Source: an uncultured Actinomycetes bacterium (lineage in GTDB: Bacteria > Actinomycetota > UBA4738 > HRBIN12). From it: DNA of 64,000 nucleotides. Of this stretch, positions 1 to 64,000 are shown in pieces; the first letter of the stretch is position 1, and each line of letters begins with the position of its first letter. The translations under genes were made by a program, and so were the position numbers. Below the pieces are notes generated by a model that worked only from the letters and a program-made list of their open reading frames with translations, was not told where the DNA came from and did not search any database. The stretch is from assembly GCA_963704725.1 (NCBI GenBank), contig OY969934.1, positions 576,001 through 640,000 on the forward strand, in the 5' to 3' direction.

Positions 1-176
1 TCGTAGGTGACGATCGTCCGGTCGGGGAAGTGCGAGGAGAGCGTGGCGAACCCCGCGGCGCCCATCGGCGACCCGATCAGGAGCAGGACGGGCTCGTCGC
101 CGGACTCGCCGCCGCGGACGTCGTAGGCCAGCACGGCGCCCGGCACGTCCAGTGTGTGAGTCGTCGGTTCGTTCAT
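1..176 (-). CDS. alpha/beta hydrolase, N-terminal part (runs off window)
   Basis: Manual translation from ATG 176: MNEPTTHTLDVPGAVLAYDVRGG...PVLLLIGSPMGAAGFATLSSHFPDRTIVTYD, typical a/b-hydrolase start; GGAAGG upstream. Confidence 0.75.
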   Translation of the reverse strand, partial: MNEPTTHTLDVPGAVLAYDVRGGESGDEPVLLLIGSPMGAAGFATLSSHFPDRTIVTY

Positions 177-299
177 GAGGCCTTCCCCCGTTGGTCTCCG
201 AGTCTCCTCGATCAGACCCGCCGATTCTGCCGGATTCATCGGTCGGCCCTGCGGGATCCGCGTCTTCGACCGTCACGAAGCGTGGCGAGCTGATAAGGT

Positions 300-328
300 T
301 TGGACGATTGTCCAGGTCGAACGTCCAA
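300..328. promoter_or_regulatory. putative TetR operator (nested inverted repeats)
   Basis: TTGGACG(300-306)...CGTCCAA(322-328) enclosing TGGAC-gatt-GTCCA, directly upstream of tetR in a divergent intergenic region. Confidence 0.55.
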
Positions 329-343
329 GGCGGGAGGACCCCG

Positions 344-955
344 GTGAGCCCCACCGACGTCGAGGGTGTGGACACGCGTCGTCGTCTGACCGAAGCGACG
401 ATCGAGGTGATCGCGGAGCGCGGCTGGGGCGGCGTCTCGACCCGCGCCGTCGCCGAGAGGGCCGGCGTCAACCCGGGCGTCGTCCACTATCACTTCGCCT
501 CGATCGACGAGCTGCGACGCCGTGCGGTGGTCGACGCCCTCGGCGTCCTGGAGGACGCGGTCATGGACGCCTCGAGCGATCGCACACCTCGCGAGATCCT
601 CGAGGCGGCGGCGGAGGCGACCGTCGGGCTCGGGCGCTCGGAGAGGCTGCTGCTGTTCGAGGCGCTGCCTCCGGCGGGTCGCGATCCGCAGATGCGGGAG
701 GAGCTCGGGGAGCTCCTGATCCGAGGTCGCGGCATCCTGGCCGCCCGGATCCGCGCCCACCACCCGCAGCCGCTCGGTGACCCGGACGTGCTGGCCGGCG
801 TGATCGCCGCGGCCCTCGACGGCCTGCTCCTTCACCTGCTGGTCGAGCCGGGCCTCGACGTCGGCGCCCACGTCCGACCGCTGCTGGCCCTCCTCGGCCC
901 CGAGATGACCGCCACCCCCGAGACGGCCCCGGAGCCGGAGGAGGCCACCCGATGA
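344..955 (+). CDS. TetR/AcrR family regulator
   Basis: HTH STRAVAERAGVNPGVVHYHF; GTG 344 after GGAGG. Confidence 0.9.
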   Translation: MSPTDVEGVDTRRRLTEATIEVIAERGWGGVSTRAVAERAGVNPGVVHYHFASIDELRRRAVVDALGVLEDAVMDASSDRTPREILEAAAEATVGLGRSERLLLFEALPPAGRDPQMREELGELLIRGRGILAARIRAHHPQPLGDPDVLAGVIAAALDGLLLHLLVEPGLDVGAHVRPLLALLGPEMTATPETAPEPEEATR

Positions 956-1683
956 CCGCTCGCGATACCGACCACTCGGTCGCCACCCTGACCGGCGTCT
1001 CGAAGACCTTCGGTGAGGGCTCGACCGCCGTGCACGCCCTGGCCGACGTCGACATGGATCTCGCACGCGGCGAGCTGGCGGTGATCCTGGGTCCCTCCGG
1101 CTCGGGGAAGACCACGCTCCTGAACCTCGTCGGCGGCATCCAGCGGCCGTCGGCCGGGCGCATCGTCATCGCGGGCCGCGATCTGACCGATCTCGACGGC
1201 CGGGCGCTGACCGACGTGCGACGCGAGGTCATCGGGTTCGTGTTCCAGTTCTTCAACCTCGTCCCGACGCTGACCGCGGCCGAGAACGTCGCGCTGATCG
1301 CCGAGCTGACGGACCACGGTCGCGTCGACGAGCGGGTGGATCGCGTGCTCGCCGAGGTCGGCCTCCAGGATCGAGGGGATCACTTCCCGGGTCAGCTGTC
1401 GGGCGGGGAGCAGCAGCGGGTCGCCATCGCCCGGGCGCTGGTGAAGGAGCCGCCGCTGCTGCTGTGCGACGAGCCGACCGGTGCGCTGGACATCGAGACG
1501 GGCCGCACGATCCTCGCGTTGCTCGATCGCCAAGCGCGGCAGTCGGGACGAACGGTGCTCATCGTCACGCACAACGCGGCCATCGGCACGCTGGCCGACC
1601 GCGTCATCCGTCTGCGCAACGGCCGCGTCGACGGCATCCATCGCAACGAGCGGCCGGCACCGGTCGATCAGGTGGACTGGTGA
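952..1683 (+). CDS. ABC transporter ATP-binding protein (LolD/MacB-like)
   Basis: Walker A GPSGSGKT, LSGGEQQR signature, LLLCDEPT. Confidence 0.95.
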   Translation: MTARDTDHSVATLTGVSKTFGEGSTAVHALADVDMDLARGELAVILGPSGSGKTTLLNLVGGIQRPSAGRIVIAGRDLTDLDGRALTDVRREVIGFVFQFFNLVPTLTAAENVALIAELTDHGRVDERVDRVLAEVGLQDRGDHFPGQLSGGEQQRVAIARALVKEPPLLLCDEPTGALDIETGRTILALLDRQARQSGRTVLIVTHNAAIGTLADRVIRLRNGRVDGIHRNERPAPVDQVDW

Positions 1684-4052
1684 TGCGCGGGCGCGTCCTG
1701 CGCACCAAGCTGCGTCGGGACATCGGCCGGCAGTGGCCGCAGTTCGGAGCCATCGTCGTGCTGATCACGCTGGGTGTGGCGCTGTTCGCCGCGTCGTACG
1801 ACGCGTTCCGCAACCTCGAGGCGTCCTACGCGAACCTGCACGTTCAGCTGCGTTCGGCGGACCTGTGGATCACCGGTGGCGACACCGAGCGGATCGCCGC
1901 GACGGCCTCGGCCACCGACGGCGTCGCCGACGTCGTGACCCGGATCCAGGCCGATGTGCCGCTGCGGTTCGACGGCGTCGACAAGCTCCGGGGCCGGATC
2001 ATCGGCGTCCCCGCCGATCATCAGCCGGCGGTGTGCGGCCTGCTGCTGCTGCACGGCGGCTACGAGGTCGCCGGGCCGGAGGCCCTCGTGGAGCGCCACA
2101 CGTTCGACCATTTCGGGCTGGCCCTGGGCGATCGCGTCGACGTGCTGCCGGCCGGGTCGAGCGCCTGGATGCCGCTGCGGGTGACCGGGGACGCCGAGTC
2201 CGCCGAGTACATCTGGCCGGCTCGAAGCCGCCAAGACTCCATCACCCTGCCCGACGACTTCGGCGTGCTGTTCGTGTCCGAGGACCTCGCCGCGTCCATC
2301 GTCCAGGGTGGGCCGAACCAGGTCCTCGTCCGTCTCACCGCCGGCGCGGCCCCCGACGTGGTGGACCGGCTGCGCAGCGAGGCCACGTCGCTCGGCGCCA
2401 CCGAGGTGCTGACCCGCGCCCAGCAGGCATCGAACGCGCTCCTGCAGGAGGACATCGACGGCTTCAGCGAGATGTCCGCTGCGTTCCCGTTGCTGTTCCT
2501 GACCGCGGCGATGATGGCCGCCTACGTGCTGGTGACCAGACGCGTGCTGAGCGAGCGCAGCCTCATCGGCATGATGCTGGCGAGCGGCCTGCACCGACGC
2601 CAGGTGTTGCGCCACTACCTCGGCTTCGGGCTCACCGCCGGCGCGATCGGGTCGGTGGTCGGAGTCGTCGCCGGCACCGCCGCGGCCCGGACGATGACGC
2701 GGCTGTACCTGGGGGCCATCGACCTGCCGAACCAGGTCGCCGTCTACGACATCCGCGCGGCGACGTTGATCGCCGGGCTCGCCTTCGGTGTCGTCGTCGG
2801 GGGGTTGTCCGCCGCCGCCCCCGCGTTGCTCGCCTCTCGGATCGAGCCGGCCGAGGCCATGCGCGGCCTCGTCCCGGCGACCGGCGGCCGCCGGAGCCTG
2901 CTCGAGCGGCTGGTCCCGCCTTTTCGGCGGCTTCCCACCCGGTGGCGGCTGGTCCTGCGCGGGATCGGCCGGAACCGGCGGCGGACCTCCTACACGATCC
3001 TGGGCGTGACCCTGTCGATGCTGTTGATCCTCGTGTCGTGGTCGATGTTCGACACGATGGACGGCCTGTTGAACACGCAGTTCCAGCGTGTCCAGCTGCA
3101 GGATGCGCGCGTGGGGTTCACGGGTCCGCAGGACGCAGGGGTGCTCGAACGGCTCCGCGCCGTCGTAGGGGTGTCCGAGGTCGAGCCGGTCGTCACGGCC
3201 TCCGCGGCACTGCGCGGGCCCGCGGGCAGCTACGGGTCGGTGCTGCTGGCGCTGCCCAGCAACACCGACATGCACGGGTTCGTGCTGACCGGTGGCTCGG
3301 AGACGACGCTCTCCGAGGACGGCGTGCTCGTCGGGGTCGGCGCGGAGGGCTTCATCGGCGTGCCGGTGGGAGGGACGGCCACGCTCGACGTCCCGGACCT
3401 CGGTCTGAGCCTCCCCGTCAGGATCGACGGCTACCTCGACGAGCCACTCGGCACCTTCGTCTACGCGCCCCTGGATGCGGTGCGCCGGATGGCCGGGCAT
3501 CCGCTCCCGATCACCTCCGCGATGCTGCGCTTCAGCGACGGCGCGGATCGGGATGCGATCAGGCGCTCGGTGCAGGGCCTCGACATCGTGGCCTCGTACG
3601 AGGACGCGAGATCGCTGGTGGCCCTCTTCGAGGATTACACGGGCCTGTTCTACGGCTTCGTCGGCGCGATGCTCGTCCTCGGGGCCCTGATGGCGTTCGC
3701 GATCATGTTCACGACGATGTCGGTCAACATCGTGGAGCGGTCCCGAGAGGTGGCCACGCTTCGGGCGAACGGCGTGCGACTCCGCCAGATCTCGCGGCTG
3801 ATCTCGTCCGAGAACCTGATCATGACGCTCATGGGCATCGTGCCGGGGTTGATCGCCGGCGTGCTCGGGGGCCGTGCCCTGATGGCTTCGTACTCCTCGG
3901 ACCTCTTCCGGCTGAACCTCGTCGTACGAGCCCAGACGCTCGTCCTGGCGGGAGCGGCGATCGTCGTCGTGGCGCTCGTGTCGCAATGGCCGTCGCTGCG
4001 AGCGGTACGCCGGCTCGACATCGCCTCCGTGGTGCGCGAGCGCGACACGTGA
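1683..4052 (+). CDS. ABC transporter permease, FtsX/MacB-type (duplicated)
   Basis: ATG overlaps ATPase stop; two MacB-PCD/FtsX halves, ERSREVATLRANG motif, multiple TM segments. Confidence 0.9.
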   Translation: MRGRVLRTKLRRDIGRQWPQFGAIVVLITLGVALFAASYDAFRNLEASYANLHVQLRSADLWITGGDTERIAATASATDGVADVVTRIQADVPLRFDGVDKLRGRIIGVPADHQPAVCGLLLLHGGYEVAGPEALVERHTFDHFGLALGDRVDVLPAGSSAWMPLRVTGDAESAEYIWPARSRQDSITLPDDFGVLFVSEDLAASIVQGGPNQVLVRLTAGAAPDVVDRLRSEATSLGATEVLTRAQQASNALLQEDIDGFSEMSAAFPLLFLTAAMMAAYVLVTRRVLSERSLIGMMLASGLHRRQVLRHYLGFGLTAGAIGSVVGVVAGTAAARTMTRLYLGAIDLPNQVAVYDIRAATLIAGLAFGVVVGGLSAAAPALLASRIEPAEAMRGLVPATGGRRSLLERLVPPFRRLPTRWRLVLRGIGRNRRRTSYTILGVTLSMLLILVSWSMFDTMDGLLNTQFQRVQLQDARVGFTGPQDAGVLERLRAVVGVSEVEPVVTASAALRGPAGSYGSVLLALPSNTDMHGFVLTGGSETTLSEDGVLVGVGAEGFIGVPVGGTATLDVPDLGLSLPVRIDGYLDEPLGTFVYAPLDAVRRMAGHPLPITSAMLRFSDGADRDAIRRSVQGLDIVASYEDARSLVALFEDYTGLFYGFVGAMLVLGALMAFAIMFTTMSVNIVERSREVATLRANGVRLRQISRLISSENLIMTLMGIVPGLIAGVLGGRALMASYSSDLFRLNLVVRAQTLVLAGAAIVVVALVSQWPSLRAVRRLDIASVVRERDT

Positions 4053-4228
4053 GCCGCCGAGGTCCGCGGCGTGAGCGGTTTGGGAACACTCCCGAACCGT
4101 GAGGCGGACCAACACGGCTTTCGGGCGCAGCTGGAGGATGTGGTCGAGCGGCGCCCTCCTGCATTCGGCGTCCGCGCGCGGCGGCAGCCGAACAGTCGGG
4201 TTGCGGTGTGCGATGCCCAGCTTCTTCC

Positions 4229-5851
4229 CTAGATCAGCCGGTAGAACGCATGTGCCACCTGTCCGCTGTCGAACGCCAGGAAGAGCGTGTAGCACCCTCT
4301 CTGTCTGGGCGTCCGCCACACGTAGATGAAGCGCGTGACCCGGCCGTAGGCGAGACCGGTGCCGACGGTCGGCACGGTCTGGGTCGCCCCGTCAGGGTCG
4401 ACGGAGAACGCCGAACAGCTCGATGGCTTGGAGGTCACGGTGCGCACGGCTGCGAGGGACGACGTGTACGTGCTGTGCGCATCAGTGAGCTGGAATCGTA
4501 CGATCGAAGGCCACCCGGCCAGGGCGACGTTCACGTTGGGAGGCGAGGTCAGCGGGAAGAGGAACCGGATGTCGTATCCCACCCGATAGGTCACCGTGAC
4601 GGGGTCGGCGACGTTGCCGGACGAGTCGCTCGACTCCACGCGGAAGACCTTCTCCCCGACCGAGGATGTGTCGATCGGCGTCCCGTTCGGCACGGTGCCG
4701 CGACACACGGGCGCGGGATCGTCGTCGTCGATGCACGAGTAGTCGGCATCGACGATCGAGTTGAGGACATAGGTCTGATCTGCGGGAGCGAGGACGGTGA
4801 TCTTCGGCGCGGTCGAGACCCCCCAGTCGCTCGGCACCTTGTCGCTCGACACGCCGGCTATCGCCGTCTGGTTCGACCCGTCGGGGTTCATCAGGACGAC
4901 GGCGGGGCCGAGGCTCCCGTTCGCGAGGGGGGTCCGGTAGCTCAGGTACACGATCTTCGTTCCGTCCGGGGAGTAGATGGGATCGAAATCCGCGTACCCG
5001 TCGTTCGTGACGGCATGCTGGCCGCTGCCGTCCGCGTTCATCGCCCAGATCTCTCCCGCGCCCACCTCATCGACCTGGTCCCGCGTCCAGACGATCTTCG
5101 AACCGTCGGGTGAGAAGTCCGGCTGGCGGTCCACGACCGACGCGGCGGTGTCGGTCAGCCGGGTCTGGCCGGATCCACTCACGTCCATGACGTAGATCTC
5201 GTAGTTGTTGGGAGGTGGCGTGCCCGGCAAGCGAGAGATCTTGGTGAACGCGATCTTGGTGCCGTCGGGCGAGAACGTCGGCTCGACGTCGGCGATCCCG
5301 TAGGGATCGGGGAGATCCGGGTTCACCGTGAGGGGCGTTTGCCCCGAGCCATCGGCGTTCATGATCCACAGATCGATCCCTCGTTCGAACACGATCTTCG
5401 TTCCGTCCGGGGAGATCGCCGGGTTGGAGTCGTTGAGATCGTCGTCCGTAAGCCGCACCTTGTTGGATCCGTCGGCGTCCATGATCCAGATCTCGCCATC
5501 GGTCAAGCTGAGCTCCGGGCACGCGTGGGTCCAGTAGGCGATCTTCTTCCCGTCGCCGGAGAACGTCGGGTCACGGTCGCAGATCGAGTTGTCCGTCAGC
5601 TTCGTCGAGTTCCCTCCGTTCGCGTTCATGACGTAGATCTCGAAGTCACCGTCATCTCCCACGACCGCGATCTTCCCGTTCGGTCCGGGGTACGTCGCCG
5701 TAGCCGGCTCCGCCGTCGAAATGACCATCGTGGCGATGAGAGCGGCAGCGGCCAGGATCGAGAGACGTCCCCGCGAGATCCGGCGCCCGAACCCGATGCC
5801 CACCGTCGAGGCCCGGCCGCGCTGAATCCGGAACCGGCGTGCCCGTTCCAT
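4229..5851 (-). CDS. secreted TolB-like (PD40) beta-propeller with C-terminal PxKF-like domain
   Basis: ATG 5851 after GGAGGTG; signal peptide; five D-x-x-P-x-x-S-[PG]-DG-x-KI repeats; C-terminal FLFPLTSPPNVNVALAGWPSIVRFQLTDA. Confidence 0.85.
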   Translation of the reverse strand: MERARRFRIQRGRASTVGIGFGRRISRGRLSILAAAALIATMVISTAEPATATYPGPNGKIAVVGDDGDFEIYVMNANGGNSTKLTDNSICDRDPTFSGDGKKIAYWTHACPELSLTDGEIWIMDADGSNKVRLTDDDLNDSNPAISPDGTKIVFERGIDLWIMNADGSGQTPLTVNPDLPDPYGIADVEPTFSPDGTKIAFTKISRLPGTPPPNNYEIYVMDVSGSGQTRLTDTAASVVDRQPDFSPDGSKIVWTRDQVDEVGAGEIWAMNADGSGQHAVTNDGYADFDPIYSPDGTKIVYLSYRTPLANGSLGPAVVLMNPDGSNQTAIAGVSSDKVPSDWGVSTAPKITVLAPADQTYVLNSIVDADYSCIDDDDPAPVCRGTVPNGTPIDTSSVGEKVFRVESSDSSGNVADPVTVTYRVGYDIRFLFPLTSPPNVNVALAGWPSIVRFQLTDAHSTYTSSLAAVRTVTSKPSSCSAFSVDPDGATQTVPTVGTGLAYGRVTRFIYVWRTPRQRGCYTLFLAFDSGQVAHAFYRLI

Positions 5852-5908
5852 CGCCCACCTCCCATACTCGGCGTTCCCGAGCCCTGTTCGGCTCCGATCG
5901 ATCCCCGC

Positions 5909-5945
5909 AGGGTGGCGTGGGACCTTCGGGCAGGCTTCGGGCAGG
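5909..5945 (-). promoter_or_regulatory. SARP-like direct-repeat box plus -10 (site A)
   Basis: Minus strand CCTGCCCGAAG-CCTGCCCGAAG-N9-CACCCT, repeat ends 73 nt before start 5851. Confidence 0.7.
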
Positions 5946-6056
5946 GTCAAGGGGCGGCGCCACCTCGCGGGTCAGGATCCCTCCGCCTCGGTCGACCGGG
6001 TGGGACCGCCCGCCTGGAGTGGACGAGACAGGGGACAGACGTTTCGGGAACGGCGA

Positions 6057-6245
6057 TCATGGCTCACGGCCCTCATCCCCGCCGTTCGGGCCTATGGCGG
6101 TGGCGAGGAACTCGAGCAGCTCCGCCGGGGAAGCGAAGGGGCGCTCCGTTCCGCTGGCGACGTGTCGCACCAAGCCCCGGATCTCGGGATCGATCCGGTC
6201 TCCTCCCGTGCCCGGTGTCCACAGCCTCACGATGAACGTCTCCAC
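6057..6245 (-). CDS. small hypothetical protein (62 aa, METFIVRLW...RGLVRHVASG...F)
   Basis: Compact ORF directly downstream of the BTAD regulator with its own direct-repeat promoter. Confidence 0.7.
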   Translation of the reverse strand: METFIVRLWTPGTGGDRIDPEIRGLVRHVASGTERPFASPAELLEFLATAIGPNGGDEGREP

Positions 6246-6293
6246 GAGATCCTCTCGAGCACGGGCGAGGCTGGCGTCTGGTTCGCGGTTCGC

Positions 6294-6330
6294 ATCGTGC
6301 CGGCATGGATTCGGGTGTCCTTCGGGCAGG
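6294..6330 (-). promoter_or_regulatory. SARP-like direct-repeat box plus -10 (site C)
   Basis: Minus strand CCTGCCCGAAG-GACACCCGAAT-N9-CACGAT upstream of start 6245. Confidence 0.6.
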
Positions 6331-6341
6331 GTTGCGGCGGA

Positions 6342-9300
6342 CTACCGGGTCGGAACGGGAAACGCAAGGGCCTCGATGCCGAGCTCGGTCATCTTGGCCG
6401 TGTATGCGCGGTAGGCGCGTCTGGCCTCGCCGTGTCGTCCCGCCGCGGTGAGGCTGTCGATCAGCGCCAGGTGGGCGCGTTCGTCGAAGGTGTCTCGCTC
6501 CAAGATCCGGAGGAGGTACCGAGAGGCGGCGTCGTGGTCCCCTCGGGCGATGGAGTCCCTCGCGAGGGTTCGGGCCACTCCCACGTAGGCGTTCCGAGCT
6601 TCCTCGCGAAGCGCGATCGTCCATTCCTCGTACGGGTCTTCCGGCAGGAAGTCACCTGCATACGCGGCCTCGGCGGCGACCAGGCGGGCGGCGGCGTCCG
6701 GTGCTCGGTCGCGCCCCGACCGTAACCCTGCCGTGGCGTCCGGTAGGAACGATTCCACGTCCACCCAGACGTTCGCCAGGTTCAGACGGACGGTGTCGCG
6801 GTCGGCCGTCACGAATCGTTCCGCGTCGAACAGCTTGTCCGGATCGAGCACGCTTCGGAGCGTGGACAGGGCCACCGACAGCCGGCTCGACGTCTTCGTC
6901 GGATCCTCGTCGGGCCACATCGCCTCGATGAGCTCCTCGCGGTGCACGGGCTGGCCGCGCCTGGCCACCAGGAACTTCAGGAGCGAGCGCGCCTTGCGCG
7001 ATTGCCAATCCGTGAGCGGGACGGGGGCGCCGGAGCGGAGGACACGGAACCCTCCGAGGGAGTGGATGGCCACGGGGGGAACCTCCCGCGCCGCGACGGC
7101 TGCGCGGAGATCGCCCGCCGCCGCCGCGTATCGCCGCAGGCCGAGCTCCTGGAAGCGCCGTTCGGCCCGCTCAGCGAGCGCCAGCGATCCCTCGCCCGTC
7201 GTCAATCGAGCCAGGGCCAGATCCACGCGAGCCTCCCCGATGGGACCGCCCAGCTCCCGCCAGATCGCGCGGGCCTCTTCCAGCCGGTGCCGCTCCTGCT
7301 CGGGATGGAGAGACGAGAGCGCTTGAAGCTCGAGCGACTCGGCGACGGCGGCCCGGTCCCGGCGGCTCCTCGCCACCGTCGCTGCCTCGTCGGCCCGGGA
7401 CGCCGCTTCCGCACGATCGTTCCGAGCGAGCGCACCCCACCCGGCCGCCAGCAGCGCCCCCTGCTGCGACAGCACGGCGCCGTAGCCCACCGCTCGCTCG
7501 GCCAGCCGGGCCGCCTCCTCAGGCTCCTCTTCCGCCAGGATCCTCGCCAGTCCCGACAGGGCGGGTACCAAACCCTGGACGTCGCCCGATCCCTCCGACA
7601 CCGTCAGCGTCTCTTCGTACGCGGCGCGCGCCAGCGCCAGATCCCCGCGTTCCCTGAAGACGTCGCCGAGCAGCCCGAGCGGATAGCCGATCATCCGCGA
7701 GCCCAGCCGCTGGTAGATGGCCTTCGCGGCCTCGAGATCCGCCACCGCCTCGTCCATCCGACCCATCCGGAACAGCGCGTCGCCGCGATTGGTCAGGGAG
7801 AGGGCCTGGAACCAAGCGTACCCGGCCAGCTCGGCCAGCTCGATCGCCACGCCCAACTCGTCGAGGGCCTGCTCGAAGTAGCTCTCCTCGATCAAGCGAG
7901 AGCCGCGATTGCCGCGGATCCGGATGATCTGGAGCGCGTCGCCCGCCCGTTCGGCGTGATCGAGGGCCCGCAGGTAATGCGCATCGTTCGCTCGGCGATC
8001 GCTGTCGACGGCCGCCACCATCGCCAGCACGGTGTGTGCGATGGCGAGCGCGCGGTCGTCGTGCAGCCCTCGGGCGATGTCGAACGCACGTTGCGCGAGT
8101 GCGCGGCACTGGTCCATCTCGCCGCGAAGCCATCGCACGGACGCCGTCCACGCAAGGAGCGTCGCTCGGTCGGCCGAGTCCTCACCCACAGGCAAGCCAC
8201 GCGTGTACGCGGCCAGGGCCTCGTCCAGGTCGCCGCGGAGATGATGGATGAGCCCCATCCGCCAGGCCACGGCTGGGTCCAGGGGGCCCTCGCCCGCGAT
8301 CCGCCGGTAGCACTCGAGCGCCCCGTCCCAGTTCCCCCGGATCTGATGTGCCTCTCCCACCACCTGCTCCACGGCCGCCGACCGCATCGCCTCGGGGAGC
8401 CGAGCGGCCGCCGCCACCACCGCCCCCGCGGCGCCGGAGGCAAGGAGCGCGGAGCCATGCTCGGCCAGCACTCGCGACGCCCCCGAGAGATCGTCGATCT
8501 CGCACAGGCACGACAGCGCTTCGGCCGCTCGTCCGTTCGCTTCGAACCACAGGGCCGCTGTTTCGAAGAGTCCGGCCCGTGCCTGGGGTTCCAGGGGCAA
8601 GCGCTCCAAGACGAACTCGCGGACCAACGGGCTCAGCTGGTACCAGCCCTCCTCCCCCCGGGGCTCGACGAAGAGGCCTCGCCGATCCAGGCCGATCAGC
8701 AGCTCGCGCGCGCCATCGATGCCGAGCGCCTGGGCGAGCCCATCGGTGAACCGCTCCAGGGGCGCGACGGTGCGGACCAGAGCGGTGACCTCCGGAGCCT
8801 CACGGGCGAAGACCTCCTCCGCCAGATAGGAGAAGACGGGACCTCCCGGCCGCCCGACCCGCTCCAGCTCCCGGGGCCGCTCCTTCGCCGGCACCGTCCG
8901 AAGTGCCTCCGCCGCGAGTCGCACCGCCACGGGCCATCCCTCCGTGACCTTGCGCATCGGCACCACGAGGTCGAGCGATCCCTCGCCCAGGAGGCGACGA
9001 AGGACCTCGGAGGTCTCGTGGTCATCGAAGGCCAACGCGGCCCCGGTGATCTCCGACACGTCCCCGCGCCCACGCATGCGTTCGACGGAGAACGGGGGAT
9101 TCTCTCGCGATGACAGCACGATGTGCAGGCGAGGGGGAGCCTGACGGCACAGACCCTCGATCAGCGCCATCGATGGGTCATCGGCTCGCACCTCGTGCAC
9201 GTCGTCGAGGATCAGCGTCAGGTCCGATCGAAGGTGCTCCTGAAGGGCGCCACACAGCAGCGCGGCGAAGGCCGGAGCCCGGACGGCCCCATCCCTCTCG

Positions 9301-9690
9301 GCCTCGGGGCCGCGGGCGGAGTCCCGGCCGAGGGACACATCGCGGGTCAGGCCGGGCACTCGCAGGCGGAGCGCCTCGAGCAGGCCGGCGGCGAGCGCGT
9401 CGAGGTCACGATCCTCAGCGGTGAGCGTGTACCAGGCGCCGTTACATCGCTCGACCCATTGCCCCAAGAGCGTCGACTTCCCGTAGCCGGCCCCCGCGAC
9501 GACGATGGTCAGCCGAGCCTCGGCCGCTTCGCGCAGCCGGCTCTCCAGGGCCGCTCGGGGGACGACGTGTTGCCTGGGTCGCGGGCGGAAAGACCTTCGT
9601 GCCGAGCAGCGCCGGCGGCGGCGAGACCGAGGTCCCCGTCGTCTCGAGATCTCGGGGACCGCCTTTGCGGCTTCGATCGTCTCGCACCAT
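6342..9690 (-). CDS. MalT-like STAND NTPase/TPR transcriptional regulator with C-terminal wHTH + BTAD; frameshift near 9585
   Basis: P-loop AGAGYGKST, LILDD, TPR helices, LGGFRV...REELIEAMWPD...LSTLRSVL wHTH, BTAD end. N-terminal LLGTKVFPP lies in the 9442-9690 frame. Confidence 0.85.
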
Positions 9691-9816
9691 GCGCGTTGAC
9701 CCCCGGGAGGTGCAAATGATAGCCCGCCGCCGTTGCGGCCCACCCGGGGTGACCGGCCGATGGATCGGCCCTCATCCGATTCCGTCCGGACCGCCACGAT
9801 CTCGATGCGCCTTCAC

Positions 9817-9853
9817 CCCGCGCGAAGCCTGCGCGAAGGTGGTGCGTCAGTCT
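9817..9853 (+). promoter_or_regulatory. SARP-like direct-repeat box plus -10 (site B)
   Basis: CCCGCGCGAAG-CCTGCGCGAAG-N9-CAGTCT, repeat ends 71 nt before ATG 9909. Confidence 0.7.
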
Positions 9854-9908
9854 CCCGAGAAGTACCGGGTCAGAGAGGCTCGGGAGCTCAGGAAGGGGAG
9901 GTGGAACG

Positions 9909-10406
9909 ATGGAACGAGCACGCAGACCCTGGGTCCAGGCGGCAGTGATCTTGACCACGGCAAGCGCGGTGGGGTGGGCGCTCGTGGCGGCTCCGGCGGG
10001 CGCGAGCTCCGGGCTCACCAGGAAGGACGTGCGGAAGATCGCCACCAGGGTCTTCCACGCGAACGCGGCGGCGCTCGAGGATACGTGCCCCTCCGGTACG
10101 GAAGCGGCCGCCGGCAGCTGCGTCGAGACGACCACGCGGGGGCAGGCCTCCTGGGTGAACGCGAACAGGAACTGTGGGGACCTCGGCCGTCGACTTCCGA
10201 CGCCGGGAGAGCTCGTGGCGGCGTTCAGCACCCCGGGCATCACACCCGCGACCGAGATCACCTCCGACATCTACATCTCCGACGGCAGCGGGTCGACGTT
10301 CACGCAGATCATGGCGGTGGTCACCGCGAGCAGCAGCATCGGCGGTCAAGCCGATCTCAGCACGGTGGCCAGCTACCGGTGTGTGGCGCCGATGTCGAAT
10401 GCCTGA
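9909..10406 (+). CDS. secreted protein with probable C-type-lectin/FGE-like fold
   Basis: GGAGGTG RBS, signal peptide, CVE...W..A...C...GRRLPT..EL...YRCV pattern. Confidence 0.7.
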   Translation: MERARRPWVQAAVILTTASAVGWALVAAPAGASSGLTRKDVRKIATRVFHANAAALEDTCPSGTEAAAGSCVETTTRGQASWVNANRNCGDLGRRLPTPGELVAAFSTPGITPATEITSDIYISDGSGSTFTQIMAVVTASSSIGGQADLSTVASYRCVAPMSNA

Positions 10407-11487
10407 ATCGCGACCCGGCGGCGGGCCGAGGCGCTTCGCGGCCGCCGCCGGGGCCGCGCTGGTCCTCGTGTGGGCCGGGGTATCGTCCGTCCCCGCCTCG
10501 GCCTCGCTTCCCGTGGCGTTCCCCGACGGCCAGTGGCACGGGACCTCGCTGTACGGCGGCGCCATCAGCAAGGCGGACGTCTCTGCCACGGCGTTCGGCG
10601 ATGTGACGTTCGACCTGACCGTGTCGAACGGCGAGGTGACCGACGGCACCCTGAGCGTCGGCATGTCTGCCACCGGCACGTCGTCCACGGCGACCGCGGA
10701 TCTCACGATGACGGGAACGCTCTCGATGGGCGGCACCGCCGCGACCGTCGAGTTCGCCGGCCCCGTGACCGTGAAAGGGTCGGCGTCGTCCGGGGCGTTC
10801 ACGGTCCCGATCGAGTTCACCGCGACCGATCACGGGACGTTCTCGCCCTCGTACGTGACCTGCAATCAGGTCACGGGGGATCTCGCGGTCCAGGCGCGGC
10901 ACGTCCAGCAGGCGGCGGGCTTCGCGACCACCGTCACGGGGCCTTTCGTGGCGGTCCGGACCGCCGGCGGGGCCGGGGCCGTGGACGAGGTGATGGGCAA
11001 GTACCACTCGCTGAACGACGCGATGCTCGACGCGCTCGGGGGCGATCCCTCACCGGAACAGGTCATCGAGCTGGCCCAGCAGTACGAGGCGCTGGCCGCT
11101 GAGCTTGCCTCGATCGGCGCGTGTGAGTCGCTTCCCGCCGGGTTCGAGTCGGGCCTTTCGGACAAGATGATCGGCGCGTTCTTCCAGGACCTGCTGCAGA
11201 AGGCCCTGGATCATCCGGAGATGTACTCGGCGCAGGCGTTGTTGTCGTTGCTCGGATCGGGCCTGCGGATGGACGCCGTCGGCAACGACGTCGCCGGCTC
11301 GGGACCCTACCAGGCGTTCGCGAAGAACCTGCTGGCGGAGTTCGAGGCCACCCTGGAGTCGAAGCTCCAGGCGGCGGCCAAGGCCGGCGACTCGCAGACC
11401 GTCCTGGACATCCTCGTCGGTGCCCAGCAGTACGGCCTCGACGAGCTGGCGAACGAGGCGCAGGGCCTGCTGGCCACCGGAGGATGA
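10399..11487 (+). CDS. secreted hypothetical protein (beta-rich N-half, helical C-half)
   Basis: ATG overlaps upstream stop; signal peptide; Thr/Gly beta-strand region followed by helical domain. Confidence 0.75.
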   Translation: MPESRPGGGPRRFAAAAGAALVLVWAGVSSVPASASLPVAFPDGQWHGTSLYGGAISKADVSATAFGDVTFDLTVSNGEVTDGTLSVGMSATGTSSTATADLTMTGTLSMGGTAATVEFAGPVTVKGSASSGAFTVPIEFTATDHGTFSPSYVTCNQVTGDLAVQARHVQQAAGFATTVTGPFVAVRTAGGAGAVDEVMGKYHSLNDAMLDALGGDPSPEQVIELAQQYEALAAELASIGACESLPAGFESGLSDKMIGAFFQDLLQKALDHPEMYSAQALLSLLGSGLRMDAVGNDVAGSGPYQAFAKNLLAEFEATLESKLQAAAKAGDSQTVLDILVGAQQYGLDELANEAQGLLATGG

Positions 11488-11969
11488 TGGCGATGCGAGT
11501 TGGGATCAGGAGGCTGACCGCGCTCATGACCGTGGCGGCGGCGCTCGCCACGGCCGCCGGATGCACGGCGGCAGCCGACGGTGCCTCGAGCGGCGACGGT
11601 GGTTCGGACGGGAGGACGACCGGAGGCGGGGGATCCACGGAGTCGAGCTCGGCGATCTCCGCGCCCGGGGTGGACTCGGTGGTGGAGCTTCGTGGGCCGG
11701 CCGAGACCGGGGCCGGGTCGATCCCGACGTTCGAATGGTCCGCCGTCGACGGCGCGGGAGCGTATCGGCTCGTGGTGAAGGACGCCCAGGGAAACGCCAC
11801 GTGGGCGTGGGAGGGAACCGACACCGCGATCGCGTTGGGGGCCGTGCCCGACCGTGAGGAGGGCGACGGTGGTCCGATCCTGACCGAGGGATCGTTCTGG
11901 AGCGTGGTGGCGCTCGACGGCGAAGGTCACGTCGTCGCCGTCAGCGAACTACGTCCCGTCTCTCCCTGA
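11484..11969 (+). CDS. putative lipoprotein with Ig/Fn3-like domain
   Basis: ATGA overlap; lipobox-like AAGC; PTFEWSAVDGAGAYRLVV...FWSVVALD. Confidence 0.75.
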   Translation: MMAMRVGIRRLTALMTVAAALATAAGCTAAADGASSGDGGSDGRTTGGGGSTESSSAISAPGVDSVVELRGPAETGAGSIPTFEWSAVDGAGAYRLVVKDAQGNATWAWEGTDTAIALGAVPDREEGDGGPILTEGSFWSVVALDGEGHVVAVSELRPVSP

Positions 11970-12364
11970 GGAGTCGTGGAGAGGGACATGCCGATGGGTG
12001 CGGGCATCGTATCGCGTCGCTCGACCGGGGCCTGTGCCGTTCCCAGCTGCCTTCACCGACATCAGCCCGGACGACGACGGGCCGCTGCCCGGGATCTCCC
12101 CAGGCCGTTCTTCGCGTACTTCGACCACGATGCGGGCGGGCGCGTTGCAGGCGATCGACATCGGGTCCGTTGGGCGCGGCGTATGGCGCGTCATGTTGGC
12201 CGCGTAGTGGGGCGCCCATGGAACGCCACAGTCCAACGGCTGATCGTCGACGGCCTACGCGGAGCGTGAAGTCGTTCGTTGCACTCCGCGTGATGCGAGC
12301 TCATCACGCTCGGAACACGGGAGGGGGAGGCCCGCTCCTTCATGGCACCAGAACCTGTTGCTCG

Positions 12365-12459
12365 TAGCGGAGGCGGACGGGAATCGAACCCGCCTGGGAG
12401 CTCTCGCCCCCACACCGGTTTTGAAGACCGGGGGGCCCACCAGGCGCCCTGACGCCTCC
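12365..12459 (-). tRNA. selC: tRNA-Sec (anticodon UCA)
   Basis: GGAGGCG acceptor pairing CGCCTCC, anticodon arm CCGGT-CTTCAAA-ACCGG, long variable arm, GGGTTCGATTCCC T arm; ~95 nt; ends G-CTA (no encoded CCA). Confidence 0.92.
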
Positions 12460-12569
12460 GCTCCGCAGGATATCCGGCTCGACCTTAGCTCCGGCACGGG
12501 TTCGGCTTGGTCGGCGGTTATCCCGTGCCTTCCTACGCTTGGCCCGTCACCGATGGAGGAGGGGCCGAG

Positions 12570-12962
12570 ATGAGGAAGATGATGGTGATCGCGCTCGCGA
12601 GCTCGATCGCGCTCGTGGCGCCGGCGACCATCGCCCTGGCGCAGGGCGGCGGCGGGGGCAACGACGTCGTCGAGCGCGGCTCATGCAGCGGCAACAGCGA
12701 GTGGAAGCTCAAGCTCTCGCCCGACAACAGCGGGATCGAGGCCGAGTTCGAGGTCGACCAGAACGTGTCCGGCGATCGCTGGCGGGTCACGATCCGTCAC
12801 GACGGCGACGTGGCGTTCCGGGGCCGGCGGACGACCGGCGGTGCGAGCGGGTCCTTCGACGTCCGGATCGTCGAGAACGACCACTCCGGGACCGACGCGT
12901 TCCGGGCCCGCGCCCGCAACGTCTCGACCGGCGAGGTCTGCGTCGGGACCGCATCGATCTAG
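12570..12962 (+). CDS. secreted hypothetical protein
   Basis: GGAGG RBS, signal peptide MRKMMVIALASS...ALA, two Cys (GSCSG...EVC). Confidence 0.75.
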   Translation: MRKMMVIALASSIALVAPATIALAQGGGGGNDVVERGSCSGNSEWKLKLSPDNSGIEAEFEVDQNVSGDRWRVTIRHDGDVAFRGRRTTGGASGSFDVRIVENDHSGTDAFRARARNVSTGEVCVGTASI

Positions 12963-13042
12963 GGTCTGCGCCACCTCCGATCCGCGAACCTGTCGAGGAG
13001 CCTGCCGGGAAACGTCGGCAGGCTCCTCTAGCATCTGGGGTG

Positions 13043-13852
13043 ATGGAAGCGGCGTTCTTCGACCTCGACAAGACGATCATCTCCCGGTCGTCCTCGCTCG
13101 CGCTGTCCCGGCCCATGTACCGCGCGGGCATGGTCACGCGCGGGCAGCTCGTCCGCGGGGCGTATGCCCAGCTCGTCTACGCGCTCGTCGGCGCCGACGA
13201 GCGCAAGATGGAGCGACTGAAGGACGGCATGCTCCAGCTGACGAAGGGGTGGGACCGACAGGACGTCGAGCGCCTGGTGCGCGAGGTGCTGGTCGAGGTG
13301 ATCGACCCCTACGTCTACCAGGAGGCCATCGACCTCATGGCCCTGCACCGGTCCGAAGGCCGGCAGATCTACATCGTGAGCAGCTCTCCCGAGGAGGTCG
13401 TCCGTCCCCTGGCGAGCCATTTCGGCGTCTCGGGCGTGATCGCGACGCGGGCCCGGATCGAGGACGGACGCTATACGGGAGATCTCGAGTTCTACTCGTA
13501 CGGCGAGTCCAAGGCCGAGGCGATCCGCTCACTGGCCGAGCGCATCGGCCTCGACCTCGAGGGCTCGTACGCGTACACCGATTCGATCACCGACCTTCCG
13601 ATGCTCGAGGCGGTCGGCCACCCCGTCGCCGTGAACGCGGACCGGGAGCTTCGCAAGGAGGCCGAGACCCGGGGCTGGGATATCCGCGACTTCCGCCGGC
13701 CGGTGCGGATGCGGACGCGGATCGCCCAGACCGCCACGCATCCTCGGACGCAGGTCGCCGCCGGCGTCGTCGCGGCCGGCGTGGCGGCGGCGATCCTCGG
13801 CTACCTCGTCCTGCGCTCCAAGCTCGCGCCGCGCTCCGCCGACGCCGCCTGA
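13043..13852 (+). CDS. HAD-IB family hydrolase (Rv3661-like)
   Basis: AAFFDLDKTII motif I, YAYTDSITDLPML motif IV, C-terminal TM helix. Confidence 0.9.
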   Translation: MEAAFFDLDKTIISRSSSLALSRPMYRAGMVTRGQLVRGAYAQLVYALVGADERKMERLKDGMLQLTKGWDRQDVERLVREVLVEVIDPYVYQEAIDLMALHRSEGRQIYIVSSSPEEVVRPLASHFGVSGVIATRARIEDGRYTGDLEFYSYGESKAEAIRSLAERIGLDLEGSYAYTDSITDLPMLEAVGHPVAVNADRELRKEAETRGWDIRDFRRPVRMRTRIAQTATHPRTQVAAGVVAAGVAAAILGYLVLRSKLAPRSADAA

Positions 13853-13890
13853 TCGAGTCGCGCTGGCCGAACCCCGGGTGTAAGGTCGAG

Positions 13891-14027
13891 GTGTCGCCTT
13901 CGGGCGATACGCGAAGGGAGCAGAAACCCACGCGCGTCCTGCCGCGGGAGGCATGCCCGAGGCCCGACGGCTCGTCCGGCGGGTCCCCGGCACGTGCAGA
14001 TTGCGCATGTTCGCTGCTCCCTTCGCG
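13891..14027 (+). ncRNA. compact Ms1-like structured RNA
   Basis: 14-bp closing stem 13910-13923/14014-14027; CCCACGCG followed by TGCC-GCGGGA-GGCA hairpin; UUCG hairpin 13891-13910; TAAGGT -10 at 13881; directly downstream of HAD-IB gene. Confidence 0.6.
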
Positions 14028-14056
14028 CGCGTCCGGGCTCTGATCGGCGGAGCGCG

Positions 14057-15256
14057 TCAGGGGACGGCCGGCGGGCGGCGGTACTCGAAGTGCATGCCGT
14101 CGGGCAGGATGAACGTCCCGCCCCAGATGAACCCCCAGTCCTCGAACACCCGGACCATCCGCGGGTCCTGGTTCGGCTCGGCGCCGAAGGGGTTCTGCGG
14201 CACGTTGATGTCGAGGGCGATGCCCCAGGAGTGGTGGGAGAGGCCGGCGCTCCGGATCCGGTTGATGTGCCGTGGGGCGAAGCACCCCGAGTAGCTCGTG
14301 ATCGTGTCCTGCAGGCCGAGGTCGACGATCTCGTGGATCGCCCCGCGGATCTGCGGGAACAGCGCGACGTTGCACGTCACCGAGCCGAGCAGCGCCACGT
14401 GGCGCGTGGCGATGTGCGTTCGGACCCATGCCGGGTCGAGCGTGAGGAACCCCGGCAGACCCGGCCGCGGCTTGGCGGCGAACTCGCCGAACAGCTCCTT
14501 GATCGCGACCGGCGGCAGCACGGCGTCGCTCTGGCGGAAGTACGGCGTGTCGCCGGGGGCCCGGACGCGCACGAGCGTTCCGGGAGGCAGGACCTGCCGG
14601 ACGGCCTTGGCCAGCCGGCGGACGGTGGGCTCGTCCTCGGGCACGAGCAGGGCGTAGCGATTGTGGGTCACGCCGATCCGCCGCCCGAGGTCTCGCGAGA
14701 CGAGGAGCTCGTGCGCGCCGACGAGCTCGTCCGGCAGGATCGCCGCAACCTCGATCCGCACCTCGCCGAACTGCAGGACCGCGCCCGGTCCGAGCCCCCG
14801 CAGCTTGGCGCTCGACTCGCCGAGGATCCCCTGCCCCTCCTCGAGCGCCACGGTGACGCCGCGATCGGCGGGCGGAAGGAACGGGGCGTACGCGCGGGGT
14901 CCCACGGCGGCGACCTCGAGCGGGATGGCGAACGTCCGCGGTGGGTCGTCCACGACCTCGCCGCTCTCGTCGAACGAGCGCGTCAGCCACGTGTTGTCGC
15001 TCGCCACGACCACCGCGCGGCGGATCTCGGGCATCGCGGCGACGGCCTCCCCGAAGCCGCGCGGCAGCCCGCCGGGCGTCCAGACGAGGAACGTGTCGGG
15101 GCTCTCCGGGGTGGTCGCGAACGTCGGGGGCGACGCGACGCCCGGCCCGTCGATCGTCACCGCCGCCGTGCCCTGGATCGCGAGGGTGAGCGCCGTGCCG
15201 GCGACGAACCCCACGAGGGCCGCGCCGGTCACGCCGCCGGCGCGCCGGAGGCTCAT
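14057..15256 (-). CDS. M15 family metallopeptidase (D,D-carboxypeptidase-like)
   Basis: SHHSWGIALDIN and DGMHFEY zinc-ligand motifs; N-terminal signal/TM; ATG overlaps anti-sigma stop. Confidence 0.85.
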   Translation of the reverse strand: MSLRRAGGVTGAALVGFVAGTALTLAIQGTAAVTIDGPGVASPPTFATTPESPDTFLVWTPGGLPRGFGEAVAAMPEIRRAVVVASDNTWLTRSFDESGEVVDDPPRTFAIPLEVAAVGPRAYAPFLPPADRGVTVALEEGQGILGESSAKLRGLGPGAVLQFGEVRIEVAAILPDELVGAHELLVSRDLGRRIGVTHNRYALLVPEDEPTVRRLAKAVRQVLPPGTLVRVRAPGDTPYFRQSDAVLPPVAIKELFGEFAAKPRPGLPGFLTLDPAWVRTHIATRHVALLGSVTCNVALFPQIRGAIHEIVDLGLQDTITSYSGCFAPRHINRIRSAGLSHHSWGIALDINVPQNPFGAEPNQDPRMVRVFEDWGFIWGGTFILPDGMHFEYRRPPAVP

Positions 15257-17223
15257 CCCGCCCCCGCTGGAGCGCTCGGGGTTCCGGGGATCGACGCCGC
15301 GATCGCCGCCAGCTCGTCCAGGCCGAGCCCGGGCGCGTCGAGCGACCGGTAGAGGCCGTTCGAGACCCACTCGAGCAGCGAGCGGCCGGGGGTCCACCGG
15401 CCCGGCGAGCCGGCGACCTCGACGGCCGACTGGCGGGCGGCGCTCGCCGGTGGCAGCTCGGCGGCGGCCTCCAGGTGCAGGCGGATCGCGCCGGGCCCCG
15501 CGTCCGCCTCGGCGTCTCGGAAGTACATCGTCACGCCCGGCACGTCGTCGATCCCCACGAGCTCCACGCTGGCCAGGGTGAAGCCCGCCGGGAGCCGTTC
15601 GGGCGCCGCGACGGCGAACGGGACGGCCAGGGCCGCCTCCTCCAACGAGACGCGTTCGACGACGGCGCCGTCGGTGGCGTGGGTCCGCCACGACTCCGGC
15701 ATCGCAAGGCCGACCACCGGCAGGGCGGCCGCCGCCTCCAGGAGCTTGGCGCGGGGCAGGTTCGACTCGAGGTACAGGTCGGTACCGGCGGCGTGGATCG
15801 ACAGCAGCCGGCCGTGCCAAGGGGTGGCCGGTTCGTAGTACGCGACGCCGCGGCCCACCGGCACCTCCTCGGCCCGCAGGCTCACGGCGCCGAACGGGGC
15901 GTCGCCCGTCCACGACCGCGTCTCGCCGAGCCGCAGGAACGAGAGCCCGTCGGCGTAGGTCACGACCGCCTGGCCGCCCTCCGGGCTCTCCGGGATCACC
16001 GCCCGGTACAGGTCCAGCCCGCCCAGCTCGGCCGGCGCCAGCGGGTCGAACCCGGCCCGAGCCGCGACCTCGGCGGGCGGCACGTGCTCGGCGCCCTGGT
16101 CCTCGGTCCGATCGGTGGCCGGGATCCGGAACACCGAGGCCGCAGGCCGCGAAAGGCTCACGGAGAGCGCCGCCACCTCGAAGACCGGCGCGCGGGAGGG
16201 CTCCTCGGGCAGCCCGAACCGCTCGGCCCACGCATCGCGCTCGTGGCCCGCCGCCGGGTAGACCTCCCACCGCAGGGGGAACCAGCTCCCCTCGTCGAGC
16301 CAGATGCGGACGCGGTCCTTGGAGAAGAACGGCCGCCACTCGCCGCCGATCGACAGGAACGGGAAGAGCGACTGCGCGCGCTCGAACGGCACCTGGACGA
16401 TCACGGCGGGACGACCCAGGACGGTGTCGCGTCCGATCACGGTGACGGCCGCCGGCTCGGCCAGCGCGGTCAGCGGCAGCACCAGGTCGGTGGGGGCCGG
16501 CGCCCTCGAGGAGAACGGCATCCGGTTGCGGACGGAGGTCACCCGCTGGGGGCATCGGGCGGCGGGGCACAGGTCCGGCCCGGACGAGTACCAGTGGTCG
16601 CGGTCGACGATCAGCCGGAGGTCGGTGGGCGTCGCCGGAGACGGGTAGATCGTCCGGTCCTCGACGTCGAGGCGGAAGCGCTCGGGGGCCCGGAACCAGA
16701 CGTGCATCGAGAGCTCGCGGCGCGGGACGTCGGGGGAGAGGTGGAGCTCGCTGATCGAGAACGTGGCCTCGTACGCCGTCAGGCCGGCCGCGGCGGCGGC
16801 CACGTCCCGGCTGATCCGTTCGGCGGCCAGCGCCGAGGTGCGTTCGGGCGCGTCGTTGGACCACGGCCCGCCGACCACGAGGCTCCCCACGAGGAGGCCG
16901 GCCACGAGCGCCGCGGCGGCGGGGGTGAGGGACCGCATCCGTGGGCGGCTGCGGGGCAGGCGCATCGGACGGACGATCCGCAGGCCGGGCCGGCGGGCGC
17001 CGGTCTCCGCCTCGACCGCGGACATGATGGGCTCGACCAGGTCGGGGATGGCGGGGGCGACCTCGAAGCGGACGCGTTCGCGCAGCCGGTACGCGCCGCG
17101 CTCGAACGCCCGGCACTCGTCGCAGCCCTCGAGGTGGTGCTCGAGCGCGACGAGCTGGCGGTCGGGGATCCGCTCGCCGTCCAGACGCTCGGAGATCAGG
17201 CGCTCGGCCTGCTCATGATCCAC
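15253..17223 (-). CDS. zf-HC2 anti-sigma factor with large extracytoplasmic LolA/MucB-like region
   Basis: HLEGCDEC (HxxxCxxC), single TM, VWFRAPERFRLDV...IWLDEGSWFPLR. Confidence 0.8.
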   Translation of the reverse strand: MDHEQAERLISERLDGERIPDRQLVALEHHLEGCDECRAFERGAYRLRERVRFEVAPAIPDLVEPIMSAVEAETGARRPGLRIVRPMRLPRSRPRMRSLTPAAAALVAGLLVGSLVVGGPWSNDAPERTSALAAERISRDVAAAAAGLTAYEATFSISELHLSPDVPRRELSMHVWFRAPERFRLDVEDRTIYPSPATPTDLRLIVDRDHWYSSGPDLCPAARCPQRVTSVRNRMPFSSRAPAPTDLVLPLTALAEPAAVTVIGRDTVLGRPAVIVQVPFERAQSLFPFLSIGGEWRPFFSKDRVRIWLDEGSWFPLRWEVYPAAGHERDAWAERFGLPEEPSRAPVFEVAALSVSLSRPAASVFRIPATDRTEDQGAEHVPPAEVAARAGFDPLAPAELGGLDLYRAVIPESPEGGQAVVTYADGLSFLRLGETRSWTGDAPFGAVSLRAEEVPVGRGVAYYEPATPWHGRLLSIHAAGTDLYLESNLPRAKLLEAAAALPVVGLAMPESWRTHATDGAVVERVSLEEAALAVPFAVAAPERLPAGFTLASVELVGIDDVPGVTMYFRDAEADAGPGAIRLHLEAAAELPPASAARQSAVEVAGSPGRWTPGRSLLEWVSNGLYRSLDAPGLGLDELAAIAASIPGTPSAPAGAG

Positions 17224-17737
17224 CGGCGTCCTCCTCGAGGGCGAGCGCGCCCATCATCGCCTTGCGTCCCCGGTGCATCCGACTCTTCACGGTGCCGACG
17301 CGCACCCCGAGCACGTCGGCCGCCTCCTGGTACGACAGCCCGAACACCTCGATCAGCAGGAACGGCTCGCGGTGCTCCTCCGAGACCGCGGCGAGCGCCG
17401 TCTGGAGCTCGAGGCGTGCCTGGGGGTCGGTCGGCCCGACCGGCGGCGGCGGCTCCTTGTCCAGGTGGACCGTCCGCGATCGGATCGCGTCCATGGCGCA
17501 GTTCCGGGCGATCCGGAAGAGCCAGCTCGTGAACTTGGCGTCCCCCCGGAAGCTCCTCAGGAACCGGAAGGCCCGAAGGAACGCCTCCTGGGTGACGTCC
17601 TCTGCGAGAGCCCGGTCCCGCGTGAAGTGGTGCGCGAACCGCCACACGTCCGCCTGGTACTGCCGCACCAGGTCCTCGAACGCGCCGAGGTCCCCCTCAC
17701 GGGCGCGCGCGAGCGTCCGCGGGTCCGGGTCGTGCAC
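17213..17737 (-). CDS. ECF RNA polymerase sigma factor
   Basis: AEDVTQEAFLRA, FTSWLFRIARN, LSYQEAADVLGVRVGTVKSRMHRGR; GTG after GAGGAG. Confidence 0.92.
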   Translation of the reverse strand: MHDPDPRTLARAREGDLGAFEDLVRQYQADVWRFAHHFTRDRALAEDVTQEAFLRAFRFLRSFRGDAKFTSWLFRIARNCAMDAIRSRTVHLDKEPPPPVGPTDPQARLELQTALAAVSEEHREPFLLIEVFGLSYQEAADVLGVRVGTVKSRMHRGRKAMMGALALEEDAGGS

Positions 17738-17864
17738 CGAGCTCCTCTCGCTCCGGCCGGACAACCAAGCCTAGCCCCGCGGACCTGCCCTCGATACCCC
17801 GCTGAGCTGGGGGAACGGAGCGCCGGCCCGAGGGAGCCCTCCTCGTGATCGGACGGTCTCACCT

Positions 17865-17893
17865 GTTGACCGGGCGGAGCGGGCGATGGTTCC
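17865..17893 (-). promoter_or_regulatory. putative ECF-dependent promoter
   Basis: GGAACCA-N16-GTCAAC upstream of the ECF gene. Confidence 0.55.
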
Positions 17894-17899
17894 GGGGGA

Positions 17900-18151
17900 T
17901 CAGCCGGAGAGGCGGGCGGAGGGGTGCTCCAGGCGCTCGGCCAGGCGCTCGGCGCGCTCGGCGGCCTCCTCCTGCATCCCGGCGGTCATCGCGCCGGTGA
18001 TGGCCAGGAGCTCGGACTCGACCCGAGATCCGATGCGCCCGGTCCCCAGCTCGAGCTGGCCTTCCAGGCGCGAGATGGCCCGCTCCAGGCGTGCCACCGG
18101 GTCGTGGTCCCGCGCCTCCCGCCACGCCGCGAGGTCCACGATCGAGCCCAT
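17900..18151 (-). CDS. hypothetical protein (83 aa, helical)
   Basis: MGSIVDLAAWR start; TACCAT -10 six nt before ATG. Confidence 0.65.
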   Translation of the reverse strand: MGSIVDLAAWREARDHDPVARLERAISRLEGQLELGTGRIGSRVESELLAITGAMTAGMQEEAAERAERLAERLEHPSARLSG

Positions 18152-18254
18152 GAGGCGATGGTAGACCAGGCCACCGACACTCCGGTGGAAGCGGGCCGAA
18201 CAAGCTCGGCATCTGCTCGCATGACGCCCGCCGGCGCGTTCCAGGGGCCCCGGG

Positions 18255-18623
18255 TCAGCCCGACCCGGGGCTCTTCGCGTAGTCGCCGGCCCCGAGGAAG
18301 TGGAGCGAGACGTACGGCTCGTCGCCGATCACCCAGGAGTCGTGTCCGGGCTCGACGAAGAACAGGTCACCCGGCGTGAGCTCGTACTCGGAGCCGTCGG
18401 CCATCTTCACGGCGGCCCGCCCCGACACGACGAGGCCCACGTGCTCGACGGGGCAGAGCGCGTCGCCGGTGGCTCCGCCGACGTGCTCCGACCACACCCA
18501 GCCGGGCTCGTAGCTGGCCCGCCCGACCGTCACGCCCCCGGCCGAGAGCACGTCGAACGCCCCGTGCTCGAAGGTCCGGGACTCGTCCGGCTGCTCGAAC
18601 CTCCGGATGTCCACGCCCGCCAT
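18255..18623 (-). CDS. cupin domain protein
   Basis: YEPGWVWSEHV...CPVEHVG...PGHDSWVIGDEP. Confidence 0.85.
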   Translation of the reverse strand: MAGVDIRRFEQPDESRTFEHGAFDVLSAGGVTVGRASYEPGWVWSEHVGGATGDALCPVEHVGLVVSGRAAVKMADGSEYELTPGDLFFVEPGHDSWVIGDEPYVSLHFLGAGDYAKSPGSG

Positions 18624-18712
18624 CGGCGACTCCCGTCTCGTCGGATCCGCATAGGACATCACATCGCGCGGACGCGGGATGGGGCGATCGGATGCGACGG
18701 GATCTCGATGAC

Positions 18713-19504
18713 CTAGCCGCCGGCGCGGACACGCGGCGACGCCACCGAGCCGGCCACGGTGAGGGATCGAGATCTGCCGTGGCTCGCTCCGACCGTTGCC
18801 GGGTGCGCGGAGACCGCCTCGACGATCATGCGAGCCGCCTCGCTGTGGGCCACGCGGTCGGTGTTGATGACCAGGTGGTACAGGAGTGGGTCGTCGATGT
18901 CCGCGTCGTAGTACTTCTTCAGGTAGCGCTTTCGCCCCAGGTCCCGATCGTGCACGTACCGCGACGCATCCTGGGGGCTGAGATGCTCGTGCTCCATGAC
19001 CCGCTCGACGCGGGCCTCCAACGATCCCACGAGACGGACGTGGAAGGCGTGGTCGAGCGCGCCCGTGACGATGTTGGCCCCCCTTCCGATCACCACCACG
19101 TTGCCGAGCTCCGCCAGGTGCAGGATCGTGTCGGCCGTCTTCCGCACCAGCGTCCAGGTGCGCGGGTGGAGGCCGAAGAGCTCGTCCATGATGTCGGAGA
19201 TCTCGGAGACCCGATCTTCGAGCATGTAGATCGCCAGCCGGTTCGGCAGGTCGTGTTCCTGAAGCACACGGTCGACGAGGTCGCGGTCGAAGATCGTCCA
19301 TGGGCACGAATCCGATGGAGCTCGGGCCTGCAGTCTCGCCACCAGCTCCTGCGCCAAGACGTGGGCCCCCGTCCCGGCCTGGCGGGAGATCGTGATCATG
19401 CGGCGAGGCCCCTCGACCGGATGCGCCACCGATGGATGGGGCGGTGCTTGCGATTGGCAGCGGATGTAGTCGAAGCAATGCTCCAGACCGGTCGGCTCCT
19501 TCAT
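18713..19504 (-). CDS. cytidylate kinase-like family protein
   Basis: ITISRQAGTGA P-loop variant, VVIGRGA, DPLLYHLVINT. Confidence 0.85.
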   Translation of the reverse strand: MKEPTGLEHCFDYIRCQSQAPPHPSVAHPVEGPRRMITISRQAGTGAHVLAQELVARLQARAPSDSCPWTIFDRDLVDRVLQEHDLPNRLAIYMLEDRVSEISDIMDELFGLHPRTWTLVRKTADTILHLAELGNVVVIGRGANIVTGALDHAFHVRLVGSLEARVERVMEHEHLSPQDASRYVHDRDLGRKRYLKKYYDADIDDPLLYHLVINTDRVAHSEAARMIVEAVSAHPATVGASHGRSRSLTVAGSVASPRVRAGG

Positions 19505-19722
19505 CGGAGTCCTCTCCCTTCGGCGAGGCTCCCTGAGGCCTCCATCGTCTCGGGGCGCTCCTCGTGCAGGCCGTCCCACGGCTCATCGCGGGGCTCTGTC
19601 GAGCCCAAGACTTCAACTACGCGAACGGACCGACCGAAACCAGGGCTGTTCGTCGCACGACGAAGGGGCCCCGGTGGTCGAGGGACCCTTGGCCCCCGAC
19701 GCGAGACGCGGCCTCGACTACG

Positions 19723-20136
19723 GTGTCGTCGAAGGGGGCAGAGATCGACCCGTCGCCATCTTCCACGAACCAGCCCCCAGTCGGGACTGGGCTGTTCGAG
19801 CGCGAAGCCGTCCTCGACGCCTTTGTGAGAAACCCTCGCTCGACCTGGACCGCCGTCGCTCTGTCCTCCTGGTACGGCGTCCGGCTCGACCTCGTTGACG
19901 CGATCCTCGGCGAGCTCGCGGAGGAGGGCATCATCTGCGGCACGGCGGGGGAGGATGGCCGCTACACCGTGAGCGGTGAAGAGCAGCCCACCACGGGCGG
20001 GTCCCGGGAAGATGCCGATCCGCCGGAGCGAGGCGAGATCGACCCTCGGCTCGTGGGGCCCGACTCCGGCTTCATCGACGAGACGCCGGGAACGCGCCGC
20101 GAGCTCGTGTCCCTCGTGAGCGGAAGGGGAACATGA
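19723..20136 (+). CDS. hypothetical protein, possible winged helix
   Basis: WTAVALSSWYGVRLDLVDAILGELAEEGII resembles a wHTH; start uncertain. Confidence 0.5.
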   Translation: MSSKGAEIDPSPSSTNQPPVGTGLFEREAVLDAFVRNPRSTWTAVALSSWYGVRLDLVDAILGELAEEGIICGTAGEDGRYTVSGEEQPTTGGSREDADPPERGEIDPRLVGPDSGFIDETPGTRRELVSLVSGRGT

Positions 20137-20241
20137 CCGGCGATCCTGCGGGGACGTTTCCGCAGGGCCCGGCCATCGTTGGGGTAAAACGCCGGTGAGG
20201 CGCCAGAGTGCGAGCGCCTCACCGATCGCCATGCCGCCGTG

Positions 20242-20454
20242 TCACGCGGGCACCTCTCGCTGGAGCAGCACCGGCACGGGCAGGTGCGGCTGCGCCGCCG
20301 GCGAGTAGGAGGGGTGCCAGGTCAGGTCGACGCTGGCGACCTCCCAGCCCTCCTTGCCGAGCTCGCTCAGCCGTTCCACCACTTCCTTGATGTGCGACGC
20401 GAACTCCTCGGAGAACGGCATCTCCTCGACCCGGTACTCGATCAGCTTCATCAC
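20242..20454 (-). CDS. DUF4177-like small protein
   Basis: IEYRVE...LSELGKEGWEVASV...LLQRE; GGAGG RBS. Confidence 0.7.
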   Translation of the reverse strand: MMKLIEYRVEEMPFSEEFASHIKEVVERLSELGKEGWEVASVDLTWHPSYSPAAQPHLPVPVLLQREVPA

Positions 20455-20521
20455 GACCTCCTTCCGTTCCGCGACGCGCGTCCGAGTCGCCTCCAGTCTG
20501 TCGAGCGGCGCTCCCCCGGTC

Positions 20522-20559
20522 AGTGACCCGCGTCTCAGACGGGCGTGACTTCAGTCACC
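20522..20559. promoter_or_regulatory. two CRP/FNR-type boxes
   Basis: aGTGA-cccgcg-TCTCa (20522-20537) and cGTGA-cttcag-TCACc (20544-20559) between divergent genes. Confidence 0.55.
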
Positions 20560-20667
20560 GAGGCCGGCCGGCCGACTGTTCCGCGAAGGGACGAACCCCT
20601 AGACTCGTTTTCGAGAGGTGCGAGGCCGCCCGGTCTTTGCGGAGGATGCCCCGGGCCGGACGGTGAC

Positions 20668-21393
20668 GTGCTCGAGGATCTCCCCCAGGAGGGATCGCGG
20701 GGCGGCTTCCTCTCGGCGCTTCCGAAGGAGGCCGCGAAGAGTCTGCTTGCCGGGGCGATCAGGATCAGCGTCCCGGCGGGCGCGCTCGTGTACCGCGAGG
20801 AGGAGTCCCCGCGGGTCATCGTGGTGATCGACGGGCTCCTCCGCGTGTTCCTCCGCTCTGCCGACGGACGGCAGGTGACGGTGCGCTATGCGCGTGGCGG
20901 CGACGTGGTCGGCCTCGCGCTCGTCCTGGGAGGTCCGGGACCGACGAGCGTGCAGGCCATGACGAGCGCCACCGTCGCCGCCCTGGCGATCGACACGCTG
21001 CGCTCGATGCTCACGTCGGATCCCCGTGTCACACGGACCTGCGCCGAGGAGCTGACACGGCAGTTGTACCTGGCGCTCGACGACCTGTCGGAGCAGGCCT
21101 TCCTCTCGGTCCGCCAGCGCCTCATCCGTCAGTTGCTGGACCTGGCCGCCCCCGGCGCGGGGTCGCACCCGGTCGTGCGCGCGACACAGCAGGAGCTGGC
21201 CGACGCCGTGGGCTCGGTCCGAGAGGTCGTGACACGGACCCTCCGCGGGCTACGGAAGGAGGGCCTGCTGGACACCTCCCGCGATCAGATCGTCCTGCTC
21301 GATCCGATCACGCTGAGCGAGGAGGCGAGGGCATCGAACGTCGCCGTGCACGAGCAGGCCGATCGCAGGACACGACCGAGCGACGACCTCTGA
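20668..21393 (+). CDS. Crp/Fnr family regulator
   Basis: cNMP-binding barrel and HTH TQQELADAVGSVREVVTRTL; start uncertain (20545 possible). Confidence 0.88.
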   Translation: MLEDLPQEGSRGGFLSALPKEAAKSLLAGAIRISVPAGALVYREEESPRVIVVIDGLLRVFLRSADGRQVTVRYARGGDVVGLALVLGGPGPTSVQAMTSATVAALAIDTLRSMLTSDPRVTRTCAEELTRQLYLALDDLSEQAFLSVRQRLIRQLLDLAAPGAGSHPVVRATQQELADAVGSVREVVTRTLRGLRKEGLLDTSRDQIVLLDPITLSEEARASNVAVHEQADRRTRPSDDL

Positions 21394-21685
21394 GAAGGGG
21401 TGTGGCGGCTTCCCGTGCCGCAGACCGGGCGCGTGGCCTCGGCGGTCCGGAAGTCGTGATCGCGCCACGCGACGAACCCGCTTGCGTCTGACGGCGGGAC
21501 CCCGAACGGCCGATGCGGGCATCCCCGCGCGGCATCCGCGTGGGCGCGCTCGAGAATGGGCCACCTTGGCGATGGTTCGCCGAGCCAACCCCGCGTAGTC
21601 TTCCGGATCACGCGGTCGAGGCCGCGGCCCTCCTCCTCGCAGCAGTCGGTGTCGGTCCTTCCCCCTGGACGCACATGGAGCGTGC

Positions 21686-22762
21686 ATGGAGGAGGTCGCG
21701 AGGGTGGTGCTGGCGCTCGAACAGCCGGACGTGGCCGAGGAGGTCCTGCACTTCCTCGACCGGAGCGGCGCCGCCCGGGTCGTCGGCACGGCGTCGGATC
21801 ACCGGCAGCTCGTCGAGGCGATCCGGCAGCTCGAGCCCGACGCCGTCGTGTCGGCGCCGACGCTCGCCCCGTCGCGGGGCGAGCTGAACGGGAGCGCCCT
21901 GCTCGCGATCGACACGACGCAGTCCGTGACGTCGCTCCGCCGCGCGATCCGCTCGGGTGCGGCCGGGTTCTACCTGTGGCCGGCCGAGCGTGAGGCGCTC
22001 GCCGAGGCGGCGGCCCGCGTGCGCCCGCCCGCCGAACCCGACTCGGAACGGCCCGCGCCGGTGCTCGCCGTGTACGGTCCGCGCGGCGGCGCCGGCGCGA
22101 CCTTCGTGGCCACGCACCTGGCGGCCGCGCTGGCACGACGGGACCGCCGGTGCGTGCTCGTCGATCTCGACGTCGTGTTCGCGGACGTGTCGGCTGCGAT
22201 CGGCGTGCCCGCCGACGACGCCCCGCGGACGATGGGCGATCTGCTCCCGCTCGGCGACGAGGTCTCTGCCCGCAACGTCGACGACGTGCTGTGGCGTCAC
22301 CCGGAGGGCTTCGGCGTGCTGCTCGCTCCCGGTGACGAGACGGCGGCCGTGAACGCCCGGGGGAGGCATTACCGGGCGGCGATCCGGGCGGCGAGGGGCC
22401 TTTGCGACGTCCTCGTGCTGCACGTCCCTCGCGGCCTCGATGACATCGCCCGGACCGGCCTCGAGCTCGCGGACCGGGTCGTGGTCGTGCTCGGCCTGGA
22501 CGTGCTCTCGTTCCGCGACGCGAGACGGGCGATCGCGGCGGCCGGCCTCGAGGATCGCTGTGTCTTCGTGGTCAACCGTGCCCGCCGGTCCGAGATCACC
22601 CCGGCCGACGTCGAACGGGTCTTCGGGGTGCCGCCGATCGCCGTGATCCCGGCCGATCGCGCGGCGGCGAGGGCCCAGGATCACGGGCGCCTGCTCGCGA
22701 AGCGGGGCCGAGCGGGCCGCTCGATGGACCGTCTGGCGCGGCGGATGCTGGAGGACGCGTGA
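21686..22762 (+). CDS. CpaE/TadZ (Ssd-like) receiver + MinD-type ATPase
   Basis: Receiver-like N-terminus, GPRGGAGAT deviant Walker A, LVDLD; first gene of tad cluster. Confidence 0.85.
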   Translation: MEEVARVVLALEQPDVAEEVLHFLDRSGAARVVGTASDHRQLVEAIRQLEPDAVVSAPTLAPSRGELNGSALLAIDTTQSVTSLRRAIRSGAAGFYLWPAEREALAEAAARVRPPAEPDSERPAPVLAVYGPRGGAGATFVATHLAAALARRDRRCVLVDLDVVFADVSAAIGVPADDAPRTMGDLLPLGDEVSARNVDDVLWRHPEGFGVLLAPGDETAAVNARGRHYRAAIRAARGLCDVLVLHVPRGLDDIARTGLELADRVVVVLGLDVLSFRDARRAIAAAGLEDRCVFVVNRARRSEITPADVERVFGVPPIAVIPADRAAARAQDHGRLLAKRGRAGRSMDRLARRMLEDA

Positions 22763-24045
22763 GCGCGGCCGACACGTTCCGGGACGTCCGGCAGGGCCTG
22801 CACGAGCGGCTGCTGCGGCGGGTCGACGGGGGCGAGCTCGACGGCGTCGGCCGGGCGGAGCGACGGTTGCGCGTGCGCGAGGAGGCGCTGGCCGTCCTGC
22901 GCGAGCAGGGGCACATCCTGCCGCAAGGGGCGCTCGCGAAGCTGGTGAACGAGGTCTCCGACGCGGTCGTCGGGATGGGTCCCATCGAGTTCCTGCTGCG
23001 GGACCCCGACGTCACCGAGGTCATGGTGAACGGTCCCGACGACGTCTACGTGGAGCGGAAGGGGCGGATCGAAAGGGTGGTCGATCGTCTGTTTGAGGGG
23101 GAGGAGGCGGTCTTCCACCTGATCGAACGCATCGTGGCACCCCTGGGCCTTCGGGTCGATGGTTCGTCACCTTGGGTGGACGCGCGACTGTCAGACGGTT
23201 CGCGGGTGCATGCGATCGTTCCGCCCCTTTCGCTCTGCGGTCCGGTGCTGACCGTGCGCAAGTTCTCGGCCGTCCCGCTCGGACCGCGGGACCTGGTTCG
23301 CATCGGGACGCTCGGACCGCGGATGCTCGCATTCCTCGCCGCGTGTGTGCGGGGTCGCGCGAACGTCATGGTCTCCGGCGGGACCAGCTCCGGCAAGACC
23401 ACGTTGCTAGGGGTGCTGTCCTCGTTCATCCCCGACGGCGAACGGATCGTCACGATCGAGGACGCGGCGGAGCTCCGCCTCGCCAAGCCGCACGTGATCG
23501 GGCTCGAGTCGCGCCCCCCGAACGTCGAGGGCGCCGGCGAGGTGACGGTGCGCGATCTCGTCCGCAACGCGCTCCGCATGCGGCCGGACCGCATCGTCGT
23601 GGGCGAGGTTCGGGGAGGCGAGGCCCTCGACATGCTGCAGGCGATGAACACGGGCCACGACGGCTCGCTTTCGACCGCACATGCCAACTCCGGCCGCCAT
23701 CTCCTGTGGCGGCTCGAGACGATGGCGATGATGTCGGACGTCGAGCTCCCCGCGGCGCACATCCGGGCGCAGGTGGCTTCCGCCGTCGATCTGGTCGTGC
23801 ACATGACGCGGCTCCGCGACGGCCGTCGAGTCGTCTTCCAGATCGTCTCCGTCGACGGCCTGGGGGACGACGGGGAGCCGTCGGTGACGGAGGTCTTCGG
23901 CTTCCGGCCGCGGCTCGGACGCCACGGCGCCTTCGTGGTCACGGGGGCGGCGCCGGGATTCGCCCGGGTGCTCGCGGATCGCGGTCAGGAGATGCCCGGG
24001 GCGTGGTTCGACGCCGGCGTCGACGACGAAGCCGGAGCGCCGTGA
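22759..24045 (+). CDS. cpaF: CpaF/TadA pilus assembly ATPase
   Basis: GGTSSGKT, TIEDAAEL, LRMRPDRIVVGEVRG, MNTGHDG. Confidence 0.93.
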   Translation: MSAADTFRDVRQGLHERLLRRVDGGELDGVGRAERRLRVREEALAVLREQGHILPQGALAKLVNEVSDAVVGMGPIEFLLRDPDVTEVMVNGPDDVYVERKGRIERVVDRLFEGEEAVFHLIERIVAPLGLRVDGSSPWVDARLSDGSRVHAIVPPLSLCGPVLTVRKFSAVPLGPRDLVRIGTLGPRMLAFLAACVRGRANVMVSGGTSSGKTTLLGVLSSFIPDGERIVTIEDAAELRLAKPHVIGLESRPPNVEGAGEVTVRDLVRNALRMRPDRIVVGEVRGGEALDMLQAMNTGHDGSLSTAHANSGRHLLWRLETMAMMSDVELPAAHIRAQVASAVDLVVHMTRLRDGRRVVFQIVSVDGLGDDGEPSVTEVFGFRPRLGRHGAFVVTGAAPGFARVLADRGQEMPGAWFDAGVDDEAGAP

Positions 24046-24872
24046 TCGCCCCGATCCTGGCGGGGATCTGCACCGCGGCGTCGACGTTGCTGCTCGGGCT
24101 GGCGCTTCCCGCCCGCCGAGGCGCGGTCGACCAGCCGCCCGGCCCACCGGATCGGGGCTCCGGTCCGCCGAGGGGGCGCCGGGGGATCTCCCGGAGGATG
24201 CGGATCGCGGGCGGGATCGTGGCCGGCGCGTTGCTCGGCACGGTCGCGGCCGGTCCGCCCGGTCTGGTCGGCGGAGCCTTCGCCGGTGGTGCGATCCCGA
24301 TCGCGCTCGACCGGCGCCGATCCGCCCACCGAGCGGCGCGAACCGAGGAGCAGCTCGTGGACGCGGTGACGGCGATCGCGTCCGCGGTCCGCTCCGGGCG
24401 ATCGCTCGCTCAGGCCCTGGCCGTCGCGGCGGCCGAGATCGAGGAGCCCCTCGGGGGCATGCTCGCCGAGGCGGCGGGTCGCGCCGCGCTCGGGGTTCCG
24501 CTCGATGACGTGCTCGACGCGCTGGCGCAGGGGATCGGAGGACCCGACGCCAGGCTTGTGGTGGGGATCCTTCACCTGCACCGGAGAACGGGCGGAGCGC
24601 TGGCCTCGTCGCTCGACGATCTCGTGAAGACGCTGCGTGCCCGGCGCGACGGCGCCCGCGAGCTCCGTTCCCTGACGGCGCAGGCGCGTCTGTCGGCGGC
24701 GATCCTCGGCCTCCTGCCCCTGGGGTTCTTCCTGTTCCTCTCGGTGGTGGCACGGCGCGACGTCGAGGCCGCGTACCACAGCCCCGCGGGAGCCTCGGCG
24801 ATCGGCATCGGGCTCGCGCTGCAGGGTGCGGCGTTCATCTGGATCCGGCGGCTCCTTCGGGTCGAGCCGTGA
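24042..24872 (+). CDS. tadB: TadB (T2SS F domain)
   Basis: GTG overlap; RSGRSLAQAL...LTAQARLSA. Confidence 0.85.
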   Translation: MIAPILAGICTAASTLLLGLALPARRGAVDQPPGPPDRGSGPPRGRRGISRRMRIAGGIVAGALLGTVAAGPPGLVGGAFAGGAIPIALDRRRSAHRAARTEEQLVDAVTAIASAVRSGRSLAQALAVAAAEIEEPLGGMLAEAAGRAALGVPLDDVLDALAQGIGGPDARLVVGILHLHRRTGGALASSLDDLVKTLRARRDGARELRSLTAQARLSAAILGLLPLGFFLFLSVVARRDVEAAYHSPAGASAIGIGLALQGAAFIWIRRLLRVEP

Positions 24873-25711
24873 TCGTCGCCGCCTCGACGCTCGCCGGCCT
24901 GGCCGCCTTCCTCGTGGCGTGGTCCGCGTCGGCCGCGGGCGGCGCGTCGGTGCTGGGTCGAGCGGGCCTCGACGTCACCTCGGGCCCCGCGGAACGGCAT
25001 CGACTGCACGAGGCGCTCGGCCGCGTCGGCGTCTCCGGGCTCGGCCGGAGGGTGCGCCGGGACCGGGTCGCCGCGCTCTGCCGCGCCGCCGACACGTCGT
25101 GGACGGTCGACCAGATCGTGGGCGCGAAGGTCGCGGGTCCTGCGTTGGCGGTTCTCGGGGCCCTCGCGTCCCCGGCACCGGCGCCGCTGCTCGCCGCTCC
25201 GCTGGCGCTGCTCGCGTGGCGGGTGCCGGAGGCCCTGCTGGCTCGAACGGTCGCCCGTCGCCTGGGGCGCGCCGCACGCGAGGTCCCGCTCTTCCTCGAC
25301 CTGCTGGCCGTGGCCACGTCGGCGGGCCTCGCCCCTCAGCTCGCGGTGCGGAGCGCGGCGGCCCCGCTCGAGGGGCCGCTCGCCGACGAGCTCAGATCGG
25401 CCATCCGGCGTACCGACCTCGGTCGCCGGTGGCGGGACGAGGTCGCGGCCGTCGGCGCGCGCCTGGCGTCACCCGACCTGCGCCGGGCGGCGGCGGTGCT
25501 CGGGCGGAGCGAGTCCCTCGGGTCCGCGCTCGCCGACGAGATCGCACGGCTCGCGGCGGACGTGCGCGAGGAGCGCCGTTCGCGAGCGGCCGAGCGCGCC
25601 CGCGTGGCGCCGGTCAAGATGCTGTTCCCGCTGGTCTTCCTGATCCTTCCCGCGTTCCTCCTCCTCACCGTGGTGCCGGTGCTGCTCAGCACCGTGCGAT
25701 CGATCGGCTGA
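24869..25711 (+). CDS. tadC: TadC (T2SS F domain)
   Basis: PLFLDLLAVA, APVKMLFPLVFLILPA. Confidence 0.88.
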   Translation: MIVAASTLAGLAAFLVAWSASAAGGASVLGRAGLDVTSGPAERHRLHEALGRVGVSGLGRRVRRDRVAALCRAADTSWTVDQIVGAKVAGPALAVLGALASPAPAPLLAAPLALLAWRVPEALLARTVARRLGRAAREVPLFLDLLAVATSAGLAPQLAVRSAAAPLEGPLADELRSAIRRTDLGRRWRDEVAAVGARLASPDLRRAAAVLGRSESLGSALADEIARLAADVREERRSRAAERARVAPVKMLFPLVFLILPAFLLLTVVPVLLSTVRSIG

Positions 25712-25726
25712 GAGAGGAGGTGTGCC

Positions 25727-25921
25727 GTGTTGCTTTCCTGGTACGTCCGCGCGCGGACGAAGCTGGCCGAGCAGGTGGGCCAGACGACCGCGGAGTACGC
25801 GCTCGTGATCCTGGCCGCCGCCGCGGTGGCGGTCGTCCTGATCGCGTGGGCCCGCTCGTCGGGCAAGCTGCCCGCGTTCTTCGACGACATCATCGATCAG
25901 GTCGCCGGCAGTGCGAACTAG
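25727..25921 (+). CDS. Flp-type pilin
   Basis: GQTTAEYA prepilin cleavage motif plus hydrophobic helix; GGAGGTG RBS. Confidence 0.85.
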   Translation: MLLSWYVRARTKLAEQVGQTTAEYALVILAAAAVAVVLIAWARSSGKLPAFFDDIIDQVAGSAN

Positions 25922-25937
25922 CGGCCATCCGTCCCCG

Positions 25938-26324
25938 ATGGGACGAGGTCGTGGCGAGCGCGGGTCGGCGGTCGTCGAGTTCGCGCTGCTCCTCCCGATC
26001 CTGCTGATCCTGCTGATGGCGCTCGTCCAGGTCGGCGTGCTGGCGAGGGACCGCTTGCTGCTCGCACAGGCCTCGCGCGCCGGGGCGCGCGAGGCCGCCA
26101 TCACCGACGTGCAGGGTGACATCGAGGACGCGGCCGCCGGCGCGGCGCCGGGTCTGGACCGTGGGCGTCTACAGGTCACGATCGCGCGAGCGGGAACGCG
26201 AGGGCAACCGGTGACCGTCTCGCTCGCCTACGACGTGCCGATCGCGGCCGTCCTCGCGGGTTGGCTGTTCCCGTCGAGCGTCTCGCTCGATGCGGCGGCG
26301 ACGGCGCGCCAGGAGTTCGGGTGA
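25938..26324 (+). CDS. TadE-like pseudopilin
   Basis: ERGSAVVEFALLLP, RAGAREAA. Confidence 0.85.
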   Translation: MGRGRGERGSAVVEFALLLPILLILLMALVQVGVLARDRLLLAQASRAGAREAAITDVQGDIEDAAAGAAPGLDRGRLQVTIARAGTRGQPVTVSLAYDVPIAAVLAGWLFPSSVSLDAAATARQEFG

Positions 26325-26701
26325 CGCCGCGACCGCCCCGTGACGAGCGCGGGTCCGTCTCCGTGCTCGCGGCCGCGATCGTGGCGGCGCTCGTCGTCAT
26401 GGCGCTCGGGACGGCCGACCTGGCGCGGGTCCTGATCGTCGCGGCGTCGGCGCAGACCGCGGCCGATGTCGCGGCGCTGGCCTCGGCGCAGGAGCTGGCT
26501 CTTCCCGGCGACCTCGAGCCCGCCGACGTCGCGCGCGAGTACGCGGAGCGCAACGGCGCCGAGATGCTCGCCTGCGAGTGCGACACGGGCACTTTCGAAG
26601 CCGTCGTCACGGTGCGGATCGCGGTGGGTTCCCTCCTGCTGTTCGCCGACGATCGCGCGGTCGAGGCGCGCGCCCGGGCGGTCGTGGACCTGCCCACGTG
26701 A
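26321..26701 (+). CDS. Rv3654c-like TadE/G pseudopilin
   Basis: DERGSVSV, AQTAADVAALA, ARARA C-terminus. Confidence 0.82.
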   Translation: MTPRPPRDERGSVSVLAAAIVAALVVMALGTADLARVLIVAASAQTAADVAALASAQELALPGDLEPADVAREYAERNGAEMLACECDTGTFEAVVTVRIAVGSLLLFADDRAVEARARAVVDLPT

Positions 26702-26765
26702 AGGCCCGGCGCCGCGCTCGGTGACCGCCGAACCGTGCCGGCGGCGGGGTGTACCATGCCTCTTC

Positions 26766-27161
26766 ATGGCGATACGGGCGATCACGCAGCGGCGGGGCAA
26801 GCGGGGGCTGCTGGCCACCGTCGACTACACGCTCGCCAAGCGCGCCCTGCTCGTGCAGGTGCGCACGGGGCTCCTCGCTCGATCGGACATCTGCGACGCC
26901 CACCCCGAGCTCCTGCGGGCGGCGCGGAACGTCGGCGAGCACTCTCGCCGCGACTGCCCGGTGTGCGCGGAGGCCAAGCTCCGGCTCCTCGCCTACGTGT
27001 ACGGCGACGGGCTGAAGGAGAACAACGGCCGGGTGTGGCCGCTCGACGTGGGGCTCTCCATGGCCGCGGACCGGCCGGGATCCTGGTGTTACGTGGTCGA
27101 GGTCTGCACCGAGTGCCAGTGGAACCACCTGTCCGAGGCGTTCGTCGCCCGGGCCGTCTGA
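26766..27161 (+). CDS. DUF5318-like protein
   Basis: VDYTLAKRALL, ICDAHPELLRAA, CPVC, YVVEVCTECQWNHL; upstream of PBP as in other actinobacteria. Confidence 0.85.
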   Translation: MAIRAITQRRGKRGLLATVDYTLAKRALLVQVRTGLLARSDICDAHPELLRAARNVGEHSRRDCPVCAEAKLRLLAYVYGDGLKENNGRVWPLDVGLSMAADRPGSWCYVVEVCTECQWNHLSEAFVARAV

Positions 27162-27179
27162 CCTCGCGTTCCGCCCCGC

Positions 27180-27258
27180 GTCACGATTCCGTCACGGGAA
27201 CTCCACAGGCGTTCACGCAGGTCAGGTGGCTGGGAATCGTCCGGTCCGTGGCTACAAT
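27180..27258 (+). promoter_or_regulatory. GTCAC-like direct repeats and TACAAT -10 upstream of PBP
   Basis: GTCAC 27180, GTCAC 27191, TCCAC 27202, TTCAC 27212; TACAAT 27253-27258. Confidence 0.5.
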
Positions 27259-27268
27259 CGGGGACACC

Positions 27269-29465
27269 TTGGCGGTCGACACCGCACCAAGCAGCACCGG
27301 CAAAGGTGCGAGACACGCCCCCCGCAAGAAGCGAGCGCAGAAGGGCTTCAAGGCCTGGCTGCGCCGCTGGTGGTGGGTCTTCGTCGTCGTGCCGGCCTCG
27401 GGGATGCTCCTCGTGCTGGGGATGCTCCTGTACGTGTACGCGCATCTCGAGCTGCCCGCGACGCCGCCGCCGCTGCAGACCACCCACATCTACGACAGCA
27501 ACGGCAACCAGATCGCCACGCTCCACGCCGGCGTGGACCGCACGATCATCCCGCTCTCGGACATGCCCAAGCCGTTTCAGCACGCGGTGATCGCCGTCGA
27601 GGACCACGACTTCTACCGGCACCCGGGGATCGATCCGCTGGGGATCGTGCGCGCGGCGTGGACGGATCTGCTCAACCGCGGGGCCGTCCAGGGGGCGTCG
27701 ACGATCACGCAGCAGCTCGTGAAGACCGTGTACGCCGGGCGGTACGTGACCGACCCGCAGACGGACGCCGAGGTGTACGTCACGCCGCCGCGGACGATCG
27801 GGCAGAAGGTCCGCGAGGCGCTGCTCGCGATCAAGGTCGAGCAGACCTACACGAAGGACGAGATCCTCGAGAAGTACCTCAACACCGTCTACTTCGGCCG
27901 GGGCGCCTACGGCGTGCAGGCCGCGGCCCAGACCTACTACCAGAAGGACGCCAAGGACCTCTCGATCCTGGAGAGCGCCATGCTGGCCGGGCTGATCCGG
28001 AGCCCCGGAACGTACGACCCCACGATCGAGGGAAACGACGCGGCGCTCGCGCGGCGGAACTTCGTGCTCGAGCGGATGGTGGCCGAGGGTTACCTGGCCG
28101 CCGGCCGCCTCGCGAACATGCAGGCCCAGCCGGTGCGCACGAACGCGATCGAGACGGTCGGTCTTCATTTCCCGGGCAAGCTCGGCTACTTCCTCGACTA
28201 CACGCGCCGCGCCCTCATCGATCAGTACGGCGAGGCGCCGGTGTTCGGCGGCGGGCTGGAGGTCACCACGACCCTCGATGAGGCGATGCAGCGGGAGGCC
28301 GTGGAGGCCGTCGAGAGCCGGCTCGACACGGAGGGCGATCCCGACGCCGCGCTGGTGGCGATCGACCCCCGGACGGGCGGCGTCCTGGCCATGTACGGAG
28401 GACGGAACTTCAACCAGGAGCACGTGAACCTGGCCACGGGCGCCGGCGGCACCGGTCGGCAGGCCGGCTCGGCGTTCAAGATGTTCACGCTCGTCGCCGC
28501 GCTCCAGCAGGGCTACGACCTCAACGCCCGGTGGAACGGCCCCGGCACGATCACGATCCCCGACACCGCCTGCTACACGAACGGGCAGCCCTGGGAGCTC
28601 TCCAACGCAAGCGACTCGGAGAGCGGCGTGTTCACGTTGCTCTCGGCGACGACGCACTCCGTGAACACGGTCTACGCGCAGGTCGTCTCGGCCGTGACCC
28701 CCCAGGCGGTCGTGAACGTGGCGCAGGACATGGGGATCCGGTCCCACCTCGACCCGGTGTGCTCGATCACGCTGGGGACGCAGGACGTCACGCCGCTCGA
28801 CATGACCGACGCCTACGCCACGCTCGCCGCTCGAGGCGTGCAGCACCGGGCCACGCCGCTGCAGAAGGTCGATGGACCCCAACGGCACGAAGGTACGAGA
28901 TCAACACGGACGGGAGACGCGTGCTCCAGGCGAACGACGCGGACCTCGCGACCTACGCGCTCCAGACCGTGATCACCAGCGGCACCGGCACGCTCGCGAA
29001 CATCGGGAGGCCGGCCGCCGGCAAGACCGGGACGAACCAGGAGTACCGCGACGCATGGTTCTGCGGCTTCACGCCGCAGCTCGCCGCGTGCGTGTGGGTG
29101 GGGCACGCGGAGGGACAGATCCCGATGTACAGCGTCGAGGGGTTCTCGCCGGTGTTCGGCGGCACGATCCCCGCGCTCATCTGGCACGACTTCATGACCG
29201 CGGCGCTCGCGAACAAGCGCGTGATCGAGTTCCAAGACCCGGTGTTCACGGGCTACACGCTCGGTCCGCCGAGCCCGGTGTCGCTCCCGTCTCCATCCCC
29301 GAGCCCGAGCGAGTCGCCCTCGCCCGAGCCCACGGAGTCGCCGAGCCCGACTCCGCCCACCGGTCCGACGGGCACCGGCCCGACCGGTCCCTCGGGGACC
29401 GGTCCGGGTCCGACCGGTCCGACGGCGGGCGCGGTCCGACCGGGGGACAGGGCCGGAGCCCCTGA
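27269..29465 (+). CDS. class A PBP (transglycosylase + transpeptidase), apparent frameshifts near 28880 and 29425
   Basis: EDHDFY, QGASTITQQ, YLNTVYFG, GSAFK, SVN in one frame; KTG motif (AGKTGT) in another; Pro/Ser/Thr tail. Confidence 0.85.
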
Positions 29466-29468
29466 GGC

Positions 29469-31628
29469 CTACGAGGCCTCGCTGACGGAGAACTCGCGCG
29501 GCGCCGGCACCGCGTCGAGCGGCAGTGTGGCGAGCACGGTCGTGCCCTTGCCCGGCGTCGAGTGGACCATGAACGTGCCGTTGGCGAGCTCGACGCGCTC
29601 GCGCATCGAGGCGAGCCCCACCCGGCCCATCTGCAGGTACTCGCGCGCCTTGGCCGAGTCGAACCCCACGCCGTCGTCGGCCACCTCGATGCGGAGCTGG
29701 CCGCCGACCGCCTCCACCGAGACCGCCACCCGCTTGGCCTTGGCGTGCTTCGTGCTGTTCGAGAGCGCTTCCTGGACGATGCGGTAGGCGAGCGTCTCGA
29801 GGTCCTGGGGGATCTCGAGCGTGGCCCTGCCGATGAACTCGGACTTCACGTGGTTCTCGGTCCCGTACTTGTCGACGTTCTCGCGCAGCGCCGGGATCAG
29901 GCCCCGCTCCTCGAGCAGCGGCGGGCGGAGCCCCGACATCAGGCGCCGGAGGTTGTCCGCCTCCTCCGAGAGCTCGCGCCGGACCTTGGACAGGACCTCG
30001 ATGCCCTCCTCCATCTCTCCGGCCTTCAGCATGAGCAGGACGGCCTCCATCGACAGCGACGCCGCCGAGACCCCTTGCACCGGACCGTCGTGCAGGTCGC
30101 GGGCGATGCGGTTGCGCTCGCTCTCGATCGCGGCGTTCGTCCGCCGCATGATCCGCGTGCGGTCCTCGTCGCGGTCCTGGAGGAACTTGAACAGGGACCG
30201 GATCGTCTGGTCGGCCACGCGCGCGGCGGTGACGTCGCGGACCAGCAGGAGCCGCCGCGGGGGGTCGCCGGGGATCTCGGACATCCGGGACTCGAGGTAG
30301 ACGGCGTTGCCCTCGCGCCGCAGCGTCCCCTGGCCGGTCATCGGCAGCGAGGCGAAGGATTCGTCGGCCTCGATCGAGGCCGCGAGCGCCGTCCATGGCT
30401 GGCCCTCGACGAGCGCGGTGGTCAGCTCGATCATCCGGCAGAAGGCGCCGTTGGCGCGCAGGATCACGTCGCGGTCGTCGAGCTCGACGATCCCGTCGAC
30501 CGCGGCCTCGAACACCGTGCGCAGGCGCTCCTCGGACTCGCGGAGGGTCTCGTTCGCCCGCTGGAGCCTGGCCAGGGCCTTGTCCGTCTCTCGGAGCGCG
30601 ACCTCCTTCTGGTTCAGGGCCTCGTGCACCGCCCGTTGGGCGTGCGCGCCGCGGACCTGGTTCACCAGGATGCGGAGCACGACGCCGATGAGCAGGATGC
30701 CGATCAGGCCGGACGCGTGGAGCGGGCCGATGCGCTCGTCGATCTCGAGCGTCGCCACCGTGCCGAGCGCGCCGCACGCCGTCGTCACCGACATGGTGGT
30801 GAGCAGGGCCCGCCCGTAGCGGGCCGGCCGGAGGGCGCGGTGCTCGTCCGCCAGGCGCGGGATCGTGGTGACGAGGAGGGCCACGAGCAGGGTGGACAGG
30901 GCGATCGGGAGCTCGATCTCCGGCACGCCGACGCGGAACGTGCCGCGGACCCACGCGTCGCCGAAGATCAGCAGGCCGCTCGAGAGCGCGCACATCGCGA
31001 GGAACAGCCCGACGTGCGACACGGTGGGCAGCCACAGGGCGAGGGCGCCGTAGGCCGCGACGATGGCGGCCACGATCGCGGCGAACTCTCCGGCCGAGGC
31101 GGAGACCGCGGTGTCGGGAACCCCCGGGCGGAGCAGGAGGTACAGGATCGTGCCGAGCGCCACCGTGGTGAGCGCGACGTCGGCCGTGATCTCGCGGCGG
31201 TCCTCACGCGGGACGTGCCCGCGGAGCTCGTACGCGACGGGGATCAGGAACAGCGCGGCCACGAGCACCAGCGCGGCGTCGTACGGCGTCGGGGTGGTGA
31301 ACTCGGTGTGCCGGAACTCCAGGAGTGCCAGCGTCGACGTGACCGCGGCCATCCCCAGCGTTCCCAGGCCGAGCGACCACGCGCTCCGCCACGCGTCGGG
31401 GCGGCGCGCGCGGGCGAAGATGGCCAGGGCGGCGACGAGACAGGCGCCGGCGACGATCGCGCTCGGGGCTCCCTCCGCGTCTCGGATGTCGGGGAGCGCG
31501 AGCACGTACCCCGCGAGGACGCTCGCCGCCACCAGGAGGAGGACGGCTGACGCGAACCAGCCACGCCGCTGCGCGGGATGTGCAGACATCTCGCCGGTAT
31601 GTTCGTCCACGAACGAGGGTGACTCCAT
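29469..31628 (-). CDS. multi-TM PAS sensor histidine kinase (HisKA_3)
   Basis: ERNRIARDLHDGPVQ, QEALSNSTKHA, DDGVGF; PAS FEAAVDGI; many TMs. Confidence 0.9.
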   Translation of the reverse strand: MESPSFVDEHTGEMSAHPAQRRGWFASAVLLLVAASVLAGYVLALPDIRDAEGAPSAIVAGACLVAALAIFARARRPDAWRSAWSLGLGTLGMAAVTSTLALLEFRHTEFTTPTPYDAALVLVAALFLIPVAYELRGHVPREDRREITADVALTTVALGTILYLLLRPGVPDTAVSASAGEFAAIVAAIVAAYGALALWLPTVSHVGLFLAMCALSSGLLIFGDAWVRGTFRVGVPEIELPIALSTLLVALLVTTIPRLADEHRALRPARYGRALLTTMSVTTACGALGTVATLEIDERIGPLHASGLIGILLIGVVLRILVNQVRGAHAQRAVHEALNQKEVALRETDKALARLQRANETLRESEERLRTVFEAAVDGIVELDDRDVILRANGAFCRMIELTTALVEGQPWTALAASIEADESFASLPMTGQGTLRREGNAVYLESRMSEIPGDPPRRLLLVRDVTAARVADQTIRSLFKFLQDRDEDRTRIMRRTNAAIESERNRIARDLHDGPVQGVSAASLSMEAVLLMLKAGEMEEGIEVLSKVRRELSEEADNLRRLMSGLRPPLLEERGLIPALRENVDKYGTENHVKSEFIGRATLEIPQDLETLAYRIVQEALSNSTKHAKAKRVAVSVEAVGGQLRIEVADDGVGFDSAKAREYLQMGRVGLASMRERVELANGTFMVHSTPGKGTTVLATLPLDAVPAPREFSVSEAS

Positions 31629-31716
31629 CACCCGGCCGGGGCACCTACGTCGAACGCCCATCCTAGGCCGGTTGGCCGAGCGACCGGTGGCGCGACCGGC
31701 GGACCCCCGGTTCGGC

Positions 31717-32355
31717 CTACTCGATCAGGCGGCGGCGCAGGGCCTCGGCGACCGCGGCCGTGCGGTCGGATGCGCCGAGCTTCTCGAAGATGTGCTCGAG
31801 GTGAGTCTTCACCGTGTCGGGCGAGATGTACAGGCGCTCGGCGATGTCGCGGTTGGTGTGGCCGAACGCGAGGAGCTGGAGCACCTCGATCTCGCGGGCG
31901 GTGAGCGTCTCGGCGCGACGGTCGCGCTCCTTGGCCTGGCTGAGCTCCTCGGCCAGCGCCACCACGAGCTGGGGGTCGATGACCATGTTGCCGCCGGCCA
32001 CCAGGCGGACCGTCTGGATCAGGTGCTCGGCGTCCCGGGCCTTCAGGACGTAGCCCCGGGCGCCGGAGCGCACGGCCTCGACGACGAACTGCCGGTCGTC
32101 GTACGCCGTGAGCATGATGACGCCCACGTTGGGGAACCGGTCCCGGATCTGCCGGGCGGCCTCGAGCCCGTCCATCTCGGGCATCCGGATGTCGACCAGG
32201 GCGATGTCGGGGGTCTCGCGCTCAATCAGGTCCACGAGCTCCTTGCCGTTGGCGGCCTCGCCGACGACCTCGATGCCCTCTGCCATGTCGAGATAGCGCC
32301 GGAGCCCCTGGCGGACCAGGGAGTGGTCGTCCGCGATGGCTACCCGTACGGTCAC
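31717..32355 (-). CDS. NarL/LuxR response regulator
   Basis: IADDH, LVDIRMP, LTAREIEVL...TVKTHL. Confidence 0.93.
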   Translation of the reverse strand: MTVRVAIADDHSLVRQGLRRYLDMAEGIEVVGEAANGKELVDLIERETPDIALVDIRMPEMDGLEAARQIRDRFPNVGVIMLTAYDDRQFVVEAVRSGARGYVLKARDAEHLIQTVRLVAGGNMVIDPQLVVALAEELSQAKERDRRAETLTAREIEVLQLLAFGHTNRDIAERLYISPDTVKTHLEHIFEKLGASDRTAAVAEALRRRLIE

Positions 32356-32416
32356 CCGTAACCTCCCGCCTGCTCACGCCCCTGCGAGCGACATCCTATA
32401 TGTCGGGGGGGACCCC

Positions 32417-33616
32417 TCAGAAGATGTAGTACCAATTGACGGTGAGCACGGAGAGCACCCCCAGGGCGGCGGCGCCCGCCGCGGCGAGCCCCCACCGGGG
32501 GATCCGGAAGCGCTCGGCGAGCTCCGCGGCCCCCCAGAAGGCGGGGAACAGGGGGAGCGCGAACCGGGGCATCGACATCAGCGGGCGGTCCGGGAACACG
32601 AACGTCAGGGGGATGAGCACGCTCCCCAGCAGGTACAGGCCGTAGGCCGGCCGGTACCTGGTCGCCGCCCAAGCCGCCACGAGCAGGACCGGCACCACGA
32701 CGAGCCAGTCGATCAGCCAGTAGCCGCCGTTCGTCTCACCGACCAGGCGGAACGCGGTCCGGGTCCCGTGCCACATCGTGACCCAGGGCCAGGAGAACTC
32801 GCGCTGCCAGTCCTGCTGCTTGCTGAACGGCGCCAGGAGATCGCCGGTCCGAGCCTGCCACCACGCGAGGTAGGCCAGCGTCCCGCCGGCCGTCGCGCCG
32901 GCCGCGAGCAGTCCGGGCCACGCCCGGCCGCCCTCCGTCCGCCGGTGCCACGCCTCGATCGCCAGCGCCGGCGCCAGCACGATCCCCACGCTGCGGGTCA
33001 GGGCCGCGAGGGCGCCGCAGGCCCCGGCCAGGAGCCATCGCTCGCGCCGGGCGGCCCAGAAGGCGCTCACCACGAGCAGCAGGAACAGCGGCTCGCTGTA
33101 GGGCATGAGGAAGAAGTACGACGTCGGGAAGAAGGCCAGGAGCACCACCGTGGTCCGAGCCCGCCGCTCGTCGAGCTCGAGGGCGGTCAACCGGTAGGTC
33201 ATCACGAGCGCGGCGAGGAAGGACGCGTTCGACACGAGGACGGAGGCGGCGAAGGGGCGCCCGAGCAGGACCCACGAGACCGCCCGGATCGCCAGCGGGT
33301 AGAGGGGGAAGAACGCGGCGCTCCCGTCGCCCCCGCGGTACCCGCCGTCCGCGATCCGCAGGAACCACAGCGCGTCGAACCGCTCCCAGGCCGTGAACAG
33401 GTTGTGCCATCCCGGATCGGGGATGGGGTGGGCCGGCCATCCGGGCACCCCGACGGGGTCGATCGGCGGGATCACCGAGACGGCCACGACGCCGATCACG
33501 AACGTGAGCAACCGCAGTCCGAGGAAGACCAGCGCGCAGTACCGCACCACCTGCCCCAGCGACGGCTCCTCGACCCGCGCCGCCTCCACGGCCGGCGCCT
33601 CGGTGTCCGTCCTCAC
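32417..33616 (-). CDS. PIG-V-like mannosyltransferase (GT-C)
   Basis: WERFDALWFLRIA, AFFPLYP, PYSEPLF, SMPRF. Confidence 0.85.
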   Translation of the reverse strand: MRTDTEAPAVEAARVEEPSLGQVVRYCALVFLGLRLLTFVIGVVAVSVIPPIDPVGVPGWPAHPIPDPGWHNLFTAWERFDALWFLRIADGGYRGGDGSAAFFPLYPLAIRAVSWVLLGRPFAASVLVSNASFLAALVMTYRLTALELDERRARTTVVLLAFFPTSYFFLMPYSEPLFLLLVVSAFWAARRERWLLAGACGALAALTRSVGIVLAPALAIEAWHRRTEGGRAWPGLLAAGATAGGTLAYLAWWQARTGDLLAPFSKQQDWQREFSWPWVTMWHGTRTAFRLVGETNGGYWLIDWLVVVPVLLVAAWAATRYRPAYGLYLLGSVLIPLTFVFPDRPLMSMPRFALPLFPAFWGAAELAERFRIPRWGLAAAGAAALGVLSVLTVNWYYIF

Positions 33617-34854
33617 GCCGGGGCCTCGGCGAGCGCGGGCTCGGCCGGGGCGGCCGGGACCGGGGCCGGCTGCCGGCGGCGCACCCACGCCAGGATGCAG
33701 GCGACCAGGATCACGGTGCGAACCAGCACGGCGATCTCGAACGCGCCGAAGGGGAGGCCCCCGAGACCGGAGAGCCGCCCGAAGAACGAGAACCGCGTCA
33801 CGAACACCGCGAGGTCGGCCGCCTCGAACGCGACGAACAGCCGGGGCTCGGGAAGGGCGAGCGCGAACCACGGCAGCAGCCACAGCCCGTACTGGGGCGA
33901 GTACACCTTGTTCGACAGCAGGAACAGGACGAGGATCGGCAGGCCCAGGGTCCACCGGGGGAAGCCCGGGTCCCGAGCGGCCTTCCACCGCCACACGGCC
34001 GCGGCCAGCGCGACGAACGCCAGCGCCGACACGACGTTGATCAGCCGGGTGTTCCCGCACGAGGCGAGCTGGCCGGACAGCCGCTCGCAGCCGATGAAGT
34101 AGAGGCTGTCCCAGTCCGCCGGACGGGCCGAGTTGAAGCGGAAGAACTCCCACCACGCGCTCGGCGACGCGAGCGCGAAGGGCAGGTTCACCGCGATCCA
34201 CGTCCCGACCGTGGCCCACACGAGGTAGGTGCCGCGATCGGGCTCGCGAGAGCGGAACCGCCCCGCGGCGAACGGGATCAGCAGCAGCGCGGGGTAGAAC
34301 TTCGCCGCGGCCCCGAGGCCGAGGAGCACGCCTGCGCCGAGGTCGCGCCGCCGCAGGTACAGGAGCGTGGCGCCGGTGGCGAGCGCGACGGCCAGGAGGT
34401 CCCAGTTCATGAACCCGTAGACGAGCAGCGTCGGCGCGAGCGCGAAGTACAGCGCGCGACCCCCGGCCATCAGGTACAGGCACAGGGCGACGGCGAAGGC
34501 GGCGACCGTGAGGAACACGACGTTCGCCGAGAAGAAGGCCGAGACGTCGCCGCCCGAGACCCATGCGGCCAGGCGCATCGTCCACATCGACAGCACCGGG
34601 TACTCGTCGCACTCGCCGGCCGCGTCCGCGTCGCAGCGGTCGAGGAACGGCAGGCGGCCACCCGAGAGCTGCTCGGTGCCCAGCAGCGGCACGATGTCGG
34701 AGTAGCACAGCCGCGTGTACTGGCGGCCGTCCCCCCAGTCCCCGCCGCTGCACGGCGACTTCACGGCGAGGCCGAGGGCGAGCGTGGCCGAGAGGCACAC
34801 GAAGACCATCCCGAGCCCGATCCGGCGCGTCGCGGCCGCCACCGGCCGCATCAT
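33613..34854 (-). CDS. GT87/DUF2029 glycosyltransferase
   Basis: CYSDIV, EYPVL, NWDLL, AAKFYP, KVYSPQYGLWLLP. Confidence 0.88.
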   Translation of the reverse strand: MMRPVAAATRRIGLGMVFVCLSATLALGLAVKSPCSGGDWGDGRQYTRLCYSDIVPLLGTEQLSGGRLPFLDRCDADAAGECDEYPVLSMWTMRLAAWVSGGDVSAFFSANVVFLTVAAFAVALCLYLMAGGRALYFALAPTLLVYGFMNWDLLAVALATGATLLYLRRRDLGAGVLLGLGAAAKFYPALLLIPFAAGRFRSREPDRGTYLVWATVGTWIAVNLPFALASPSAWWEFFRFNSARPADWDSLYFIGCERLSGQLASCGNTRLINVVSALAFVALAAAVWRWKAARDPGFPRWTLGLPILVLFLLSNKVYSPQYGLWLLPWFALALPEPRLFVAFEAADLAVFVTRFSFFGRLSGLGGLPFGAFEIAVLVRTVILVACILAWVRRRQPAPVPAAPAEPALAEAPA

Positions 34855-35114
34855 CGCACGGCCTCCGGACCCCGGACGTGCAGCGGGGCCGCCGAGGGGG
34901 AGGCGGCCCCGCCGTCACCTTCCGGGATCGGACCGCTGAGGTCCGTCCGGCTCCCGAGCCGGTCGCCCGTGGCGTCCGGCTCTTCGTGCCGTCGCTGCAT
35001 CCATCGGCAGGACGGTGTCACGAGCGCATGGTCCACGAGGGGGGTTGTGGCGGCCCCACCGGGGGAGACCGTTCGGAGTTGCCGTTCGGACGAACGGCCC
35101 CTCGACCTCGGGAC

Positions 35115-35786
35115 TCAGAGCTCGATCTGTCCGTGACGGACCGCGAGGGCCACGGCCTCGAGCTTGGAGTGCACCTCGAGCTTGCCGAGGACGTTACGCA
35201 CGTGGGTCTGCACGGTCTGGGGGCTGATGAACAGGGTGCCGGCGATGTCGTCGTTGCGGCGTCCCTGCGCCACGTACTGGAGGATCTCTCGCTCGCGTTC
35301 GGTCAGCGTGGCGAACCGCGACAGGACCTCGCGCTGCTCCTCCCGTTCCTTCGTCACCTGGTGCAGCAGCCGGGCCAGCGTGGCGGGGTCGATCAGGACC
35401 TCGCCCTCGGCGGCCGCCTTCGCGGCGGCCAACACCTCGTCCGCCGGCTCGTCCTTGCCGAAGAACCCGGACGCGCCGGCCTCGACCGCCTCGACGAGGA
35501 GCCGCTCGTCGTCGTGCGCGGTCATGATCACGACCTTCGTGGGCGGCGAGGCCTCCTTGATCTTGCGCGTCGCCTCGATCCCGCTCATCCCGGACTTGAA
35601 CTCGATGTCCATCAGGACCACGTTGGGCCGGTGCTCCCGCGTGAGCTCGACGGCGCGCTCGGCGTCGTGGACCGGCCGCGCGACGAGCCGGAGCTCCGGG
35701 TCCCGCTCGACCACCATGGCGAGCGCGTCGGTCAGGGTCTTGTGGTCATCGCAGATGAGCAGCGTGACCGGTTCGTGAGCGCTCAG
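35115..35786 (-). CDS. NarL/LuxR response regulator (probable CTG start)
   Basis: ICDDH, LMDI, LTEREREIL...TVQTHV; GAGGAG-N7-CTG, no canonical start nearby. Confidence 0.85.
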   Translation of the reverse strand: MSAHEPVTLLICDDHKTLTDALAMVVERDPELRLVARPVHDAERAVELTREHRPNVVLMDIEFKSGMSGIEATRKIKEASPPTKVVIMTAHDDERLLVEAVEAGASGFFGKDEPADEVLAAAKAAAEGEVLIDPATLARLLHQVTKEREEQREVLSRFATLTEREREILQYVAQGRRNDDIAGTLFISPQTVQTHVRNVLGKLEVHSKLEAVALAVRHGQIEL

Positions 35787-35799
35787 CTCGGAGCTCCTC

Positions 35800-36681
35800 T
35801 CACTCCATGGCCCGATCCTCGGCCGGCAGGGTGATCCGCAGGATGGTACCCCCCTCATCCCGGTCGTCCATCTCCACCCGGCCCTCGTGGGCACGGACGT
35901 GTGCCCTGGTGAGGAACAGCCCGAGCCCGGCCCCCGGCGTCTCCTCGTAGCCGGACGGCCGCCACGCGCCGAAGCGGTCGAACACGCTCTCGGCGCGCTC
36001 GAGGGGGATGCCGGGGCCGCGGTCGCCGATCTCGACCACCGCCGTCCCGTCATCCCCCCGCCGGACCGCGACGTCGATCGGGGCGTCCGGGGGAGAGAAC
36101 TTCGCGGCGTTCTCGATGACGTTGCCGATCGCCTCCGACAGGTGCAGGTGGTCGGCCTGCACCCGGATCCCCGGCTCGATGTCCAGGGACATCGGGTGCT
36201 CGCCGTGGGGGGTGGCCCACGCCGCCTGCTCGACGAGCGGCCCGAGCTCCAGCTCGCGCAGGTCGTACACGACGCGATCGGCGTCGACCTTCAACGCCGT
36301 CGAGGCCTGTTCGAGGACGCGCTTGAGGCGGCCGGCCTCGTCGTCGATGAGCGTGAAGAACTCCCGGCGCTCCTCGTCCTCGAGCTGGTCGAACATGCGG
36401 GCGCCGGTCGAGGCCAGGCCCTTGATGGCCATCAGGGGGTTCTTCAGCTCGTGGGAGAGCTTCGAGGCGGTCTCGGCCCGCTCCGAGAGCGCGTCGCCCG
36501 GACCCTCCCGCCGACCGGCGCCCCACACGGCGGCGCCGGTCGAGATCACGACGCCCACGATCCCGGCCGCGATCAGCCCGCGCGCGTCGCCCTCGGTGCT
36601 CCCCAGGGCGGCCCCCAGGGCCCCCATGGTGGCCGCCGCGACGACGAGGGCGGCGACGAGGAACCACCGCGTCGATCCCAC
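35800..36681 (-). CDS. sensor histidine kinase (HisKA, 2 TM)
   Basis: SHELKNPL, NVIENAAKFS, DRGPGI, GAGLGL. Confidence 0.9.
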   Translation of the reverse strand: MGSTRWFLVAALVVAAATMGALGAALGSTEGDARGLIAAGIVGVVISTGAAVWGAGRREGPGDALSERAETASKLSHELKNPLMAIKGLASTGARMFDQLEDEERREFFTLIDDEAGRLKRVLEQASTALKVDADRVVYDLRELELGPLVEQAAWATPHGEHPMSLDIEPGIRVQADHLHLSEAIGNVIENAAKFSPPDAPIDVAVRRGDDGTAVVEIGDRGPGIPLERAESVFDRFGAWRPSGYEETPGAGLGLFLTRAHVRAHEGRVEMDDRDEGGTILRITLPAEDRAME

Positions 36682-36705
36682 GCGGCGAGTGTATTGCCCG
36701 GGGCT

Positions 36706-37494
36706 TCAGGAGCGGTACGAGTGGTCCTCGTCGGGGAAGGTCCCTGCGGCCACGTCGCCGGCGAAGGCCCGTGCCGCGTCCCCGATCTCGCGCCGCAGGT
36801 CCGCGTAGGCACGCGCGAACCTGGGGAGCCGCTCGGACAAGCCGAGGAGGTCGTGGATCACCAGGACCTGGGCGTCCGTTCCCGGGCCGGCTCCGATGCC
36901 GATCGTGGGGATCTGCAGCGTCTTGGTGATCTCGGCCCCCAGGTCGGTCGGCACCCCTTCCAGCACGACGGCGAACGCCCCGGCCTTCTCGAGAGCCTGG
37001 GCCTCGTCGAGCAGCCGGGCCGCGTCCTCGCCCCGACCCTGGACCCGGTAGCCGCCGAGACCGTGCACGGACTGCGGCGTGAGCCCGACGTGCGCCATCA
37101 CGGGGATGCCCAGCTCGACGAGCCGGTGCGTGAGCTCGACCTGCGGCCCCTCGAGCTTGACGGCGTGCGCGCCGCCCTCCTTCAGGAACCGCCCGGCGTT
37201 GCGGATCCCCTCGTCCACGGAGACCTGGTAGGACAGGAAGGGCAGGTCGCCGACCACCATCGCGCTCCGCGCCCCGCGGGCCACGGCGCGCGTATGGTGC
37301 AGCATCTCCTCCATCGTGACGGGGAGCGTGTTCTCGTAGCCGAGGACGTTGTTGCCGACGGAGTCGCCGACGAGCAGCACGGGGATGCCCGCCTCGTCGA
37401 GGATCCGCGCGGTGGGGAAGTCGTACGCGGTGAGCATCGCGAAGCGCTTGCCCTCCGCCTTCCACGCGCGCAGGTCGTGGATCGTCACCGTCAT
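36706..37494 (-). CDS. panB: 3-methyl-2-oxobutanoate hydroxymethyltransferase
   Basis: MLTAYD, LLVGDS, AVKLEG, HVGLTPQ, PTIGIGAG. Confidence 0.96.
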   Translation of the reverse strand: MTVTIHDLRAWKAEGKRFAMLTAYDFPTARILDEAGIPVLLVGDSVGNNVLGYENTLPVTMEEMLHHTRAVARGARSAMVVGDLPFLSYQVSVDEGIRNAGRFLKEGGAHAVKLEGPQVELTHRLVELGIPVMAHVGLTPQSVHGLGGYRVQGRGEDAARLLDEAQALEKAGAFAVVLEGVPTDLGAEITKTLQIPTIGIGAGPGTDAQVLVIHDLLGLSERLPRFARAYADLRREIGDAARAFAGDVAAGTFPDEDHSYRS

Positions 37495-37616
37495 CGCTCG
37501 CGCCTCCTTCCGGCAGTGCACGGCTGGGTTCGCAGAGTGTAACCGTGGTCCTGAGCCTGGCTCTTCCCCGCTGTCAGAGGTGGCTGGTAGGGTCGCCACC
37601 AGGCAGAAGCGATAAA

Positions 37617-37675
37617 CTCTGGGGTCGCCCATCCCTGCTCCCCCAGTGGGGGCCGTCCAGACCAGAGGAGGTGGG
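37617..37675 (+). promoter_or_regulatory. S6:S18 ribosomal protein leader (rpsF leader)
   Basis: CCCCC-AGT-GGGGG hairpin followed by CCG, outer CTCTGG/CCAGAG stem adjoining the GGAGG RBS of rpsF. Confidence 0.6.
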
Positions 37676-37678
37676 GCG

Positions 37679-37972
37679 CTGAGAACGTACGAGGCCATGC
37701 TCATCCTGCCCGCCGAGGCCGACGAGTCCGTCGTGTCCGGGGCGCTGGATCGCATCACCCGGATCGTGTCGGAGAGCGGCGGAGCGGTCGGCAAGGTCGA
37801 TCGGTGGGGCCGCCGGCGGCTCGCGTTCGAGGTCGATCGCCAGAGCGAGGGGTACTACGTCGTGGCGGAGTTCACGGCCGAACCCACGGCGATCGTCGAG
37901 CTGGAGCGCACGCTGCACCTCGCCGACGAGATCCTGCGCTTCAAGGTGGTCGTCCGCGGCGAGGCCGCGTAG
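37679..37972 (+). CDS. rpsF: 30S ribosomal protein S6 (CTG start)
   Basis: RTYEAMLIL...[10 protein letters not shown]...EILRFKV; start of the rpsF-ssb-rpsR-rplI operon. Confidence 0.93.
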
Positions 37973-38042
37973 GCGAAACGCACTTCCCCCTCCTCGGCCC
38001 GCCATCCGTCGGGGAGCGGATCAAGATCGGAAGGTGATGGAG

Positions 38043-38492
38043 ATGGCGAGCGAGAACCAGATCATCGTCGTGGGCAACCTCACGGACGACCCCGAGCTCC
38101 GGTACACGCCGAACGGGGCCGCCGTCGTGAAGTTCCGCGTCGCCGTGAACCGCCGGTACAAGGACGAGGCCGGCAACTGGAAGGACGGCGACACCTCCTA
38201 CTTCTCCGTGAACGCGTGGCGTTCGCTGGCCGAGAACGTCGCCGAGTCCCTCACCCGGGGCACGCGTGTCGTGGTCGCCGGGCGCCTGCAGATGCGCTCC
38301 TGGGAGACCCAGGAGGGGGACAAGCGCACGGTCGTGGAGATCGAGGCCGACGAGATCGGTCCGAGCCTGCGGTGGGCGACGGCGAAGGTCGAGCGCCAGG
38401 GCCGCTCCGGCTCGGGCGACTGGTCCGCGCCGGCCGTCGTCGGCGCGTCGAGCGGAAACGAGGAGACACCACTGGATGCCAGCGAAGTCTAG
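38043..38492 (+). CDS. ssb: single-stranded DNA-binding protein
   Basis: [34 protein letters not shown]. Confidence 0.95.
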
Positions 38493-38748
38493 GAAGCGAC
38501 CGCCCAAGAAGGAGAAGGACGAGAAGGGCTGGCAGAAGAAGCAGAAGCGCAAGGTCTGCATCTTCTGCAAGGACCGGATCGAGTACGTCGACTACAAGGA
38601 CACCGCGATCCTGCGCAAGTTCGTGTCGGAGCGCGGCAAGATCCGGGCGCGACGCGTGACGGGCAACTGCTCGCAGCATCAGCGCGACGTCGCGACCGCG
38701 GTCAAGAACGCCCGCGAGATGGCCCTCCTGCCCTACTCGTCGCGATGA
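38476..38748 (+). CDS. rpsR: 30S ribosomal protein S18 (zinc-binding form)
   Basis: [33 protein letters not shown]. Confidence 0.96.
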
Positions 38749-39197
38749 AGATCATCCTTCAGAAGCCCGTCGACAAGCTCGGGGTCCCCGGGGACATCGT
38801 CGAGGTCGCCGACGGCTACGCGCGCAACTACCTCATGCCCCGGGGCATGGCGGTCAAGGCGACGCGGGGCGGCGTCAAGCACATCGACAGCCTGAAGCGG
38901 GCGCACACCACCCGCACGAACAAGGCCAAGGCGGAGGCCGAGCAGCTCGCCGGCCGGCTCATCGCGACGCCGATCAAGATCACGGCGCACGCGGGCGAGG
39001 AGGGCAAGCTGTTCGGGAGCGTCACCGCCTCCGACGTCGCCGAGGCCATCGACAAGGCCGCCGGGATCCGCGTGGACCGCCACGACGTGCACCTCGACGA
39101 GCCGATCCGCTCGATCGGCACGCACGAGGTGCGTGTGCACCTGTTCGCCGAGGTCGACCCGGTCGTCTCGGTGGAGGTGGAGGGCTCGGAGGTCTGA
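38745..39197 (+). CDS. rplI: 50S ribosomal protein L9
   Basis: MKIIL...[25 protein letters not shown]. Confidence 0.96.
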
Positions 39198-39213
39198 GGT
39201 CACGCTCGATTCG

Positions 39214-39250
39214 ACGACCCCGGATCGCTTCGGCGTCCGGGGTCGTTTCG
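39214..39250 (+). terminator. intrinsic terminator hairpin after rplI
   Basis: ACGACCCCGGA / TCCGGGGTCGT 11-bp stem followed by a short T run. Confidence 0.65.
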
Positions 39251-39410
39251 TGGCTGGGGTCGGTGGGGCGCGCTGAGGTCGGGCGGTCCCGCCGGGCTGC
39301 TCGTCTCCGCCTTCGCACTCGGTCCGTGCTCGTCGAGGTCCGTTGGCTCCGGCTCCGCTCGACGACGCCCGGCGGGACCGCCCTTCTCGCGCGCCGCCGT
39401 CGTCGTCGGG
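39247..39410 (-). repeat. structured ~160-nt repeat, copy 1
   Basis: Aligns by eye to reverse complement of 40331-40490; perfect 17-bp stem 39281-39297/39367-39383. Confidence 0.85.
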
Positions 39411-39417
39411 TCGGACC

Positions 39418-39909
39418 TCAGGGGAGGTCGCGGTGCATGATGAACTCGGCCAGGGACGGGTTCGAGTCCAGCGGCTGGCGGTCCGTGCCGGGGCGGAAGC
39501 CGCGGGACTCGTAGAGGTGGATGGCCGGGGCGTTCGTCTCGGTGACCCAGAGGTCGATGCGGTCGAAGGCGTGGGTCTGTGCCCATCGGATGGCCGCGTC
39601 GACGAGGAGCGTGCCGACACCTCGGCCGCGGACCGCGGGATCGACCCACATGGAGACGAGGTGGGCGGTTGCCGTGTCGTCGTCGCTGGGGAAGACGCCG
39701 ACGATGCCGAGCCAGGCCTGCTCGTCGAGGGCGGCGAAGGAAGCGCCGTCGGATCGCTCGAGTCGTGTTCGCCAGTAGGCGTCCGGGCGCGTTCGCTCGT
39801 CCTGCACCTTCGACGAGAACGCGAAGGGCGCGTCGGCGAGCGCCCGAAGGCGGACCTCCTTGAAGCGCTCCCATTCGTCCTGGTCGATCCGGCGGACGAC
39901 GATCGTCAT
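39418..39909 (-). CDS. GNAT acetyltransferase
   Basis: RLRALADAPFAF, SMWVDPAVRGRGVG, NAPAIHLYESRGF. Confidence 0.9.
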   Translation of the reverse strand: MTIVVRRIDQDEWERFKEVRLRALADAPFAFSSKVQDERTRPDAYWRTRLERSDGASFAALDEQAWLGIVGVFPSDDDTATAHLVSMWVDPAVRGRGVGTLLVDAAIRWAQTHAFDRIDLWVTETNAPAIHLYESRGFRPGTDRQPLDSNPSLAEFIMHRDLP

Positions 39910-39962
39910 CGCGCGAGGGTAGCCGGGCCGCCGACCGCGGGTCTTCCCGACCGGCGTCGACG

Positions 39963-40286
39963 TCAGGTCACCGTTCGCACCCGCTCCCGGCGGACCGCCG
40001 CCGCCACGAACAGCGCGATCGACGGCACATACGCGACGCCGACCCAGCCGATCAGGAGCACGGCCGCGGTCGCCGACACCAGGCCCGCGGCCACCCCCGC
40101 GGCGATCCTGCTCGACGAGCGTCGGAGCGCCAGCGCACCACCCGCGATCGCAGGCATGAGGATGACGACGACCCCCGGCTTGCCGATCGCCAGGATGCGC
40201 ACGAGCAGGATCCCGCTCACCCCCAGCGCCATGACGGCGCCGACCCATGCGGAGCGCTCCCGCCCGGTCGCACGTGTGATCCCCAT
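39963..40286 (-). CDS. small membrane protein
   Basis: 107 aa with about four hydrophobic segments; CACACT -10 six nt before ATG. Confidence 0.6.
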   Translation of the reverse strand: MGITRATGRERSAWVGAVMALGVSGILLVRILAIGKPGVVVILMPAIAGGALALRRSSSRIAAGVAAGLVSATAAVLLIGWVGVAYVPSIALFVAAAVRRERVRTVT

Positions 40287-40330
40287 GTCGCGAGTGTGCG
40301 CTCAAGACGTGCGACCCGCCAGGTGGGGCG

Positions 40331-40490
40331 CCGGCGGCGACCGGCGGGCGGGGAGGGCGGTCGCCCCGGGCGTCGTCGAGCGGAGCCGAAGCCGACGGAC
40401 GTCGACGAGCACGGACCACGCGCGTAGGCGGAGACGAGCAGCCCGGGGCGATCCCCCGACCTCAGCCCGCCCCCCCGACCCCCACACGAA
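40331..40490 (+). repeat. structured ~160-nt repeat, copy 2 (inverted relative to copy 1)
   Basis: Stem 40355-40371/40441-40457 and outer stem 40343-40349/40465-40471, with compensatory changes versus copy 1. Confidence 0.85.
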
Positions 40491-40533
40491 CCCCTCCCAC
40501 CCGTCGTAGAATCACACGCCTGTCATTCCCACC

Positions 40534-40575
40534 TGATACACAGATACCCACAGGGTTCTCCACATGTGGAATCGC
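40534..40575. promoter_or_regulatory. cluster of degenerate DnaA-box-like 9-mers upstream of dnaB
   Basis: TGATACACA 40534, ATACCCACA 40544, TTCTCCACA 40556, TGTGGAATC 40565 in a locally AT-richer tract. Confidence 0.55.
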
Positions 40576-40716
40576 AGGTGGAAGGCACAGTGACAAGGAA
40601 TCTCGGCCCGCGACCAGGGGTGGAGGTTTCCCCATGCGTTATCCGCTGCGGTCCTTGCCACGGCGGGGCTAGGGTTCCGCCCGGTCGGGCCGGGCGCGAG
40701 GGGGAGGGGCGAGTTC

Positions 40717-42069
40717 GTGGTGCGCGTCGTTGAGGACGTCCGGCGGATCCGGCCGGATCGCGTCCCTCCTCACAACCTCGAGGCCGAGGAGTCGGTGCTC
40801 GGGGCCATGATGCTGTCGGCGGAGGCCATCGCCGACGTCGTCGAGATCGTCCGCCCGGCCGACTTCTATCGCGGGGCCAACGCGAAGGTCTTCGACACCC
40901 TGCGCGAGATCTACGGCCGCGGCGACCCCGTCGACGCCGTCACGGCGGTCGAGGAGCTCAAGCGCCGGACGCTCCTCGAAGAGGTCGGGGGTCACCTGTA
41001 CATCTCCGAGCTCGTGGAGCGCGTGCCCACGCCCGCCGCCGCGGCCTCGTACGCGCGGATCGTCGCGGAGACCGCGCTCCTTCGTCGGCTGATCTCGGCG
41101 GCGGGCGACATCATGGAGTTGGCCTACTCGGCCCCGGAGGAACCCGAGGCCGTGGCCGATCAGGCCGAGCAGCGGATCTACGACGTCGCGCGACACGACG
41201 AGAAGGATCAGGTCGCCTCGCTCCGCGACCTCGTCGACCAGGCCATGACCGACCTGGAGCGGATCCAGAACCGCGAGTCGGCGTTCGCCGGCGTGCCGAC
41301 GGGGTTCCGCGACGTCGACTCGCTCCTGTCGGGCCTGCAGGCCGGCAACCTCATCGTCGTCGCCGCCCGGCCGGGCGTCGGCAAGTCCTCGTTCGTCACC
41401 AACCTGGCGCGAAACGTCGCCGTCGACGGCACGACGCCGGTGGCGATGTTCTCCCTCGAGATGTCGCGATGGGAGATCGGCATGCGCCTGCTGTGCGCCG
41501 AGGCCCGCGTGCCGTGGGACCTGATCCGCAACAAGCGGGTCGGCGCCGAGGACTGGTCGCGGATCGCCCAGGCCGCCGACGTCCTGCACGAGGCTCCGCT
41601 GTTCATCGTCGACTCGGGCAACGTGACCCTCGTCGACATCCGGGCCAAGGCGCGGCGGCTCGCCGCGCGGCCGGCGGGGCTGGGCCTCATCATCGTCGAC
41701 TACCTGCAACTGATGTCGCACACGCGTCGCGTGGACAACCGTCAGCAGGAGATCGCCGAGATCAGCCGGGGGCTCAAGATGCTCGCCAAGGAGCTCTCGA
41801 TCCCCGTGATCTCCGTCTCGCAGCTCAACCGCGATCCCGAGCGCCGGCAGGACAAGCGCCCGCAGCTCTCGGACCTCCGCGAGTCCGGCGCCATCGAGCA
41901 GGACGCGGACGTGGTCATGTTCATCCACCGCGACGACAGCGACCCTTCGAAGAAGGGGCTCGCCGACCTCATCGTGGCCAAGCACCGCAACGGCCCGACC
42001 GATACGATCCCGCTCACGTTCCTCCCGCACCTGACGCAGTTCCGGAGCTTCGCTCCGCCATCCGCGTAG
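40717..42069 (+). CDS. dnaB: replicative DNA helicase
   Basis: PPHNLEAEESVLG, AARPGVGKS, IVDYLQL, SQLNR, KHRNGP; no intein. Confidence 0.97.
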   Translation: MVRVVEDVRRIRPDRVPPHNLEAEESVLGAMMLSAEAIADVVEIVRPADFYRGANAKVFDTLREIYGRGDPVDAVTAVEELKRRTLLEEVGGHLYISELVERVPTPAAAASYARIVAETALLRRLISAAGDIMELAYSAPEEPEAVADQAEQRIYDVARHDEKDQVASLRDLVDQAMTDLERIQNRESAFAGVPTGFRDVDSLLSGLQAGNLIVVAARPGVGKSSFVTNLARNVAVDGTTPVAMFSLEMSRWEIGMRLLCAEARVPWDLIRNKRVGAEDWSRIAQAADVLHEAPLFIVDSGNVTLVDIRAKARRLAARPAGLGLIIVDYLQLMSHTRRVDNRQQEIAEISRGLKMLAKELSIPVISVSQLNRDPERRQDKRPQLSDLRESGAIEQDADVVMFIHRDDSDPSKKGLADLIVAKHRNGPTDTIPLTFLPHLTQFRSFAPPSA

Positions 42070-42092
42070 CGGTCGCGTAGGCTGCGCGCGCC

Positions 42093-42788
42093 ATGGCGGT
42101 CGACCGGCGACGGGTGCGCGCGATCCACCGGCGCCTCGAGCGGCAGTTCGGCGAGCTGCTTCCCCCGCGCCGGAGCGACCCCCTCGCCGAGCTGATCCTC
42201 ACCGTGCTGTCCCAGCACACGAGCGACCTGAACGCCGAGCGGGCGTTCGACAGCCTCCGGCGCACCTTCCCGGGGTGGGACGAGGTGGTCCGGGCCCGGG
42301 CCGGTGCGGTGGCCGACGCGATCCGCTCCGGGGGGCTGGCGAACACCAAGGCGCCCCGGATCCAGGCGATCCTGCGCGAGGTGCGCGACCGCGAGGGCCG
42401 GTACGACCTGAGCCGGCTCCGCGAGATGGACGACCGCGAGGCCACGGGGTACCTCTCCGCCCTTCCCGGTGTGGGTCCCAAGACGGCGGCCGTGGTGCTC
42501 GCGTTCTCGCTGGGCAGAGACGCCATGCCCGTAGACACCCACGTCCATCGGGTGACGGCACGGCTCGGGTGGATCGATGCGGGGACGAACGCCGAGCGAG
42601 CCCATCGGGTGCTCGAGGAGCTCGTCCCGGCCGAGATCCGCGTCCCCATCCACGTCGGCCTGATCCGGTTGGGGCGGGAGATCTGCAGGGCGGGCCGGCC
42701 GCGGTGCGAGGTTTGCCCGCTGTTCGAGCTCTGCCCCACCGGCGTCGTCGTCCTGGGGCGGGGGGACGAGTCCGACCGTCGCCGGTGA
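42093..42788 (+). CDS. endonuclease III-like HhH-GPD glycosylase
   Basis: LPGVGPKTA, PVDTHVHR, C-x6-C-x2-C-x5-C Fe-S motif. Confidence 0.9.
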   Translation: MAVDRRRVRAIHRRLERQFGELLPPRRSDPLAELILTVLSQHTSDLNAERAFDSLRRTFPGWDEVVRARAGAVADAIRSGGLANTKAPRIQAILREVRDREGRYDLSRLREMDDREATGYLSALPGVGPKTAAVVLAFSLGRDAMPVDTHVHRVTARLGWIDAGTNAERAHRVLEELVPAEIRVPIHVGLIRLGREICRAGRPRCEVCPLFELCPTGVVVLGRGDESDRRR

Positions 42789-43095
42789 CGAACGGATCGC
42801 GACGTCGCGCGTATCCTTGCGCCGGATGGCCGGCGGGTTGGCTCCGCGCGCTCGGGCTCGGGACGACGTGACCCCTCTCCTGATCGTGCTCGTCGTCCTC
42901 CTCCTGGGCCCGTGGATCCTCGAGCCCGCCACCCCGCGGGTCCGCCGCACCACCCGAGCCGTCGCCGCGAGCCCCTGCCCTCCGCTCGGCGCCGCGACCA
43001 CCGCCTCGTCTCGACGAACGACCGGCCGGTAGTCCTCGGTCGGTCCGTTCGGGGCGCGCTTCGGCCGCCCCCTTCACGAAACGAGGTGCCGAACC

Positions 43096-43305
43096 ATGGA
43101 GCCGTCCCGGCATGAACGCCGATCTCGAGCGGTTCGATTCCTCCTCGAGGTCGCCGCGGAGCTCACGAGGGTCGTGTGGCCCGCCCGCAGGGAGGTGGTC
43201 ATCCTCACGATCGTCGTGGTCGCGACGGTCGCGGTCCTCACGTCGTTCGTCTTTCTCCTCGATGCCGTGTTCGCCCGGCTCGTCCTGAGGGTCCTCGGCG
43301 GATGA
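43096..43305 (+). CDS. SecE-like protein
   Basis: FLLEVAAELTRVVWPARRE followed by one TM helix; GAGGTG RBS. Confidence 0.7.
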   Translation: MEPSRHERRSRAVRFLLEVAAELTRVVWPARREVVILTIVVVATVAVLTSFVFLLDAVFARLVLRVLGG

Positions 43306-43360
43306 GCGAGTCGTCGCGGCCGCGACGGCCGGGCCGATGGCCGAGGTTATGCTGCCCGCG

Positions 43361-44362
43361 ATGGCGATCTTCCTCGGCGTGGACGGCGGCGCGAGCATCA
43401 CCCGCGCCGTCGTGGCGGACGAGGGGTATCGGACGCTCGGCGCGGGCGTCGCCGGCGGGTCGAACTGGCCGCTGGTCGGGATCTTCGCCGCCGGTCAGGC
43501 CATCAAGGATGCAGCCGAGAAGGCCCTGTCCGCGTCGGGGAAGTCCGCGGCGGACGTCGACGCCGCGTACTTCGGGCTCGCCGGGGTGGACTGGCCCTCC
43601 GACGTCGATCGCCTGGGCGGGGTGCTCTTCCAGCTCGGGCTGCGCGGCAAGACGGAGATCACCAACGACTCGTTCATCGCCCTGCGCGCCGGGACGAGTG
43701 GCCCCTCGGGCGTGGTCGTGATCGCGGGATCCGGGTCGGTCGCGGCGGGGCGGAACGCACGGGGCGAGGTCTTCCGTACTCTCGGCCTCGGGCCGGACTA
43801 CGGCGAGCTCGGCGGGGAGACCGACATCTCGGTGGCCGCGATCCGCGCCGTGGCGGTCGAGTACACGGGCCGGGGACCCAGGACCGCGCTGACCGAGCGC
43901 ATCTGCGCGGCCGCCGCGTGCCCCTCGGCCGGCGAGCTCCTGGAGCGGGTGAACCGGGGGCTCGCGAACCCCGAGGGTTTCGCCCCCGATCGATTGGCGT
44001 CCGTCGTCTTCGCCGCCGCCGAGGCCGGGGACGCGGTGGCTCGCGAGATCGCGACGCGCGCCGGCACCTCGCTCGGCGAGTCGGTGGCCCTCGTCATCCG
44101 GCGGCTCTCGATGAGCGCCGAGCCCGTCGAGGTCGTCTGCGCCGGCGAGCTCATGCAGATGGCGCACCCGGCGCTACGCGATCCGTTCGAATCCGTCACG
44201 CGCCGCGCGGCTTCGAGCGCCTCCTTCGTCACGCTCCAGACGCCGCCGGCGGCCGGCGCCGTCCTGCTGGCGATGGAGTTGGCCGGGATCTCCACCACCG
44301 AGAGCGGCCGCTCCACCCTCGGGATGACCGCGGGAACCGCCCTGCGTCAGGTGGGCGGATAG
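43361..44362 (+). CDS. BadF/BadG-type sugar (GlcNAc-like) kinase
   Basis: FLGVDGGASITRA, TNDS, VIAGSGS; TATGCT -10 seven nt before ATG 43361. Confidence 0.85.
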   Translation: MAIFLGVDGGASITRAVVADEGYRTLGAGVAGGSNWPLVGIFAAGQAIKDAAEKALSASGKSAADVDAAYFGLAGVDWPSDVDRLGGVLFQLGLRGKTEITNDSFIALRAGTSGPSGVVVIAGSGSVAAGRNARGEVFRTLGLGPDYGELGGETDISVAAIRAVAVEYTGRGPRTALTERICAAAACPSAGELLERVNRGLANPEGFAPDRLASVVFAAAEAGDAVAREIATRAGTSLGESVALVIRRLSMSAEPVEVVCAGELMQMAHPALRDPFESVTRRAASSASFVTLQTPPAAGAVLLAMELAGISTTESGRSTLGMTAGTALRQVGG

Positions 44363-44415
44363 CGCCGGTCTCCGTCCGAAGGCCGAGCCGAGCCGGGGAC
44401 GGAGGAACGAGAGAG

Positions 44416-44486
44416 AGCGGGCGAGGGGAATCGGACCCCCGTCTCGAGCTTGGGAAGCTCGCGTTCTGCCATTGAACCACGCCCGC
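44416..44486 (-). tRNA. tRNA-Gly (CCC)
   Basis: GCGGGCG acceptor, CGAGC-TTCCCAA-GCTCG anticodon arm, T loop variant GTCCGATTC; no encoded CCA. Confidence 0.92.
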
Positions 44487-44569
44487 GCGGCCCGCTCGCC
44501 GAGGCGAGCGGATCGCCAGTGTACCGAGCGTCGCGTGGCGCCGGGAACACCTGCTAGCCTCCGGGCCCG

Positions 44570-45598
44570 ATGGCCGACGTGGACCCCGACTTCTGGCCGC
44601 GGGCGCTCTCGAGGATCGCGGCGCACGAGGCGCTCACGGCCGACGAGTCCGCCGAGGCGATGCGGCAGGTGATGTCGGGGGAGGCCACGCCGATCCAGCT
44701 GGGCGGCCTGTTGATGGCGCTTCGCACGAAGGGCGAGACCGTCGACGAGATCGAGGGGTTCGCCCGCACGATGCTGGCGTTCGCGAACCCCGTCCGCCCG
44801 CCGTCGCCCGTCGTCGACACCTGCGGGACCGGCGGGGACCGCAGCGGCACGTTCAACATCTCGACGGTCGCGGCGATCGTCGTCGCCGGCGCCGGCGTCC
44901 CGGTGGCCAAGCACGGCAACCGCGCGGCCTCCTCGCAGTGCGGCTCGGCGGACCTGCTCGAGGCGCTCGGCGTGCGGATCGAGCTCGAGCCGGAGGGCGT
45001 CGAACGATGCCTGGCGGAGGCCGGCATCGCGTTCATGTTCGCGCCCGTGTTCCACCCGGCGATGCGCCACGCCACGCCCGTGCGCCGGGAGCTCCGCGTG
45101 CCCACGGTCTTCAACTTCCTCGGACCGCTCACGAACCCGGCGGGTCCCTACGCGCAGGTGGTGGGGGTCTCCGATCCGCGCATGGTGCCGTTGATGGCGG
45201 AGGTGTTGGCCCGGCGAGGGGTGCGCGCCCGCGTCTTCCGGGGCGCCGACGGGCTCGACGAGCTCACGACGACGGGGCCGTCGACGGTGTACGACGTCGC
45301 CGACGGGGGGGTCCGGCAGTCGACCTTTTCACCGGAGGACTTCGGGGTTTCGTCGGCCTCGCCGGAGGACCTGCTGGGCGGCGACGTCGACCGCGCCGTG
45401 GAGGTCGCGCGGTCGATCCTCGGCGGCGAGCCCGGCCCCAAGCGCGACGTGGTCCTGGTCAACGCGGCCGCGGCGCTCGAGGTCGCCGGGAGCGCGCCCT
45501 CCTTCGCCGAGGCCCTGGACCTCGCGGCCCGCTCGATCGACTCCGGCGCGGCCGCTGCGACCCTGCACCGATGGATCGCGGTCTCGCGGACCGGGTAG
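44570..45598 (+). CDS. trpD: anthranilate phosphoribosyltransferase
   Basis: DTCGTGGD, NIST, KHGNRAASS, GLDEL. Confidence 0.95.
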   Translation: MADVDPDFWPRALSRIAAHEALTADESAEAMRQVMSGEATPIQLGGLLMALRTKGETVDEIEGFARTMLAFANPVRPPSPVVDTCGTGGDRSGTFNISTVAAIVVAGAGVPVAKHGNRAASSQCGSADLLEALGVRIELEPEGVERCLAEAGIAFMFAPVFHPAMRHATPVRRELRVPTVFNFLGPLTNPAGPYAQVVGVSDPRMVPLMAEVLARRGVRARVFRGADGLDELTTTGPSTVYDVADGGVRQSTFSPEDFGVSSASPEDLLGGDVDRAVEVARSILGGEPGPKRDVVLVNAAAALEVAGSAPSFAEALDLAARSIDSGAAAATLHRWIAVSRTG

Positions 45599-45610
45599 CA
45601 TCGCCCGGCG

Positions 45611-46189
45611 ATGATCCTGTCGGACGTCGACATCCGCAAGGAGCTCGCCGCGGGGCGGATCCGGATCGATCCCTTCGACGAGACGTGCGTGCAGCCGTCC
45701 TCGGTCGACCTCCACGTCGATTCGCAGTTCCGCGTGTTCGCGAACTCGCGCTACCCGTACATCGACGTCCGCGCGCCGATGCCCGATCTCACCGAGCTCG
45801 TCGAGGTGAGCGGCGAGGACCCGTTCATCCTGCACCCCGGGGAGTTCGTCCTGGGCTCAACCCGCGAGCGGGTGGCGGTCCCGGACGACCTGGTGGCGAG
45901 GCTGGAGGGCAAGTCGTCGCTCGGGCGGCTCGGGCTGCTGATCCACTCGACCGCCGGCTACGTCGACCCGGGGTGGGACGGCTACCTCACGCTCGAGCTC
46001 TCGAACGTGGCCAACCTGCCGATCACGATCTACGCGGGCATGAAGATCGGACAGATCTCGTTCTTCCGCCTGTCGAGCCCGGCGGAGAACCCGTACGGCT
46101 CCACGGAGACGGGGAGCAAGTACCAGGGTCAGCGCGGGCCGACGGCCAGCCGGTTCTTCGAGGAGTTCCGGCGGCCCGGCGAGGGCTAA
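45611..46189 (+). CDS. dcd: dCTP deaminase
   Basis: [32 protein letters not shown]. Confidence 0.95.
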
Positions 46190-49100
46190 CCGTCGTTCAG
46201 ACGGGACAGCGCGTCCTGCGCCGCTGCGACGACGCCGGGGATCGGATCGCGGAGCAGCCCCATCAGCGCCTCGCGGGCGTTCGGGTCGCCCACCTCCGCG
46301 AGGAGCTGGGCGGACCGGGCTCGGATCCGCTCGTCGGGGTCGGACACCGATCGCAGCAGGGCGTTGACGGCGGCCGGTCCTCCGATCGCGCCGAGCGCCT
46401 CGACCCCTCGCAACCGCCGCTCGGGCTCGACCGCGTCGAGCCGGGAGAGGAACTCGTCGGGCTGAGAGATCCGCTGGAGCAGGTCGCCGACCGTGGGGAC
46501 CACGGCCGGGTTGTGCTGCATGAGGACGTCGATCAACAGCTCGACCGCGGGCGGCCCGATCCGCGTGAGCAGGTCGGTGGCCGCCTCGCGCAGCCTCGGG
46601 ACGGCCAGCACGCCGGCCAGCCGTCGTGCCACGGCCGGTGAGCTCCACTCGGTGAGCACGTGGCTCGTGACGTCCCGCACCCGCGGGTCGGGGTCGTTCA
46701 GGGCCGAGACCAGGAAGCCCAGCACCGCCTCGTCGTCGATCACGCCGAGGGCGCGAACGACCCCGATCCGAACCTCCGGGTCCGGATCGCCGAGCGCCTT
46801 GCCGAGCGCGTTGGCCGCGGCCGGGTCGTGGAGCCGGCCGAGCGCGACCGTCGCCGTGCGCCGGACCTGCGCCGCGGGATCGCCCAACGCCTGGATCGCG
46901 CCCTCGACGCAGCCGGGGCTCGCTCCCCACCCGCAGACCTCGACGGCGAGGATCCGTTCCTCCAGCTCGGGGGAGCGGAGCCGCTCGAGCGCGATCTGGG
47001 TGAGCGAGCCGCTCCGGACCCGCTCGAACGAGGCGATGATGTCGCCGCGCCCGGAGTCCGGGGCCCGCCGGAGCGCGGACCAGATGAGCTCGGGATCGGC
47101 GGCCCGCCCGGCCAGACGCTTCGACGCGGCCAGGCGTACCCGGTCGTCCTGATCCGAGAGTGAGGACGTGAGCGCGTCGATCGCCTCAGGGCCGTCGACG
47201 TCGGGCAGCGTCTCGATCGCGGTCGCGCGGACCTCGGGATCGGGATCGGACAGCGCCCGCACGATGACGGCCGCGGGGGGAGCGGTCGTGAGCTGGGAGA
47301 GCACGCGGACCGCCCGGGCCCGGACCACCGGCGAGACGTCGGTCTCGAGGGAGATCCGCACGACGTCCACGGCGGAGGGGTCCCCCGACTCGGCGAAGAC
47401 GTCCAGGATCGCCTGGCGCATGGGGGCCGACGGATCGTCCAGGTAGGGCCGCAGGTGCGGGAGGACCGGCGGGCCGCCGATCTGCCACAGCATCCGGATG
47501 GCCTCCGGCTGGGACGTCGGATGGACCTGGGGGAGCAGGGCGGCGAGCTGATCGGGCGGCATGACGAAGGACCTCAGGGCGTCGACGAGGCTGTGACGCG
47601 CGTCGACGGGGAGCACGGCCGCGGCGTCGAGGATGTCGGCGGCGCCCTCGACCAGGCGAAGCTGGTAGGCCGTCGAGGCGGCGAGCGAGAGCTGCCCCGC
47701 GTCGCCGGTGCCGATCGCGTCGCGTACCCAGGACGCGAGCGCGGCGCGGTCCATGCCGGCCAGCCCCGAGAGCGCCAGGTGGCGAACGGTCGCGTCGTCG
47801 TCGAGCAGCGCGCGCGCGAGCGAGGCGATCCGGTCGGTGCCGTCGTCGAGCTGGGGGGACTCGCCCAGCGGGATCCGCTCCCGCGCCGACTCGGCCTGAA
47901 GGAGCTCCTCGACCGCGGCGGTGGCCACCTCGCGGATCTCCTCGAGGGGATCTCCGTTGTGGGTGGCCAGCTCGCGGAGCACGTCCGGCGAGCGATCGTG
48001 CGAGAGCAGCCGGATCGCGCCGAGGCGGGGGACGTCCGGCCACGAGAGCGCGTCGAGGACGCGGTGCGACCCGAGCGCCAGCGCGAGCTGTCCCATGGCG
48101 GGACGCTCCTCCGGCAGCGGGCCGGGGTCGAGGTCGCCGACCGCCGCCAGCACGCGGCGCATCGCGTCGTCATCGACCGTCGACGCCGAGGTCACCTCGG
48201 GCAGCAGACGAAGGACCGCGCGGTGGGTGAGCGGCCAGTCACGGGCCACGAGCAGCGGCGCGATCTGGGCGACCTGGCCACGCTTGGCCGCGAGCTCGAC
48301 CGCGACCTCGCGCACCTCGTCGGTGGGGTCCTGCAGGGCCTGGCGGATCGCATCCTCCTGGACGCGGTCGGGGCGGCGGGCGAGCGTCTGCAGCGCCAGC
48401 CGACGGATGTCGGTCTCGGGATCGAGCAGCACGGCCTCGATCCGGTGCGTGTCGGCCTCGGACAGGTCGTGGGTCGCCAGCTCCTCGAGCGCGACCCGAC
48501 GCTCGTGCGGATCCGTGGAGACGAGGGAGGGAGCCGGCGGCTCGACGTCGACGGGAGCCTCGGCGGCCGGCTCGGGCTCGGCCGGCGGATGCGCCGGCAT
48601 CTCGAACGAGGGGGCCTGCTCGAAGCTCCCCGGATCCGCGTCGCCGAACGACGGAGCTTCGTCCTGCGGAACCGAGGCCTCGACACGATCCTCCGGGTGC
48701 GATCCCTCCTGGAGCCAGGACGCAGGGAGCTCGGCCGTGGGGTCGGCCACCTCGGGCGGAGCCTCCCGCGGCTCGAGGACCTCATCGAGGTCGCCCGGCG
48801 GCGCGAGCTCGGGGAGGTCGGCGAGCTCGGCATGCTCCGGCTCGACATCCCCGATCGTCTGGGACTGCTCGAACGGCTCCCCGGGCCGGTGCGTCTCGGC
48901 CTGCTCGAAGGCCGGGATCTCGTCGAGGTCGCGGCGCTCGGGCTCGACCTCGGCGGCGCCGTGCGTCTCCTCCAGGGGCGGTCCGGCGGGCACGCCCTCC
49001 TCGACGGGCGGAACCACGTGCAACCGGGGCGCGAGGTCGCCCTCGAACGGCGCGGCCGCGAACCGATCCTGCGGTGTGACGTCCGGTTCGCGCTCGTCCC

Positions 49101-49404
49101 GCTCGGGGCGATCCTCCTGGTGCTCCCATGGCTGCGGCGTGTCGGCCGCTTCCACGGCGGCGGCCTCGGCCTCCAGCGGTGCCGGCTCCTCGGGCTCGGG
49201 CTCCTGCCTCTCCTCGAGCTCCTCCTCCGGAGCGGCCAGGGGCTGCTGCCGCTCCGCGAGGGCCCGGAGGCTTCGATACCAGTCCTCTTCGTAGGCCTCG
49301 CGGTCGTCGCGTCCCGCCGACATGACGTCGGAGCCGTGCGACCTGGCGTCGTCGGTGCCGTCGGTCGAGCGAGACCCGAGCAGTCCTTGCTTGTCAGCCA
49401 TCAT
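46186..49404 (-). CDS. large HEAT/PBS-lyase repeat protein with acidic disordered N-terminus
   Basis: Many L-x-D-P-D-P-x-V-R...AL repeats after ~290 aa Glu/Pro-rich region. Confidence 0.88.
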
Positions 49405-49494
49405 CCGCCTCGCGGGCTCGCCGTCGCATCTCCCGAACCGATCGGAGCGCCGGCCCCCGCCGTCGCTCGCTCCCTTCCGTGACTCGCCGGCCCG

Positions 49495-50199
49495 TTATCG
49501 CCCTCTCCCCGCCGGAAGGCCGACGACGCTCCCGAGCGCCGCCGCCGTCGGTCCGATCCCCATGGAGACGGCGGCCATGGCCGCCTGTGTGCGGTTGCTG
49601 ACGCCGAGCTTGCGGAAGATCGCGGCGAGGTGCGCCTTGACGGTCTTCTCCGACAGGTACAGCGCGCGGGAGATGTCGCGGTTGCTCTTGCCCTCCGCGA
49701 GCAGCGACAGGATGTCGGTCTCGCGCTGGGTGAGCGAGCTCGTGGGCCGATGCATCGACTCGCCGGTGTCTCCGATGGAGCCGCCGTCCATCGCGTCGAA
49801 CAGGTTCTGGATCACGCGGGGCGACAGGACGTTGCCGCCGCCGGACAGCGCGACCTTGATGGCCTGCTCGAGGTCCTCCGGGGTCGCGTCCTTGAGCATG
49901 TACCCGGCGGCACCTTCGGCCAACGCGCGGCGGACGTACTGGGCATGGTCGAACGAGGTCAGCATGATGACCGGGACGTCCGCCCACCGGGCCTTCATGT
50001 CGTGCAGCAGGTCGAGCCCGTCCGAGTCGGGCATCCGGACGTCGACCAGCGCCACGTCCACGCGGGACGAGGTCATCGCGTCGAGCGCCTCCGCGGCCGT
50101 TGCCGCCTCGACGATCTCGGCGTCGGGGAAGGACTCGCGGACCACGTGACTCATGCCACGGCGCACGAGCGCGTGATCGTCGACGATGAGGATCTTCAC
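49495..50199 (-). CDS. NarL/LuxR response regulator
   Basis: MKILIVDDH, LVDVRMP, LTQRETDIL...TVKAHL. Confidence 0.93.
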   Translation of the reverse strand: MKILIVDDHALVRRGMSHVVRESFPDAEIVEAATAAEALDAMTSSRVDVALVDVRMPDSDGLDLLHDMKARWADVPVIMLTSFDHAQYVRRALAEGAAGYMLKDATPEDLEQAIKVALSGGGNVLSPRVIQNLFDAMDGGSIGDTGESMHRPTSSLTQRETDILSLLAEGKSNRDISRALYLSEKTVKAHLAAIFRKLGVSNRTQAAMAAVSMGIGPTAAALGSVVGLPAGRGR

Positions 50200-51170
50200 G
50201 GCTTCACCCCTTGCTCCGGGACGGGCAGCCTCGCGACCACCCGCGTGCCCTTGCCGGGCGACGATTGGATGTCCAGCGTTCCGTTCAGCTCTGCGACGCG
50301 GCGACGCATCATCTCGAGGCCGAGGTGACCGGCGTGGAGTCCGGTGGTGGCCGGATGGAAGCCACAGCCCCCGTCCTCGACCGAGACCTCGACGCCGTCC
50401 TCAGCGGCCAGGACCTTGACGGCCACCGCCGTCGAGGATGCGTGCTTCGCGGCGTTGGCGACGCTCTCGCGGATGACCGAGGACACGACGTCGAGCACGG
50501 GCTTGGGAAGGACCCGCACGTCGCCCTCGATGGACCAGCTCGCCGGCAGCTGCCAGCGTTGGATCACGCCCTGGATCAGCTCCTCGAGGGTCTGCGAGGA
50601 TCCTCCACCCTGGGTGGAGAGGCTTGCCAGCACGGCCCGGATCTCGCCCAGCGCCGTGCGCAGCTCGCCCGCGGCGGTGTTCAGCGCCTCGACGGCCTCG
50701 GCGGGCTCGACCTCGGCCCGGCGGGCGTGCCACTCGAGCTCCAGGATCGACGCGGTCACGACCTGCGTGAGGCCGTCGTGGATCGCGTAGGCCAGCCGGG
50801 TGCGCTCGCGCTGGATCGGGTCCTCGGGGGCGACGCCGCCGAGCTGGATCTCCTCCTCGGCGCTCTCTTCGGTCGCGAGCGAGGACAACATCGCCGTGAG
50901 CGCCGAGACGGATCGTCCGGGCGTCCCTTCGGTGAGGTGGGCGAAGACCAGGTCGTCGCCCCGGGGGAACGCGATCCAGCCCGAGGCGGACCCATCCAGG
51001 ATCCGCTCGAGCGGCACCACCTCCGTGCCGGGCGTCGCCCACCACGACACGCGTCGACGCTCTCCGTCGGCGCGCACCACGCCCACCGCATCAAGGTTCA
51101 GGAGCTCCGCCAAGCGGCGGCACTCGTCGGCGTCCGACGACTGGGTCCTCATCGTCGCAGTCGCGTCCAC
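50196..51170 (-). CDS. soluble HisKA_3 histidine kinase
   Basis: ERTRLAYAIHDGLTQ, RESVANAAKHA, EDGGCGF; GTG after GGAGG; no TM. Confidence 0.88.
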   Translation of the reverse strand: MDATATMRTQSSDADECRRLAELLNLDAVGVVRADGERRRVSWWATPGTEVVPLERILDGSASGWIAFPRGDDLVFAHLTEGTPGRSVSALTAMLSSLATEESAEEEIQLGGVAPEDPIQRERTRLAYAIHDGLTQVVTASILELEWHARRAEVEPAEAVEALNTAAGELRTALGEIRAVLASLSTQGGGSSQTLEELIQGVIQRWQLPASWSIEGDVRVLPKPVLDVVSSVIRESVANAAKHASSTAVAVKVLAAEDGVEVSVEDGGCGFHPATTGLHAGHLGLEMMRRRVAELNGTLDIQSSPGKGTRVVARLPVPEQGVKP

Positions 51171-51427
51171 GTTCCTCCCACGCCCTCGTCCGGTCGCCGG
51201 CCGAGACCGGCTCGCGGCCCTCCGGCGCGGCCACGCCGCGCCGCCTGCCTCTCCGAGGCACCGACCGTCGGGCACCCGCCGCACGGCGGATGCCGTATCC
51301 GTTCGGTCTAGTGCTTCTTTCGGTCGGTTGGGGGCGTGGCTTGATACCCGCGGCTGGGTGGGGGGCGGGCGTGCTCGGGCCGGGCGTGGCCGAGCCGGAG
51401 GAGCCGGGCCGCCGGGGGCCGATCGGC

Positions 51428-53434
51428 CTAGGCGGAGCCCGGCCCGCCGCCGACGGATCGCGCCACGAGCTGCGCGAGGTCCAGGACCGAGGTTTCGTCC
51501 CCCCGGGCCCTGGCGCCGTCGTCCAGCATGATCAGGCAGTACGGACAGGCCACGCCCACGGTGTCGGCCCCGGTCGAGGCGGCCTCGTCCATGCGCTCCT
51601 GGTTGATCCGCTTGCCGATCCGCTCCTCCATCCACATCCGGGCGCCCCCCGCTCCACAGCAGAGCCCTCGTTCGGCGTGCCGTGGCATCTCCACGACCTC
51701 CACCCCGGGGACCGACTCGAGCGCCCGGCGGGGCTCGCGGTAGACGCCGTTGTGCCGTCCGAGGTAGCAGGGGTCGTGGTAGGCGACGGTGGCGGGCACG
51801 CGACCGCTCGGACGGAGCCGGCCCTCGGCGAGCAGGTGAGCGATGAGCTGGGAGTGGTGGATCACGTCGTAGGAGCCGCCGTAGTCCGGGTACTCGTTCC
51901 GCAGCGTGTTGAAGCAATGGGGGCAGTTGGCGATCACGGTGGTGACCCCCGCGTCGTTCAGGGTCTCGACGTTGCGCTCGGCGAGGGTCTGGAAGAGATA
52001 CTCGTGGCCCATCCGGCGGGCAGGGTCGCCGGTGCAGAGCTCGCGCGGCCCGAGCACCGCGAAGGAGACGCCGGCGCGCTGCAGGACCTGGACCACCGCG
52101 CGGGAGATCGCCTTGGCGCGATCGTCGAACGCCCCCGCGCAGCCCACCCAATAGAGGTACTCGGGAGCCCGCTCACCCGCGCCCACCACGCGCACGCCGA
52201 GGCCCTCGGCCCAGTCCGCGCGCGTGGACTGCGGCAACCCCCACGGGTTGCTGGTGTTCTCGAGGTTCCGAAGCAGCGCGCCCGCCTCCGGGGGGAATCG
52301 TGACTCCGCCATCACCAGGTTCCGTCGGAGGTCGACGATCGTGTCGACGTGCTCGATGTCGACGGGGCACTCCTGCATGCAGGCGCCGCACGTCGTGCAC
52401 GCCCACACCGCCTCGTCGTCCACGACGTCGGGCACGAGCGCCGGGGCCTCCGCCTCTGCGCCCCCCTCGAGCAGGCGGGGACCCTCGTCGAGGAGGTGGT
52501 CCCGCAGGTTCATCACCAGGAGCTTCGGCGACAGCGGCTTGCCGGTGTTCCATGCGGGGCAGGCGGACTGGCAGCGCCCGCACTCCGTGCAGGCGTACAG
52601 GTCGAGGCTCTCCTTCCACGTGAGGTCGCGCACCGTCCCCGCCCCGAGGACGACGTCCGCGTCGGCCGCCTCGAGGTCGATCCGTAGCGGCGTGAGCCGT
52701 CCTCGAGGCTTCGTGCTCCCGAAGAACACGTTGATCGCGCTCGTCGCGATGTGCAGGTGCTTGGAGTACCCCAGGTAGACGAGGAAGCCGAGGATCAGCG
52801 CGATGTGGACCCAGATCAGGGTCCACATCGAGAGGCGGAGCCACCCCGGAGACATCCACCCGAAGAGCTTCGACGAGGCTGTGGAGACCGGGGTCCACCA
52901 CCGATCCGGGTCCAGGGCGAGCGCGATCCGCGACCCCCGGGCGAGGAACAGGGTGACGATGATCCACAGGATGAGGCCCAGGATCCGGTAGGCATCCAGG
53001 CCGTGGCTCCCGACGAACCGCTCGGGGCGGCGGCCGAGCCGGATCGCGACCGCCATCGCCAGACCCACCAGCACCCCGGCCGCGAACACGTCCTGCCCGA
53101 GGCCGAGCCACGCCGTCCCGCCGATCCAGGGGAGGCGGAAGTCGGGGTCGATCGCCTGACCCCCCACCTCGATGATCGTCGTCAGCAGCACGAGGAAGCC
53201 CCAGAAGATCAGAGCGTGCATGAGACCGGGCACGAACCGCTGGAAGAGCTTCCGCTGTCCGAGGACCCGCGCCCCCTCCCGGGCTACGCGCGTGGAAAGG
53301 TCTCCGCTCCGATCCGACGGCCGGCCCATCCGAACGAGCCGCGTGAGGAGCCGGGCGCGCCGGGTGGCCAGGACGCCGGAGACGACGACCAGCGCGACCA
53401 GCGCGGCGGCGCGAAGGAGCATGAGCGCGAGCAT
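51428..53434 (-). CDS. membrane Fe-S oxidoreductase (FadF/HdrD-GlpC type)
   Basis: TM region, CTECGRC..C, CTTCGAC...C, two cysteine-rich CCG-type domains (YHDPCYLGR, CCGAGG). Confidence 0.92.
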   Translation of the reverse strand: MLALMLLRAAALVALVVVSGVLATRRARLLTRLVRMGRPSDRSGDLSTRVAREGARVLGQRKLFQRFVPGLMHALIFWGFLVLLTTIIEVGGQAIDPDFRLPWIGGTAWLGLGQDVFAAGVLVGLAMAVAIRLGRRPERFVGSHGLDAYRILGLILWIIVTLFLARGSRIALALDPDRWWTPVSTASSKLFGWMSPGWLRLSMWTLIWVHIALILGFLVYLGYSKHLHIATSAINVFFGSTKPRGRLTPLRIDLEAADADVVLGAGTVRDLTWKESLDLYACTECGRCQSACPAWNTGKPLSPKLLVMNLRDHLLDEGPRLLEGGAEAEAPALVPDVVDDEAVWACTTCGACMQECPVDIEHVDTIVDLRRNLVMAESRFPPEAGALLRNLENTSNPWGLPQSTRADWAEGLGVRVVGAGERAPEYLYWVGCAGAFDDRAKAISRAVVQVLQRAGVSFAVLGPRELCTGDPARRMGHEYLFQTLAERNVETLNDAGVTTVIANCPHCFNTLRNEYPDYGGSYDVIHHSQLIAHLLAEGRLRPSGRVPATVAYHDPCYLGRHNGVYREPRRALESVPGVEVVEMPRHAERGLCCGAGGARMWMEERIGKRINQERMDEAASTGADTVGVACPYCLIMLDDGARARGDETSVLDLAQLVARSVGGGPGSA

Positions 53435-53493
53435 ACCGATGGGAGCCTTCGGCCGGGTCCTGTCGTCGGACCGCGCCTCGGAGCATCATCACG

Positions 53494-54453
53494 ATGGGAG
53501 CGCGACCGGTCGACGAGAAGGAGACGCCCGTGCAGGAGCGCGCCGAAACGCCCGCCGCTCGTCTGATCACCGAGGTCGCCGGGTACGTGGGAGCCACCGC
53601 CGCGCTCGTCTCGGCGTTCGCCTTCCTCGCGCTCATCGAGGCCGACGAGACGGGGGTGTTCGCAGCCTTCGCCGCCGCGACCGGGGTCCTCGTGGGCGGC
53701 GGATTCCTGATCGGCCGGACCTCCGTCGACGCCTACCAGCGGCTGCGCAGCGTCCTGTGGTTCGGGTCCGTGTTCGCGCTCAGCCTGGCCCTCGAGGCGC
53801 TGTTCGTCGGCGTGCTCGACCTGGTGGACGATCAGTCGAGCGCCCAGACCGTGACCCTGCTCACGGGCGCGGTCGTGGCGGTGTCGGCGTTCTTCTTGTG
53901 GCTCCGGTCGCAGCGGGCCCTGCAGCTGCTGGCGCTGCACCTGGCCCTGCTCGGCGTGGTGACGGCGATCGTCTACACGACCGCCGACCCCCTCACCGGT
54001 CCCGGCGGCGGGGTGGTCGGCGTCGTCCTGTGGCTGTTCGGGGTGGTCTGGATCGGGGTCTCGGCCGGCGGCCTCGCCCCGGCCCCCGTCCAGACGGCCC
54101 TGGTGCTCGGCGGGCTCACGGCGCTGGCCGGTCCCTACGCGGCCGCCGCGCCGTCGGATCTCGGGTATCCGGTCTCCCTCGGCGGCGCGGACCTGTGGTC
54201 GTTGGCCACGGCGGTCGGGTTGCTGTGGCTGGGGACGACGCGAGGGTTGCGGGGCCTCCAGGGTGTCGCCATCGCGGGGGTCCTCGTGGGCACCGGGACG
54301 ATCCTCACGGACCTGGTGAGCACGAAGGCGACCGCGGCCGTCGCCCTGGTGATCGGAGCGGCCCTGCTCGCCGCGGCGCTCGTGCAGATCCGTCACCTCG
54401 CCGGGCAGCAGGTGCCCACCCCGCCCCTCCTGCCGCCACCGCCGCCGGCCTGA
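53494..54453 (+). CDS. polytopic membrane protein
   Basis: About 10 hydrophobic helices; EVAGYVG N-terminal motif. Confidence 0.75.
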
Positions 54454-54496
54454 TCCACGATCCGGCCCTGCGGAACATGCCGTCACCGGCGCGAAA

Positions 54497-54526
54497 GTTG
54501 ACAGTTGTACGCTCAAGTTCCATTAT
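54497..54526 (+). promoter_or_regulatory. dnaK promoter with overlapping HAIR (HspR operator)
   Basis: TTGACA-N17-CATTAT; GTTGACA-N7-GCTCAAG resembles HAIR consensus CTTGAGT-N7-ACTCAAG. Confidence 0.8.
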
Positions 54527-54574
54527 GCATATGCACTGAGAGAAGCCACCAGCAAAGCAGTCAGGAGGGATCAC

Positions 54575-56437
54575 ATGCCACGAGCCGTGGGGATCGACCT
54601 CGGGACGACCAACTCCGTGGTCGCCGTGCTAGAGGCCGGCGAACCGGTCGTCATCCCGAACGCCGAGGGGGCGCGGACCACACCCTCGGTCATCGGGTTC
54701 ACCAAGAGCGGGGAGATCCTGGTGGGCGAGGTCGCCAAGCGCCAGGCCATCACGAACCCCGACCGCACCGTCCGCTCGGTGAAGCGCCACATGGGGGCCA
54801 AGGACTGGGGTCTGGACGTCGACGGCAAGCGATGGACGCCGCAGGAGGTCTCCGCCCAGATCCTGGCCAAGCTCAAGCGCGACGCCGAGGCCTACCTGGG
54901 CGACACCGTGACGCAGGCGGTGGTCACCGTGCCCGCGTACTTCGACGACTCCCAGCGGCAGGCCACCAAGGAGGCCGGGCAGATCGCCGGGCTCGAAGTG
55001 CTGCGGATCATCAACGAGCCGACGGCGGCGGCGCTGGCGTACGGGCTCGACAAGCAGCACGACCAGACGATCCTCGTCTTCGACCTGGGCGGTGGCACGT
55101 TCGACGTCTCGCTGCTCGAGATCGGCGAGGGCGTGTTCGAGGTCAAGGCCACGCACGGCGACACGCAGCTCGGCGGCGACGACTGGGACCAGCGCGTCAT
55201 CGACTGGATGGTCAAGGAGTTCAAGAACAACTACGGCATCGATCTGGCCAACGACCGCATGGCCCTGCAGCGGCTGAAGGAGGCGGCGGAGAAGGCCAAG
55301 ATCGAGCTCTCGCAGGTCTCCGAGGCCACGATCAACCTGCCGTTCATCTCGGCCGGCGCCGACGGCCCGTTGCACCTGGAGATGAAGCTCACGCGCAGCG
55401 AGTTCGAGCGCATGACCGAGGACCTCGTGCGGCGCTGCAAGGAGCCGTTCGATCTCGCGGTGAAGGACTGGGGCAAGAGCGTCGACGCGATCGACCACAT
55501 CATCCTGGTCGGCGGCTCCACCCGGATGCCCATGATCCAGGACCTCCTGAAGGAGATCACCGGCGGCAAGGAGGCCCACAAGGGGGTCAACCCCGACGAG
55601 GTGGTGGCGGTCGGGGCGGCGATCCAGGCCGGCGTGCTGAAGGGCGACGTGAAGGACATCCTGCTCCTGGACGTCACGCCCCTCACGCTCGGCGTCGAGA
55701 CCAAGGGCGGCATCATCGCCCGGCTCATCGAGCGCAACACGACGATCCCGACGCGCAAGTCGGAGATGTTCACCACGGCGGACGACGGGCAGACCAACGT
55801 CGAGATCCACGTGCTGCAGGGTGAGGCGGAGACCGTGTACTCGCCGGCCGTGCGTTCGCTCGGCAAGTTCATGCTCACCGGGCTTCCGCCCGCGCCGCGC
55901 GGGATGCCGCAGATCGAGGTCGCCTTCGACATCGACGCGAACGGCATCGTGAACGTCTCGGCGAAGGACATGGCCACCGGCAAGGAGCAGGCCATGACGA
56001 TCACCGGGGGCACGGCCCTGTCCAAGGAGGACATCGATCGCATGGTCGTCGACGCCGAGAAGTTCGCGTCCGAGGATCATGCGCGACGCGAGGCGGCCGA
56101 GACCCGCAACGCCGGTGACCAGCTCGGCTACCAGGTCGACAAGTCACTCGAGGAGTGGGGCGACAAGGTGCCCGAGCCCGATCGCGACGAGCTGAAGAAG
56201 CTGAACGAGGAGCTCAAGGAGGCGCTGAAGGGCGAGGACGTCGAACGGATCAAGGGCAGCACCGATGCCGTGATGCGCAAGTTCCAGAGCATCGGCCAGT
56301 CGATGTACCAGCAGACGCCCGAGGCCCAGCAGGCCGCGGCCGCCGGCGGGGGTGGGTCCACGGCCCCCGGCGGCACCGAGGGCGAGAACGACGTGGTGGA
56401 AGGCGAGATCGTGGACGAAGGAGGAGAGGAACGATGA
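54575..56437 (+). CDS. dnaK: chaperone DnaK
   Basis: [32 protein letters not shown]. Confidence 0.98.
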
Positions 56438-56886
56438 GGGACACACTGGTTCGCTGGGACCCGTTCCGCGACGTGGTCTCGATCCAGGATGAGTTGAACC
56501 GGCTGTTCGGGCGGCCCTTCACCGGGATCGAGCCGCTCCGTCCGTCGGCCACGGGGACGTGGGCGCCGGCGATGGACGTCTTCGAGACCGAGGACAAGAT
56601 CGTGGCGACGCTCGAGCTGCCGGGGATCGACCCGGAGGCGGTCGAGGTGTCGGTCGAGGACTCGACGCTCACCGTGACCGGCTCGCGTGCGTTCGCGAAC
56701 GACGTGAAGGAGGACCACTACCACCGCCTGGAGCGGCGGTACGGCTCCTTCTCGCGCTCCGTCACCCTGCCGCAAGTCGCGGACACGGAGAAGGTCGAGG
56801 CCAGGTTCGACAAGGGCGTCCTCACCATCGAGGTGCCCAAGGTCGAGCGGGCCAGGGCCAAGAAGATCCAGGTCAAGGCGGAGTAG
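56434..56886 (+). CDS. Hsp20/alpha-crystallin small heat-shock protein
   Basis: [33 protein letters not shown]; ATGA overlap with dnaK. Confidence 0.93.
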
Positions 56887-56892
56887 GAACGG

Positions 56893-57492
56893 ATGACGGA
56901 ACACGACGAGCGCGAGCGCGACGAGGAGCGGCCGAAGGTCCGCGTCGTCGACAAGCGCCGGTTCCGCGAGGGCGAGGCCGCGCCGGTCGATGAGGCCGGC
57001 GCGGCACCCGTCTCGGGGTCGCCGGCCTCGGCGGCCGAGGCACACGACGAGCTGGCGGAGGCGCGCGCGCAGGCGGCGGAGTACCTCGACCACCTGCAGC
57101 GGCTGCAGGCCGAGTTCGAGAACTACCGCAAGCGCATCACCAGGTCGCAGGAGCGCGTGGTCGAGGCCGAGCTGCAGCGGTTCGTGCAGCAGATCCTCGG
57201 CGTCCTCGACGAGTTCGACCTCGCGCTGATCGCGGCCGAGCGGGAGCCGGACTTCGAGAGCTTCCGCAAGGGCGTCGAGCTCGTGTACGCGAAGCTCGCC
57301 GAGACGCTCCGCGCCGAGGGGCTGGAGCGGATCGCGGCGGAGGGCACGACGTTCGACCCCAACGAGCACGAGGCGCTGATGCAGACCGGCGAGGGCGACG
57401 GGGAACCGCACGTCGCCGAGATCTTCCGACAGGGGTACAAGCTGCGGGGCAACGTGATCCGGCCGGCGAGCGTCCGCGTCGAGCGGAAGTGA
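56893..57492 (+). CDS. grpE: nucleotide exchange factor GrpE
   Basis: [21 protein letters not shown]...RPASV. Confidence 0.95.
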
Positions 57493-57505
57493 GGTTCGGC
57501 AGACG

Positions 57506-58636
57506 GTGAACGGCGACGTCCGGCGCGAGTGGTTCGAGAAGGACTACTACCAGGTGCTCGGCGTGGCCAAGAACGCGACGGCGGCCGAGATCAAGAAGGC
57601 CTATCGCAAGCTCGCGCAGCAGTTCCATCCGGACGCGAACCCCGGCAACAAGCAGGCCGAGGACCGCTTCAAGGAGATCTCGGCCGCACACGACGTCCTC
57701 GCCGACGAGGCCAAGCGCAAGCAGTACGACGAGGTGCGAGACATGGCGTCCTCGGGGTACGGGGCCGGCGGTTTCCCCGGTGGATTCCCCGGCGGCGGAC
57801 GCGTCCGGTACGAGAACGTGGGCGGGTTCGGGGTGGGGGATCTCGGCGACCTGTTCGGAGGGCTGTTCGGCGGGGGTCGTGCTCGCGGCCGCCCGGCGCG
57901 CGGCACCGATCTGGAGACCGAGGTCGCCGTGCCGTTCGAGGATTCGATGAAGGGCACGACCGTGCCGGTCCGGATCTCCGGCCCCGCTCCGTGCGAGACC
58001 TGTCACGGCTCGGGCGCCGCGCCGGGGACGAGCCCCGTGATCTGCCCCAGGTGCGACGGCGCCGGGCAGATCGCCGTCAACCAGGGTCTGTTCCAGATGT
58101 CGCAGCCGTGCCCTCGGTGCCACGGGTCCGGCCGGATCGTCGAGACGCCCTGTCCAACGTGCGGCGGTACCGGGAGTCAGCGGCGGACGCGGAGCCTGCA
58201 GGTGAAGGTGCCGGCCGGCGTCCGGGACGGCGCGCGGATCCGCTTGGCCGGCCGGGGCGAGCCCGGGCCGGCGGGCGGGCAGGCCGGCGACCTGTTCGTG
58301 CGCGTGCACGTCCGCCCGCACGCCTTCTTCGGCCGGCAGGGGCACGACCTCACGGTCGAGCTGCCGCTCACGTACGCCGAGGCCGCCCTCGGCGCCAACG
58401 TGCAGGTGCCGACGCTCGACGGGCCGGTGACGATGAAGGTGCCGGGCGGCACGCCGGCCGGCAAGACGTTCCGGCTCAAGGGCAAGGGCGCGCCGAAGCG
58501 CGGGGGGCAGGGGGACCTGCTCGTCACCGTCGAGGTCGAGGTCCCGAAGAAGCTCTCGAAGCCGGAGAAGGAGCTGCTGAAGCAGCTCGCGGAGGTGGAG
58601 CGGGAATCGCCCCGACGCCGCCTGGGCGTGGGGTGA
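57506..58636 (+). CDS. dnaJ: chaperone DnaJ
   Basis: J domain HPD, G/F region, four CxxCxGxG. Confidence 0.97.
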
Positions 58637-58652
58637 GGGAGCGGAGGTCGAG

Positions 58653-59069
58653 ATGAACCAGGACGCGAGCGGCGGGCGAGGCGGACGGACCGATCCGTCG
58701 GCGCGCGAGCGCGCGGTCTACATCATCAGCGTCGCGGCCGAGTTGGCGGGCGTCCATCCGCAGACGCTTCGGATGTACGAGCGCCGGGGGCTCTTGCAGC
58801 CCCAGCGGACGTCCGGGAACACTCGCCGGTACTCCGAGCGGGACATCGAGCGCATCCGCGCGATCCAGGAGCTCACCCAGCTCGGCGGGATCAGCCTGGC
58901 GGGCGTGAAGCTGTTCATCGAGATGCGTGAGCGGCTCGACGAGATGCAGCGGCGCGCGGCCGAGCTCGAGCGCGAGCTCACGCGCCGGGCGCGCGAACGC
59001 GGCTCGATCGACATCGTGCCGCTTCGCACGGCGATCCGGTTCGCCTGGGAACAGGACGCCTCGTCGTGA
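58653..59069 (+). CDS. hspR: heat-shock repressor HspR (MerR family)
   Basis: YIISVAAELAGVHPQTLRMYE...RRYS, position after dnaJ. Confidence 0.93.
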   Translation: MNQDASGGRGGRTDPSARERAVYIISVAAELAGVHPQTLRMYERRGLLQPQRTSGNTRRYSERDIERIRAIQELTQLGGISLAGVKLFIEMRERLDEMQRRAAELERELTRRARERGSIDIVPLRTAIRFAWEQDASS

Positions 59070-59611
59070 CGGAGCTCCGAGGAGGCAGGATCGTCCTCCG
59101 TGGGTTCCGCCCGGACGAGGTCGCGCTCGCGCTGACCCGCATGTCCCACGGGGCCAGCACCGTCCAGATCGGCGACCCGGCCGAGCGCGAGCGCCGGTTC
59201 CGCGACCGCCTCGAGCGGTCCGGCGCGCGCAACGACTGGGAGGTGCTGTTCGCCATCGAGGCCGGCGGCCGGCTGGTGGGCGACGCGCAGGGTCGCTGCT
59301 CGGATCTCGCGATGCCCCCCGGTGTCTGGGAGATCGGGCTCGAGCTGTGGGACGAGGCCGATCGGGGCCGGGGCCTCGGCGGGGACGCCGTCGAGCTGAT
59401 CACGTCGTACCTGTTCGCCGAGCAGGCGGCGATCCGCGTGCAGGCCTCGACGGACGTCGAGAACGCCGCGATGCGCCGGGTGCTGGACCGCGCCGGCTTC
59501 GGGTTCGAGGGCGTCCTGCGGGGGTTCATGCCGAGCCCCGACGGCCCGCCTCGCGACTACACGATGTATGGCGTGACGATGGCGACGTGGGCGCCGAGGG
59601 GGGACCCGTGA
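59066..59611 (+). CDS. RimJ/RimL-like GNAT acetyltransferase
   Basis: [31 protein letters not shown]. Confidence 0.88.
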
Positions 59612-60134
59612 CCGAGATCGCCGGCGAGCGGGTCCGCCTGCGAGCCTTTCGCCGCGACGAGCACGACGCGTTCGTCGCCGCGCGGATGGCTGCGGGCGAG
59701 GGGGTCGCGGTCGCGTCCCCGTCCGAGGAGGAGCTTCGGCGTCGGGTCGAGGGGTCCGGCGAGCTGACCGACAAGGGCCTCCTGCTCGCCATCGACGTCG
59801 ACGGTCGCGCCGTGGGCGAGATCCAGGCCTATCGGGCCGGCCTTCCCGACGGTGTGTTCGGGATCGGGATCGGGCTGTTCGACGAGGCCGATCGCGGTCG
59901 CGGCGTGGGGACCGAGGCCACGTCGATGCTCACGCGCTACGCGTTCGCGGAGCTCGGGGCGCGGCGCGTCGAGGCCGGGACGCACGTCGGCAACGCCCCG
60001 ATGATCGGCGTGCTCGAGCGGCTCGGGTTCGTGCGAGAGGGCGTCCTTCGCCGCTTCTTCCCCAGCAGGGACGGCGGCATGGACTGTGCGATCTACGCGA
60101 TGACGACCGAGGACTGGGAGAACGTGAGGGAACG

Positions 60135-60153
<19 letters not shown>
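59608..60153 (+). CDS. RimJ/RimL-like GNAT acetyltransferase (paralog)
   Basis: [31 protein letters not shown]; GTGA overlap. Confidence 0.88.
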
Positions 60154-62723
<2,570 letters not shown>

Positions 62724-62754
62724 GCCGGGCCCGGTCCCTTCCTATACTCGGGCG

Positions 62755-63486
62755 ATGGAGCACCTCTGGCCGCGCGCGATCGCGGTGGGGGTCGGAGCGA
62801 TCGTGGCGGCCCTGCTCCTGAAGGTCGCCCCGCCGCTCGTGGTGCTCGCCGTGTTCGTGGCCGGGTTCGCCGTCTTCTACGTGCGCCTCACCCGCGCCAT
62901 GCGTCCGGCCACGATCGCGGACGCCGAGGCCACCGGGCTGGAGCGCGCCGAGACCGATCCCTTCGGGATCCTCGGCTACCCGCTCCTGCTTCTGTCCCGG
63001 GTGGTCGAGCCGGCGATCGACGAGGTCGTGTGGGGACGCTGGCGCGGCATCGACGTTCACGCGTTCGCGCTGTCGTTCGGCGCCGCGGCGATCGACGGGG
63101 CCGCCCCGGCGCGGACGGTGTTCTCGTGCGCCATGGCCAGGATCCCGTCCCCGGCCCCGGCGGTCGTCGTCGAGCCGCAGCTGTTCGCGACGTCGCTCGC
63201 GGCGCCGGACCTGGAACGGATCGATCTCGGGGACGACCCGTTCGAGGAGGCGATGCGCATCTGGTCGCGGGACGAGGCGTTCGCCCGAGCCCTGCTCGTC
63301 CCGGCCACCCGCGAATGGCTGCGATCGGCCGAGCCGGCATGGGGGCTGGAGGTCCGAGGGAACATCGCCCTGGTCTACGGGCCGAAGGCTCAGGGCCCGG
63401 ACGTCACGCCGACGCTGGAGACGCTCCGAGGCCTGCTGGCCCGGCTCCCCAAGGACGAGGGTGTTCCGCACCCGCCTGCCGTTTGA
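62755..63486 (+). CDS. hypothetical membrane-anchored protein
   Basis: Two N-terminal TMs; TATACT -10 six nt before ATG. Confidence 0.7.
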   Translation: MEHLWPRAIAVGVGAIVAALLLKVAPPLVVLAVFVAGFAVFYVRLTRAMRPATIADAEATGLERAETDPFGILGYPLLLLSRVVEPAIDEVVWGRWRGIDVHAFALSFGAAAIDGAAPARTVFSCAMARIPSPAPAVVVEPQLFATSLAAPDLERIDLGDDPFEEAMRIWSRDEAFARALLVPATREWLRSAEPAWGLEVRGNIALVYGPKAQGPDVTPTLETLRGLLARLPKDEGVPHPPAV

Positions 63487-63510
63487 GGAAAGCGAACCTG
63501 GCGTCGTAGC

Positions 63511-63936
63511 GTGATGCCGATGGCGTGGACCGAACCCCCGCGGACCGACCCGGAGACGCCTCGGCTCCTACGTCGCAGCCGCGCCAACCGCATGATCGGC
63601 GGTGTCTGCGGCGGGCTCGGCCGGTACCTCGGCGTGGATCCGGTGCTCCTGCGCGTGGCGTTCGTCGTGCTCGCGATCGCCGGGGGCGGAGGTGTCCTGC
63701 TGTACCTCGTCTCGTGGGTCCTGATCCCCGAGGAGCGTCCGGGAGAGCCGCTCGGCACCGAGCGGCCGTCGGTCGTCGACACCACCCGGCTCATCGTGGG
63801 CGGGGCGTTCATCGCGGTCGGGACGATCCTGCTCCTGAACCTCACGTTCCCCCGTCTCGGCCGCTTCTTCTGGCCGCTGGCGCTCATCGCGGTCGGCGTC
63901 GCCATCGTCGTGCAGACGTCCACGTCGCGACGATGA
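63511..63936 (+). CDS. PspC domain protein
   Basis: RRSRANRMIGGVCGGLGRYLGVDPVLLR...LYLVSWVLIPE. Confidence 0.9.
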   Translation: MMPMAWTEPPRTDPETPRLLRRSRANRMIGGVCGGLGRYLGVDPVLLRVAFVVLAIAGGGGVLLYLVSWVLIPEERPGEPLGTERPSVVDTTRLIVGGAFIAVGTILLLNLTFPRLGRFFWPLALIAVGVAIVVQTSTSRR

Positions 63937-64000
63937 GCGCCGTCGCGGAGCCACCGGCGCCCCCGCCGTCGCCTCCTCGCCCCGATCGAACCGGGCGGCT
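63933..64000 (+). CDS. start of next gene (runs off window)
   Basis: ATGA overlap with pspC stop; MSAVAEPPAPPP. Confidence 0.5.
   Translation, partial: MSAVAEPPAPPPSPPRPDRTGR

Follow-up and report, generated by a model that had tools for sequence, protein, structure and literature searches.

The 64-kb window studied here (the whole 64,000-nucleotide stretch of DNA that was analysed) contains a large regulator gene surrounded by three intergenic sites of common layout, which raises the question of whether the encoded protein controls its neighbors through these sites, and which of the neighboring genes constitute its conserved target. The genes concerned are:

4229..5851, minus strand: PD40/TolB-like beta-propeller protein, predicted to be exported, carrying a PxKF domain at its C-terminus; ATG 5851 gives 540 aa
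6057..6245, minus strand: gene of a 62-aa protein of no named family, with a GTG start and a GAGAGGA Shine-Dalgarno sequence
6342..9690, minus strand: regulator gene, encoding a MalT-type STAND ATPase, a TPR sensor and C-terminal wHTH and BTAD domains (SARP module)
9909..10406, plus strand: 165-aa protein, predicted to be exported, with a signal-peptide-like N-terminus and four Cys
10399..11487, plus strand: 362-aa protein of a narrow family, predicted to be exported
11484..11969, plus strand: 161-aa probable lipoprotein (N-terminus ...ALATAAGC...)

Each site consists of two 11-bp direct repeats (core GCCCGAAG), 9 nt and a CANNNT hexamer, the repeat unit being GCCCGAAG followed by 3 variable bp:

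5945-5909, minus strand: site A, identical 11-bp direct repeats CCTGCCCGAAG CCTGCCCGAAG, N9 and CACCCT; predicted promoter of the propeller gene
6330-6294, minus strand: site C, CCTGCCCGAAG GACACCCGAAT, N9 and CACGAT; predicted promoter of the 62-aa protein gene
9817-9853, plus strand: site B, CCCGCGCGAAG CCTGCGCGAAG, N9 and CAGTCT; predicted promoter of the exported three-gene operon

All three are oriented toward their respective downstream genes, and the repeats end 73 nt (A), 64 nt (C), and 71 nt (B) from the start codons ATG 5851, GTG 6245, and ATG 9909. The architecture, the orientation and the distance of 64-73 nt, all put forward in the original prediction, can be read directly from the sequence at matching coordinates. 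Site C starts 11 nt past the regulator stop codon, and site B lies within the divergent region common to the regulator gene and the exported operon. Searched exactly, CCTGCSCGAAG is present four times in the 64 kb, each time within site A, B, or C; up to two mismatches yield 132 matches vs. 84.4 +/- 10 expected. The composite pattern CGAAG-N6-CGAAK-N9-CANNNT, which was built from A, B, and C themselves and thus gives a partly circular test, has three matches with at most one mismatch (A, B, and C) against 0.08 expected (100 shuffles, maximum 1). The PWM scan advised beforehand, run on the 64 kb with a matrix trained on the six half-sites, left only A, B, and C clear of the shuffles: they score 33.1, 29.1, and 26.2 bits, respectively, followed by 14.8 (overlapping C) and 12.9 bits, whereas the best dimer scores in 20 shuffled windows had a mean of 14.0 and a maximum of 21.3. 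No fourth site of the same kind was detected in the 64-kb window by the exact, composite and PWM scans, and an unbiased scan for 11-bp self-repeats (at least 10/11 matches) returned A, B, and one coding-region match at 34748. A search for sigma-70 consensus promoters in 4000-12500 found none, which fits activator-dependent promoters.

The domain order proposed for the regulator (STAND, TPR, wHTH, and BTAD, with the SARP module at the C-terminus) agrees with Pfam, NCBIfam, and the alignments to EmbR and AfsR. The Pfam domains Trans_reg_C (residues 933-987, 34.4 bits) and BTAD (residues 1012-1142, 39.7 bits) together span residues 933-1142 of 1151, behind a MalT-like NOD and matches to several TPR families. 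The last 252 amino acids align to EmbR residues 16-242 (2fez, E 5.8e-7), end to end with its SARP domain, and partly to AfsR (8hvr, E 2.8e-4). Residues 71-469 match positions 9-402 of the NCBIfam MalT model (E 1.2e-43) with 149 bits, under the equivalog cut-off of 537 bits. An NB-ARC identity of the NOD was rejected in favor of the MalT type, given this match and no NB-ARC match in the regulator at E<=0.01; for a GerE/LuxR HTH, the Pfam scan gave no GerE match. The protein carries Walker A (GAGYGKST) and Walker B (LILDDVHE) motifs, and G32, G34, K35, and D127 are invariant across 17 sequences. By its domain composition, the regulator is thus a predicted AfsR-like transcriptional switch with reversed domain order; to our knowledge, the SARP module is N-terminal in all described SARPs, and one at the C-terminus may dimerise and contact RNA polymerase differently.

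The original prediction needs correction as to the ORF, which is frameshifted in this assembly. The uninterrupted ORF is listed as 6342-9797, ATG 9690 is the probable native start, and relative to the homologue N-termini the frame breaks near 9578-9590, ~36 codons in, between ...TKVFPP and RPRQHVVPR. Should this frameshift be genuine, the strain may lack a working switch, and the module would be a decaying remnant with a pseudogene regulator and boxes out of use. Such decay would be in keeping with the break itself, with the collection's gene call (P0002, 1041 aa), which begins past Walker A (the P-loop), and with a GC3 of the region lower than that further right in the window. We nevertheless consider it rather unlikely: the remaining 1,079 codons form an open, conserved frame, boxes A, B, and C are intact, and an in-frame GTG at 9797 still yields a protein with all domains. 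Moreover, the break falls within a C/G-rich run typical of assembly indel errors, and the out-of-frame tails that the close relatives P0008 and P0010 carry elsewhere suggest noisy assemblies.

The link between sites and regulator is supported by a comparison set of 66 related loci (982,610 nt), in which 11-bp repeats are tied to the regulator family. Of the 28 period-11 repeat clusters, nine are located no more than 250 nt from the regulator ends, a zone of 3.2% of the sequence (binomial p = 1e-7), whereas the control periods 7, 8, 10, 13, 14, 16, and 17 give 0-3 clusters there. The pattern CSCGAAK-N4-CSCGAAK occurs at five places, four of which adjoin the regulator or the small gene (L025, L033, L052, and L039) and the fifth of which (L056) is ~1 kb from the regulator; CCCGAAG repeats thus flank four distant relatives. 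In the 18 half-sites from the window and the former four loci, positions 2 and 4-7 (C, CGAA) are invariant, positions 1, 3, and 8 nearly so, and positions 9-11 variable. In the recognition helix, the residue ahead of RLSV is Ser in all five sources of CCCGAAG repeats and in no other, the rest having Asn, Lys or Arg; by the EmbR/AfsR alignment it lies four positions ahead of AfsR T88, which contacts bases according to PMC10936776. L040 clusters with L025/L033/L052 (support 94/92), yet it has Asn and TTAAG/TTCAG repeats. The Fisher p of 6e-7 overstates independence, since the tree is unresolved where the Ser-type lineages sit, and the association has exceptions: L065 and L021 combine Asn with CCGAAG-like units.

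All OmpR-family proteins bind direct repeats with an 11-bp period near -35, and the repeats might therefore be sites of another OmpR/PhoB-type regulator (PhoP-, GlnR- or MtrA-like) encoded elsewhere, its adjacency to this gene being incidental. For instance, the units CCTAAC...TGAAAC of L054 resemble the GlnR-box consensus, and our genome scan covered 64 kb only. This explanation appears improbable, since the period-11 repeats are enriched at the ends of this very regulator across 66 loci from several phyla, their sequence shifts with regulator lineage (CCCGAAG, CTAAG/CTGAAG, TTTAGCC), and the only Trans_reg_C domain among the 38 ORFs scanned with Pfam belongs to this regulator. Its family is large, with 1584 matches among 8000 scored candidates, and its members, found mostly in uncultured Thermoleophilia, Acidimicrobiia, Chloroflexota, and Gemmatimonadota, are already auto-named 'MalT/SARP' or 'BTAD domain-containing'; a literature search found no paper on the reversed (SARP-C-terminal) architecture or on the family.

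The 62-aa protein looks cytoplasmic and has no match in Pfam or NCBIfam. Its predicted fold comprises three beta strands and one helix (AF2 mean pLDDT 77.4), with no significant fold match in the PDB. Homologues form 2336 representative clusters at E<=1e-3, and all named matches are called 'hypothetical protein'. One such homologue, and exactly one per locus, adjoins the regulator in 36 of the 66 loci; seven loci have less than 300 nt of downstream flank, and the small gene is absent in 23 of the 59 with enough flank. The pattern AA[GC]-N8-AA[GC]-N9/10-NANNNT is present in 23 of 37 small-gene upstream regions (shuffles: mean 0.055, maximum 1; generic 150-nt windows: 52/13,880), while the remaining 14 miss it in this strict form. 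In 10 of the 23 pattern-bearing genes the hexamer ends 6-8 nt ahead of the start codon (leaderless), a spacing that fixes the hexamer as -10, and its unforced positions give the consensus CAC(G/C)AT. Adjacency and repeat/-10 layout together indicate that the conserved core, as judged from these loci, is the regulator plus the small protein, much like AfsR-afsS. The pair recurs in many uncultured soil bacteria.

The genes behind sites A and B have a different distribution. The propeller protein matches PD40 (Pfam, E 1.7e-26), a TolB propeller model under its cut-off (NCBIfam, 5.8e-38) and the PxKF domain (NCBIfam, 44.2 bits, cut-off 35), and its translation begins with a hydrophobic segment. 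The 165-aa gene stop overlaps the 362-aa gene start (ATGCCTGA), whose stop in turn overlaps the 161-aa gene start (ATGA); neither the 165-aa nor the 161-aa protein belongs to a family found in Pfam or NCBIfam. The 362-aa protein has 12 matches including itself, all unnamed or 'hypothetical', and in its model a helical bundle comes after eight long antiparallel strands (AF2 mean pLDDT 78.9); the PDB holds no match at E<=1e-3 (best an OmpA barrel, 1.2e-3, TM 0.23), and the Atlas gave no lead. Homologues of the propeller and secreted-operon proteins were found in none of the 66 related loci, and by this comparison both units are presumed lineage-specific additions. The expectation of secreted or surface targets thus holds at two of three promoters, judging by signal-peptide or lipobox-like N-termini, but fails for the conserved target: across relatives, the conserved partner is the 62-aa protein. 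No biosynthetic cluster was seen near the regulator in the window.

On this sequence evidence, we propose that the AfsR-like switch with permuted domain order likely acts through the 11-bp boxes at A, B, and C. By analogy with AfsR and MalT, the MalT-type STAND ATPase and TPR sensor would keep the C-terminal SARP module silent, and a signal together with ATP binding would set it free. Two SARP modules would then sit side by side on the two direct repeats, which would take the place of -35, ~9 nt upstream of the CANNNT -10, and recruit RNA polymerase. The ancestral target would be the ~60-aa protein gene directly downstream of the regulator, in parallel to afsR-afsS, and two further boxed promoters would bring the PD40 propeller and the exported three-gene operon under the same control. 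Placing the hexamer at -12 to -7 puts the 8-mers of the repeats at -40 to -33 and -29 to -22, which agrees with the SARP/AfsR-type geometry originally suggested: according to PMC10936776, the afs box comprises a pair of 11-bp repeats spanning -40 to -19, over -35, with the first 8 bp of each contacted, and the afsS -10 is CACTGT, a CANNNT hexamer. The gap between repeats and -10 is 9-10 bp vs. 8 bp quoted for SARPs. Alternatively, the regulator might bind the repeats not as a class-II-like activator but as a repressor or dual regulator: the box overlaps -35, where a bound protein can occlude RNA polymerase, site B shares its divergent region with the regulator's own promoter, and a C-terminal SARP module may not make the usual RNA polymerase contacts. 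We give this reading little credence, because the regulator has a BTAD domain, the promoters have no -35 consensus, the geometry matches that of an activator's box (PMC10936776), and SARPs are reported, in passages of PMC10972967, as activators with rare exceptions.

Sites A and B are alike well past the repeats, through the promoter (74% vs. 36% identity in the upstream background), the Shine-Dalgarno region and the first seven codons (first codons 22/30 identical; both proteins start MERARR), whereas C has only the repeats and hexamer in common with them. Sharing ancestry or a leader element, A and B leave the window with about two independent sites rather than three, and the promoter, leader and start region of one are probably a duplicated copy of the other's. 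That the whole architecture is a by-product of local promoter-cassette duplication without regulatory meaning, as the likeness of A and B might suggest, is most improbable given how little C shares with them and given that other classes and phyla, at 43-62% protein identity, show these repeats and this spacing again, which neutral non-coding DNA would have lost.

Among known systems, MalT and the LAL regulators likewise combine an N-terminal MalT-type NOD, a helical repeat sensor and a C-terminal DNA-binding output, but theirs is a GerE/LuxR HTH instead of an OmpR-type wHTH plus BTAD, and MalT uses MalT boxes instead of direct repeats at -35. The SARP-LAL hybrids PimR, SanG, and FilR join a SARP module to a LAL-type ATPase half; according to PMC10972967, their SARP module is N-terminal and their genes lie in antibiotic clusters. 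Small SARPs (ActII-ORF4, RedD, DnrI) and EmbR share the wHTH+BTAD module and bind, near -10, direct repeats that are heptameric or have an 11-bp period (PMC10972967, PMC10936776). The former are ~300 aa without a STAND or TPR part, whereas EmbR adds an FHA domain; they are pathway-specific or kinase-linked, and the SARP module is C-terminal in none. As far as our literature search goes, the reversed AfsR-like regulator with local boxes represents an unstudied family in many uncultured soil bacteria. AfsR-AfsS of Streptomyces coelicolor, as portrayed in PMC10936776 and bioRxiv 10.64898/2026.09.02.748808, has the same STAND switch, TPR sensor and SARP output, a box of two 11-bp direct repeats over -35 with 8 conserved and 3 free bp per unit, a CANNNT-type -10, and as primary target a ~60-aa gene directly downstream of the regulator; in AfsR, the SARP domain is kept in check by the NOD and TPR, and ATP binding lifts this inhibition (PMC10936776). 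However, AfsR counts among the large SARPs, has the order SARP, NB-ARC NOD, and TPR and comes from Streptomyces, whereas the present regulator is ordered NOD-TPR-SARP with a MalT-like NOD and its family resides mostly in the uncultured groups named above; AfsS has internal repeats, whereas the 62-aa protein is without them and has a different predicted fold.

The candidate signalling module comprises a large regulator gene and three promoter sites, where site A precedes a beta-propeller gene, site B precedes an operon for exported proteins, and site C precedes a gene for a 62-aa protein located directly downstream of the regulator.

Regulator gene and promoter sites in the window
5945-5909, minus: site A, CCTGCCCGAAG twice, 9 nt, CACCCT
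6330-6294, minus: site C, CCTGCCCGAAG, GACACCCGAAT, 9 nt, CACGAT
6342-9797, minus: regulator ORF, with a MalT-like STAND ATPase, TPR repeats, Trans_reg_C and BTAD
9817-9853, plus: site B, CCCGCGCGAAG, CCTGCGCGAAG, 9 nt, CAGTCT

The NOD of the regulator matches the NCBIfam MalT model (model positions 9-402, E 1.2e-43, with a score well under the equivalog cut-off) and, weakly, NPHP3_N, with no NB-ARC match at E<=0.01. It carries the Walker A motif GAGYGKST and the Walker B motif LILDDVHE, and is followed by repeat sensor domains, namely TPR_12 (E 6.4e-18), TPR_1, TPR_16 and others, at residues ~487-735 and beyond; residues G32, G34, K35 and D127 are invariant among 17 members of the family. The C-terminus consists of Trans_reg_C (PF00486, residues 933-987, 34.4 bits, cut-off 26.2) and, directly after this wHTH, BTAD (PF03704, residues 1012-1142, 39.7 bits, cut-off 22.1), while the GerE/LuxR C-terminal helix-turn-helix had no match in Pfam. 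The resulting SARP module takes up the final ~240 of the 1151 residues and is not placed at the N-terminus. The last 252 residues align over the whole EmbR SARP domain (2fez, residues 16-242, E 5.8e-7) and also with part of AfsR (8hvr). The STAND-TPR-wHTH-BTAD order with a C-terminal SARP module, as originally predicted, is borne out by these Pfam and NCBIfam domains and by the EmbR and AfsR alignments. In a search against the anti-phage STAND (Avs-like) models of PADLOC, the regulator matched only a generic TPR model (E 8.9e-8), and none of five neighbouring proteins was matched.

Comparison with the N-termini of homologues shows that the regulator frame breaks after ...TKVFPP, with one extra base near 9578-9590, ~36 codons past the likely ATG and upstream of Walker A. 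The native start is probably ATG 9690; the gene call for the regulator in the protein collection (P0002) begins after the P-loop. Either an indel introduced during assembly or a genuine lesion could explain the break. Two close relatives (P0008 and P0010, 80-83% identity) contain out-of-frame-looking tails or internal stretches at other places, which hints at noisy assemblies.

Direct reading of the window agrees exactly with the site architecture of the original prediction (two 11-bp repeats, 9 nt, CANNNT) and confirms that all three sites are directed at their downstream genes, with repeats ending 64-73 nt from the starts: 73 nt at site A (ATG 5851), 64 nt at site C (GTG 6245) and 71 nt at site B (ATG 9909). 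The sequence CCTGCSCGAAG has four exact matches in the 64 kb, all of them within the three sites. The composite repeat-N9-hexamer pattern with at most one mismatch occurs in three places, which are sites A, B and C, against 0.08 expected, although this test is partly circular because the pattern was derived from the sites themselves. The matrix scan suggested for these sites was run within the window using a scoring matrix trained on their six half-sites, and it recovered sites A, B and C only (26-33 bits); everything else scored at most 14.8 bits, inside the range of maxima from shuffled sequence (mean 14.0, highest 21.3). Since only these sites outscore shuffle-level matches, the window contains three sites and a fourth is absent. 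No sigma-70 consensus promoter was found at 4000-12500. Repeats with the 11- or 22-bp period of SARP targets are present at three adjoining promoters, with a 9-bp gap to the -10, and represent predicted binding sites.

The similarity between sites A and B reaches past the repeats into the promoter (74%), ribosome-binding site and initial codons (22/30 identical), versus ~36% upstream, and both downstream proteins begin with MERARR, whereas site C has only the repeats and the hexamer in common with them. As judged from this likeness, A and B are not independent sites; this and the frameshift in the window copy of the regulator are among the main weaknesses of the case. When 5800-5950 (minus) is aligned with 9812-9962 (plus), the shared elements include the leader motif GGCTCGGGA, the Shine-Dalgarno sequence GGGAGGTGG and the first seven codons (MERARR), suggesting that a promoter-leader-start cassette was duplicated. 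Leader hairpins at A and B are weak and not significant (z -1.6 and -1.4).

Downstream of site A lies the gene for an exported PD40/TolB-like propeller with a PxKF domain, downstream of site B an operon of three exported, family-less proteins with overlapping stop and start codons, and downstream of site C the gene for the 62-aa protein, which is likewise without a family. Even at E<=10, Pfam gave no meaningful match for the small protein or any of the three operon proteins. The 362-aa operon protein has only 11 relatives, and its model predicts a strand-rich domain and a helical bundle. Its Atlas search returned nothing, and Foldseek against PDB found nothing at E<=1e-3; the best match, an OmpA-type barrel (E 1.2e-3, TM 0.23), was treated as a non-match. 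An 82% relative of this protein (P0375) and the regulator relative P0008 are each listed on a contig of 26,225 nt, thus the module is probably conserved in that close relative.

The window otherwise looks like ordinary chromosome of an actinobacterium-like genome (71.6% G+C), encoding elsewhere DnaB, DnaK-GrpE-DnaJ-HspR-ClpB, Tad-type secretion ATPases and a class A PBP. The sole Rfam match at 4000-12500 is a tRNA-Sec gene directly past the exported operon (12367-12459, minus, anticodon TCA, 75.1 bits). Third-position G+C is 0.82-0.87 in the left 12 kb, including the module, versus mostly 0.92-0.96 at 15000-64000, and the stretches at 3-6 kb and 9-13.5 kb have a reduced G+C of 0.66-0.70. The low-G+C left part with its adjoining tRNA gene could be an acquired segment. 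Two further loci in the window lack a repeat box: a 666-aa ORF without a Pfam family that follows an ECF-type sigma factor gene (15256-17770, minus), and a 1102-aa HEAT-repeat protein gene adjoining that of a LuxR-type response regulator (46189-50400, minus).

The regulator belongs to a large and uniform family. A search of 5.8 billion proteins, with 8000 candidates scored, gave 1584 relatives at E<=1e-3; among the matches listed, BTAD is present in 118 of 120, most being 1040-1130 aa long with 51-62% identity. Their automatic names are 'MalT / DNA-binding SARP family' or 'BTAD domain-containing putative transcriptional regulator'. Species-representative genomes contain at least 536 relatives (536 of 623 candidate stretches), and the best 80 of these matches gave 66 loci (982,610 nt), 60 of them with an essentially full-length regulator. 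Their hosts are Gaiellaceae, Solirubrobacterales, Acidimicrobiales, Nitriliruptorales and Micromonosporaceae, Chloroflexota and Gemmatimonadota bins, and one cultured Kibdelosporangium.

In these loci we searched for direct repeats of period 11 (>=10/11 matches) and identified 28 clusters, nine of which lie within 250 nt of regulator ends, a zone that makes up 3.2% of the sequence (binomial p = 1e-7). The control periods 7, 8, 10, 13, 14, 16 and 17 gave 0-3 clusters near regulator ends, with counts elsewhere being alike. The window-like core CSCGAAK-N4-CSCGAAK occurs in five places, four of them beside the regulator or the small gene (homologue of the 62-aa protein gene) and the fifth (locus L056) ~1 kb away. 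The motif is linked to such regulators, as the original prediction required, both through the period-11 enrichment at regulator ends and through the window core at four loci. Three loci (L025, L033 and L052) have three tandem CSCGAAK-type units each, beside the regulator or small gene. In an Acidimicrobiia bin (L039, 2700-2910, minus), three CCCGAA units and a GATGCT hexamer point away from the regulator and precede a divergent operon for a membrane-anchored ~220-aa protein and an ABC transporter; the small gene is absent from this locus. Among 18 half-sites from the window and these four loci, there is no variation at positions 2 and 4-7 and very little at 1, 3 and 8, and positions 9-11 are variable.

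The 62-aa protein was found by tblastn in 22 of the 66 loci, and a profile search of six-frame ORFs raised this to 36, with a single copy in each. In 30 loci the small gene is located just downstream of the regulator on the same strand; seven of the 66 have less than 300 nt of downstream flank. Representative clusters of the family number 2336 at E<=1e-3 and 365 at E<=1e-10; nearly all members are stand-alone proteins of 59-90 aa, and all given names, including those in the Atlas, are 'hypothetical protein'. The AF2 model (mean pLDDT 77.4) predicts three strands and a helix, i.e., a single beta3-alpha unit, with a variable loop at residues 10-22. Foldseek against PDB found nothing at E<=1e-3, and the best match, a plant methyl-CpG-binding domain (E 0.17), was treated as a non-match; the family profile matched only de novo designs among PDB sequences (E ~0.005).

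The layout of site C between the regulator stop and the 62-aa gene, which is the afsR-afsS arrangement, recurs in relatives. The promoter pattern AA[GC]-N8-AA[GC]-N9/10-NANNNT is present in 23 of 37 small-gene upstream regions, versus a mean of 0.055 and a maximum of one in shuffles and 0.37% of generic 150-nt windows. In 10 of these 23 genes the start codon follows the end of the hexamer by 6-8 nt, and in a further 10 the hexamer ends 64-69 nt before the profile-based start, where those checked have an in-frame ATG ~6 nt past the hexamer. Leaderless small genes include those of L025 (11267-11321), L033 (11951-12004) and L052 (9398-9450), as well as L044, L048, L054, L061 and L066, and this leaderless organization fixes the hexamer as the -10. 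At positions that the pattern leaves free, the family -10 has the consensus CAC(G/C)AT rather than TANNNT. Distal (yT-AAG) and proximal (yG-AAG/C) repeat units are distinct, and a third unit is often present upstream. Across the family, the small protein is the conserved partner of the regulator.

The residue preceding RLSV in the recognition helix is Ser in the window, L025, L033, L052 and L039, which are exactly the sources of CCCGAAG repeats. Most other loci have Asn, with CTAAG, TTAAG or CTGAAG units, and three have Lys, namely L026 and L031 (TTTAGCC units) and L022 (downstream flank absent). Locus L040 groups with L025, L033 and L052 (support 94/92), yet has Asn and TTAAG/TTCAG units. The position lies four residues ahead of T88 in an alignment to AfsR, and T88 contacts a base, as described in the available part of PMC10936776. 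The Ser/CCCGAAG link between recognition helix and repeat is only suggestive, because L065 and L021 have Asn although CCGAAG-like units are present, and the deep relationships among Ser-type lineages are poorly supported. A single clade of the window and other Ser-type regulators in FastTree was not upheld by IQ-TREE (fork support 43/86).

What has been observed directly is that the sites and domains are present and that regulator, small gene and SARP-type promoter go together across the family; the working of the system may be as follows. A signal sensed by the TPR/NOD part, with ATP binding, would free the C-terminal SARP modules, which would bind the repeats and bring RNA polymerase to the small gene; in the window genome, the same switch would also drive the propeller gene and the exported operon. 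The original prediction, a regulator of secreted or surface proteins with a local three-promoter regulon, is largely right. Two window promoters do precede exported proteins, but the searches of the loci re-centre it on the conserved pair of regulator and small protein, since tblastn found no propeller, operon proteins or next ORF in the 66 loci. An exported 236-aa protein precedes the small gene in L031, and L042 has a membrane protein as an extra target. Putative extra targets in relatives are envelope proteins too in the few cases examined (L039, L031 and L042), which fits the original idea of secreted or surface targets loosely. A bolder and rather unlikely proposal is that the regulator and its ~60-aa neighbour constitute a widespread two-gene signalling unit, in which the induced small protein binds back to the TPR/NOD part or the SARP module and locks or resets the switch, in a loop controlling the set of cell-surface proteins; if true, the unit would be an intracellular equivalent of the pairs of TPR regulator and peptide in Firmicutes.

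To our knowledge, work on SARP/AfsR regulators has dealt almost entirely with their role as antibiotic activators in Streptomyces. Here, the SARP output module and its predicted promoter logic occur in a permuted, abundant protein of soil Actinomycetota with few cultured members as well as of bins of Chloroflexota and Gemmatimonadota, with a small-protein partner family (2336 clusters) that has no name, Pfam model or fold match. The regulon is predictable from sequence since the boxes are short, conserved and beside leaderless starts. The regulon offers a natural test case for a SARP module working from either end of a STAND switch, as well as a handle on what these regulators sense.

According to the available part of PMC10936776, SARP promoters contain direct repeats 11 or 22 bp apart, the 3' repeat and the -10 being separated by 8 bp; in afsS, the afs box comprises two 11-bp repeats (-40 to -19), of which the first 8 bp each are contacted, and the -10 is CACTGT. 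SARP protomers bind as a side-by-side pair, contacting sigma region 4 and the polymerase core, and the NOD and TPR of AfsR inhibit the SARP domain until ATP binding (PMC10936776). With the hexamer at -12 to -7, the window 8-mers span -40 to -33 and -29 to -22; the geometry of the afsS box is thus shared, whereas the gap to the -10 is 9-10 bp here and in relatives. AfsS orthologues are located by synteny immediately downstream of afsR and recognised by characteristic internal sequence repeats, according to the accessible text of bioRxiv 10.64898/2026.09.02.748808; compared with AfsS as known from this description, the 62-aa sequence has no visible internal repeat. The matching box geometry and the small downstream gene argue that the system would work like AfsR-afsS. 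The wHTH and BTAD are shared with described SARPs, whose module is N-terminal in all classes (small, medium, large and SARP-LAL) as far as the accessible parts of PMC10972967 and bioRxiv 10.64898/2026.09.02.748808 describe them, whereas that of the window regulator is C-terminal. The TPR sensor is shared with AfsR-like large SARPs, with a MalT-type NOD here and NB-ARC there, and the MalT-type NOD is shared with MalT/LAL regulators but without their LuxR/GerE C-terminus. A literature search, with subscription papers and supplements outside its scope, found nothing relevant on a reversed NOD-TPR-SARP architecture. Because of its C-terminal SARP module, MalT-type NOD and small protein without AfsS-type repeats, the regulator is not a described large SARP, and the sequence comparisons point to AfsR-like logic in a permuted MalT-type scaffold, accompanied by an unnamed small-protein family.
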